Below are positions 1 to 64,000 of a stretch of 64,000 nucleotides of DNA, piece after piece (the stretch's first letter is position 1; each line of letters opens with the position of its first letter). The position numbers were made by a program, and so were the translations under genes. Source of the DNA: Octopus vulgaris (lineage: Eukaryota); contig OX597824.1 of NCBI GenBank assembly GCA_951406725.2, positions 40,548,001-40,612,000 of the forward strand, in the 5' to 3' direction. Below the pieces are notes generated by a model. It did not search any database. It saw only the letters and a list, made by a program, of their open reading frames with translations, and was not told the origin of the DNA.

Positions 1-185
1 CAACCTTGGCGGAATTTTAACTCGGAACATAGAAATGCCACTAAGCATTTCGTCCAGCATGCTAATGATTCTGTGAGCTCACCGCCTCATTAAATCAATA
101 ATAATAACACAAGCACAGGTTCAATTCCACTTATTTATTGTTAGTCAATTGATTATATATCTAACCAATTAACTATTCGATCTCA

Positions 186-391
186 TTTGTTTAATGTGCT
201 GGTTAAACAATCAATTGGTTATTTGTTAGTCAAAGCTCTTTTGTCTGCTCCTTTGGAGTGAGAGAAGTCACTAAGTCACTGCAGACCTTGTAACAAGAAG
301 GGAAATCACTGAATCACTGGAAAGGTTGTGAAGTGACAAAAGAATTTTGATTAACAAAGAACCAATTGATTGTTTAACCAGCACATTAAAT
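186..391. repeat. Inverted repeat (MITE-like), about 57-bp arms
   Basis: TTTAATGTGCTGGTTAAACAATCAATTGGTT...TTTTGTC (about 189-245) versus its reverse complement at about 335-390. Confidence 0.7.
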
Positions 392-1906
392 CTTTTGTTA
401 ACATATTTCTCTCTTTAGTGGAAGATTTTAATTCAAAATTTTTGAAAACAAGACATTTGTACTACAGAGCCAGAGGCAGTTTCATCCAGGTTGGTATCAA
501 AAGGTTAAAACAAATGATTGATTAGTTAGTTTGAAATTTGAACTTGGACATGTTATTATTGTTGGTGTATTGACACCTCCGAGACTCAACAATGGTGATT
601 AATTTGTCAACAAACATTATTAATATGTTCACGTGAGTAAAGAGAAACACACATAAGGTAATAAATAATGATCAGGAATGAAAAAATCTTATGAAATTAT
701 TTTTCCTGTGTAAGTGGTTAACACTGAACTCGTAAGTCAAGTTTCCAAATTCTAACCCAGAAAATGGCCTCAATTAATAAAAAGGTGTCCTATTCTTGTG
801 ACTGAGTGCTGGTTAAGGAGTTGTGAATCTCAGTTTTAAAAATATATATATATGATATGTTGTAGTCGTGCTTCTGCCAAGATTTGAAACTGCCTCACTC
901 AGAATTCTAGCTTAGAACTTCAGTGTAATTATGATATATTTCTAGTCAGATCAGCTGATGTGTAACCAAGTGAACTGGATTTCACCGGCCGAATAGCCTG
1001 GTCAAACATTCTAGAACTGCCATTGGGGTTATAAAAAGCTGGCAAATTGGAACCCAAGCAAAACAATGCAGAAGGCCATGTTGCTCTGCTCCAGAAGATG
1101 GTTTCTCACTTACTTCCTTACAGAGGTGGTGCTACTTGAAGTTATATCAGTCAGTTTTGTGATACATCATTCTCATTCTTTCTACTTAATTTGTTCTCAA
1201 TAAATATAAACTATCTTCATATTATAATTGAGCATATTATGCATTGAAAACTTATATTCATTCCATTCAATATCTCTTTTATACTGTTCTATTTATTCAA
1301 TTATTGTGTATATGTAAATGCAAATGTTCCAGGTTAGTAAAAACTTATGGGAACTAATACTATTGCTAGTGTGGTCATTATGAAAGCAACACCTAGCCCA
1401 CCAAATGTTATTCATCAATAACTATTTAGCAATCCTTATACTACATTAAAATGTTATGCTGAACATCAGATCAATTTATGCCCGCATACAAAAATGTACC
1501 TAACAGAAAAAGAAAGACAAAAAAATTATTATTTTCATTTTAAATATATTGAGGATTATTAAGAAATAAAATTGCTTTTATCCAATTTCAATAACCATTT
1601 CAATAACTACAGAGTCTACTTACAAGCCCACCAATGAGGGTAGCTCTATGCAGACACTTGTCCTGCTAAAAATAGCAGTCAAATCTTTCTCAACTTTTAC
1701 TACATTATTGTCTTTAAAAAAATCAACTTCACTTATATGCTGTGTCCAATAGTGACTTGTATCTGCATATAAGTGTAATGGGCAGCAAGGGTTGCAATCT
1801 AGTGTTCAAAGAAAACACTGCAAGACTAGTATGGGAATTCAAACCATGGACTCACACACGTGAGTGTGTGTGTGTGTGTGTATATTTAATTAAAACATTG
1901 TCTTAC

Positions 1907-1947
1907 CACAATGATTCGTCCATCAGCAGTCACTATAGACACTGTTT
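1907..1947 (-). CDS. LSM8: LSM8 coding exon 2 (41 nt)
   Basis: Phase-1 join gives K-TVSIVTADGRIIV (Sm1 motif; human RTVAVITSDGRMIV). Ends at a GTAAGA donor in phase 0. Later exons were not found in the window. Confidence 0.93.
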
Positions 1948-3150
1948 CTTGTAGAATTGTGTTAAGGAATAAAACATGAGACTTTACATAAACAAATATG
2001 AGTTTTGAAACATGCAATCATTTATAACATGTCTTTATTTTATAACTGTCCTCAAAATATTTTTGTGTCTGAACATCAGATTCAGAATTTGCAAAAAGTC
2101 CTATATTTTTAAACAAATGATTTTTTTGAGTTTTTACAGTAAAACTATTTCTTTCAAAAACCCAAGTTATTTTGTTTCACTTGAGTTGCAACATTTTAAA
2201 ATAGTTAATCTATAAATAGAAATTAGTTTCTTTTACATCCATTTTGCCATGCTACCATGGGTTAGACAAATATAATATTGAGGTGTTGTTGTACAACCAG
2301 ATGCCCTTCCTGGTACTAACTCTAACCTGTTTTTCAAGTAAGATTTCTTATTTCATATCTTAAAGCCACGAAATGAATCAGTGACTTATTGACAGAAGTG
2401 ACAACACCACTTGTAGTGATTTTTATAGAATGCAAATGTAAGCACATTCATCCACATACATACATATATGCATGCATTCATGGATGGATGGATGGATGGA
2501 TGGAGATATATATATATACATACACAACCAGCTTTTTTCAGTTTCTGTCTACCAAATTCATTCACAATGCTTTCGTAGACTTGGGGCTACAGTAGAAGAC
2601 CCTTACCATGCTGCTACACAGTAGAGCTGAATCTGAAGCAGTCAGGAAGCAAACTTCTTAACCACACTGCCATGCCTGTCCCTAATATTAAACAGTTAAT
2701 ATCTGTTGTTGTTGTTGTTGTTTTACAAGTAAACCACATTATTGCCAATGACAAAACTATGAGTGATCATAGCATGTCAGTGCAACAACTTCAAGGATAT
2801 TTTGGTGGTGTTAATTGGAAATACTTAGAATGTAAAAAGATAGTTGGATGCTTACTAGTTCCCTAAACACCATTGTCTAAAAAATAACTAGTAAATTCTC
2901 CATCATGCCAACAGACTTTATATATCATGCTCCCCTAATCTCAATCCTAATCTTGATTTGGGGCTAAGTTTACCTAGCTTTCTAAGCGCCATTATCTAAG
3001 TTCAGGCATGGCTGTGTGGCTAAGACATTTGTTTTCTAACGAAATGGTTCTGGGTTCACAATGCAGGACCTGAGCAAATGTCTTCTGCCACAACCTTGAG
3101 CTGATCAAAGCCTTGTGAGTAGATTTCATAGAAGGAAAGTAAAAGTATCC

Positions 3151-3340
3151 GGCCATCTTTCGGTACAAGTACCATAACTGCCACGTGTGTTTGTTTACAT
3201 TTGAAGATCGTCACTCTCCGTAAAGCTTTTTTTATATATGGGGGGAGGGGAGAAAAGGGTTTCTTTTTTTCTTCAGAAATGTAAACAAACCCACGTGGGT
3301 TTATAATTGGCAGTTATGGTACTTGTACCGTAAGATCGCC
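3151..3340. mobile_element. Merlin-like MITE (GG-starting TIRs, 8-bp TSD) inserted in a SINE
   Basis: TIR GGCCATCTTTCGGTACAAGTACCATAACTGCCA and its near complement; TSD AAGTATCC at 3143-50 and 3341-48. Confidence 0.8.
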
Positions 3341-4009
3341 AAGTATCCTATCACATGTATGCATCTATGTGTGTGTGTGTGTCTAAGTGGGTTGTTTCCT
3401 TGTCCTGACATTGCATAATTGTAAACGAGTGTCACCATCATACAAGTGGTGTGGTTCATTTCCAATTTTTCATGAAAACGTATCTGAACAAGGGAGAATA
3501 TTACGTTGCTAGGAAACAGGAGGTGTGCGACAGGAAGGGCATCCGGCTATCAAAAAAATCTACCTGGACGAATTCCGTCTGACCCAAGCAACCATGGAAA
3601 AGTGAACATTAAAAAATGAAACGATTGTTTGTTAATCTCCCTAAAATATCATTTCAGGAATTAAGGTTAAACTCCCTAAACAGCAAGGCGCGTGATAACC
3701 TTGCTTCCTTAAATGCCAATGCCTACAATGAGTATTTGCCCTAATGACCATTGAGTAAAATAAGAGTTGGTTTACCTCACTAAATACCGTCGTCTAGGAA
3801 GCAGTTGTAAACTCATAACAATAATCAGTTTCATATTACAAAATAATAATAATAAATTGGCATATTTGCAATCAGCCTGTTTGAAAACATTAATATTCTA
3901 AAACAAGAACGGGGAGTAAGTTATGTAAAAAAAATAATAAGATTAGGTGACAGCAAAGAGCGAAACCCCAACATAAACGTTACACAACGTACATAACGGA
4001 GGTGGGGGT

Positions 4010-4037
4010 GATAGATAGATAGATAGATGGATAGATG

Positions 4038-4095
<58 letters not shown>

Positions 4096-4132
4096 CAGAT
4101 AGACAGATAGATAGATAGATAGATAGATAGAT
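4010..4132. repeat. (GATA)n microsatellite inside the U12 intron
   Basis: About 30 GATA/GACA units. Confidence 0.95.
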
Positions 4133-4392
4133 GCAGGTAACACCGGTCCGATTGAGTACATTAATTTTTTTTAAACGAAATATATTTTGTTTTTAGTATT
4201 CGATGAGAATTTGTAATAGAGTTGATAACAAACAAGTAAAATAACCTGAAAATAGATTTAATTTTTTTTCAAATCTTAGTTGCAATAACCGGCGTGAGCT
4301 TATAATTCACACGTAAGAAACAAAAGCATTTTGATTTTAAGACGCAAAGTACTAATCAGAGTGTAACAAGATTATATTTATGAAAAGGATAC

Positions 4393-4423
4393 TACTAATA
4401 TAATTTTCCAGAGCCGAAGCCAT
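4393..4423 (-). CDS. LSM8: LSM8 (U6/U6atac snRNA-associated Sm-like protein) coding exon 1
   Basis: ATG GCT TCG GCT CTG GAA AAT TAT ATT AGT A = MASALENYIS+1 nt, matching the LSM8 N-terminus (human MTSALENYINR). Followed by the donor GTATCCTTTT. Confidence 0.93.
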
Positions 4424-4485
4424 TTCTAAAAACTTTGTCGTTCACAAAATAACGACTTTTTCCTTGATATTTTTGGACCAATTCT

Positions 4486-4515
4486 TCAAATGCTTGTTTT
4501 CGCCGCCATTTGTTC
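4486..4515 (-). promoter_or_regulatory. YY1-like motif (CAAATGGCGGCG) / 7-codon uORF upstream of the LSM8 ATG
   Basis: The minus strand reads ATG GCG GCG AAA ACA AGC ATT TGA (4509-4486) in a locally CpG-containing patch, ending about 60 nt before the LSM8 start. Confidence 0.45.
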
Positions 4516-4780
4516 TGTTAAAGCAGAGTGGTTTCTGGCGATAAAAAATGAAAATAATATTTTTTTAACTGTTATATTACAAGGAGAAATTGAAGGAAAA
4601 CTATGAATTTCGTTGTAATAAAGAAATATATATAAACAAAAGATTGCAAAATTTATTATCAATAATTTATATCGAATACGAAAATAAGACTTAATATTTT
4701 TTTGCTACATTATATCATAAGTTAGGTGTACTTTAATAATATTTTAGAGTCTGACGATCCATCTATGAGTCTAAGCGCTT

Positions 4781-4819
<39 letters not shown>

Positions 4820-5137
4820 ATACACACACACACATATATGGGTTGAAAGCTGTAGTAGGGGCTATGATGAAGGTGATGGTGGTGGCGGTAATGTTTTTGA
4901 TGTCGAAAATGCTTGTGGTGATACCTCAAAGTAGCTTCCTGGCTTTACAAAAATCAAATTAATGAGTGCCAATGACAAAGGAAAGATTCAAAGTAATGAA
5001 GGAAATGGTAGTCCACAACCGTTTTTGTTCCTCTGAGATGGTGGAAGTGGTAGATTCAGACAAACTAGCCTTTTTGAGATGTTTCCAGTTGAGAGAGAAA
5101 GGTTGAAGAGTTTGCTAAATATAGAAACTATTTCTGA

Positions 5138-5250
5138 TACATGCATGCATACATACATACATACATACATGCATACATACATGCATAAATGCATGCATAC
5201 ATACATGCATACATACATGCATGCATACATACATACATACATACATACAT
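5138..5250. repeat. (CATA/CATG)n microsatellite
   Basis: Direct reading. Confidence 0.9.
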
Positions 5251-5321
5251 AGGATCATTTGTAGAAATACAGAAATCTGGGATCTGGAAGAGAAGCACAC
5301 TATAAACTGTAGAGCAGTTTA

Positions 5322-6090
5322 TATATTGTATTGGAGTAGGCCAGTTTATTGAGTTACCCTGGGTTTCTCGCTCATAAAGGATTTAGCCTTATGGTGTATC
5401 TTCATACCCCAAACACTGCTGGCCTGAGACCTCTTTAAAATATGGAGGCAGAAAGGCCTTGTTTTTAAGAGTAAAACCCTAGGTGATTGTTTCCTTTTGC
5501 CATTGTCCATCAATCTTCAGCCACACTGCCATCTTGCAGTCACCAATGCACCACAAAAGTAAACGATTGTTTCCCTTTGGCATTGGTTATTGGTTTCCCG
5601 TTGTGGTGCTGCCATGTGGATTCCAAACAACCAGCAGGAATTTTCTAAAATAGTCCAAAAATCTCTGTACTGGAGTTCAGGATGCCCTCTGGCATTAGCA
5701 AGTCTTTAAGGATCCTTGTGTGTTTGGCAATGCATAATTTGCACCATTTTGTCCCACTGATGGGTTCTCAAGTATTTTCCATGCAATCAAGTATGGAATC
5801 TCTTTGTCTCATAATTGCCAAATATGACTGGCTAGCGATGTCACGTATCTCCTTTCCGGGACTCTAAAGGAGGACTGATGACTGCAAGCATGGCTGAAAA
5901 TCGATGGATAATGGCAAAGGGAGATAATCACCTAGGGTTTTCTTAAAAACGAGGCTTTTTCCCCCTCCATATTTTAAAGAGGTGTCAGGCCAGCAGTGTT
6001 TGGGGTCTGAAGATACCTCATAAGGGTAAACCCCTTATGGGTAAGAAACCCAGGGTAATCCCATAAACTGGCCTACCCAATACAATATAA
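5322..6090. mobile_element. Foldback/MITE with approximately 220-bp terminal inverted repeats
   Basis: 5322-5545 is the diverged reverse complement of about 5875-6090; the ends are TA-rich. Confidence 0.8.
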
Positions 6091-6100
6091 TATATATATG

Positions 6101-6134
<34 letters not shown>

Positions 6135-6137
<3 letters not shown>

Positions 6138-6436
6138 GGATCACGTGACCGACCAGATCATCAGATGTTGTTACACATCGCTGGTCACAATGCGTTCGCA
6201 TTGTTTTAGCCTTCAAAATGACGCCACCCCACTGGCTAAGCGAGCAGGCCAACAGAAGAAAGAGTGGGAGAAAGAGTGGTGAAAGAGTACAGCAGAGATC
6301 ACCACCCCCTGCCGGAGCCTCTTGGAGATTTTAGGTGTTTTCGCTCAATAAACACTCACAATGCCCGGTCTGGGAATCGAAACCGCGATCCTGCGACCGC
6401 GAGTCTGCTGCCCTAACCACTAGGCCATTGCGCCTC

Positions 6437-6440
<4 letters not shown>
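6135..6440 (-). mobile_element. Second tRNA-derived SINE family
   Basis: Head GGAGGCGCAATGGCCTAGTGGTTAGGGC...GGTTTCGATTCCC. Related copies at about 11915-12212(-), 30215-30522(-), 51900-52210(+). Confidence 0.8.
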
Positions 6441-6449
<9 letters not shown>

Positions 6450-6469
<20 letters not shown>

Positions 6470-6509
6470 TGTTGCTTTTTTCCTATATATATATATACAT
6501 ATATATATT

Positions 6510-6587
<78 letters not shown>
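6450..6587. repeat. (TA)n microsatellite
   Basis: Direct reading. Confidence 0.95.
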
Positions 6588-6593
<6 letters not shown>

Positions 6594-6960
6594 TGTAATT
6601 GTAAGATCCAAGGATATAGGAGTAGAAAGTCAGTAAGCTTTGAGCAGTCTGTAGTGGGTATAAAAACAACTTTCAGGAACAATAATAGTTTATTGGCACA
6701 AAAGGTTGTAGGTTTTTCCTCGAATCAAAGTTTTGAAGTTCCATCAGGTGAAAAAGTTATTTTATTGTTCACCGTTAGCCTCTAAGGTTGTTATGAATGT
6801 GAATAAAAATCCAGATTGAGAGAATGGAATGGGTAAAAATCCAGGCTTCATATGTTTCCAAGCTAGCAGAACCTCAGAAGTAATAAAAGGGGTACTCCAC
6901 CAGCTACTCATCAGGCCAAAGATACCTTAGTTAAATGAAAGTTCAAAGAAAAGGATCAGT

Positions 6961-7380
6961 GGTGCAGGAGTGGCTGTGTGGTTAGTAGCTTGCTTACCAA
7001 CCACATGGTTCCGGATTCAGTCCCACTGCATGGCACCTTGGGCAAGTGTCTTCTACTATAGCCTCAGGCCAACCAAAGCCTTGTGAGTGGGTTTGTTAGT
7101 TGGAAACTGAAAGAAGCCCGTCGTATATATGTATATATATATATATATGTATGAATGTGTGTGTATATGTTGGTGTGTTTGTGATTGTCCCCCTAACATC
7201 ACTTGACAACTGATGCTGGTGTATTTACGTCACTGTAACTTAGCAGTTCGGCAAAAGAGACTGATAGAATAAATACTAGGCTTACAAAGAATAAGTCCTG
7301 GGTGTCGATTTGCTTGACTAAAGGCGGTGCTCCAGCATGGCCACATTCAAATGACTAAAGCAAGTAAAAGAGTAATAGAG
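6961..7380 (+). mobile_element. Major tRNA-derived SINE (Octopus-type) with internal TA/TG microsatellite, representative copy
   Basis: A/B-box-like head (TGGCTGTGTGG...GGATTCAGTCCC) and CCTTGGGCAAGTG core. Near-complete copies at about 17157-17522(+), 22085-22472(-), 28160-28550(-), 33880-34235(+), 36068-36440(+), 37665-38112(+), 38818-39182(-), 48357-48742(+), 52785-53225(+), 56750-57141(-). Confidence 0.9.
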
Positions 7381-8399
7381 TAATGGTCCTTCCCAAGAAA
7401 TTATCTCATAAGGACGCTTTTCCCGATTCCATGGTATATATATTCTCCTCTGGAATGGGACACTTGTCTAATACAGGATTAATCATTTTTATCAATTGAG
7501 TGAACTGAAGCAACATGAAGTGAAGCACTTTGCTAAAGAACACGTCTCACCCAGTCTAGAAATCAAGACTACAATTTTATGATCATGAGTTCAACACCCT
7601 AACCACAAAGCCATGCACCTCTAGACTCATACACATATAAAGTTGTCTATGAATTCATAAATTAGAAAAAATGAGCATTTGTATATTTGTCAAGAGTGGG
7701 AATCAAAATATACAGTATTATTGACCCATTATGGCCAATCAGTTTTGTACCAGATATTAGGTAACCAGTCAGTTATCTAACAACTGTGCTCATCAGAGAT
7801 GGCAGGTATGGAAAAATTGATGATTGCCAAACCTGAGTAACCATCCAGTTACTTAATATCTAGTGAGAAACTGACTAGTAAAATCAGCTGTAATGGATCG
7901 ATAATACTGCATACTTTAATTAATATAGATGTGTGTGTATATATATATATATATATATGACCAAACTCCAAAGAAATTGGTGTTGGTCTACATCAGTATG
8001 ACTTGTAATATATTATAAAATCAATAAAGAGAGCAAACTGAATCTGGCATGATGAGTGGAAAATCCAATGTTTCAGACAATCCTTGAAAGGTTGAAAGGT
8101 CAGAAATAAATGAGAGACTGCAGAGTTTTACATCTTCGAAATTAAAAAAAAAAAAAAACTGGTTGCAACTGATAAGGCATGCAAGACCACATGAGGTTCA
8201 TACATGAACAAGAAGTGGTAGGAGAGAGGGAAATTGGGTGAGAGGTGAAAGGAAAGAGGAACAAGGAGTAAAAGCATGCAAAGTCAAGGGTGATGTGAAG
8301 GGGAAAAAAATGAGGCAAGAGGGGAGTTGAAGGATAAGAAAAAGAATGCTGAACTAAATGGAGGTATGGAAGTAGAACGAATAAACATGAATTTCAGCA

Positions 8400-8836
8400 T
8401 GTCAGTGACATGTTATCAAGTCCAAATATGAAATATTGTTCCCTCTATTTCCTTGAGAAAGTGGGTCCATAGTGTGCAGCGATACTGCACACAGATAAAT
8501 GAGTAATGCAATTCCTGTAGAATTGAAAAGGGTGACAACAGGTTGGCCTAGCATATGTAGTAGTATATTTTCAATGTACTCCAGAAAGTAATAGGCAAGG
8601 TATCAGCCTGTTTCCCCAGTGTAAAGGTCGCCACAAAGCTTGCATATGATACAATATATAAAATTGGACAATGTGCAACAGAAGTTCTGAGTAACATGAT
8701 ATTGTGATGTAGGCCCAGTGATCGCTATAATGTTGTTAATGTAGGGGTAGGTGTTGCATCATCAGCAAGTTCATTCAAAAGTGCCTGGTTGAGTAGGTCA
8801 GAGAACTGTGTATGCATGCATATTGGTGAAATAAAT
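8400..8836 (-). mobile_element. Penelope-like element relic (GIY-YIG endonuclease)
   Basis: The minus strand reads NFCCTLSNFIYCIICKLCGDLYTGETG*YLA, matching the PLE GIY-YIG signature. The relic probably continues to about 9400. Confidence 0.75.
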
Positions 8837-8849
8837 ACCAGATACTTTA

Positions 8850-9173
8850 AAGACTCCGCCGGTTACGACGACTAGGGTCCCAGCTGATACGATCAACGGA
8901 ACAGCTTGCTCGTGAAATTAACATGCAAATGGCTGAGCATTCCACAGACACGTGTACCCTTAACGTAGTTCTCGGGGATAATCAGCGTGACACAGAGAGT
9001 GACAAGGCTGACCCTTTGAAATACAAGTACAACTCATTTTTGCCAGCTGAGTGGACTGGAGCAACGTGAAATAAAGTGTCTTGCTCAAGGACACAACGCG
9101 TCGCCGGGAATCGAACTCACAACCTTACGATCATGAGCCGAATGCCCTAATCACTAAGCCACGCGCCCTCACC
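8850..9173 (-). mobile_element. Young tRNA-derived SINE with a 13-bp TSD
   Basis: TSD ACCAGATACTTTA at 8837-49 and 9174-86; head GGGCGCGTGGCTTAGTG...GAGTTCGATTCCC; CpG-rich. Confidence 0.88.
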
Positions 9174-9434
9174 ACCAGATACTTTACTACATGGTGAAAC
9201 TACAGGAGCTATTCATTGGTGTTGCAAGATCTTCATCGCCATGTTGGAAACGCTTCCATATCATCAGCAGGCATCTCAGTGCCACTAGTATTTTGTCACT
9301 TAGCCTGTATACCTCACATGCATGGAGCAATGAGGAGTGAATTAGCTGTCCCCTGTTCATATGCAGTCTCTTCTCAACCATAGTCATCTTTAGCTGTTTT
9401 AGCTACCAATAACTTTGAGCACCTTTTCAAACTC

Positions 9435-9766
9435 CACTTGTCTAACACCTGTGGACATGTTTACAAAGTCAGAAAACATCACAGCTCCCATGACTTTCAG
9501 AAACATTGTTCACGCTAAAAGTTGCTGAAGCATGGTACAAACTGCCAGCATCAGTTGTTAGTTGTCAGAGTACTGCATCCTTCAAAACTTCTATGCTTCC
9601 TGAGACTCGCCAACACTACACCTGATTTTCTCCTTGCCATGCACACCTGACTCATATACTGTTCACTTCCCAGACATTTGTACATTACAGCATATGCTTT
9701 ATATGCACTTTTGACAAGTTGTGGTGCACCTGAACACTGTATACAATAATTTCATTATTATTATGC
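9435..9766 (+). mobile_element. CR1/L2-type LINE 3' fragment
   Basis: Degenerate xxGH..KV...AW.KLPASVV...SFK C-terminus plus a 3' UTR ending in (ATT)n. The same 3' end occurs at about 20495-20770(+) and 50376-50590(-). Confidence 0.65.
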
Positions 9767-12700
9767 CTATTTCCTTGGTAGCTTTTTGCAGTTGTCTGGG
9801 CTCATAACCAATTTTCTGCAGAAAATAGCACACTGATCTAGCATGGCTAAAATATAGATATGTACATACATACATGTGTACACACACACACACACATACA
9901 TGTACGTACGTACATACATACATACATACATATATGCAAAAATACATACATACATATATATATTAGCAACAGAGGCAGTATTAGTACTGAGAGGTAATAT
10001 TTATTCTCACTTAAACATGGCTTGAGACTCTGATAACCCCTGCTCTAGCACAAAGATCTCATTAAATTTTCGAAATATTGGTCTCTTTCACTAATAATAT
10101 ATATATATATATATATATATCATCATCATTTAATGACCATCTTCCAAGTAGGCATGGATGGGATGGTTCACCAGAATCCAGCAAGTCAGACAGCACCTGT
10201 CTCATTTGTTGTGGCATGATTTTTATGGCTGGATACCCTTCCAGCATCAACCTCTTTACAGAGTTTATGAGATTCTTTATTTTCATGGCACCAGCTTTAA
10301 GGTGGTCACCATGTAACTCACAATTCCAAAGAACTTCCTTAACTGAGTGAGAATATAGTAGAGAGGAAGGTGGGTTTGTACTAGGTGATGAGAAGTTAAA
10401 GTATGACAGAAGGAACAGGAACAGGATTTTATTGTAGTAGAGGAGATACACGACAATGTTGCATTATATAGGGGTGTTTGGGAATAATTATGGTGGAGCT
10501 GGAAAAAGAGATAAAGATGGTAGTAACAAGGTGTCAGAGTATATCTTGAAAGCACAAGAATGTAGAGAGAAGAGAGAGTAAGAACAGAAAATTGGGAAGA
10601 GTGTGTAGCGGCACAAGCAGTCAGCACCATATTGGATGAGATCTCGTGGCAGCCATTGCCATCTCCAAGACTGGAGCGAGTCCTCACCTGCATCCATTTG
10701 CCATGTGCAAGATCACAACGAGGCTTGTGATGGAAACTATATAAAGGAAAAACTGATTCAGACCTGTCTCTTCTTTGGCGCCACTACACAGCAGCGCTTG
10801 CTGAATACACAACTGGCTGGAGGCAATTTGCACCCACACTATCGGAGCATAAGATGGTAGCTAAGAGCAACACACTTCACCTTTCCCGTAAATAAACCAG
10901 TTGTAAATGGCATTTATGCTTGAAGTCTTTTCTCTTTGTCTGCCGGAAGCCTGAACTACACGAAGAACAAAAAGATGATGGAAGGAGACGATATTCCTCC
11001 GATATCGTAAACCTTGCCTTCCATTATTAAAGGTGCTTGAGGAGAGGTTGCAAGAATGTGTGATGGTCAGAGGTGGGTGTGAGGTGAATATAGTAATGAA
11101 GGTAGAGAAGTAGTCGATGATAAATATGAGTTAGAGGGAATGTGGAGAAGAGATGAAGACTGGTAGTATAGAATGGGTGTAGAGCAGCAGAATACTAGTA
11201 GATACAGTAGATGAGGGAATGATTAGAGATAAGATGAAAGGTGGGTGGATAAAGGTTGCAAGTACATGTGTGTGTGTGTGTGTGTAAAACCCACACAGGT
11301 TAGGACAGACCATATATCTACATCTGCAGATATATGGTCCGCTCTAACTTGTGAAAAATTGTTGTCCAAAAGAAGGGCTGATGTCTTTTAGGCACCAGTT
11401 TTGATACAGAAGTTACTGTCATACTACAAAGTGCTTGCACAGATAGTGCAAAGCATCCTACCCAATGCTTTTGATGGTTCTCCCAATCAATCACCTTGGA
11501 TTGGTGAACTTTTATCAATGCCAAAATCATGGAAGTCAAAGTTGACTTTGGAATTTGAACTCAGTGAGTAGGGAGTTGGAACAAATACCAACACAGTAGA
11601 CAATATAAATATGACTCACACACACACATGCAATACTAGTAATTTCATGTAACACCTCCACAATATTCACAACATCAGGTCTCGATTGAGACCTACAAAG
11701 GCCCTAAGCACTTAAAAGATTTTGCTGCCCCCATGTATTTGTAATTCAAAATATTAACAATAATAAACCATAAAAATCAATTTTTATTTTTCAAAATGAA
11801 ACAAAACAGCAAAATGGAAAATAATATGTATTTTTATATACTTCCACTTATATTTGAAAAGTTTTCTGCTTTTTTTCTTGCAAAGTCTTTGATTAAATCC
11901 TCAAAATCAATCTTATGTTGTTTGTTCCTTCTCGAGCCATGCCTGGCTCATAAGGGCCGGTTTCCTGGTTTCCTTGGTGTATAGCTTCCCCACCTGGAGG
12001 GGATGCCAGTCCGTCTAAGGTAAGCTGCAAGATGCAGGAAGAAAGAGTGAGAGAAAGTTGTGGCAAATGAGTCAGCAGAAGTTCGCCATTACTTTCTGCG
12101 GGAGCTTAGGTGTTTCGCTCATAAACACACACATCGCCTTGTCTGAGATTTGAACCCACGTTCCCTCAACCGCGAGTCCGCTGCTCTAACCACTAGGCCA
12201 TGTGCCTCCACAATCTGCTTCTATACTTAGTAGAGATAAGGCATCCCAAATATTATTTTAAAGCGAAATCTTTTGTGTCATAAATCATTTACTATTTCTG
12301 TGCCACCACCACTTTCCTTGGTGCCCTAAGCACATGCTTATTTTGCTTTATGGTTAATCCAATGCTGCACAGCATACACAGAAGACAGCGAAGAAAGCAG
12401 AACGATGCACAAACATACCGATTTGTAGCTACACCACAATTTGAACTATACTCAGCCTCTTCCTGCCTCTCTGTATCTATCTGTTTATTCACCAATCCAT
12501 CCATCCATCAACTTGTCCGTCTAGCTCGGAGTGTGTATGTTACACAGTGCAGCTACTTTACATATGCCTGTTTGTTTTCATAGAGGATATGTCAAGTTTA
12601 AGGAAGGGCGTAGCATAGGTTTTGACTCCATAAGGTGACTAAAACCCTCCCCATACCACTACCTCAAGTTCATTAGCAGAAACAGGTGCTCCGATCTTAT

Positions 12701-12934
12701 CTCTCTATTCCTTTTCCTCTAATTCCTCTTAATCTCTCCTTTTTGTCAACTTTATTTCTCTAAACTTTTCTCTCTCTCACACACACACACACGGGCACAA
12801 TATCGAACACACCTACATATATAACACATAGGCTTGGTGTTGCAAACAAGAAAATAGAACTCAAAACATGAGCATATATATAAATATATGTGTTTCTTAT
12901 TAATAATCGTTGAAGTTACAGAGTGAATAAAGGA

Positions 12935-13125
12935 CCGGGTGTTTCGCGCGTGGGCACAACTTCTGCTGATTTAAAATAGAAAAAAAAGAAGGAAAAAACG
13001 GGCACTGACACATACAAGTATGCGATACACACAACAAATAAATTCAAATAATTGACCGAAGTCAACTCCTGATCAGCTGACAAGGTGCGCATGCGTTGTT
13101 ACTGTGGACGCTTTTGCGAGAGTTG
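12935..13125 (+). promoter_or_regulatory. Probable MDM1 promoter with an NRF1-like palindrome
   Basis: TE-free, CpG-containing patch about 150-300 bp before the first coding exon. Contains TGCGCATGCG (NRF1 consensus) near 13086 next to an X-box-like GTTACTGTGGACGC. Confidence 0.45.
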
Positions 13126-13259
13126 TTTTTGTTCATTCAAGTTTTGACAAGAATTCCGTTGTCTTTTTTTTTTCCTTCCTTTTTGTTAACATTATCATTT
13201 ATTGATTTATATTATTTTATCTACTGTTTTTTTTTTTCACTCCATGCTTTTGTTTAGAA

Positions 13260-13284
13260 ATGAAGGACACCAGCCGAGTGCAAG
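13260..13284 (+). CDS. MDM1: MDM1 exon 1 (MKDTSRVQ, phase 1)
   Basis: ATG...CAAG|gtaata; the phase fits exon 2. An AG and pyrimidine tract at 13256-57 mean it could be an internal exon. Confidence 0.6.
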
Positions 13285-16200
13285 GTAATAATACTTAACA
13301 CATTTATTGTATGCATTTGTTAGTTGCTCGAATTTAAAATAATGCAAGGTGTATGTGTGTCATTGTCCAGTTTTATTTCAAGGTTTCTTGCCAATAGAAA
13401 AAGAGCCGGTTTCATGCAAACCTAGATTCAAGCCTCCTTCATTGGAATTTCAACATCAACAACAGGGTTTTTTGCTTGTATATATGTATGTATGTATTCT
13501 CATGCATTATAGTTGCATATCTAGACATGCTCATATATCTTGTATGTATGTATAACCGATAGAATAAGTACCAGGCTTTGAAAAAAGCTAAATACCGGGG
13601 TCGATTTCTTCGACTAAATCCTTCAAGACAGTGCCCCAGCATGGGCACAGTCCACTAACTAAAACAAGTAAAAGATATATATATATATATCGAAAACAAC
13701 TAGGGTCGGAACGATCACAGTACGAACTATTTTTAAAAAATGAAATTATTCTCGTATTTTGTATTGAATACTACATATGAAAATAATCGATCTCGATCGA
13801 ACTAATTTCATCGAAGGTATACATGTATGTATATTATCCTCCTCGCAAATTTAGAATATTTACTTATGTTTAAATATGCTATTTACTGCAGGTGGTAGGT
13901 AGTAACCCACTTTAATTACACGATATTGTTATCAGATAAACAACTATTATAATTTTGAATATCATATTAAACGGTTTTACTGGAGTGCTGCATTATATGG
14001 ATAAGACAACTCACCGTCTCTTAAAAGTTATTGCAGACTTAAAGAATATTTTGGCTGTTTTCATTTTGTGAATTGGTAGTAAATTGATTTGTTATTAAGT
14101 TATTTAATTTTTTTTTATTTTCAAGTAGGAAGGTGAAGTTTATATACAAAAATGTAGGTGTTTAATGATTATTCGTTTTATTTCTATGGTATAACGGCCA
14201 CTTAATATTTTTATGATAAACAAGTAATAGGTTATAATTGTGATAAATAGTATAACCCTAAGTCAGCCCTGATTGAGTAAATCAACTTCGATCATCTAGT
14301 CTTTTTTTCCGGGTTACATTATCCGGTGATGCCCTTTTTTTTTTTAAAGACGGCAGGGTGTGATTCAAGAGAGATTTGACTGTTATTTTTAGCAGATAGA
14401 GCGACCATGTCGAAGTTTCCTCATTGAAGATAGTAATGAATTATCTTGCATTATACGCTTAGTGTTGGTCATGGACGTCTCGCCTTGTCTGTTCCTTGGA
14501 ATCACCCATCACATTCCTCTACTTAGTTACTTCGTTGTTAGTTTTGATGACCTTAGCAAATAAAGAAATTATCGCTGTGATTGTTGTTTAGCCCCAGGTC
14601 AGCGTTGCGGCTAAACAGCAACTGCCATAACAATAATTGATCGAGTTGACCTATGATCAAAGTAATTCCAGACAGTTTATCAAGGACCATATTACCTCAA
14701 CAGGTCTCCCATTTTTTAAAAATGTAATTCTATTTTTCGTCTGCTTCTCTGTCTTCTGTCATCACAAGACGACGTATTTGCAGAACCAGTACAGCAACGG
14801 ATAAAATGTATTGCAGTATTTCGTTCTGAGTTCAAATCCTGTCGGGGTCGATAAAATAAGTACCAGTCAAGTTCTGGGACCAATATAACCGACAATATCT
14901 ATCTCTTGAATACACTTATGGGATCTTTTCGGTTTGAACGGCAGTTTTTACCATAATTTCTAGGTAACTAAAAAATGTTAAACTTCGTATACTGGTAGAA
15001 TGTGTTTATAAAACATCATTTTCTCTTGGGTTTATTGAGAAAATTCTATAGTTTGTAAGATAGTTGTTTTTTTTCTTCAATTTCTGCAATTTCAACCAAT
15101 CAATGACGTCTAATGAGGCCATTGATTGGTTGAAATTGCAGAAATTCTGTGCCGTATGAATATGTCCCACGTTTAAGAATCAGATTGGGTTTATTTACAT
15201 TTGTGAAGAAAAAAAAAATACCCTTCCCCCCACCCCTAACCCTAACCCTAAAACAGATTGAAATGCAATAGATCGATACTAGGGTCATAATTATGGGTGA
15301 CAATTTCATATGATACTGCTAGAAAAAACTGCCATTCAAACCGAAAAGATCCCACTTATGTTAGAAATAAATAAAATACGACATCAATTGTGTCAGTGAT
15401 ATGTATTTAACTGCACAAATATCCATTTACTGTCTAAACTTGTTGCTGTTCACATAGATCTAATAGAACAGACCTGTATAATCAAGGGAATTCCAATTTG
15501 TATATTTATGACGAAGACGTCCATTTCTTTTTAGAATTGTAGGGTGTAATTTGAAACCCTTTAGAGCTTTTCTTGTTTTATGTAGTCGTTCATTGATAGA
15601 TAAAATTTTTTTAAATATCCCAGCCAATGAGGGATCTAGTCTTGTTTCTAGACTTGCTAGAAATAGCAGCAAAATCTTCCTCAAATCACACTTTACTATC
15701 ATGGAAAAGAACGCATTGGATAGTGTGGTCTTAGGCTCCCAGTACATAGGGGAAACGGGATGGTTACGATTAGAATGTCTTTGATCATAAGTCTGCTTGG
15801 TCAGAGTTGTCCAGGAGTTAACAACAACATAGACTATCCATTTATGGGTCCCTCTGCTAAATGAACTTCTTAAACCACTGTAATGGTTGAAGTTTGATTT
15901 GTAAACTATTATATGATAAACGATAGTTGATATAGAGTAGGATAGAATGTTGGCATCATAATCAGTTTGTAAGCATTGGTTCTTTGTTGATTGCCATTAT
16001 GTAATGATGAAAGAACAGTGATTGAAGTTGTGAAGAAAATATCTATTTACTGCTACATCAAATATACCTTGCCTTGATGGGCAGGTGATAAAATCCTAGA
16101 GCATGCGAAGTAAAAGAATTAATTTCGGCCTGTGTATTCTTATTGTAGTAATAAACCATAGAAAGAGATATGGTAATGTGCAGAGAAGACGAAGTGAGTT

Positions 16201-19200
16201 AGTGAAAGTGAGAGAGTATGGGACAAGCTGTCTTGTAGAGTCGCTAATTCTAAATTTCTTTTTCCCTCTGGTTGTTTGTCTGCTTGTGGCCATGATTCTA
16301 GTGGTCTGTTCACTAACTAATGTTAGCTCTCTCTCTCAACTCACGAGTTGTCACCAACTGACTAAATGATTGAGTTGTCACAAGCCAACTGAGTTGTCAC
16401 CAAGTGACTAATTGATTTTTGCTTGGGGTTCTTACTTTTATAACTATCCTGAAGGATAGACATATTGTTGAGAACAATGGATTTAGTTGGTGGTCTTGTT
16501 ATCTTAATTCTAACTTTTGGTGGTCTAGGAGAAGTTAGAAAGGTCAAGTGGTGAAGTCATTATTTTGGCCTAGCTAAGGCAATCTGGCAAATGTAAACTG
16601 GCAAATGTAATCTGGCAAATGTAAACTCTTGTTCCACCGTGAGAAAGGTTCTGTTGAAGTGTTAATTTTAATTTGGCTTTGGTGGATCAAATCCACTTCA
16701 TGCCTGCAAGATCCACTACACCACACAGCCATTCCCACTTCCATGTTATTTTAATAAAAACTAGTTATGAATTGAGGTCAGTATAGCTGTTGACCTCAAA
16801 AGGATGAAAGGCAGAATTTTAATTCAGAACATAACAGCAGATGAAATACCGATAAGCATTTCGCCTGGCATGCTAACGATTCTGCTAGCTTGCCACCCTG
16901 GGCAGAAAAAATATTCTTTTCTACTCTAGACACAAGGCCCAAAATTTTGGGAAGGGGGAGGCCAGTTGATTATATTGACCTCCAGTATGCAACTGATTCT
17001 TAATTTTTCGACCCTGAAAGGATGAAAGGTAAAGTTGACCTTGGCAGAATTTGAACTCATAATGTAAAGACAGACGAAATACTGCTAAGCATTTCACCCG
17101 GCATGCTTACAATTCTGCTAGCTAAGCACCCTGGGAGGAAAAATGTTAACATGTTATAGGTGCAGGTATAGCTATACCTGTGGTAAGAAGTTTGTTTCCT
17201 AGCCATATGGTTCCAGGTTCAGTCCTACTGCATGGCACCTTGGGCAAGTGTCTTCTACTATAGCCTCAGGCAGACCAAAGCCTTGTGAGTGGATTTGGTA
17301 GATGGAAACTGAAAGAAGCCTGTCATGTGTGTGTATGTGTTTGTCCCCCACTACCATTTGATAAGTGGTGTTTGCTTATGTTCCTGTAACTTAGCAGTTT
17401 GGCAAAAGAGACTGGTAGAATAAGTATCAAGCTTTAAAAAAATAAATCCCGGGGTTGATTCATTTGACTAAAGGTGGTGCCCCAGCATGACCACTATCTA
17501 ATGACTGAAACAAGTTAAAAGATGTTATTTAATTAATGCTCACTCATCCCATTTTAATATAACAAAAAAAAAAAGTAAAGAATTCTGCCCCTGGAGATCT
17601 AAATGAAAGCTGGAAGTATTGAGAAAAAAAAATATTCAAAAGAATGTGATTGGAATTAATAAAAAAATTCTGTTAGGATTGTAGCTCTCTTGAGACCAAA
17701 AAACTTGTTTTCAGTAACACACTAGTGCTCATAAAGACTGATAGATATTAAAAATACTGCAACAGGTTGTAACAGGAATACACATGTAAAAACGTGTGTT
17801 TTCGACAGTCTTCTCTGTCCTGTATCCTTAAAGTAATTTAGTGCATTTTGTTAGTTGGTAAAATGTTGATTAACATATTGGCACTCACTTTTCAGGAAGG
17901 GATGGATTCAGTTGAATTAAAACCAGTATGTAACTGGTACCTTATTTTTCTCTGTTGTTGTTGTTGTTTTGTTTTTCAAACCTTAAATATCTTAAGGTAT
18001 GTTGCTTAGTGGTTAGAGTGTAGGTTTCCCAGTCATAAGGTTTTGGGCTTGATTCCTGGATTGGGCAGTGTGTTGTGCTCTTGAGCAAGTTACTTAATTT
18101 CACATTGCTCCAATCTGCTCAGTTGAAACTGAGTACTAACCAAGTATGATATAGACCCCCGCCCCTCACCACTACAACCACCACCACCACCTCTCTCTCT
18201 CTTTCTCTCTTTGTATGGGAGAGCCAAAATGGTATCTATGTCTTCTTGCAACTACATAGACATCTAAAACAATTAACAAAAGCATGAAACAAACTGCCAA
18301 GTCATCCTTGTGAAATAAAAGTCTTTAACCATATGGATATGTCTGTGTGTATGTGACAAAATATACAAGACATTAAGAGCTAAAATACTTGCATAGTGGT
18401 GGGCTTCTTCTCTAAAGACCCTCTTCTGTTCAGCTCTCCCTACAGTTTCTTCTTACTAAGATACACTGTACACTTTTCAAAATTTCACAAGTCATGAAAA
18501 TATTATTTGATAGTTGGTTACTTCTCATGTTGCATTTTGAGAAGATATCTTTTACCAAAGCTTCAGGTCACAACTTAACCCTTTAGCATTCAGATTAATT
18601 TGTCCAAAGTAATCCTTATTTATTCACATTTAAAAAAATTTATCTGATATTATTTTGTAGCTTCAAGATAGGAAAGATGTAATTGCTTATTTTTAGAGTG
18701 ACATTGCAGGGTAGGTGTGAGATGCATGTTCTGGCCAGTCTGAGCATAAAATGTGTAGAATATTTGGGCCGGATACAGCCGGTTTAAACACTAAAGGGTT
18801 AAGCCTTTCTGAGTGAAATCAAGGTGATGGAAACTCTATGACAGCTCATCAGATAGATTGTATCTATACTTAAATCTCCTGACTTGTCACATACTGTCTT
18901 TGACCTTTTACTTGTTTCAGTCATTGAACTGTGGACATGCTGGTAGTGTGGCCTTAAAGGGTTCAGTCAAACAATTTAACCCCAGTACTTGTATCAGAGG
19001 TTAAGGGCTAAAATACTTGCCTGAATGGGGATACTTATTCTGTAAAGTTTTTAATTTGCTGAATACTAAGTTAAAGAGACAACTGGTGTTGGTAAACAGA
19101 CCAACACTAGTTGTCAAGTGGCAGTGGAGTACAAACACAAACATAAAAACACACACATACACATGGGATACATAAATACACACACAACAGACACATACCC

Positions 19201-22200
19201 ACACACATACATATACTTTTCAGTTTCCATCTATCTAATTCACTTATGTGGTGTAGGTCAGCCTGGGGCCACTTGCCTACTGTTCCACACAGTGTGACTG
19301 GGGACACTTGCCCTATGTACCATGCAATGGGACTGAACCCAGAATCTTGTGGTTGGAAAGCAAACTTCTTACCACACAGCTTCGTGTGTGCTGTGTCATA
19401 CTGATTCATCTTGATGATTACACTAAGGAATACATGCCTGTGGAATACTCAGCCACTTTCACATTAATTCAATAAGCAGGTAGTTCAGTTGATCAAATAA
19501 CTGAATACTCATTGTCAACCCCAACAGAAATCATTTATTCTATTTCTTGCTGTATATATATTTGAATGAAGGATTAATTTGAACACTGTTAAATTTTTAG
19601 GTGTGTTGTTTGAACCATGTCTACAAAGAAAGAAGAGACGTGAAGGTCCTGTTACTTGTTTATCAAGTGACTTTTCAGTAAAAGAACATGACTCAAATGC
19701 GGATTATATGCTGCTGGGAAGAAATGATAAGTTTGAAGGAAATATCTGTTATAAACCAAAAAGATATTTCAATATAAAAAAGGTATAAATCTTTAGTTAA
19801 ATATATTCAATGAGAATATTATATACTGAATTTATATTTATACCATTATAGGGACAACTCTTCTGTGAAACGATCGTAAGATGCTTTAAATAATTAATTC
19901 AAAACTTTTAAACTGTCATATACATTATATATTTATACTTATACATATTTACATATATTTTTATACATATTTATATTTATTTATTTATATATTTTTAATA
20001 CAACAATTATTTTTCACACGTGTATATCTTTCTGGGGAGTTTTGATATTGATTTCCTAATATTAATAATTATATATATATATATATATATAAAAGGTATT
20101 GCTTGTTTTAAAATTTTTGTACATTTATTTATTCAATATTAGTTACGTAAAATGTAAGTAAAACTATGTATTCTTCATTTGTTTTTATGTCTGTTTTTCC
20201 ATGCTTGCATGGGTTAACCAAATATGTTGTTGAGACATTGTTTTACAGCTTGATGCCCTCCCTATTGCTAACTCTTAGCTGTTTTCAATGTAAAGGATCA
20301 CTTATGTCAGCCTGGGCTATAGTAGAAGACAGTTACTTGCCAAAGATGCCAAACAGGGGGACTGAACTTTATTGTTTTCTTTGGAAGCAAACTTTTGAAA
20401 CACAGTCATATCAATGCCAAGAAGTTCAAAAATAAAAGTTCCTAGTTTGAATCGTCTCTGGTACATGTACGAATGTCAAAACAGATTAGGCATCTGACGC
20501 TGAGAGTTGCTGAAGCATGGAACAAACTGCTGGCATCGATTGTTAGTTGACGGAGCACTGCATCCTTCCAAACTTCCATGCTTTCTGAGATTCGCCAACA
20601 CTACACCTGATTTTCTCCCCTCCATACACACACAAGCATGTATCTGACTCATACATTGTTCACTTTCCAGACATTTGTACATTACTGCATATACTTTATA
20701 TGCACTTTCTGACATGTTGTGGTGCACCTGAGCACTGTATACAATAATTTCATTATTATTATTATTATTATAATGATGGTTATCAAAAATGTAGTGTAGA
20801 TATAAGTGCTGTAAATATAGAATCTAAAGATAGGATTAGTAATATGGTAAATTCTAGTCTTATTAAGAACTCATTTGAAATTTTTAGGTGTTTAACCCTT
20901 TAGCATTTAAACTGGCCATATCTGGCAAAAATATTCTACTTGTTTTATGTTCAAGCAGGCCAGATCTGGCCTCTCACACTTACTCTACAATATCATTCTA
21001 AGAATTAACAGTTACCTTCCCCCTCTCTCTCTTTCGGAGAGGCACTGAGCACCTACACGTACATATACACACACGGCAGTAACTTCCACCTACCGAATTC
21101 AATCACAAAGCTTCGGTCGACTTGAGGCTATAGTAGAAGACACCTGCCCAAAGTGCCACGCAGTGGGACTGAACCCGAAACCATATAGCCAGGAAGCAAG
21201 CTCCCTAACCACACAGCCATGCCCGACCTCATCAAAATTTCAAAGCTACAAAATAATGCAAGATTAATTCAAAACAATGTGAATAAATAAGCAATGCTTT
21301 TGATAGAACAATGTGAATGTGGAAGGGTTAAACAAAATTAATAATTTTATGAACTTTTATGTTGTTTTCATACCCTTGCTATAACTATTCCCAGAATTAA
21401 TTAATTATTAACTATGTAAGAAAAATTATTAACTATTGTAAGAAAAAACTTTGTAATTTTATATATTTTAATTGTGACTTCTAAATGCTGCTTTTTTTTT
21501 GTTTTTGTTTTTTTAATTAGAAAGAAAATGATGATAACCAGATTCATTCAGAAGAAGACTCCTGTGATCCACATGTAAGTGACGAGTACATACTTCTTGG
21601 AAGCAATGTCAGGTTCTCAGTTAATACCATTTACCACCCAAGGGTGTGTTGGCATTATTATCTAAACTCTGATAATGTCAAATATTTGGTAAGCCTTTCT
21701 AGTTTTTATTTCCTACCTGTGCATGTCATCTAAAAAGGAAAATAAATGGGTTTATTTTCTCTTGTGCATGTCATATGAAGGACAAAGATTGTATCAACAT
21801 CAAGACAGAAATATATAGATAACCAACTATTGCTGTAGAAGATGCTGAATGACCAAATGAATGTAGTATTTCAATAACATGTGTTCTTGGATTCTTTCTT
21901 TTCCCCCTTGACCTAGAGAATTATGACATCACCAGGTCAGCATCTACCTGAAGATGTTTTAATATGGAAATGTCATTTCTATGTATTGATGATGTAACTA
22001 TTTGCTGCATAATACTGATGTCTGTGTGTTTAAGAATCGTGCTTCTCAACCACATAGTTTATGGTCCACTTCCACTCTTTTTCTTTTACTCTCTTTTACT
22101 TGTTTCAGTCATTTGACTGTGGCCATGCTGGAGCACCGCCTTTAGTCGAGCAAATCGACCCCAGGACTTATTCTTTGTAAGCCTAGTACTTATTCTATCA

Positions 22201-25200
22201 GTCTCTTTTGCCGAACCACTAAGTTACGGGAACATAGCGATGTTGGGGGACAAAAACAGACACACAAACACACACTCACATACATATATATACATATACA
22301 TATAAACGACGTGCTTCTTTCAGTTTCCATCTACCAAATCCAGTCACAAGGCTTTGGTTGGCCCGAGGCTATAGTAGAAGACACTTGCCGAAGGTGCCAC
22401 GCATTGGGACTAAACCCGGAACCGTGTGGTTGGTAAGCAAGCTACTTACCACACAGCCACTCCTGCACCTATACAGTGTCTTCTACTTTAACCTCAGGAC
22501 AGCTGAAACCATATGAGCGAATTTGGTAAATGGAAACTAAAAGAAGCCTGTTTTACACACACATGTATGTGTTTGCACTCTACAAAAGTTGCTCACTCCA
22601 AACAGTATTGTTGTCAACTGATTATCTGTTTATTTCACACCTTGGAAGACATGTAAAGCAAAGGATTCCTTATTTGAAAAACAGACAAGGTTTAGTGACA
22701 AGAATGGCAACTGTTTTTAGATATAACTGTACATAAAAACATACATGTGTGTGTGTGTATTCTCTCTTAGAATTGAAGCAGTGTTCAATATAATACACTA
22801 GCAATATTCCAAGGACACTTAATGCTTGTGTCTTAAATCATAACAGAATCATAATATGGAAATGAAGAACCGAGCTAATCTCATTGACTCTGATTTACAG
22901 TGAATGATTTAATATCTGAACTATTTTGGTTTTAATTTTTTTTTGCTCAGATTGAAAACGATCATACAAATGGAACAGTTCCTGCTGATTCCTGTGGAGG
23001 TGTACCACCTGATGAGGAAGAATATATACTTCTTGGAAATCATGCAAAGTTTTCTGATAATATTATCTACAAACAAAAGAAAAGAAGGAACAATATGCCG
23101 AGCAAAAGTGCTGAAACTGAACATGATTTAGTAAGTGTTGAAAGAAACAAGAACTGTTTAGGAAACTGCTGGGTTCCTTTAAGTAACATGTTCACCTTAT
23201 TGGTTGGTCATAATCTTTCTTTCCATGTCATGAGTTCTTAATTTAGTCACTGAGCAATATTTAATTTAGTCTATCCTTAGAATTAGACTCTCTATAAAAG
23301 ACATAACTGGGAGGTTGACACTGATGTATCTAGAAGTAATATAGATTACTTGAAAGATCAACAATTCTTGGTATTAAGCTATTCTATATTAGATTAGACA
23401 TTAGTATCTTTTACATGAACAACAAGCATGAAAATCTCTCAAGGTCACTTAATGCTAAGTTTCACCCTCACTGAGTATCTTGTGACAAACGCATATCTTC
23501 AAGATGGAAAAAACATTCATGAGAAAGACTGGCCTTCCTCTACTTGAACAAAAAACTAGAAATCCTTTACAAAGCTCAGGTAAGACTCACAATGGAGTAT
23601 GACTCCTACATCTAGGATGGTGTTGCTGATACATGTACAAACATTCTTGACCACACCCCAAAACTGCCATCTAATTTTTTTTTTGGGTGTGATGGTGTTG
23701 AGCCAGCTTCTTCTCTGGTCCTGACAGCATCATGAACCATGACGGCCCACGTCCGACGGTCCTGTGCGAAGTCACTGGAGATAGCGAGCCATTCGCGGTT
23801 CCATCTGCGCAGACCTGAGAGGTCCTCGTTTATCGTCGTTGCCCAGGTCTTCAGCTGCCTGCCCGTGCGTTTGTCCCAGTTGGGAAGTGGAGGTAGGAGG
23901 AGGACATCACGAATCAGTTCACCCTCTGGACAATTGGCCACCTAATTGATTAACATAAAGTCATTTATCATTACCTTTCATCTTCTAACCAAAAAACATA
24001 CTGTTTCCACTCTAACTTTTCCTAATATCACTACAGTAGTAGTTCTGACTGAAATATCACCTTCTCTCCTTTGGCTAGGAGGTGACAGTTGAATCAAGAA
24101 CACCTCTTCCAAGCCTCATACTAACCTCTACACTCATTCTACTAGGCCACTGGAATATGTAGATGTTCAAAAATGAAGGTTCCAAACTTGAATCCAGTTT
24201 GAGACATGTATACATCCAAAAATTTAGACATTTGGTGGTGATTAGTGTTCAAAATATTCATCATTGTCCTCATCTAATGTGTATTTCATATGCTGGCATG
24301 GATTGGGTGATTTGAAAGGATCAGATAAGCTGCCAGACTGCATGGTTTCTATAAATATTGTCATCATCATCATCATCATCATCACTACCATTATTTAACA
24401 TGCATATTCCATACTGGTGTGGATTGGATGGTTAAACAGGATCCAATTAACCACAGGACTGCACTAAGCTCCACTTCTGCTTTGGCATGATTTCTATGAC
24501 TGGGCACCCTTGCTAATGCCAACCACTTTACAGAGTGAACAGGGAATTTTTTTTATGGCACCAGCATTAGTAGCATCACCTAGTAACTCATAAGACAAGA
24601 CCCACTGAACTAAGGACTAAGGGAGGTGAAAGTATTATAGACTCTAAAGATGAGATTAATAGCCTGGAAAGCTCCAATCTTATAAAAAGAATTCACAATT
24701 ATGTGAACATCTATATTGTTGTCACCTTGGAGTTAATAGTTCTCTGAATATCTATTGGATCTTCCCATAAATAATGCAATTTTTAAAAAATTTTATTTTT
24801 TAGAATTAAGATAAACAAAGTTCTTTTTTAATCTAAAATATACTCTCCTTCATTTTCTACAATGCTCTTCCATCTAACTGGTAGACTTGCAAGATCCCTC
24901 TTCCAAAATTCATTTGTCCATGATGAAAAATACTCCTCCAGTTCTGTTCTGACCTCATCTACAGAATTCATATTTTTTCCATCCAAATGATTTTGAAGAC
25001 TGTGGAATAAATGATAATCAGATGGGGCAATGTCCAGCGAATATGGTGGACGGGGCATCGTATCCCATTCAAACTGCTCCAGCCTTTAGAATGTCATCCT
25101 TGCTGTATGTGGTTGAGCATTATCCTGATGGTAGAATGCCTTTTGTCTTGAAATCAAAGATGGTCATCTTTCTTTTAGTGCTGACTCAAGCTGCTCAAAT

Positions 25201-26322
25201 TGCTCGCAGTAGATCTCCTTTGTTATCGTTTGGTTTGGGTTTAAAAGTCCAAAATGGACTAAACCTTTCATATCCTACCAAATAGATAACAACACTTTAC
25301 ATAGGTGAAGACCTTCTTTAGTCTGGTATTTCTCCTTTCCCTACCCACTGTCTTTGGCATTTGACATTTTTAGAGAGAACCCGTTTCTCATCACCCGTCA
25401 CTATTCGGTCCAAAAACAAAGTTCATTCATGAGATGTGACAGCAAAGAAGAGCACACATTCACTCTCTGCACATGATTAGACTCAGAAAGTTTGTGCAGA
25501 ACCTATTGACCCAATTTATTGACTTTTCCAATGGCACGCAGGTGTCGATGAATGGTTGAATGACCAAATCCAAGTTTCTCTGCTAGTTCTTCAACAGTTA
25601 CAATAGGATTTGTTCTACCAGGGTTTGCAGGATGTCCTTGTCAAGCTCTACAGATCTTCCAGGACAAGGCTCGTCTTCTAGGCTGTAGTTTCCGGTTCAG
25701 AATTTCTGGAACCATCATTGACACTGACTTATGCTTATTGTCTGATCCCCATATACTGCATTAATATTCCTTGCACTTTCCATTGCATTGTTGCTTTTAT
25801 TGAACTCATAAAGCAAAATATGCCAAATATGCTCCTTTGTCACTTCCATTATAGCTTTGAAAAAAATAACTGTTAAAATCGAACTGCACTCTTCAAAACT
25901 TGCACTAAGAATAAGTACAAGGGAAAATTACTACCTGCTTTTATAGCAAGTTGATGCAAGTAGTTTATCCCGCCCCCTCCAGCTTTTAGTTCGTGCAATT
26001 TAAAAAATCACATTATTTATGGGAAGACCCAATATAATTGTTTTCATTCTCTCACTTAAAGTACTCTCTGTCTAGGTTGTTTGTGTCAGCATGATTATGT
26101 ATTTATGTATACTGAGTAGGAATGCTAAATGTTGCGTTTATTTTGAAATTAGAATGAAAATGATGACATCAAGAAACACACAGAGGAAGATTCCTGTGAT
26201 CCACATGTAAGTGATCAACACATACTTCTTAGCAGTAATATATCAGGTTTTTGGTTAAAACAGTTCACCACCCAAAAGTGTGGTGTTATTTATATTTTAA
26301 TTATAATGAAGAAGGCAGCAAT

Positions 26323-26368
<46 letters not shown>

Positions 26369-29300
26369 AACAGTGGTGCCCCAGCATGACTGCAGCTTTG
26401 GAGCTGAAACAATTTAAAGATATATAGCCACATACAGGCCTACATAATTTTAAGTTCACTCACACATATATTCATACACATTCACACACCCTTTCCATAT
26501 ACATGCATGTGCTTGCACATGCTAGTTTGGCCAGGATGACATGTTACTATCTCCCTTTCACTCAGCCTCTTTCTTCCAGCTATTTCATCATGTTGAACCT
26601 TTAATCCCTACACATTTTTTTCTTTCTCTGTTGTTTTGTGTTTTCTCTCCTTTTTTTCCCCTCTCAATGCTTTCCGTTGAAGAGCATAGGCTTGAAACAT
26701 CAAAGACTTTTCCATTCTTCCCAAGCATCAAATTAATACACCTGTTTGTTGTTCCTTCATCTGTCCTTGTCTTTCGTTTTCTGTAAATTTGAACTATATG
26801 TATATATATATATTTATGTAACCTTTTTGTTCAGTTTGAAATGATTTGTACAATCTAAATTCTAGTCTGGATATATTTTCATAAAAATATAATTTTTATG
26901 ATCTGTTTTGAAAGTTTCAACATGACTATTATCTCTTTTCAGTTAAATCAAGCAATGATTGTTATTCAATGTAATGTCTACTTCCTGACTACATCTTTAA
27001 CTCTATTCACTTCTTTTTTCACTTCCTGATTTTACAAAACACTCACACAAAACTACATGTTTGTGTTGTTGAATTCTTTTTCTGTTTTGTGTTATTACTT
27101 CCATTCATGTTAGTGTTGTTTAATACAGGAGTGTGTGATTGAATCAGACTATCTAAGATATTTTTGTTGTTTGAAAGAATAGGATATAATTATAAGGAGA
27201 TTTGGTTGCAATTTCTAACACAACGAGGGACCATATCAAAGCTCTATCATGAAGTGAAATAATTCAACTAATTCAGTTAATGAATAACATCAGTATTAAT
27301 GGTTTCTAATTTAGGCAGATGGAGAGAAGAGGATTAATTGATACCATCAACCCCAGTACTTGACTGGTACTTTATTTTATCAACCTTGAAAATATGAAAG
27401 AACAAGTTGACCTTGGTGGGATTTGAACCAGAAACATAAAGTGTCAAAAGAAAGACCACAAAGCATTCTTATCAATAATTTAATGATTCTGACAATCCAC
27501 TGCCCTCAGTACATCATTAATAATGCTATTTTTAACAATAATGATTTTAAAAACAGTCCTGTGACAAGATTTGTTTGATGGAAACTGAAGGAAGCCCATC
27601 ATACACACACACACATTTGTAATGTATGTGTCTATTTAAACCTTGTTAGCCTTTTGACCCCCTGCCTATCACATCTGCTGTAAGTAACTCATATCCACTC
27701 TCTGTACAAACAATTGTAATTCAGTCTATTACAAGCAGCAGCTAATTTTCCCTTATATTTCACCCAAGTATCTTACATTAGGAAAGAATATACTGGCAGT
27801 GTATATCTCACTCATTGACTTATAGTCTATGATTGATTAATGTCTCTGATTTAGAACAAGTGATTTATTAACAATTGTTTATGTCTATTCTTCTGGTTTT
27901 ATAATTTTTTTTCTCAGATGCAAGTGGAAAACATTGAAAAAAATCATACAAATAGAACAGTTCCTGTACATTCCTATGGAGGGGCAGTACCTGATCAGGA
28001 AGAATATATACTTCTTGGAAATCATGCAAAGTTTTCTGAAAATGTTGTCTACAAACAAAGGAAAAGAATGAACAATATGCTGAGCAAAAGTGCTGAAATC
28101 GAACGTGATTTTGTAAGTGTTGAAAGAAGCAAGAACTGTTTGGGAAACTTAGGTTCTTTTATCTTTTACTTGTTTCAGTCATTTGACTGTAGCCATGCTG
28201 GGGCACCACCTTGAAGGGTTTTAGTCAAACAAATTGGCCCCGGGAATTTTCTTTTGCGGCCTGGTACTTATTCTATCAGTCTCTTTTGCTGAACTGCTAT
28301 ATTACAGGGACATAAACACACCAACACCAGTTGTCAAATGGTGGTGGGGAACAAACATAGATACACATACATACACAATGGGCTTCTTTCAATTTCCATC
28401 TACTAAAGCCACTCACAAGGCTTTGGGCTTTGATCGGCCTGAGGCTACAGTAGAAGACACTTGCCCAGGGTGCCACACAGTGGAACTGAACCTGGAACCA
28501 TGTGTTAGGGAAGCAAGCATCTTACCACATAGCCACGCCTGTGCCTATGCAAGTAATATTTTCATCTCACACATATACATGCATGCACAATGGGTTTCTT
28601 TTAGTTTCCATCTACCAAATTCACTCACAAGGCTTTGGTTGGCCTGATGCTATTGTAGAAAACAGTAGCCCAAAGTCCCATGCAGTAAGACTGAACCTGA
28701 AACCATGTAGTTGGGAAGCAAACTTCTTAACCACTCACCTGTGCCTACACATACACGGTCACACTTTCTGTTACTTGTTTTCTGCCATTTTCATAAATCT
28801 ATTTACACATTACAGTTGTTATATTTCAGAAAATGTGTTTATAAATATTCAAAATTATTTGCATTTTTTTTAGGACAAAAATGAAGACCAATATCCTGCT
28901 ACAAAGGATCTAAAACCAGCTCCTGTTGTTGATACAAGCAAATTTGCAAAATCGTCTAAGGCTATAATGTTGGACAATTTGAAATCAAATGAAAAGGTAT
29001 TATTTATATGATGCTTTTCTATTAAAATTATTTGGTGTCTGTCTCTACTTCCTTCCAGGTGCAGAAACGAACTAGCTGAAATAGCAAACTTACACATAAT
29101 ACATACTGAAGCAGTGAGATAAATTGTATAATATATACTGAAAGATTCATTTGATATACTGATAGTACATCTACATTCCATTGTGTGTGTGTAGATTATA
29201 ATTATTGTCTTCTTGTCTTAACATTGCTTGATAATTGTAAACAAATGTTACCATCATGCAAGTGGTGCCTTTTGTCCTGAGTCTTCTGTCTGGTTATGGG

Positions 29301-30834
29301 AAAAGATTTCCTAACTTGAAAACAGGTGAAGGTTGCTGAAAGAAAGGGAATATGGCCATAGAAAATCTTGCCTCAACAAAATTCTATATAACCCATGAAA
29401 GCATGGAAAAGTGGATGTAAAAATGATGGTGATGATATGTGTGTATGTGTAGGTAATAATGAAGGGACGCTGAAAAATTCCTGGCTTTAAGGGTATTGCA
29501 AAAGGCCTGCTTGGAGGTCCAACTTTCCAAGGTTTTTTTTTCAGGGTTTAGAAAAGCTGAAGGAATGCTGCAATAAGTGTGTGGACCAAAAAGGGGAATA
29601 TGTTGAATAAAATCATAATTAACTGATTCTCCTGTATTTTCTTTTACCCAAAGCCAGGAACTTTTCAGCACCTCCTTATTTGTGTGTGTGTATATACACA
29701 CACACACACATATATATATGTATGTAGGTATGCATATATGTTACATGTTTTGTCTAGTTTCTTTCTATCAAATCACTCACAAGGTATTGATCAGCTTGAG
29801 GCTACAGTAGAAGACATCTAAGGTACTGTGCAGTTGGATCTTACCTGAAACTGCACACTTGCGAACTTTTTGGCCACACAGTCATACCTGCATCTTTCTT
29901 TAACTTTGTTACGCTTTCTTTTCGAAGAATTGAGAGCAGATACCTTGCATTCCATTTCATCATTAGCATCACTGTTTAATGTCCATCTTCCATGCTTTAC
30001 ATGGTTAAGACAGTTTGGTAGGTCCAAGCACTACATTGTGTTCTAGTGTCTGCTTTGGCACAGTTTTTATAGCTGACATCCTTTCCTAATGTGAACAACT
30101 TTACAACATGTACTGGATGTATTTTTCATGCCACCAACACATTTGCAATTCCATTTCATTGATAGCAGTATTTCTGTACATCAGCATTATCGTAATTAAA
30201 TTTCTTCTTTTTTTTCTTTTCACCCTTTTCAAGCCTAGCCAAGCTCATGGGCCCAGTTTCCCGGTTTCTGTGGCGTATGTGTTCCCCCCAGCTGGACGGG
30301 ACACCAGTCCATTGCAGCGTTACCCAAGAAACAGAAAGAAAGAGTGAGAGAAAGTTGGGGCAAAAGAGTACAACAGGGGTCACCTTTCCCCCCTGCCGGA
30401 GCCTTGTGGAGCTGTAGGTGTTTTCGCTCAATAAACACACACAACGCCCGGTTTGGGAATCGAAACTACGATTCTCCGACCACAAGTCTGCTGCCTTAAC
30501 CACTGGGCCATTGCACCTCCACGTAATTAAATTTACATCATTATTAATCCTTTAGTATTCAAACCAGCCACACCTGACCTGAATATCCCACCTGTTTTAT
30601 GTTCAAAATGATCAGATTGGGCCTCTCACACCAACTCTACAATATTATTCTAAAAATAAACAATCACATCATTGAAATCTTGAAGTTATGAGATAACGCT
30701 TGATTGATTCAAAACAATATGAATAAATAAGTATTATGTTTGACAAGGTAATCATTACCCCTCCCTACTCTAATTTCCCCCTTCCTATTTTTGCTCTCTT
30801 TACTCTCTCATTCTGATTCTTTTGTCATTCACTC

Positions 30835-30865
<31 letters not shown>

Positions 30866-33800
30866 TTAGCGTCCGCTTTCCATGCTAGCATGGGTTGGAC
30901 GGGTCAACTGGGGTCTGTGAAGCTGGAAGGCTTCATCAGGCCCAGTCAGATCTGGCAGTGTTTCTACGGCTGGATGCCCTTCCTAACGCCAACCACTCCG
31001 CGAGTGTAGTGGGTGTTTTTTACATGCCACCTGCACAGGTGCCAGACAGAGCTGGCGAACGGCCATGAACGGATGGTGCTTTTACGTGTCACCGGCACGG
31101 GGCCAGGCGATGCTGGCAACGGACACGAACGGATGGTGCTTTTACGTGCCACCGACACGGGGCCAGACAGAGCTGGCAAACGGCCACGAACGGACGGTGC
31201 TTTTACGTGTCACCGGCACGGGAGCCAGCCGAGGCTGGCAACGGACGCGAACGGATGGTGCTTTTACGTGCCACCGACACGGTTGCCAGACAGAGCTGGC
31301 AAACGGCCACTCTGTTTCCTAATAACACTGTTACCTTGGACAAATGGAGATGCTGTAAGATAGCAAGGATTCTTAGCCTTGTTGGGAGCAATGCAACCTT
31401 GTTCGCCACCTTTACCCTATTTTTGCACCTCATGCTCTCTTCTTTCTCTAGTTCATCTTCTGTCATTGTGTTGTCTCCTATTCACCCTCTTATTACCTTG
31501 AAAGAGTCATATTACCTTGAAAGAGTAGGCATCTGTGAGTCTCAAGAGACCATGGATCTGTGCTCAAAGAAATTGTGTCAGCTGCTGATGGTGGTGCAGA
31601 GTCTCCTGTGGCTGTAGAGACCCAAACAGGGGTGGCAGTCATGCATACAGCGACTGCATTTGAAGCAGCTCTCTACCGGCACTACTGGTTTTTATTTTTG
31701 TCAACTGCGCTTTTCTTTGGTGGCAAGTTCCTCTTTCTCTTCCCCTCGCTTCATCTTCTTTCACAGTATTTGTCTCCAGCGTGGATGATCATTTACAACC
31801 CCGTCCCATCTCAGGACGTCCAGATCTATTGATTTCATATCTCTCTTGCAGATGTCCTTGAAGTGAAGATGAAGTAATCTTCATGCTCTTGTGCCAGTGG
31901 CCAATTCCCCATACAAGAGGTCTTTTGGGCTCCTTCCATCTGGCATGCGATCTACATGACCAAGCCAGCACAGATGGCACTGCTGAAGCTGGGTGAATGA
32001 AATGGGTGTCTCGGTGTAGTTGAGGACTAGTGTTGGTGATGTGGTCAGTTTTCTTGATATCCAAGATGTGTCTCAAATTACAAGGGCAGAAGACATTGAG
32101 ATGCCACTTCTCTCAACTAGCCTTGAATGAACAGAGACAACACAAAGTTGCATGGATTCTTTAGTATTGCAGGATACACAGTAACCTCACTTGTGACAGT
32201 GCCACAATAAAATGCATCTTGTACATACTGTAACATACTTGGCAAATATAGTTTTCTTGAGGTTGTGACAATCTATCTAGTGCTGGTACTGTGATCAGAT
32301 ACATCTAGTACACTCAGTAAAGTTAGTAATTTTTCTGTGAATCTGTGAATCCCTCATGTTTAAACTCACAACCAATTATTTGATGTTCATATATTTAAGG
32401 GTGAAGAGATAATGTGTCCAGAAAAATCACCAGTCAAGAAATCTGTAATGTTTGAAACTTACTCACAAAAAAACCTTTCAGACAACGAAGAGGTTAATAA
32501 ACTTTATTTATTTATTTATTTATTTATTAATATGTAAGTTTGTAGAAACATAATTTCTTTATTGTTTCCATCCCATGTTTGTATATAGGTGCAGGCATGG
32601 CTTGCTTCCCAACCACATGGTTCCAGGTTCAATCTCACTGTGTGGCACCTTGGGCAAATGTCACTCATTTTGTGATGTAGCAGGCCTCTCGACTAATCAG
32701 AGCACACCTTACATCCAACATCCAATTCTCAGCGAAGACACTTGAAAATTGTTTTCTTCCATTTTTTTCATTTCTGTCACAAAATACACATGAAAAAGTG
32801 CTCAAAACCTTTCATTAGGAGTAATAAAAGGATTGACCACATGGACAAGAACAAGAGGCATAAATTCCATAGGAATAAACATTCAAAAAATGCCAAAAAG
32901 CAGTAATTTGATGACTTTTCTTCTCCAAGTTTATCTGCTGCAGAACTTGGCTCATCAACCAATATTGGTGAAAAGTGCTAATCAATTACATTGACCCTAG
33001 TGCACCAAAGATATTTTACTAAATTCTTCATCATTTTCAAAATCAACTGAAATAAATGCAGTGAATTTCAACAGAAATATAATAACAAATGGTGTAATGA
33101 CAATTCTAAAGTTTCTATAACTTGATAAACATATTCTTTTGATTCTGATTCAGTAGAATGATTAGAACAGTAAAAACATTTTGTGTGTGAGTGCGTGGTT
33201 ATGTGTACATTTTTCAGAATGTTGTCTTGTTAAGAACTTAAAATTCATAAGATTAAAACTTAGTATTTTTTCTGTGAGCCTACCATGTTTAAATTCATGA
33301 TTAGCTCTTTTGATACAGACGTACACAAGACCACCCTGGTTTAATACAAACGTCTTGTTTTAAACTGATCTAAATTAAAACCTTCAATCAAGATTTCACA
33401 TTAATTTATGTTCCAAACACCAGCTTAGTAACAACAAAGTTATATTACTAAATTCCAAATTAATTGTAACAACAACAGTGTATGTTGAAAGAAATATGGT
33501 AACAAAAAGGGTTACTCGTTTAATATTTATGTATTTAAGGTTGAACAAATAGTAAACTCAGTGAAATCACCAGTCAAGAAATCTGTGATATCAGAAAATT
33601 CCTCACCAAAAAAACATTCAGACAATCAGGAGGTTAGTAACCTTATTTTTAATCTCTCCTCTATCATATTTCTTACTCCCATCACTCTTGATTCTCGTCC
33701 AGTATTCCCATTTTTATCACACTCTTGCTCTGGTTCTCTTCTATCTCTGTTGACACTGTTGTTATTAACAATTGCCATCAGCTCAAGCCATATACAGTGA

Positions 33801-33977
33801 TAAAACTTCTGCTGCTTGAGTCAAAAAAAAAAATCTGTTTCTGAGTTTGATTTTCCACTGTTTGTGTGAATGTGTACGTGTGGCACCTTAGGCAAGTGTC
33901 TTCTACTATAACCTCAGGCTAACCAAAACCTTGTTAGTGGATTTAGTAGATGGAAACTGAAAGAAGTTTGTCGTATA

Positions 33978-34010
<33 letters not shown>

Positions 34011-37000
34011 GTGTGTGTGTGTGTGTTTTTTTTGTGTCTGTGCTTGTCCTGCCATCATCACTTGACAACCAGTGTTGGTGTGCTTACATCCCCATAACTT
34101 AGCAGCTTGGCAAAGAGACCAATAAAATAGGTACTAGGCTTAAGACATAAGTCCTGGGGTTGATTTGTTTGACTAAAACCCTTCAAGTCAGTGCTCCAGA
34201 ATGGCTGCAGTTAAACGACTGAAACAAATAAAAGAATATATATATGTTATACATAAATGGCAATTTCTGTCTGTCTAATCTGTCTATCTACCTGTCTGTT
34301 ACCATCTTGCTGCCTACACTGGTGAACCAATCTTGATGAAACTTTGCATACATGTTAAACTAACATCCAGTTGAATTATAGGTTAATTGGATTTCGTGCA
34401 TAGGAAAGAAGCAAAAGGAGGGTGGATTAGAGTTGTTTTTCTTTGACCATAAAATGTGAGGCTGAAAAGATAGTAGCCTAGAGCCTACAGTGCAACTGCT
34501 CAATTTGTAGAGGGTGGTACTTTCCAATATGTCAACAGGAACTTAGCCATATGTTTACAACTGCTGAAAATTTTGGATCTAGAATTCAGCAGTGTGGTAG
34601 AGTTCTTAGATCTGGAAAGGATTTGCGTTCTTTCAGTTACGCATAGCTTACATTCTTTTGATTTGTTGACATATGGTGTGGATTTTTCAACTATTTTCTA
34701 GTTTCCATTATTTATGTTATTTACATTTGACAGATATTTGTCCTGATCTTGTTTGTTGTTAACGTTTTGGCTGATGTACTCTCCTGCCTTCATCAAGTGT
34801 CCTGGGGGAATTTTGAACCTGGGTTCTCATTCTTAAGTTATTTTTCTGATATTATTGTTATTATTCAGGTCACTGCCTGGAATCGAACTCGGAATCTTGG
34901 GGTTAGTAGCCTGTGCTCTTAACCACTATGTCATATGACCGTGGGAATAATAATAATAATAACTATAATAACATCAGAAAAATGCCTTAGGAATGAGAAC
35001 CCAGGTTCAAAATTCCCCCGGAACACCTGATAAAGGCTGGAGAGTACATCAGCTGAAACGTGTTAACAACAAACAAGATGAGGACAAATATCCATCAAAT
35101 GTAAATAATGTACATAATTCCTCATCTCTCAAATATAGAACTGTATTTTCCAGTTTATCGTATGTGATATGGTGTTAGCCATCAAACCCCATACATGGCT
35201 AGCCAACTTAGTAGCTTTACTTTTGTCCTTGTGTTGGAATGAAGGTATGTGATTAGCATAGCGATTTTTGCTCACCTTTTCTTGCTTTTTCTCTTATCCT
35301 ATTGTCCTATATTTAGCTTGTTATGCCATGTGGGCAGTGTCTGAAGATTGTGCTAAGGCACCAGACATGTTAAAAATACTGTTGGTATGTTTTCATCACA
35401 TGAAACTAAAAGTAGCACAAAGAAACATATATTGTGTTTATTAAATAATAATTATATACACACATACACAATGCCTTGCATATTTATTTAGTCTTGATAT
35501 GTTCCAGTAGATTCAAATGTGAATAAGCTAACCACTGTTGTGTTTGTCACAGAAGAACACCTTTTTTATGACAAATATGTGTTCATAATACACTAAGTTC
35601 ATTAGCACATAAGATTCTTAGGACAGCCATTGTTTTGACATCTTTGTAACTTGTCAGCCAGAAGCACCCTCAGAACAATGAATTTAACAAGAGTTGATGG
35701 TCTTATTTATAATTTCAGCCAACTGTTTGCTGATCCATGCTGATATCTGCCAACTTTGTCATGTGCACAATGAGCAAAGAGATTCAAAGTGATGACTTGC
35801 ATATTTATTCTTAATATGTTCTGATTGATTTCAATGTGAATATACTAATCATTGTTGTATTCATCACAGGAGAACAGCCTGTTCTTTATGGCAAATATGT
35901 GTTTATAATGTATTCGATTCATTAGTACAAGGAATTCTGGGACAGCTGGTGTTTTGAACTGTTTTTTTGGGTGTACTCTAGGGTAAAGGAGAGAATCTTC
36001 TTGCTAAGAATTCATGTTCCTTTTGTTTAGCAAAGTGAAAGGTGTATAGTATTAAATTTCCTTATACAAGTGCAGGAGTGGCTGTGTGGTAAGTAGCTTG
36101 CTTACCAACCACAAGGTTTCAGGTTCATTCCCACCGCATGGCACCTTGGGCAAGTGTCTTCTACTATAGCCTTGTGAGTGGATTTGGTCGACGGAGACTG
36201 AAAGAAGCCTATCGTATATATGTATATAGATATGTTTGTGTGTCTGTGTTTGTCCCCCCAACATCGCTTGACAACCGATGGTGGTGTTTTTACGTCCCCC
36301 GTAACTTAGCGGTTCAGCAAGAGAGACCGATAGAATAAGTACTAGGCTTTTAAAGAATAAGTCCTGGGGCTGATTTGCTTAACTAAAGGCGATGCTCCAG
36401 CATGGCTGCAGTCAAATGACTGAAACATGTAAAAGAGAAAAAAGTATTAAATTTTCTTTCATTTAATTTTTCATTTAATCATAAGTATTTAATATATGTA
36501 GCTGCTATTTCAATTTAGCTGGATCTCATCAGTACGACTTAGTCAGTGATCTAGGTTTATTAAATGTAACATTATATTAAATTTAATTTTCAACATTATA
36601 AAAGGAGTGCAAGAGGAGTTGGAAAAAGAAGGAAGAAAGGAGAGAGAAATTCTTATGTAATTACATTTTTTAATGACAGGGAACAGAATTGACCAATTGA
36701 GAAACCAAATGTTCTTTTCACATTCATGTTTTTCCTATTCTATAGTTTTGTTTTGTTTTTTCCCCACACCAGAAATTACTTGGATTGCTCTATAGATCTG
36801 GCTTAGGTCCGCCTAGAAGTTCTGCAATAAGGTCTTCAGAATATCAGAAAAACTTCACAGCGAAGAAACCTTTGAAAACAGATTCTTTGGTACAAAAACC
36901 TAAGGTAACTTTTCCCTTATTTAAACTTGTTCAACTATTTCATTGTTTTATAGCTTTTAAATAAATCATCATCATCATCATCTTTACATCATTTTCATCA

Positions 37001-40000
37001 ACATCATCATCATCATCATTATTATCATTATTGTTTTAACATCCACTTTTACATGCTTGCATGGGTCAGAGCCAGATTTTCCTGTTGCTAACCCTCACTT
37101 GTTTCCAAGCCAGGTAGTATTTTCCCCTGGCTGGATATGTTTACATGGAAGGGTGGAAATAAATGATACCACTTGTATGACATAGACTCTTGCTTACAAT
37201 TCTGATATGATGTAAAAATGAGGAAGCACAAACACATGTACACACATATATGTCACACTCACACATATGCACACATCTAGGAAAGGCTTCTTTCAGTTTC
37301 CATTTACCAAATCCGCTCATAAGGCTTTGGTCAACCTGAGGTGACAGCAGAAGTCACTTACCTAGGATGCCTTGCAGTTGGACAGAACCCAATGCCACAT
37401 GGGTTGGGAAGCAAACTAATATGTGTAAAAAATGTGCCACTATGATACAAATGGTGGCCTTCATTTGCAGTCATCTGTGAAAATGTCCAGCCATGGGGAA
37501 ATAATACCTTCCTTGGAAGCAGGTAAGGGTTGGTGACAGGAAAGGCATCTGATAAAAGGAAAATCTGTCTCAACAAATCCCATCTGACCCATGTAAACAT
37601 GGACAAGCATCATAAGTATCATAATTTTAAGGGAGTGTCATTTTGTTTAAATTCTAATCTAATAGGCGCAGGAGTGGCTGTGTGGTAAGTAGCCTGCTTA
37701 CCAACCACATGGTTCTGCGTTCAGTCCCATTGCATGGCTCCTTGGACAAGTGTCTTCTACTACAGCCTTGGGCTGACTAAAGCCTTGTGAGTGGATTTGG
37801 TAGACGGAAACTGAAAGAAGCCCGTCGTATATATGTATATGTATGTGTGTGTGTCCGTGTTTGTCCCCCCAACATCACTTGACAACCAATGGTGGTAAAT
37901 GTTTGTGTGTCCGTGTTTGTCCCCTCAACATAGCTTGACAACCGATGCTGGTGTGTTTACGTCCCCATAACTTAGTGGTTCGGCAAAAGAGACTGATAGA
38001 ATAAGTACTAGGCTTACAATGAATAAGTCCTGGGGTCAATTTCTTCGACTAAAGGCAGTGCTCCAGCATGGCCACAGTCAAATGACTGAAACTAATAAAA
38101 AAGTAAAAGAGTAATACCACACTAATTCAGGAGAAAGCAACAGTGCTCATAACCATTGTGCCATTAATTTTGCTCTGTTTAAATTGTTACAGGTCAAAAC
38201 CTGCAGGAAAGACATGAATGGGGAGGTGATTCCAAAGGATTGATAATATTAGGGAGTAAGAATTGGACTTAGGTGTTGGTACAGGGCCAGAAAAATTAGA
38301 TGCAACAAGAGAGATGAAGGGGTCAGAGGTGCCTGAGTGGTGAAGGAATGAGACCAACCAGTTCCAAGAAGCAGAAGCAATATAGTAGCAATAGAAAAGA
38401 CAGAAAGAGGAGACAGCATGTCCATTAAGGATTGAATTCCAATCTGTTAAGTGGACCTTGTCTGGACACTGTCCAAGATGTGTGTGCATGCATGCGTATA
38501 GTACCTGCAACATCCAGAGGTCAAAGCCCCATTTCAGGCCTTATTTGAATTTTATAGGATGTTGGGGACTGAAATAGTTTTGTCCCTAAAGAGAAGGACC
38601 AGTTTATGGAATGTTTTTCTTAGCTATGGTAATTAAGTGTTTTTACCTAGAGAAATCCTTGGTGACATTTAAAGTGACTATGAGGGTTCTAGCTGAGTGT
38701 TGTACATGTTTACAGGAGTTATGATACAGTGGTGTTTTCTTGATATGAATAGTCCTTGAAACACATAGCATATTACAGTTGGGTCTTTGACTTCAGTGGA
38801 ACCCAATCATTGATATACTCTTTACTCTTTTACTTGTTTCAGTCATTTGACTGCGGCCATGCTAGAGCACCACCTTTTAAGTCAAGCAAATCAACCCCAG
38901 GACTTATTCTTTGGAAGCCTAGTACTTATTCTATCAGTCTCTTTTGCCAAACCGCTAAGTTACGGGGACGTAAACACACCAGCATCGTTTGTCAAGTGAT
39001 GTTAGGAGGACAAATACATACATATATACGACAGGCTTTTTTCAGTTTCCGTCTACCAAATCCACTCACAAGGCTCTGGTTGGCCCGAGGCTATAGTAGA
39101 AGACACTTGCCCAAGGTACCATGCAGTGGGAATGAACCTGGAACCATGTGGTTGGTAAGCAAGCTACTTACCACACAGCCACAAGCTTCTGGGCAGAATC
39201 ACAATCAAGTTTTGGGAGGTATAATTTTTAACAACTAGCAGCTGCTGTTATGCTCTACACACATTACCTGGTAAAATGTTGTAACGTATTGTGTATGAGA
39301 TAAAAAGGATTAACTGACATGCATCAACCTGCTCACCTTTCACATGGAGAATTAAAATCTTTCAGGTCAATAGTAGTAGTAGTTTATAATCGTATTACTT
39401 GTTTAACCCAATTCTTTTTTTCTTCTTTTTTCATTCAGAACCTTTTTCACTTAGGCAACCATTTTACTCAAGCCCCTTCTCAAAATGATTATGTAGTAAA
39501 AATGTCAGAGTATCAGAGGAACTTTTGCAGCCCGCAATCTGAGAAAAATGTCTGCTCTACTGCATCTACAGTAGAAAATGAATATTCCTCTGTGAAAAAA
39601 ATAAAACATCCACGTAGAAGCAAGTCAGTGAGTTCTAAGAGAACTGAAAGGATAGGTGCATTGGCAAAATCAGAGTCAACTGAAGATGTATGCCCCAGCA
39701 AAAAGACATCCTCACAACCTGTTAAGAATAAAGAAAAAGACATAAAAAAAAAGACATCCTCACGACCTGTTAAGACTACAGAAAGTTTGTCAACAAAATT
39801 AGAAACCAGTGGACCAACATCATCAAGAAGAACTGAAGACAGTGACAAAACTGAGCCAAAACATAAGGTTGGTTGCTTAATCTAGCTACTTTTCAATTTT
39901 ACTCCGGAAAAACTTCCTCATCTCCTTCCTCCTTGTACCAGATAACATGAATAAAATATTATCTCTGGCTAAATATTGCAGTTAATTTGGCATTCTGTAT

Positions 40001-40402
40001 CTGCTTTAAGTATGATATGCAGTTTGATATTTGAAACTAATACTGCTTCTGATGCACATAACAAATTTTTATTCAGCTGCTTGGCTAAATGCAACATCAG
40101 TGATTTTTCAGCTACTGTCTTCCTATATTGGTGATGATGGATTTTGTCTGCATGCAGTTGCCAGTGAGCACTTGCTACTGACAAAGCTAAAAGTGGCAGA
40201 AATGTGCATCTACCAATACCACCACTGCAGCCTGATAATTTTCACTTGGTACTGATTTATTTTAGTGTTATTTAACAGTGTATATTTATAAGAGATCAAC
40301 ATCTCTTATAAATATACACTGTTAAATAAATTTGTCTCAGGACAAATACTGCAGTTAATTTGGCTTTCTGTGATGTATCTACACATTAATTATGATACAC
40401 AG

Positions 40403-40434
<32 letters not shown>

Positions 40435-42980
40435 CATCATCATCATCATTTAATGTCCATTTTCCATGCTAGCATGGGCTGGACGGTTCGACCAGAGTCT
40501 AGGAAGCCAGGAGGCTGCGCCAGGCTCCAGTCTGATTTGGCAGTGTTTCTACTGCTGGATGCCCTTCCTAACGCCAACCACTCTGTGAGTATGCACAATA
40601 GGCTTCTTTCTATTTCCATCTACAAACCTACTCACATGGCTTCAGTTGGCCTGAGGTTATAAGCAGAAAACATTTTCTCAAGGTACCATGCATTGGGACT
40701 GAACCCAAAACCACATGGCTGGGAAGCAAATTTCTTAACCACCCAACTATGCCTGTCATAATGTAATACTACTATAGTTTTAATATAACATGATATATTA
40801 TGAAGTATCAAATCATAATTAAGAAATTTAATATATACTCTAAATGTATTAGATTTGGCAGTGTTTCTACTGCTGGATGCCCTTCCTAACGCCAACCACT
40901 CTGTGAGTATGCACAATGCCTGTCATAATGTAATACTACTATAGTTTTAATATAACATGATATATTATGAAGTATCAAATCATAATTAAGAAATTTAATA
41001 TATACTCTAAATGTATTAGACAGTGCTACATGTCGTAGAAGAAGGATAATCTTGAACAATGAGCCCATAAAACAGTTTCAATTCCTAATTGAAACACTTT
41101 TACTTTGATACGGCTACTAATACTCTTGGAAAAGGCATAGACATTACATTGTTGTGCCTTATAAATGAAATATATATATTAAATAACATTACACTATGAT
41201 AGTATCATATTACAAGGTGACGAGTAGGCACAATTTTTATCACACTGTGAAAAATGCTTCGCAGCATTTCTTCTGACTTTACATTCTGTGTTCGAATACT
41301 GCCAAGGTCAGCTTTGCCTTTCGTCCTTTCGAGGTTGATAAAATAAGTACCAGTTGAGCACTGGGGTTGATGTAATTGATTTATGCCCCACTGAAATTGC
41401 TAGCCTTGTGCCAAAATTTGAAGTCACTATGATCATGTCACGTGATTCTTTTCTTTTGTTTGTTACAAGTGAAAATGTATTTTTTATCTTTACAGATGAA
41501 AAGAGCCAAAAGTCTTGAATGTAAGAAATTTCTTTCTTAATTGAATATTCAATTAATTATAGTTGTGTTTTTTTTATTTTTTATTTATCAAATTCTATCA
41601 AAGAATATCTAAGTTAGATAACTACTTTTTCTATTTTATTCCCCTAATTTGTACCCTATTTCTTTTTTCTAAGCATTTATTCCCTTTTGTGGAGAGTCCA
41701 TTTGTGTGCTTTGATATATCTAAGATGTTCTAATTGACACAATGTTAGGGACCTATCATCATTATCCAGATCCTGAAAGAGCCAATTTCACGACACAAGG
41801 AAGTCATTGATGTAAGGTGGCATTTGAACTTAGAATGCAAAGTACCAGAACAGATGCTACAAGGTATCTTGTTGGATGTTCTAATGACCTCGTTGTTCCA
41901 TCATACTGAAATGGTATCCTATTTATTGACCCTCAAAAGCAGTGGTTCTCAACCATTTTTTGTCTATGGAACCCTTTGGTTACTATTTTATTCTGGTGGA
42001 CCTCCATAGCCGTTCGATGTTTAGAAGCTAGTTTTATAGATACTTCTTTCAAAATTCCTATTTATTTTTATCACACATTCTTTTGTGTACACTGAACTAT
42101 GTAAAACATCAAAGAAAGAAACGCAGCAGTTTCTTGTAAGAAGGTAGCTTTATGCTTGGGGATAAGAGGTTAAAGTAGGAAAGTAGGAACCAGAATAGAA
42201 GAGATTTTTTGTTGGAGAGGAGTTATATATTTAATCACATTATAAAAGAGAGGATGTACCAAAATAAGAAATCATTAGGATTATCCAAATGTGGATATTT
42301 GACTGTTTAAATATCCTCACGTGTGTTCTTGACAATTTTATTTTACAGCTGTTACTTCACATCCTGAACTGAAGAATGATAAAAGTCCCCCTGTGTGAGT
42401 AAAATGTCATTTGATTTTTTTTCTAAAAACTATTTAATGACTTTATTCGTTAACCCTTTAACATTCAAACCAGCCATATCCAGCCAAAATAATCCAACTA
42501 TTTCATGTTCAAACTGGCCACTCTTCCCCTATAATGTTATTCTAAAAATAAACAATCATATCATTGAAATCTCAAAGCTACAAAATAATGCATGACTAAT
42601 TCATATCAATGTGAATAAAAAAGCATTACACTTGACAGAGAAACCTGAATGCTAAAGGGTTATTTAATACAATTGTATTTTTGAAGAGTTTGTGCTCTTT
42701 GCTAATAAACAGTTTCATTTGATCAAAATCTGGTGTTATACCAAAGGAATCAGTTTTGTTTTCTTTTGATTTGAGATATTCATATTTATGTAACATGGAG
42801 AATTTGAAAAAAAACATGATTATTGTCCTTGGTTTTATTTGATCACTGGTTTCTCAAATTCCACTTTTTCTCTTGGTTTATTTTCATATGGAAGTAATTT
42901 TTGTCCACACTTGAATTTATTTTTCATTTAAAATGAAATACTAAATATGAAAAAATTTACACACGCTTTAAATACAATCC

Positions 42981-43025
<45 letters not shown>

Positions 43026-46000
43026 GATTTCTTTTAGAGCTTTAATGTCTGAATACCAGAAAAACTTCAATTCGCCCTCATCATTTTCTTATGTTAAAAA
43101 TGCCTGGATAAATAAGGAACCAGAGGTAAAGTAACCTTCTCTACTGTTAAATACTGTTGGTGTATTTAATTTCTCTTGTATTATGTAAGATCATAACTTT
43201 AGTATAAAAAACGGAATAAAACTATTTTCGTTTTAATGTCAAATTTGCAATACTTATTCCTTAACAAGATAATTAGATAAATTATTCTAATTAACCATTA
43301 ACAATTACTATATCATCCATTAATACTGGTTTCAATTTTTGGCACAAGGCCAGCAATTTCAGAGGAGTGTGTAAATCGATTATATCAACCCCAGTACTCA
43401 ATTGGTACTTATTTTATTGATCCTGAAAGGGTGAAAGTCAAAATTGACCTCAGTGGAATTTGAACTCAAAACATGAGGATAGATGAAATGCCTAGTGGCA
43501 TTTTGCCTAGCATGCTAATGATTCTACCAGCTCACCATCTTATATCATCTATTAATATTAACAATTTGAGTAATTTTGAAAGTATACTTTTGTCATCATA
43601 AGTAATTTGATAAAAGTTAAATTACAATTATTTTATGTGTGCTATATTTCCTGATATTAGCCATGATGGCAAAAGTATATTAATATTATTGTAGCAATTG
43701 TGGTGTTATATTCACTTTGAACAGTTTGTTGTTGTTTACTCCCTCTTTTCCTCCTACTCCCCTGTCTCTATGATTCTTTCTCTGAGTATGTGTTGCCTTC
43801 CTTTAGCCATTGCCTGCCACCAAGCCTAGTATGTTCACTCATCATACACCTCTTATGTTAACTCACTCTGTATCTCTTTTATTCTCTCTCTCTCTCCCCA
43901 TGTCTATACAATGTAAAGAATGACTGGAAACAACCAATGTAAAGTGTGACCAACTAACATCTATATTGGCCATTATTAATAATGGAGATACATATGTAAT
44001 ATGCATATCTTCATCATCTTCCTCCCCATTTAACATCATTTTTTTTTTCTATACTGGCATGGGTTGGACAGTTTGAGACAGAAACCACTGAGTCAGAAGG
44101 CTGTGACGAGCCCCAAATTCCAATGTCTGCTTTGGCGTGAACATGCACCGCCAGCCCTCAGTCAAAATCGTCCAACCCATGCTAGTATGGAAAGCAGATG
44201 TTAAATGATGATGATGATGGATCTATATATATATATATATATATATAAGAAAATAAGAAAATAGAGAACAATAGGTGGTTCATCAACTTTTAGACATTAT
44301 ATTATGTTAACTTACTTATTTATTTATATACTAAACTGATAATTACAATAATGTACATACATATAACATATTATTCTTTACATATATAAGATAGAAAATA
44401 TAGTAATATATAAGGATACCAGTAATTATTATAAAAAACATGAATATAAATTGGGAAAATAACTTACAGCTGTTTCAGCCAATAGATAAAAATACCTCAT
44501 TCTACCTTTATTACTCAAGTGGATTGAAATAATAGGTAGATGAACATGAAGTACTTGTATATATCTCTAGGCATCGTCAGAGATTATAAAGTACATAATG
44601 TTAAGTTATAAGAAAAAAGAGATGACAAAGGAATAAATGCTCATCCTATGAACTTCATTAGCTTACAACTGTTTCTGCTATAAGATGCTGTGGACTCATA
44701 GTTGAGTGTCTGAGTAATTCCTTATCACTTCATGTTTGAGGCTCTGATGAAGCTATAAGTTGTTACTCAGGCACATTGCTATGAGTCCACAACATCTTAT
44801 ACGGGAAGAACTGTTTGGTACTTAAGTTCATAAGATAATCATTTATTCCTTTCTCATCTCTTTTTTTTTTACTACTGCTCTATGCTTGACTAATGCTTTA
44901 TTCGGAAGCTTATGTATATTGAGTACTACACCATGTTATTAGTATCGCAGTGCCTAAGCCAAATATCTATACATATGTTTTGAGTGTATCATCTGTCACA
45001 AGAAACTGTTTCTTCCATCTTAATAAGGTACCAACTGAAGATATATCATATGAAGACTGGTACAAGCAGGTGCTAGAATTACGTGAAAAGGCGGCACAAT
45101 ACCGGCAGAGAGCGTTGGACTCTCACTTTTGTTCAAAACATATGGTACAGCTGATATCAAAGGAAACAGAAAAATGGGAAAATTGTAGAAAATTGTCAAA
45201 TACAACAATTGATCCTTCTCAGATGAAACCAGCAGGAATAACTTATTATCCGTAAGTGATTTGTTTTATGATATCCCTTTTTTATTACATCATCATACAG
45301 ATATCTGTATTTATCAAATCATCATACCAATATCCCTGTTAATCATATCCTCATATAGATATCACTATTTATCACATTTTCATTGTTATTTGAACACCCA
45401 CTTTTCCATGCTTGCATGGTTCAGACAAAACATGTTGCAGCAGTTTTTCTACCTCTGGATGCTCTTCCTATCTCCAACCATCACCTGTTATTAAGCTATA
45501 TAATATTGCCTTTAGTCCTTTTGAACAACAAAAGCTCAATAGGTGGACAACCAGTATGCAAATGTCAACACTAAGCAAAGACACAAACACACATATGCAC
45601 ATACTTATACTCACACACTTATACATCCATACATACTTACCATCATCATCATCATCATCAATGTTTAACATCCATTTTTCCATGCTTGAATGGGCCAGAC
45701 AGAATTTGTTGAAGCAGATTTTCTATAGTGGATGACCTTCTCTTGCCAACCCTTACTTTTTTCCCTGCTAGGTAATATTTTACCTTAGAAGTCAGGAAAT
45801 GAGCAGCATTGCTTGCATGATAGAGATGCTCATTTTCAATCATCACTTGATGTCAAGACAAGGATAAACACAAACAAACTTTGCACACACACTGGGCTTC
45901 TTTCAGTTTCTGTCAACCAAATCCACTCATAATAAACCTTACAGTTTCTGACTTCCATTTCACTCCCAGAGTATTGGTTAGCCTTGGGCAGTAATAGAAG

Positions 46001-49000
46001 ACATTTGCCCAAGATGTGATACAGTTATTATGAACCTGAAACCACATGCTTGCAAAGCAAACATGTTAATCAAACCACTAGACCTACACATCTATTACAG
46101 ATTCTATTTTCTGCCTTTATATTTCTCTTTTCTATTCTGCTCTGTGTCTTAACAATGAAAATAACTCAACCTGTACAATAGTCTCCAGTTATTTTAATTC
46201 TGTTACAAGTCAGTCTGTGTCTGTTTCCTCTGCTGTTGCTACTATGAAGTAAGTTAGCTAATGAAGAAGGTTCTTTTAATTTAATCAATGTATAATACAA
46301 AGACGTGTAAAAGAGGAGACAGAGATCAGCAATAAGTTGAGTAAAGAAAGATAGCAATAGTAGCCAAAAGTGCATGCATAGCATGCAAAAGAAAGTGCAA
46401 AGAGACAGAAAAGTGAACAGTTATAGATTCATAAAGAGAAAAGTGTATAGAAGTACATCAAAAATTGTGTTAGCAAATTTCAGGAAACATGAAATTTTTG
46501 AAGAATGCTGTGTCTTGTCAGCTGACAACTGATATAGGTAGTTTATTCCATTCTTTGACAATTCTGAAAGCAAGGAAATGTTTCTGAAAGTCATGAATGC
46601 TAAAATAATTTTTGATTTTGTAAGCATGTCTAAGAGAGGTAGAGGTATTGAATTTTAAAAAATGGGTAAAGAGTTGTTGGAAGGATGGTGGATAATTCTA
46701 TGGGCTTCTACCAAGACAACTGCCAGGCATCAAAACTTTAGTGTATCAATGCCCAGAGAAGCAATATGTTCAAGATATGGTGACTGTTGGAGGATATTCA
46801 TTTGGTTGCACACCTCTGGATTGATATTCTGAAGAAGATGGGGGTTCTAGACTGGAGATGCAAACTGTGAGTGTGGACATGCCATAGCCATATACAGCCT
46901 TAAACAGGTAGTTAGTGACTGGCTAACAAAGGTCATACTGAGTATTAGACTTTGATGGGCTTTAGAATAGTATATTATGAAAATTGACAAGAAGAGTAAG
47001 TTCTAAAGTGAAGCAGGTTTTGCAAGAAATCATTATACTTTTTCTGTTAAATGTATCAGAGGAGTAGATTCATGGCAATAAAGGAAAAAATAGAGATTGG
47101 TCTAATGGAACACTGGGATTAGTGTAGAATCATAGATTTGGGGAAGCATAAAGAAACTTTAGTAATTAATAAAAAGATTGAGTCACAGAGCTTAAATTCA
47201 TGAATAAGCCGAAACAGGCTTATTGTCTTAGATATGAGTTCCTGAAAAAGAACAATATAAATTAATATTCTTTAGTATTATTTTGTGACAACTTCATGTT
47301 CTTATACCAGTTATTCTGTTCTTCCAGGCCAGAAATGTTTTCTTTTAAAAACAAAAATAAATTCAGAGGTTTATCACCAAGTGCCAATAAAGAATGTAAA
47401 ATTGTGTTAGAAGAGGTTGAAGAAGCATTAGTTCCTGGTAACAAGCATTCTAAATTGGTGAAAGATGATGACGATAATCACCAGGATATAAAAGATCAAG
47501 AATATGACAATGATGCTGGGAAAACTGAGACACTAACAATCAGCATAGAGGAGGAACAGAATTTAGATGGAAATGAAAATGAAAACCCAGTAACTGATAA
47601 GGAAGAAACTGCTGATATACGTGTGGTAGAATCAATCACTGAAATGATGAATAAAAATGGTTCAAGTTGTCCAAATGGAACAAAGAGAAGAATTATGAAG
47701 ACAAATCATTTACAGTTACCCAAAGGAAATAACTCTGAATTATCAATTGAATACCAACCTTCGCCTACAACGCCAGTCAGTGATAATAAATTGAGTGATC
47801 AGATTCAACAAATAGATGAAGATCTGATCACAGAATCTAAATATTTTAATAAAACTAAATCAGATCCATCAAAAACTGAAAACAAAACTGAAAATGATAA
47901 GTGCCATATTGATGCTGATGATGAGTGTAAGTATCGTTTAATAAATTCTTCTTATATAGACAATTGCTGTTAATTAATGTGTTGGAATTTATACATTCTA
48001 GTATCTTTCAACTTTTCTTTTTATCATTCCAGTTTATCATCTAGATTTGGCTTCCAAGGTATCAGAAAATTATCGAAAACCAAAGCAAGTTTTTAAAGTA
48101 AGTTAATATTACAAGGATTTTTAATATTTGAATTTAATATATTTAAGAGGTGTTGAACAGCAGAAATGGAAGAACAATACATTAAACCCCTTGTAGTATT
48201 TACTCTCTTTTCTTTATGTTCTGAGTTCAAATCCTTCCTAGTTTTGCATTGTCTTTAATCCCTCTAGGACTCAGTACAGTAAAGTACCAGTTGATATATT
48301 GGTGTTTACCCACATAGAGAATGTGTGGAATCTGTTTATGCTATAAATTAATATTTAGGCATGGCTTTGTGGTAAGAAGCTTGCCTCCCAACCACATAGT
48401 TCTGGGTTCAGTCCCACAGTGTGGTTCCTTGGGCAAGTGTCTTATACTAGAGCCTCAGGCTGACCAAAGCCTTGTGAATGGATTTGGTAGATGGAAACTG
48501 AAAAGAACTCTGTCATATATATGTGCATGTGTGTCTTTGTGTTTGTTCCACACAACTGCTTGACAACTAGTGTTGGTGTGGTTACACCTCTGTAACTTAG
48601 CAGTTTGGCAAAAGAGACTGATAGAATGAGTACCAAGCTTAACAAAAAATAAGTACTGGGGTTGATTCATTCTACTAAAAAAATTCTTCAAGGCTGTGCC
48701 CCAGCATGGCTGTAGTCTAATGACTGAAGCAAATGAAAGACAAATACTTGCTGAACCCTGTAGATAAAAATTAAGTTCCTAAACAGCTGTTTAGGTAATG
48801 TAATTTAGATCCAGTAGAAAGCATTTCTCTTTCCTGATATTGCTGTAGAAGGAGGTGGGGCATCTTTTATGCTGTTTCACAAGAAACCAATACATTTCTT
48901 CTTTTTCTATAAAAACCAATTTCAACACATTTCATTGGTAATTAAGGCAAACATTTTGGGTGACAGACTTAAACTATCACATGAGTGCCCTTAGAGGAGT

Positions 49001-49094
49001 TCAAACATTGAGGCCAGGTCATACCTTCCTTCCACCAGTTTCAGAGTGTCTGAAAAGAGTTATGGGTACTACCTTTTCTTATAAATGATATTTT

Positions 49095-49152
<58 letters not shown>

Positions 49153-49157
49153 CATGT

Positions 49158-49200
<43 letters not shown>

Positions 49201-52200
49201 TTTCTTTGGAGCAGGTGAGGAGGGATGTTTCCACTGCATGGATTGTCTCTTTGTTTCTGGCTCAGAGTAATGAAGTCAATACTCATCATGGGTTAGGAAA
49301 TGATCAAGGAAACCAGCAGGATCTGCCTCAAACAATGTCAGATTTTCTTGTATGCTTTGATCAAGTTTCAGAAGACATGGCACCCACTGAGTAGAAAGAA
49401 ACCTTTGTCATGCCAAGTTCATTGTGCAGAATGTTCTCAACTTTCTCTCAGGATATGCTAATAGCATTGGCTATTTGATTTATAGTCAGTTGCCTCTCAT
49501 TCATATCTATGTGGTGAACACAATCAATGTTTTCCTTGATGGTGGCAGTTGCAGGGTGTCCAGACCTTGGGTCATCATCAAGACTCTCTCTTCCCCTCCT
49601 AAATTCAGCTACCTACTTTTGTACTGTTGATAAAGCTGGATTGTCATCCCCTAATGTAGCAACCATGTCAACATGAATGGATTGGGGGGGGGGGGGCTAA
49701 AGCCTTTTTCTGCAAGTACTTGATACTACGATGCCAAATTTTGTCCGTTTTCAAAAGAAGTTACTACCAGTTACTTTTGAAGTATTTTTTGAATGGTCAG
49801 AAGTCAGTTTAGTGGAAAGAAACAATGTAGTTATTAAGAAGAAGCGTTGAAATTAACCCTTTAGTGTTCACATTATTCTGCCAAAACTAATCCTTTTTTA
49901 TCCACATTGTTTTGAACTAATCATGTATTATCTTGTAGCTATGAGATTTTGATGAGGTAGCTGTTAATTTTTAAAACGATATTGTAGGGTTGGTTTAAGA
50001 GACCAGATATGGCCAGTTTGAACATAAAACAAGTAGAATACTTTTGGCCGGATATGGCCGGTTTAAATGCTAAAGGGTTAATGCATGCAAGATTTTACAG
50101 CTCTAGTATCACTCCTTCATATGAACTTTTCGGCCTACCCTTGTATGTCTAAAGTGTGTCTTCTTTTTCAAAATACTTGGAAGTAATTTGCAGGGCATTT
50201 GACTACTATTTCTAGCAGTTTGAGAGACAACATAGAGGCTTCTTTTTTTTAACTTGTGGGTTATGATCTTATTGTCTATGGTGCAGGCTGAGACTCACAA
50301 CACAATAATTGTAATAAGGTTTGAACAGATGATAAAATCAAAATATTAACCAGATAAATCTATATGATAATAAAAAATAATAATGAAATTATTGTATACA
50401 GTGCTCAGGTGCACCACAACACACCACAACTTCTCAAAAGTGCATATAAAGCATATGCAGTAATGTACAAATGTCTGGGAAGTGAACAGTGTATGAGTCA
50501 GATACATGCTTGCGTGTGTATGGAGGGGAGAAAATCAGGTGTAGTGTTGGCGAATCTCAGGAAGCATGGAAGTTTTGAAGGATGCAGTTTTGAAGGATAT
50601 AGTTTGTAGTGTGTTTCTTTAACAAGAATATCTCATTTTTTATTTTAAATTTCATTGTAGTCATGTGACAGTATGTTTGCTAAAACTCCATTGTTTGGTA
50701 AATCAAGCAAAAATAAACCCGCGGTGATGCAACAGCACCAAAAAGCATTACCAAATTCTGCACCCTCAAAGAAATCTTATCAGTCTTTCCTAGCCACGTA
50801 TGCACCAACTGCTTCCACCAAAGGAGATAAATGTAAGTAATTTATTCATTTTTATCAGTTTTATCATGCTATCATGGGTTAGGCCTTATCATGGGTTAGA
50901 CCCTATCATGGGTTAGGCCTTATTAAGACAATATTTTACTGCCAGATACCCTTCATGTTACAATCCCTTACCTGTTTTTCAAATAAGAGATCTTTTATTT
51001 CACATGTCTTCAAAGGTGAAAAGTGATCACTGTCTTATCATCATCATCATCATTTAGCGTCCGCTTTCCATGCTAGCATGGGTTGGACGGTTCAACCGGG
51101 GTCTGGGAAGCCAGAAGGCTGCACCAGGCCCAGTCTGATCTGGCAATGTTTCTACGGCTGGATGCCCTTCCTAACGCCAACCACTCTGTGAGTGTAGTGG
51201 GTGCTTTTTACGTGCCAGACGGAGCTGGCAAACGGCCATGATCGGATGGTGTTTTTTACATGCCACCGGCACGGGGGCCAGGCGAGGCTGGCAACAGCCA
51301 CGATCGGATGGTGCTTTTTACGTTCCTTAACCCTTTAGCATTCAGATTAATTTATCCAATGTAATGCTTATTTATCCACATTTTTCAAAATTAATCATGT
51401 AGTATCTTGTAGCTTCAAGATTTTGAAAATGTGATTGTTTATTTTTAGAATGACATTGTAGGGTAGGAGTGAGAGGCTGGATATGGTTGGTTGAACATAA
51501 AACAGGAAGAATATTTGGGCTGAATGTGACCAGTTTAAATGCTAAAGGGTTAATGGTGTTTGCAAGCATGGCTGTGTGGTTAAGGAGTTTGCTTCACAAC
51601 CACAAGCATTCAAGTTCAGTCCCATTGCACGGCTCTTTGGGCAAGTGTCATCTACTATAGCACCAGACTGACCAAAACATTGTGAGTGGATTTGATAGAC
51701 TCTTCACTTTTCCATGTTTGCATGGGTGAGTTGGAATTAGTCGAGGCAGATTTCTATAGCTGGATACCCTTCATGTCATCACCCCTACCTGTCTCCAAGC
51801 TCAGTAATATTTCCCCTTGGCCTAGACATGTTTTATTTTTATGGAAGACTAAAACTGGTGTCAAAACAAAGCTTCACAAACACACACACACACATGGCTT
51901 AGTGGAGGCACATGGCCTAGTGGTTAGAGCAGTGGACTCACAGTCCAGAGATTGCAGGTTCAGATCTCAGACCAGGCAATGTGTGTGGTTATGAGCAAAA
52001 TACCTAAGCTCCACGTGGCTCCAGCAGAAGGTAATGGCAAGCTACTGCTGACTTTTTCACCACAACTTTCTCTCACTCTTTCCTCCTGCATCTAGCAGCT
52101 CACCTGTGACGGACCAGCGTCCCATCCAGGTGGGGAACCTATACGCCAATGAAACCAAGAGACTGGCCCTTATGAGCCAGGCATGGCTCAAGAAGGAACA

Positions 52201-52961
52201 AACAACAACATATATGTATATACACACACACACATGTATATCTGTGTATATGTGTGTGTATTTGAGTCTCCTAGTCTTGACATTACAGGATAGTTATAAA
52301 CAAACATCACCATCATACAAGTGGAATTCCTAATTTCCCATCTTCCTCAAAAACATGTTTGTTCATGAGGAAATGATACCCAAATTTGGAAAAAATATTG
52401 TTGTTGTTATTGTTGTCATCATCATCATTATCATCATCATCATCATCATCACCATCATCATGCTTTAATCTTTCAATCTGTTTCTAGCTAACAAAAGTAG
52501 TTCCAGCAAAAGGACAAAGCCTTTGAAGTCTCAAGAAAATTTACCTTTCAAGAATTTCGCCAGATCAAACCTGACTAATGGCCTCCACCCACACTATGAA
52601 CATTTCAGTGACACTTACAATGTACGCCCTCACCCAAAGTGTAAGTACACTATCTGTTTTAACATCTCTTCATACTGTGGAAATGTGTTTGAGATGAGTA
52701 TTTTAGCAGGGACCCAAATGGTCAGTGAATTTTTTTTTCCCCCTAATCATGAGATTAATATAATATATATATATATATATACATAGGCACAGGAGTGGCT
52801 GTGTGGTAAGTAGCTTGTTTACCAACCACATGGTTCCGGGTTCAGTCCCACTGTGTGGCACCTTGGGCAAGTGTCTTCTACTATAGCCTCAGGCCGACCA
52901 AAGCCTTGTGAGTGGATTTGGTAGACGGAAACTGAAAGAAGCCTGTCGTATATATATGTAT

Positions 52962-53028
<67 letters not shown>

Positions 53029-55212
53029 TGTGTGTGTTTGTCCCCCTAGCATTGCTTGACGACCAATGCTGGTGTGTTTATGTCCCCGTTACTTAGCGGT
53101 TCGGCAAAAGAGACCGATAGAATAAGTACTGGGCTTACAAAAGAATAAGTCCCAGGGTCGAGTTGCTCGATTAAAGGTGGTGCTCCAGCATGGCCGCAAT
53201 CAAATGACTGAAACAAGTAAAAGAGTATACGTACATATGTATTTACAATTTATAAGTATAGATGCATTAGATAACACATTAACAAATTTTGGAGGGCTGG
53301 TAAAGAGTTCTACCCTCTACCCAGATATTTCAAGCAATTTAGAAACTGTCATATTATCACAGGTGGGCAGAGTGGCAGAGTTTGAGCAGCCACATTATAA
53401 AGCAATAAAATGCATTTATAAACATGTTTATTGCTTTTATAAACATGTTTTCTGTATTTCTTATCAATGTACACCTTGTACACTCTGTGAATTGGTTGGT
53501 ATTAAGACAGGCATCCAGCTGTAGAAACCAAACCCTCTGGCTCATCTGTTTGTATTGAACTGTCCAGCCCATGCCAGCAAGGAAAAATGAATGTTAAATG
53601 ATCATACATGCACACACACCTACACATACATGTGTGTGTGTGTAGGTGGGGAGTTTGGGTGTGAGTGTATGCATATAAATATAGTGTAGGTTTGGATTGG
53701 GTAAAAATATGTTATATTCCTAATGCAGCACTTGACATGAACTCCTGGCTATCTACACTTCAGTACTGGAATTTAGGTAATTTACAAATCCACTGGTGTT
53801 GGAACTTGAGATGTCTTTCACTGATAAAACAAGTGTGTAAGAATTTTGTTGAGTAACATATAAGATAAGGAAAAAGACAAAGAATGAATGTAGCACAACT
53901 TTAATATTTGTTGCATTTGTTTACGTACCACCCTGTTTCTATCCATTTGCTTTGTTTGTCTGTGTGTGAAGGACATGTAGCCTAGTGGTCAGATTGTTGG
54001 ACTCACGATGACAAGTTCAAATATCAGTTAGGTTGTATGTTTTTCCCTTGAGCATGATACTTTGTTTCGTATTACCCCAGTCAACTCAGCTGAAAATTAG
54101 TACCAGCTAATAGTTAATCCTGTGATGGACTGAAATCCTAGTTTAATTAAGAATTAGGAAACATCGAGAGTTTTTATTATTTTTGGTTGGATGAAAAGAT
54201 GATCTTTAGTCAATCATCTTGACCACCACCACCACCCCAGTCTCACACTTATGTTATCATTTTCTGTTTGTTGAAAGCTTAAGTTAACCATTTTATGTTT
54301 TTTTTCTTTCACATACAATTCAATAATAAACATGAATATAGACACACACACACAAGCAGATATTTGTGCATTGGTGTGTGAGTGAATTATAGGCACAATC
54401 AAGGCACAAGCCTTTGTGGTTAAGAAGTTTGTCCATGATTACGAGTTCAGTACCATTGCAAAGACACTGTCAGTTGATGATGGTGGTGGCAGTGTGGGGA
54501 AGCAAGATTGAAATGATGTATTTACTATTTTTGGCAACATTTGGAGAGATAGAAGAACCAAGGATTACTATTAATCATCATCATCATCATTGTTTAACAT
54601 CCGCTTTCCATGCTAGCATGGGTTGGACGATCTGAGTGAGGGCTGGTGAACCAGATGGTTGCACCAGGCTCCAATCTTGATCTGGCAGAGTTTCTACAGC
54701 TGGATGCCCTTCCTAACGCCAACCATTCTGAGAGTGTAGTGGGTGCTTTTACGTGCCATCGGCATGGGGGCCGGTCAGGCGGTACTGGCAATGACCTCGC
54801 TCGAATCTTTTTACACATGCCACTGGCACAGGTGCCAGTAAGGTGATGCTGGTAACGATCATGCTCGAATGGTGCCTTTTACGTGCCACCTGCACGGAAG
54901 CCAATTATCCACTCTGGCAATGATCACGCTTGGATGGTACTCTTAGCACCCTACTAGCATGGGGCTCAAGATTGATAGGAAAGGAAAAAAAATTTAAATA
55001 GTAAAAATAAAGGCCATATGTATCTTTTGTAAACTAATCTGAAATATTTAATTTTTGTCTACATAACAATTACTATTTATTTTCTTTCAGTTGACTCAAT
55101 TTATCGAAAAAGCGCTTTAGATAAAGATGCTATCTCTGAGTCCTTGGATACCAGTGGTAGCTTGATATCAGATGTTCTCGAAAGAACCCGCAAAAGGATG
55201 AATTTTTGGTGA
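13260..55212 (+). CDS. MDM1: MDM1-family microtubule-binding centriolar/axonemal protein; spliced CDS of 20 exons, about 1017 aa
   Basis: All junctions are GT-AG and phase-consistent (3054 nt including the stop). Hallmarks: EPCLQRKKR; LLYRSGL...RSSEYQKNF; MSEYQRNF; [21 protein letters not shown]; [25 protein letters not shown]; C-terminal [13 protein letters not shown]. All resemble vertebrate MDM1 blocks, in the same order. Confidence 0.9.
14921..15352. mobile_element. Merlin-like MITE (8-bp TSD)
   Basis: TIR GGATCTTTTCGGTTTGAA(C/T)GGCAGTTTTT; TSD CACTTATG at 14913-20 and 15353-60; internal (CCCTAA)3. Confidence 0.82.
18575..18802. mobile_element. piggyBac-type MITE (TTAA-CCCTTT...AAAGGG-TTAA), representative copy
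   Basis: TTAA TSD and CCC/GGG termini. Further copies at 20892-21331 (SINE nested inside), about 30544-30750, 42450-42663, 49853-50081, 51327-51553 and from 63987. Confidence 0.85.
19601..19782 (+). CDS. MDM1: MDM1 exon 2
   Basis: tttttag|[14 protein letters not shown]...[27 protein letters not shown]|gtataa. Confidence 0.85.
21521..21688 (+). CDS. MDM1: MDM1 exon 3 (unit A; alternative donors after 21574 and 21688)
   Basis: attag|[18 protein letters not shown][gtaagt][38 protein letters not shown]|gtaagc. Both donors are phase 0. Confidence 0.7.
22951..23130 (+). CDS. MDM1: MDM1 exon 4 (unit B)
   Basis: ctcag|[60 protein letters not shown]|gtaagt; 180 nt, phase 0-0. Confidence 0.82.
23690..23941 (-). 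mobile_element. RTE-clade LINE 3' fragment
   Basis: ...[18 protein letters not shown]...[11 protein letters not shown], a typical RTE ORF C-terminus. Confidence 0.7.
24755..26032 (-). mobile_element. Full-length inactive mariner (DD34D) in MDM1 intron 4
   Basis: TIRs TTGG(A/G)TCTTCCCATAAATAATG at both ends, TA TSD, about 1.28 kb. Transposase relic 25849-24828 has [25 protein letters not shown] (34 residues between the 2nd and 3rd D) and in-frame stops. Confidence 0.93.
26153..26206 (+). CDS. MDM1: MDM1 exon 5 (unit A', paralog of exon 3)
   Basis: attag|[18 protein letters not shown]|gtaagt; 54 nt. The downstream paralogous part is frameshifted. Confidence 0.65.
27918..28112 (+). CDS. MDM1: MDM1 exon 6 (unit B', paralog of exon 4)
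   Basis: ctcag|[65 protein letters not shown]|gtaagt; 195 nt. Confidence 0.82.
28874..28996 (+). CDS. MDM1: MDM1 exon 7
   Basis: ttttag|[41 protein letters not shown]|gtatta; 123 nt, phase 0-0. Confidence 0.78.
30836..31312 (-). mobile_element. (CAT)n-tailed SINE with an internal GC-rich minisatellite
   Basis: (CAT)n-TTAGCGTCCGCTTTCCATGCTAGCATGGG... then about 5 units of GCTGGCAACGG.CACGAACGGATGGTGCTTTTACGTG.CACCG.CACGG. Relatives at about 51040-51323, 54575-54965 and 40435-40590. Confidence 0.8.
31650..32130 (-). mobile_element. RTE-clade LINE 3' fragment (frameshifted)
   Basis: Across frames it reads LRHILDI...[27 protein letters not shown]...[11 protein letters not shown]. Confidence 0.7.
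32400..32492 (+). CDS. MDM1: MDM1 exon 8 (unit C)
   Basis: ttaag|[31 protein letters not shown]|gttaat; 93 nt. Confidence 0.7.
33540..33632 (+). CDS. MDM1: MDM1 exon 9 (unit C', paralog of exon 8)
   Basis: ttaag|[31 protein letters not shown]|gttagt; 93 nt. Confidence 0.72.
34717..35144. mobile_element. Palindromic element: approximately 150-bp inverted arms around a tRNA-like head
   Basis: 34717-34865 is the reverse complement of about 34947-35108. The centre on the minus strand reads GACATAGTGGTTAAGAGC...GAGTTCGATTCCAGG. Confidence 0.8.
35476..35960. repeat. Diverged direct repeat, about 165-bp copies roughly 320 bp apart
   Basis: CTTGCATATTTATT...AATGTGAATA...CACAG.AGAACA...CAAATATGTGTT...TTCATTAG...GGACAGC...TGTTTTGA is present twice. 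Confidence 0.75.
36773..36904 (+). CDS. MDM1: MDM1 exon 10 (SEYxxxF repeat)
   Basis: accag|[44 protein letters not shown]|gtaact. Confidence 0.9.
37665..38112 (+). mobile_element. Major SINE copy with an internal approximately 57-bp duplication
   Basis: Same family as 6961-7380; GTGTCCGTGTTTGTCCCC...TTGACAACC occurs twice. Confidence 0.85.
38818..39182 (-). mobile_element. Major SINE copy, antisense
   Basis: Reverse complement of the 6961-7380 family. Confidence 0.85.
39439..39867 (+). CDS. MDM1: MDM1 exon 11 (SEYxxxF repeat plus K/S/T-rich linker)
   Basis: ttcag|[32 protein letters not shown]...TEPKHK|gttggt; lies within ORF 39319-39885. Confidence 0.88.
40534..41019. repeat. Exact local duplication with A-X-B-A-B structure
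   Basis: About 40535-40599 = 40853-40917, and 40751-40852 = 40918-41019. Confidence 0.9.
41496..41520 (+). CDS. MDM1: MDM1 exon 12 (25-nt microexon)
   Basis: tacag|MKRAKSLE+1|gtaaga; phase 0 to 1, required to connect to exon 13. Confidence 0.75.
42349..42394 (+). CDS. MDM1: MDM1 exon 13 (46 nt)
   Basis: tacag|(S)[14 protein letters not shown](V)|gtgagt; phase 1 to 2. Confidence 0.78.
43038..43125 (+). CDS. MDM1: MDM1 exon 14 (SEYxxxF repeat)
   Basis: tttag|[29 protein letters not shown]|gtaaag; phase 2 to 0. Confidence 0.9.
44459..44590 (-). ncRNA. Penelope-type minimal type I hammerhead ribozyme candidate
   Basis: CUGACGA (44580-74), an approximately 95-nt stem II hairpin, then GAAA-C-AGCU-G-UA (44476-65); stem I is weak. 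Confidence 0.55.
44612..44869. repeat. Approximately 260-bp imperfect palindrome
   Basis: GAAAAAAAGAGATGACAAAGGAATAAATG...TATAAGATGCTGTGGACTCATAG is mirrored by CTATGAGTCCACAACATCTTATA...CATTTATTCCTTTCTCATCTCTTTTTTT. Confidence 0.8.
45028..45251 (+). CDS. MDM1: MDM1 exon 15 (conserved WYxxVxELR block)
   Basis: ataag|[42 protein letters not shown]...TYY(P)|gtaagt. Confidence 0.9.
47328..47926 (+). CDS. MDM1: MDM1 exon 16 (acidic, low-complexity)
   Basis: tccag|(P)PEMFSFKNK...IDADDE|gtaagt; within ORF 47296-47973; phase 2 to 1. Confidence 0.88.
48033..48097 (+). CDS. MDM1: MDM1 exon 17
   Basis: tccag|(F)[21 protein letters not shown]|gtaagt; phase 1 to 0. Confidence 0.78.
49097..49200. repeat. 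(CA)n microsatellite
   Basis: Direct reading. Confidence 0.95.
49853..50081. mobile_element. piggyBac-type MITE
   Basis: TTAACCCTTTAG...CTAAAGGGTTAA. Confidence 0.85.
50661..50832 (+). CDS. MDM1: MDM1 exon 18
   Basis: tgtag|[20 protein letters not shown]...ASTKGDK|gtaagt; phase 0 to 1. Confidence 0.82.
51327..51553. mobile_element. piggyBac-type MITE truncating a SINE
   Basis: TTAACCCTTTAGC...GCTAAAGGGTTAA. Confidence 0.85.
52488..52640 (+). CDS. MDM1: MDM1 exon 19
   Basis: tctag|(S)[20 protein letters not shown]...VRPHPK|gtaagt; phase 1 to 1. Confidence 0.82.
52785..53225 (+). mobile_element. Major SINE copy with an expanded (TA)n
   Basis: Same family, CpGs largely intact. Confidence 0.85.
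55091..55212 (+). CDS. MDM1: MDM1 exon 20 (terminal)
   Basis: ttcag|(F)[39 protein letters not shown]; resembles the MDM1 C-terminal LxRAxKRxxxFW motif. Confidence 0.9.
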
Positions 55213-55539
55213 AAGAATCTTGAATATACTAGGTTGAGGAAAAAGTTTGTGCACCGTGTTAAAATAATGAACTGAATGAACATACACACCAAAAAATATA
55301 TAAAAAAGCATTATTTTAACTCAACACACAAACTTTTTCCTTGACGTAATATTTTTATATCGTGCAGAATACATTTTTAATTTTGTGGCTTACAGCAGAC
55401 ATTTATGTTCCACAACAATTCCACTAAAAACATGATGGGAAAGGGACAAAGGTAACGCTATAAGTTCAAATCTAGTGTCACACTGACATACTCTTCATTG
55501 TGACTGTAGAACATATCAATTAACATTAGTTCTTTATTT

Positions 55540-55569
55540 CATGTGTGTGTGTGTATGCGTGTGAGTGTA

Positions 55570-55603
<34 letters not shown>

Positions 55604-55912
55604 CATACATACATGCATAAATATGTGTGTATGTATGTATATATGTGTATGTGTATATATATATACAGGTTTGGCCAAAAATCAACTGAGAGTAAATCAA
55701 AATTCCACAAATAATTAATATTCAATTTTATTTATTCATCCAATTATGAATGTTTAATAATTGAATACTGTGAGTTAAAATCAATTTTTTTGTTTCTTTT
55801 TTCTACATTTGTCTATATATTAGTGAAGTTGCATATAAAATAACTTTTTGTTTTAATGTTGGCATTGAATGGTTTTAATTTATTGTCAGGTGACTTTTGG
55901 GCAACCCTGTAT

Positions 55913-55952
<40 letters not shown>

Positions 55953-55972
55953 TAACATATATATATATACAC

Positions 55973-56005
<33 letters not shown>

Positions 56006-56147
56006 CATATTTATATGTACATATATATATATATATATACATATATATTCATATTTATTTATATATATATATATGTATTTATATGTATATATGTGCGTGT
56101 GTATATATATGTATGTATGTGTATATATATATGTATATACACACATG
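55540..56147. repeat. Compound TA/CA/TG microsatellites downstream of the MDM1 stop
   Basis: Two blocks, 55540-55667 and 55910-56147. Confidence 0.9.
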
Positions 56148-56749
56148 CAAACTCACACCTAACTAATTGACTTTTTCCACAGTTTAAACTGTGAATCGAC
56201 CAACAGCTCAAATATCTCTCCAGAGTTCTTTCATTTTGGAGAGTTAATAGAGTTATTGTAATTTAAAAAAAGTTTCTATCTTGTATACTTATCTATATAC
56301 ATATATATATATCTCAAGGACATTTTCTAATCACTGTTGTTATACCTATATTTTGTATATTACATATATTTGAAAACATAACTGTTAAACATATCGTTTA
56401 TAAAATATTGTTTATTTCATGTTCCTTTCTTTATTGCTTACATTTGGTTTTGTATACAACAGGAATTCTGTACAAATACAGAATTATGTGTATGTATATA
56501 TATATTTTTTTATTTCCTGTCATTCCTGCAATAGATTTGACCATTCAGTGGTATAGAAGTATTATTTGACTTCTATTTTTTAGTGATATAGGTACTCATG
56601 TAGTACCCTTGTATATATATATATATATATATATGTACATATCTAATATTGTATATATATATTTTATTAATTTTCCTGTACGGCTGATAATTTGCTTACC
56701 ACTTGTAATGGTGTTTTAATAATACCATCTCTACATTTATATATATATA

Positions 56750-57141
56750 CTCATTTACTTGTTTCAGTCATTTGACTACGGCCATGCTGGAGCACTGCCT
56801 TTAGTCGAGCAAATCGACCCCAAGACTTATTCTTTGTAAGCCTAGTACTTATTTTATTGGTTTCTTTTGCCAAACCGCTAAGTTACGTGGACGTAAACAC
56901 ACCAGCATCGGTTGTCAAGCGGTGTTGGGGGGACAAACACAGACACTCAAACATACATACATATATATACATATATATGACGGGCTTCCTTCAGTTTCCG
57001 TTTACCAAATCCACTCACAAGGTGTGGATCGGCCCAAGGCTATAGTAGAAGACACTTGCCCAAGGTGCCACGCAGTGGGAATGAACCCAGAACCTTGTGG
57101 TTGGTAAGCAAGCTACTTACCACACAGCCACTCCTGTACCT
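56750..57141 (-). mobile_element. Major SINE copy, antisense
   Basis: Reverse complement of the same family. Confidence 0.85.
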
Positions 57142-59109
57142 ATATATATATACAGTTTTGCATAGGTGCTAGTAAATGTATGATTTTTGAAATACAGTAT
57201 TGGTGCAGGCACAGCTGTGTGGTTGAAAATTTTGCTTGCTAATGGCATAGCTTTTAGTTCAGTTCCACTGCATGGCACCTTGAGCAAATGCTTTTGAGTT
57301 TTGGGCCAACTAAAGCCTTGTTAATGGATTTGATAGATAGAAACTGTAAGAAACCTGTCATATGTATGTGTGTGAGAATCACTGCAGTACAAGCAATGTT
57401 TGTTCCTTTCTAACCTTCTGTGAAAACATGTCCAGCTAAAGTGAGAATTACCTTACTTGGAAAACATGAATATGGGCAACAGGTGTGTCATCTGGCTGTA
57501 GAATATCTACATAACAAATTCCGTCAACACTAGAAAGTATGATAAAATGTATGATGACGACAATGAATCCCTGCTAGCCTCATCATCATTCTTCGTCGTC
57601 CTTTAATGTTCATTATACTTCTTTATTGCTAACCTTCTCTCTCTCACTCTCCCTGCTTATCTTTCATTATTGACACCAATACTCTCTCTCTCTCTCTGTT
57701 ACCATCATCCATCTTTACTACTTTCCATCACTCTCTCTCCCATATTACTCCCTCCTGTTTCACTCACACTTCCCAACAACCTGTCACCCTTCTATCACTC
57801 TCTTCACCACCCAATTCATGCTGTTTTTCTATTTATTCTCCCTATCAACAACCAACGTACAGCTGTCTATCTCTGAGGCTCTTGCATTACCTCCACTTCT
57901 CTATCATCAACTCTTCCTTCATAATCTCTTTTACTATCGTCTTTGCTCTCGTTCTCTTCTGTTCATCTTCTCTGTCACATTGCCTTGAATAAGTAGAGAC
58001 AACACAGAGAAGATAGCCTTTCTAGTATTAGTACCATGATAAAAAGCATTCAATATACTCTGTAAATTAGTTTGCATTAAGAAATACATCCAGCCATAGA
58101 AACCATGCCAATATAGGAAAATATTATTGAGATGTGGTCCTCAACTCATCTAAATAAGAAATGACTCATACCATAGCAATCTGTTTAATGCATTCCTGCA
58201 TGGGAAACATATGTAAAATGACAACCCTGATACCACTTCCTTTCTCTCGCATTACTACTGTGACAATCAAATGGACAATTTCTTAAGATTAACGGAACTC
58301 GTAATTGGTAATCGGTTAGAGCTCATAATTTGAAAGAGAAATTTAGTGCAGCTAAAATACCTGTTGGAAATTTGATTGAAAGTTGTTTGCTCTAGCAGTT
58401 TTTTTTCTACAAACAGTTCCACTCTCTTAAATACCTCCCAATATTTGAAGTACATTATGGATAGATCACTAATCAGTTTAGTTTCAAGCTCCTGGTACAT
58501 TTTTGAACATTTAATCATTTTCAAAGTAAAGCTAAATCTTTGGTATGCTACCACAAATCAGACATGTTTTGTTTTTCCCACCAATGATCTTATGAATACC
58601 TTTCCAAAATCTGCATTCTTGCAGTCTCGTGGTGTTGCATGATTTGACTAAATTCTTCCAAAGTTGTTAGAATTACTTCAGAATCACTATCTCATTTTTA
58701 ACTTTGGCATTTTGTAACAATTCTATGAATGTTATATATTCAGTTAGAAAACTGTGATTCTTTAGATAATCCACCAACAAAGTGACATCTTGTTACATTG
58801 TTCTGTAGCAGAAACCAGCAAGATATTTTCACCTGTCTTTCTGTTGGCCCCCTCTAACATTAAACAAAAAATGTACAAGTAGCCATTGCATGGTCAGATG
58901 CACTTTGAACTTAGTACTTCCAGCATTGTTATGTGAAAATATAATCTAACATGGCTATTCTACTGTGTTGGTCACAGAATGTCATAAGTTTGCTTTGGTC
59001 TCGTTGTAAAAGACCAGAGGATGAAGTAATGCAGTCTGCAATAATTTTTTGTGTTTGTGTATACTGAAGTCAAGATGGGTTGAAAAATGCATGTTTATAT
59101 ACAAAACTC

Positions 59110-60680
59110 ATATATGATAGCTACAATGGAACAAAGTAGCTACCCTCAACTTCCTCCACCATGGCCTCAAGACGGCTCCAGAACCTGGCCCCTGTATTCC
59201 TAGAAAGATCCTTGAATATCTTTATCTTGACCCTGATGTTGCAGGCAGAGTGGTTGCTGTCTTTTTCAACTGCACTTCTCATATAGTAATCCATGGGATT
59301 ACAAATGGGCGAATTAGGAGACTAGAAATTAGAGTTAGTGAAGTCAAAGAACAAGCGAAGTAGCTAGTTAGATAACATCTGTAAGAGATGAAAGTAGTAA
59401 TTATACTGAGAAGTAATGTTTATTGCCATTTCAGTATGTCTGTTACATGGCAACTGACATTACAACTGTTTTTAACCTCAGATGGTTATCAATGCACCCA
59501 ATATATATTGCAAGCATGGGAGCAAATCCCTACTAACTTCTAGCAGATGACGGGACCACCAGACCATACAGTTTTGAACTATTTGTGCTTTTCCTCAGTG
59601 GTAGACACCCATCCGCTAGAGGTAGCAGTAATCCGCTCCAGCTCACAATGTATAGAAAAATAAGATCTGCTTGAAGATGGTAGGGGTTTGCTCACCTGCT
59701 TGCACCAGGTGCAGATTGCATCAATAACCAGCTGGAGGAGGTTCCTCTTGGGGTTAAAAACGGTAGTAATGTCAGTTCCTACGGGACAGCCATATTGATG
59801 TGGCGATAAACATTACTTCTGAGGTCAAAGAAATTCTCTGATAACCATTTCTGGCTCTTTTTGGAGGTATGGCAAGGAGATAAATCCTGCTGCCACACAT
59901 GAAGCCTTTCAGCAGCAATCATCTCTAGCCAAGGATTGACTACAGTCTCCAGTTGCTTCACATAGCTGTCTGAATTGAGCCTAAAGCCCTGTTCAAAGAT
60001 GTGGAGTGGCCTGGCATCACCCTCACTAGAGATAAACCCAAAAGCCATCACAGTTTGGGGAACTTGGTTTCATATGTGTGATATCATGGATTGTAGGTAA
60101 GCCACATGTTTTTCTGGGTGTTGTGCAACTGATCCTAGCAAACGTTCTTTTCATCTGTGAACCAGATCATCCCCAACTCAACAAGATGCCTCAGATTGTT
60201 CAGAAGCATCTTTGCCTCTTGTACAAACAGTAGAAAGCCAGTTTCATGGTGGTGACTTCAACATCCATCTCTTTCACTAAAGCCTGGATTCCCTTGCTCA
60301 GATCTTCTATCACCTTGTCCTGCAGTTGCTGGGTGAATTCTGGTGTGTGGACACAATCAGAACGACTACTGTGCTCCTTCCTGCTAGCCATGGCTTTGAA
60401 GTTTCTCTTGCAGCTATCCCTGTCATGCCTTACAGTCTTCACTGAACATTGGGCAGTATTCATGTTGGCATTTTAATACCCAGTGCAAATCATTCTGATA
60501 TAGATAACTCTTTTCCATTATTTAGATGGCTTCCAGTCCTCCATGTCAGGTAACTTTTTCATAACTACCACTTTAATCTTTAAGCTCTCCAATGCCATTA
60601 ACCATTCATCAATATGTTAAGCTGTTCTTGAAAAACGGAGACATAAAAAATTGTCAAATTTAGCCCAAACACCTTGTATA
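59110..60680 (-). mobile_element. Degenerate Tc1/mariner-superfamily transposon, DD37D (maT-type)
   Basis: WFTDEKN ... WQQDLSPCH ... SPNSPICNPMDY, with 37 residues between the 2nd and 3rd D once the 59352-59819 insertion is removed. Ends are approximate. Confidence 0.8.
59352..59819. mobile_element. Unclassified 468-bp insertion with a 13-bp TSD
   Basis: TGAAGTCAAAGAA (59339-51) and TGAGGTCAAAGAA (59820-32) flank a block that interrupts the transposase frame. Confidence 0.75.
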
Positions 60681-61881
60681 TCTTTAATTTCAATGCTAGT
60701 ATGAGTTGGGTGCTTTTACAGGAAACAGGCCAGATGACTGCACCAAGCTCCAAAGTTTGCTGTGGCCTGTTGTTTGCACTGGCTACCCTTCTTTACTCCA
60801 ACACCTTTACAGAGTGTACTGGGTGCTTTTTGTGGCACTAGTGAAGTCACTATACATGCTTATATTTATGTGCATGTTTACATCTGCACTCACTTGTACA
60901 AAAGTTGCAATATACTGGCAGTGCAGCAATCAGTTCTGTCAAATCATCCACTCACTTTGCAACTTTGAAGCCACAAAGAATAATAGACTCCTTACTTGAA
61001 AATCAGGTAAGGACTAGCAACTGTAATGGCATCCAGCAGTAAAACAATGCCTCACAAACCAATTTGATATCAAGATTCGGTAACAGAAAGAGACCCATTG
61101 TGCGTGTGTGCATGGCTTTGTATTTGTCCCCCACCACCCCTTGGTAATGTGCTGGCTTGTTTATGTACCCAAACTTAGTGGTTCAACACATGGCATCTTA
61201 GATAAAATGTATTTGATGTGCAATGGCCACAAGAAGAAACCAAAGCAAAGTTATAGGTTTGGTTGGCTCACCAAGAATTTACTTCTTTAAATGAAGATTT
61301 CTAACTTATGTTCAAAACTTCAAATTTAGAATGAAAGAAAAAAAAAACAAACAAACTGAATAAGAGGTAGATTCTATATTTTTCAAGCAAGTGCTTTAGC
61401 ATGACCATAGTCCAATGACTGAAACTAGTAAGAGGGTAAATGGAAGATTGATTGACTTCCAATGTTTTGGGTCCTTGGATAGTGCCAGTTACCTAGTTTC
61501 CATGATATATAAATGACTGAGATCACAACATTTCACCCTAAACGAGACACCAGTCCATCCTATGGTCACTTATTTACAGCTGAGTGAACTGGAGCAACAT
61601 GAAGAAGACATGTTTTATTAAAGAACACAATGCACTGCCCTGTGTGGGAATTGAAACCATCATCTTACCATGGTTAGTGCAACACCCTAACCACTAGGCC
61701 ACATGCCTTCACTCCAATGTATAATTAGTATCATTTTACTTGGATTTCAAATAGTTTTAACTAGATACTGTAAGACCCTCAGTCACAAAGCGCCATCACT
61801 TCTGCCGAACCTACTGTCTTTTTAATAATAGAGATCACTGAAATAAAACAACTGAACGCAAATTAATATTTTCTCCATTAT

Positions 61882-61887
61882 TTTATT
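61882..61887 (-). terminator. Candidate polyadenylation signal (AATAAA) of ATP6AP1
   Basis: TTTATT on the plus strand, at the end of an approximately 1.8 kb TE-free AT-rich stretch following the stop codon. Confidence 0.35.
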
Positions 61888-62443
61888 CACAAAAAAAAAA
61901 GAGAAAAGAACAATATCAACAACTTATGCAACAATTTTCCAGAAATATAACAATGGTTGTATCAGTGATCCAAGAAAAAAACTATGAGTTGATCTAAGTC
62001 ATATCTTGTCTCTAACCAATTCTACAAAATTTCACAAATAGAAAGGTGAAATTAATCACAGAGTTTTTCTCTTACAACACACTTTTCTGATTATGAAAAC
62101 ACTTTGATTAATTCCTTGAATAAAAGTCCAATGCAATCTATTGGCAGTTAGATACTCCAAGAGCAGAATGTCAAGATATTGCTTGGAAGACTAACCTTTT
62201 GAATTTTTCATTTAATTCTTGGGAAATTTTTTTTTTTTTTTCTAATACAGTTTAACTGAATTAACTGCTTTAATTTTTAGTTTCGTTTTCAACTATTTCT
62301 TGAGAAATTTTTTATACATATATTTGGAAAGGTTTTTTTTTAAAAAAAAAAAAGAGCTTTGCAAATTTACAAATTAATCTACATTTTGAACATATACACA
62401 CACATATATATATATATACACACACACAAACACATGTATATGA

Positions 62444-62475
<32 letters not shown>

Positions 62476-63668
62476 GCATGTATATATGTGAGTGTCTATA
62501 TATATATATATATATGTATATACATACACACATATAGGGAGAGACTGAGAGTGACTTTTAAATTACAAAAAAAAGTTAATTTTTACTTTGATTTTTAACT
62601 TTAAAAATAAATTCTACATTGAGTTTCCTTTTTATTGAAATTAACTAGTTTCAATGGAATTCAATTCTTTCAAATGCAAACATGAAAAAAAAAAAAAATT
62701 AAATTACATTTTTCGATATATACATACAAAAGACAACTTTACAGATATTTTCAGAACATTATCACTAAGCTGATAATAATTCTACTAATGACATAACACA
62801 CCTCCAAAACAAAAAATAACAATAATAAACTTTTGTAATTTATAGTATCGCTTGTTCTGGTTTGATCCTTGCAGCTGTATTAGCCAATATGAAACATTCT
62901 TTTTGAGCAGAGACTAGACTTCTAGCAGTAGGAATGTTAAGAAGGTATTCTTTATAGAAAGAAGAAAGAATATTATTCAGTGGGCCAATATGGGTCGATG
63001 ATACAAAATGAAAAGACAGCTTTAAAATATTATTTACAAGAGATTTACGATGAAGGTGTTCTCTTGATAAAGATGTAAATTAGATGCAGCTCATTCACCA
63101 TTCCATGAAGACTCATCAAGTTAACTCAAATTATTTCACAATCAAGATGAAATTAATTAACCCTATAAATTAGTAGTGACAAAAACAATTTAAAAAAAAA
63201 AAATCAATGCTAAATGTTTTCAGCAGTACAAAACATTAAGAAACTAAAAGCAAAAAGGTAAACAATTAGCATTTTATAATTAAACAACTTATATTAACCT
63301 AAACCTCACAAACAAAAAACACTAAGAAGAAAGATATATATATGACAATATAGATTTCATATTGAAAATAGTTTAAATAAATAAATAAATCTCAGTTTTA
63401 AAAAAAGTGTAATTCACTAAATTTACCAACATTAGAAAACAAATTAAATTTAAGATCAGATAATTTTGTGAAATTCACAGAATTTAATACTAAACCTTGA
63501 TTTATGAAAATATCTCTAAGGTGTTTATTGAGAAGATCTATTTTGTTTTTTTATATACCTAACAATCGAAACTATTGGAACTAAATTCGTCTTTGATGTT
63601 ACTGTATTAAGATTGTTTTGTTTTTGCTTGTTTTTAGATTTTTACTATTAAAATCATTTCAAACTTTA

Positions 63669-63881
63669 TCACTCCATTACTGGTACTGAAAACATTTTGC
63701 CTTTAGGGTCATCAAATCTATCCATAGTTTTGATATCCATAATCATACACAGACCAAATGCAAGAATCATACCAAGAATAAGTGTACTAATCAACCCCAT
63801 CCAAATACCAATGGAAAAGAAACCTGTACAATCCCACACATTGTTGGTAAATGTTCCATTTCTCCCATCAAAAGGCTGAAT
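63669..63881 (-). CDS. ATP6AP1: V-ATPase accessory subunit S1 (Ac45), last coding exon
   Basis: tttag|IQPFDGRNGTFTNNVWDCTGFFSIGIWMGLISTLILGMILAFGLCMIMDIKTMDRFDDPKGKMFSVPVME*. Diagnostic DCxxFFSxGIWMGL transmembrane helix plus KTMDRFDDPKG tail. Confidence 0.95.
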   Translation of the reverse strand: MQPFDGRNGTFTNNVWDCTGFFSIGIWMGLISTLILGMILAFGLCMIMDIKTMDRFDDPKGKMFSVPVME

Positions 63882-64000
63882 CTAAAAAAGAAAGGAAAAA
63901 GAAAAACAATGGTAAAAAAATTAGTTTCCAATAGAAAAATCAATCAATATCAATTTAAACACATATTCTAATTAAATAAAAATAAATTAACCCTTTAGCA

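Follow-up and report, generated by a model that had tools for sequence, protein, structure and literature searches.

A conserved 17-residue motif of lophotrochozoan MDM1, carried in three intact copies by coleoid cephalopods

The 64,000-nucleotide stretch of the Octopus vulgaris genome analyzed here (contig OX597824.1, positions 40,548,001 to 40,612,000; hereafter the window) carries the octopus MDM1 (SAXO6) gene, whose features are collected in Table 1. This identification, already proposed by the first-pass annotation, is borne out by the Pfam family PF15501, which scores 47 bits on the core exon and 59.5 bits on the gene model matching the window (P0009) against a cut-off of 27, and by the O. 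vulgaris MDM1 model, which uses 10 of the 11 tested exons, all 10 at 100%. The gene further encodes three Mn repeats of the form [ST]EYxxx[FY], at least two being expected of a family member. The splice junctions rely solely on public gene models and on contigs of transcript size; the 12 models compared comprise five from O. sinensis, one from O. vulgaris and six from O. bimaculoides.

Table 1. Features of the octopus MDM1 gene, in positions of the window
Feature	Position	Strand	Support or remark
First coding stretch (MKDTSRVQ-G), small exon with its own acceptor	13260..13284	+	O. vulgaris and O. sinensis models begin here
Exon 2: EPxxQRKK block and motif copy 1 (19702-19755), at the motif's ancestral position	19601..19782	+	28.0 bits, non-cephalopod profile
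Exon A, two in-frame donors: short form to 21574, long form to 21688; motif at 21584-21637	21521..21688	+	Gene models; 14.5 bits, non-cephalopod profile
Exon B, intact motif copy at 23020-23073	22951..23130	+	18.0 bits, non-cephalopod profile
Exon A', duplicate of short exon A, without motif	26153..26206	+	
Intronic, frameshifted (+2 nt) motif remnant behind the A' donor (related segment at about 26216-26277)	26207..26277	+	52/69 nt identical to A; no profile score
Exon B', duplicate of B, intact motif copy at 28002-28055	27918..28112	+	27.2 bits, non-cephalopod profile
Exon C, second conserved short block PAPVVDT	28874..28996	+	
Exons D0 (32400-32492) and D (33540-33632), motif-free exon duplication; D0 alternatively included	32400..33632	+	
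Exon with first retained Mn repeat, SEYQKNF at 36836	36773..36904	+	Corresponds in position to repeat 2 in other animals
Exon with Mn repeat SEYQRNF at 39505	39439..39867	+	
Exon with Mn repeat SEYQKNF at 43048	43039..43125	+	Weak Pfam MDM1 match
MDM1 core exon	45028..45252	+	PF15501, 47 bits

Between the EP block and the first retained Mn repeat lies a 17-residue motif, [DE][YF]xL[LI]Gx[QN]xKFxxNVxY, which is found in full in exons 2, B and B'. The five related segments reported earlier are all present, and four of them score against a profile built only from 22 non-cephalopod motif copies, well above the best of 20 codon-shuffled control windows (6.8 bits); the fifth, behind A', gives no profile score even when read with an X across its 2-nt insertion. 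The proposal of five functional copies must be reduced, because exon A holds a degenerate, optional copy and the A' remnant is intronic and frameshifted. This leaves octopus MDM1 with three intact copies, besides one that is degenerate and optional and one that is dead.

The status of these last two follows from the splice sites. A' ends at a canonical donor (CAT/GTAAGT, the slash marking the exon end) at 26206, ahead of the motif, so that the remnant, earlier read as part of the exon, is intronic, and none of the 12 gene models includes it. A donor of the same type and sequence lies at 21574 in exon A, upstream of the motif, which can consequently reach the protein only through the longer form; in gene models this form ends at 21688 (TTG/GTAAGC) instead of directly after YHPR as first annotated, and it appears in four of five O. 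sinensis models, none of the six from O. bimaculoides and not in the single O. vulgaris model. A further donor in between (21643, AGG/GTGTGT) is in frame and is used by none of the 12. Intact copies are also skipped in some models: only two remain in O. bimaculoides X3, and B' is missing from O. sinensis X4 and X5.

Exons B and B' share their intron flanks (35 of 38 downstream nucleotides are identical) and are themselves 88% identical, which supports the earlier view that the duplication occurred in DNA; A and A' are alignable over 145 nt at 78%. A single duplication of an A-B block is doubtful, because synonymous divergence between A and A' (4.5 of 8.3 sites) exceeds that between B and B' (3 of 35.5 sites; Fisher p = 0.015 on rounded counts), and the two pairs may reflect two duplication events or later conversion. 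Over the whole exons, B and B' show no sign of purifying selection (pN 0.13, pS 0.085), the motif alone having too few sites for such a test. The spliced-out A' motif has decayed, matching exon A at 52 of 69 nt as compared to 51 of 54 between the B and B' motifs (Fisher p = 0.006), although the two duplications may differ in age. Since the motif-free exon D0/D has been duplicated as well, exon duplication in this region need not be adaptive.

Beyond octopus, a single motif copy directly behind EPxxQRKK is found in the MDM1 of 13 mollusc, annelid, brachiopod and nemertean genera (a chiton, Capitella, Ridgeia, Solemya, Pecten, Haliotis, Patella, Elysia, Lingula, Lineus, Owenia, Saccostrea and Pomacea), and none was found in the echinoderm, amphioxus, fish and Trichoplax orthologues examined. 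Three copies are present in Octopus, including O. bimaculoides, in Argonauta, in a Sepia pharaonis cluster and in the cuttlefish-like protein P0006, all five of five coleoid lineages having kept three intact copies, and the three-copy proteins form one clade (SH-aLRT 99 in a quick tree). Two of the proteins, P0018 (917 aa) and P0006 (873 aa), are very probably encoded by spliced transcripts, because their contigs measure only 3,554 and 2,956 nt. Judged from these sequences, the motif is an ancestral single-copy element of lophotrochozoan MDM1, and it is the multi-copy state that is confined, in the sample studied, to coleoid cephalopods. The first-pass annotation had taken the motif for a lineage-specific inserted module; the single copy at the same position in other lophotrochozoans does not support this reading. 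Low-sensitivity searches of the octopus genome outside MDM1 returned nothing better than E 0.77.

The coleoid proteins also differ at their N-terminus. Of 22 single-copy proteins, 16 have an Mn-like repeat ahead of the motif; none of six coleoid proteins does, and their stretch before the EP block contains no counterpart of Mn repeat 1 (human aa 9-21); in the octopus gene, the small first coding exon contributes none. A scan of the window plus 20 kb found no upstream Mn1 exon, its sensitivity being limited, as it also missed Mn1 of Capitella. The loss of Mn1 and the gain of copies fall on one branch, a single event, in a sample without an identified nautiloid. We are highly confident in this evolutionary anatomy of MDM1, with its three-copy state in coleoids.

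Among the 22 single-copy sequences, the G, the F and the last Y of the motif never vary, L6 and K12 are conserved in 21, and the aromatic position is Y in 14 and F in 8; this replacement argues against a required phosphotyrosine, an option we rejected. In 16 single-copy proteins the motif window (0.67) is as conserved as the EP block (0.67) and close to Mn repeat 2 (0.69), with a median column of 0.375. The claim that the motif outlasts its linkers is upheld over long distances: between Octopus and Sepia the motifs are 0.61-0.78 identical and the linkers 0.19-0.22 (shuffled linkers, 0.20-0.26), and between Sepia and P0006 the values are 0.72-0.94 and 0.26-0.29. Over short ones, B versus B' and O. 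vulgaris versus O. bimaculoides, motif and linker could not be separated statistically. The region's presumed disorder agrees with AlphaFold2, whose model of the three-copy region is of low confidence and shows no fold (pLDDT 53, pTM 0.16). Coleoid copies are irregularly spaced, 49-85 residues apart; tight lattice repeats recur every ~31-40 residues, and the coleoid spacing counts against a lattice.

The earlier remark that the motif is unrecognised in MDM1 withstands comparison with known modules. It lies outside the best-matching stretch of the Pfam model and corresponds to neither a Pfam family nor a published signature of microtubule inner proteins: none of 34 copies fits the Mn consensus, and PYG, GFG, SNYG and NWE are matched by 1, 0, 1 and 0 copies, respectively. 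A literature search found no description of it. A PDB sequence search revealed no solved relative, its one match (E 0.72) being dismissed as chance. The best ESM Atlas matches, to MDM1 clusters (0.83 and 0.82) and to apicomplexan subpellicular microtubule protein 1 (0.76-0.77), all fall below the 0.9 bar and are leads only. Complex prediction of a motif copy with octopus alpha/beta-tubulin gave 0.00 in two runs (mark 0.34), the alpha chain carrying an in-frame intron and the beta chain being a divergent intronless copy; this outcome speaks neither for nor against tubulin as the partner.

What might the motif do? Vertebrate MDM1, the only one for which centriole or axoneme localization together with microtubule binding has been shown (PMC4626064, PMC13087473), binds microtubules directly, and a mutant of all four repeats still partly pellets, indicating that other sequences contribute to binding (PMC4626064). 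This residual binding of the human protein cannot come from the motif, as vertebrate-type proteins lack it. MDM1 cross-links to the lumenal S9-S10 loop of alpha-tubulin (PMC13087473), and known lumen-binding repeats are short aromatic or glycine patches (PMC10973386). In our favored interpretation, to which we assign a probability of roughly one half, the copies would serve as extra microtubule-wall attachment points in coleoid MDM1, offsetting the missing Mn repeat 1. Each copy would be under selection and would act as a short linear motif binding a folded surface, most likely by folding when it meets its partner on the wall of the centriole or axoneme; that surface might, at about even odds, be the microtubule lattice, either tubulin itself or a tubulin-protein junction, and the added copies would then compensate for Mn1. 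The degenerate copy in exon A may once have been the second copy, which a new splice donor bypassed as exon B underwent duplication. Against this interpretation stand the irregular spacing, the gene models that skip copies, the duplication of D0/D, the pN and pS of B and B', the residual binding of a human protein that lacks the motif, and the single branch on which Mn1 loss and copy gain coincide. A bolder extension, which we hold only tentatively, is that the motif originated in lophotrochozoan MDM1 as a hitherto undescribed class of module for binding the microtubule lumen, that coleoids traded Mn repeat 1 for two more copies, and that their number was then held at three by turnover, with one copy lost to splicing and decay as another exon was duplicated.

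A different partner is conceivable, although unlikely on balance: the motif could recognize a folded centriolar or axonemal protein other than tubulin, for instance a WD40 scaffold or a protein of the inner junction, with the three copies gathering several partners. MDM1 belongs to an interaction network with POC1A/B, but the human contact joins a C-terminal segment, other than the motif region, to the POC1 coiled coil (PMC11564547). Any folded partner would suit a 17-residue motif whose G, F and Y never vary and whose surrounding chain is disordered, and irregular spacing requires no lattice; yet every short MDM1 repeat that has been functionally mapped binds microtubules. The motif might instead be an extended LIR that docks ATG8/GABARAP and ties MDM1 to autophagy or centriolar-satellite turnover, the least probable of the readings considered. 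The LIR/AIM core, [YF]xx[LI] after an acidic residue, occurs in 30 of 34 copies within a predicted disordered region, the xLIR pattern matches 17 of 34, and the exchange of Y and F at the aromatic position suits a LIR. However, the most strictly conserved residues (G, K, F, N, V, Y) fall outside the four-residue core, and LIR-like cores are frequent by chance in hydrophobic strands. Octopus ATG8 genes were recovered only as separate exons.

The remaining alternative, that one copy is functional and the extras are side products, tolerated in a disordered region with alternative splicing where exons are often duplicated, we consider improbable. It would accommodate the nearby duplication of D0/D, the dead A' and degenerate A copies, the skipping of B or B' in some models and a pN between B and B' that is not below pS. 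It accounts poorly for the identity of all three copies between lineages (0.61-0.94), where linkers are at or near the shuffled level, for the retention of three intact copies in every coleoid lineage, and for the decay of the A' copy once out of the mRNA, with the caveat on ages given above.

MDM1 was previously described as having no conserved elements other than its Mn motifs. The present analysis adds to these a second element that equals an Mn repeat in conservation, occurs in molluscs, annelids, brachiopods and nemerteans, and has been multiplied in octopus and cuttlefish, where it is possibly an added binding element of which we found no earlier description. It offers a short, testable peptide with which to seek a binding site, new to science, on the wall of the centriole or axoneme, and octopus MDM1 is a compact example in which one gene combines gain and loss of a motif with alternative splicing. 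If three-copy turnover is real, it would suggest that binding in cephalopod centrioles or axonemes has a fixed stoichiometry. In people, loss of MDM1/SAXO6, which resides in centrioles and in the ciliary lumen, leads to retinal dystrophy (PMC13087473); as vertebrate-type MDM1 lacks the motif, our findings have no direct bearing on human disease.

Compared with known systems, the motif resembles LIR/AIM elements in its core, from which it departs by another ten strongly conserved positions after that core; the literature examined contains no ATG8 link for MDM1. With the PYG, GFG, SNYG and NWE modules of lumenal microtubule proteins it shares the character of a short aromatic and glycine-rich patch, repeated in some cases, but those modules span eukaryotes with cryo-EM support (PMC10973386), whereas this one is apparently limited to Lophotrochozoa and known here from sequence. 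As for MDM1/SAXO6 (PF15501) itself, the gene is the same, the protein is disordered with short conserved repeats, and octopus keeps three Mn repeats and the core. The 17-residue motif, however, is not an Mn repeat and is absent from vertebrate-type proteins, and coleoid MDM1 lacks Mn repeat 1 and carries three copies of the motif.

The forward strand of the window carries the octopus MDM1 (SAXO6) gene, and a 17-residue motif in the N-terminal region of its product is a real, strongly conserved short element of lophotrochozoan MDM1, of which coleoid cephalopods have three copies owing to exon duplication. Among the downstream exons, two give matches to Pfam PF15501 (47 and 17.6 bits; cut-off 27), and a profile from the four motif exons retrieves Octopus MDM1 models only (4 of 265 candidates). 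Of eleven exon segments of the window that were compared, ten match the O. vulgaris model P0009 at 100%, and the one that this model lacks is the long extension of exon A. As the start codon sits within a 27-nt exon that has its own acceptor, a non-coding or unrecognised exon must stand upstream.

Features of the MDM1 locus (window coordinates, except the last row)
Feature	Position	Strand	Basis
Exon with start codon	13258-13284	+	
First coding stretch of MDM1	13260-13284	+	exon reading
Exon 2	19601-19782	+	
Exon A (short form ends 21574)	21521-21688	+	
Exon B	22951-23130	+	
Exon A'	26153-26206	+	
Exon B'	27918-28112	+	
Exon C, with PAPV[VI]DT[SQ]K	28874-28996	+	
Tandem repeat, ~61-nt units	31038-31309; similar units near 51200		
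Exons D0/D	32400-32492; 33540-33632	+	
Mn repeats, three	36836, 39505, 43048	+	motif scan
Interval lacking RHHLDRTTP	47329-47925		
Beta-tubulin open frame	L014:1495-2781		

All five related segments described by the first-pass annotation exist in the sequence, but its five-copy repeat comes down to three copies, with two further ones degenerate (A) or dead (A'). On a motif profile that draws on 22 copies, none of them from cephalopods, so that scoring is not circular, exon 2 reaches 28.0 bits, B' 27.2, B 18.0 and A 14.5, against at most 6.8 in 20 shuffled windows; A' does not score. In both A and A' a CAT|GTAAGT donor lies directly upstream of the motif. It is the only donor used by gene models that include A', where the motif remnant behind it carries a 2-nt insertion. 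In exon A, the later in-frame donor at 21688 is used in four of five O. sinensis models, which thereby include the degenerate copy, left out by the O. vulgaris model and all six O. bimaculoides models. NCBI isoform models are usually RNA-seq-based.

Duplication at the level of DNA, with shared intron flanks, is borne out for B and B', which are 88% identical, agree at 35 of 38 nt in the downstream intron and can also be aligned in their upstream flanks; for A and A' the alignment spans 145 nt (78%). The remaining intron sequence between the pairs has nothing in common except dispersed repeats. Because synonymous divergence is unequal (3 of 35.5 sites for B/B' versus 4.5 of 8.3 for A/A'), the pairs may have arisen by two events or undergone conversion. 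A second tandem duplication produced the motif-free exons D0 and D (75% nucleotide identity, shared flanks), D0 being a cassette exon that some models from each of the three Octopus species include. A tandem repeat lies in the intron that follows exon C.

In a search of 1.84 billion representatives, a whole-protein profile returned 507 matches with E no higher than 0.001, the best 150 of which were examined. An initial profile of the motif, drawn from 14 copies in 7 proteins, detected additional copies scoring 10-36 bits versus a shuffled maximum of 5.8 (3,360 sequences); after refinement, 21 of the 150 proteins had one copy, four had three and 125 had none, the last comprising 54 with an EP-like block and at least 80 residues behind it and 71 that are fragments or have no recognisable block. 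Names were looked up for twenty proteins, and the carriers of one copy that have a name are Liolophura, Solemya, Pecten, Saccostrea, Haliotis, Patella, Elysia, Pomacea, Lingula, Lineus, Owenia, Capitella and Ridgeia (the Ridgeia model, P0022, joins MDM1 to a receptor tyrosine kinase, probably because two annotations were merged). With this profile the motif was not found in the named proteins of Asterias, Antedon, Branchiostoma, Kryptolebias or Trichoplax, and the flatworm Macrostomum has, in the corresponding position, a partly similar sequence that gives no score. O. vulgaris, O. bimaculoides, Argonauta, the Sepia pharaonis cluster (P0018, P0023) and P0006 each carry the motif three times, and a quick tree places P0006 with Sepia. 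By these counts the named bivalves have one copy and cuttlefish-type proteins three; no nautiloid protein was identified among the best 150 of 507 matches. The proposed lineage-specific module is not supported, since other lophotrochozoans already have a single copy; judged from these sequences, the motif is an old lophotrochozoan element and, in this sample, it is the multiplication alone that is specific to cephalopods.

Octopod copies 2 and 3 are closer to each other and to Sepia copy 3 than to decapod-type copy 2, and in exon A 47 residues separate the degenerate copy from copy 1, a distance near that between copies 1 and 2 in Sepia (49) and P0006 (52). Together these suggest that exon A is the former copy 2, excluded by a newly arisen donor, and that copy 3 had its exon duplicated; similarity alone does not decide where A comes from (its best score is 68, with Sepia copy 3, against 52-53 with decapod-type copy 2). 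All six coleoid proteins checked start 12 residues before the EP block (EPxxQRKK, exon 2) and have no Mn repeat ([ST]EYxxx[FY]) in that stretch; by a loose pattern, 16 of 22 single-copy proteins do have one. A scan of limited sensitivity, covering the window together with 20 kb upstream of it, found no exon that would code for this repeat. On this comparison the N-terminal Mn repeat is lost in coleoid MDM1.

The 22 single-copy sequences give the consensus [DE][YF]xL[LI]Gx[QN]xKFxxNVxY[RK], in which G, F and Y never vary. Across 16 single-copy proteins, conservation is 0.67 in the motif window, which ranks eighth among non-overlapping windows, 0.67 in the EP block and 0.69 in Mn repeat 2 (median column 0.375). 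That the motif outlasts its linkers, as the first-pass annotation had it, is true between Octopus and Sepia (motifs 61-78% identical, linkers 19-22%, the shuffled level) but not between two Octopus species, where no difference was seen; between B and B', pN is 0.069 for the motif (3 changes) and 0.158 for the linker (16 changes), too few changes for a test. A second short block, PAPV[VI]DT[SQ]K, follows the last motif copy by 52-54 residues in all five coleoid lineages; it recurs in Solemya and Haliotis, occurs twice in the chiton, has a similar counterpart in Capitella, and did not turn up in the remaining 15 of the 23 proteins examined. The RHHLDRTTP block, one of the best-conserved windows in the other lophotrochozoans, is missing from octopod MDM1 (P0005, P0002, P0009) and kept in cuttlefish-type proteins.

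The motif is apparently undescribed to date. Pfam has no match on the motif exons, and the best PF15501 stretch begins downstream of the motif in all seven matching proteins (nine scanned). Literature searches found nothing on MDM1 in cephalopods (for octopus, one unrelated match) or on tandem exon duplication in cephalopods. The word "motif" is absent from the accessible text of the MDM1 evolution paper (PMC5033493), and no description was found among the papers listed on MDM1/SAXO6, molluscs and microtubule inner proteins; in a broader search, none of the matches listed (25 of 7,975) mentions MDM1. Alignments in figures or supplements of PMC4626064, PMC5033493 and PMC10973386 could show it.

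What might the motif do? AlphaFold2 predicts no fold for the three-copy region (pLDDT 53, pTM 0.16), and on this ground the motif probably becomes ordered on binding a partner. As rivals to the microtubule wall (below), that partner could be a non-tubulin scaffold, or the motif could be a LIR-type ATG8 site, a LIR core being present in 30 of 34 copies. Alternatively, the extra copies may be neutral: the motif-free neighbours D0 and D are likewise duplicated, and some gene models skip motif copies. As a separate observation, the same genome holds, outside the window, an intronless divergent beta-tubulin open frame, possibly a retrogene.

By analogy with vertebrate MDM1, the microtubule wall would be the most likely partner because MDM1 binds microtubules via its Mn repeats, at least two of which are needed for co-localisation (PMC4626064), is classed as a Mn-repeat inner protein (PMC10973386), forms cross-links with lumenal alpha-tubulin (PMC13087473) and uses its C-terminal part to bind the coiled coil of POC1 (PMC11564547).
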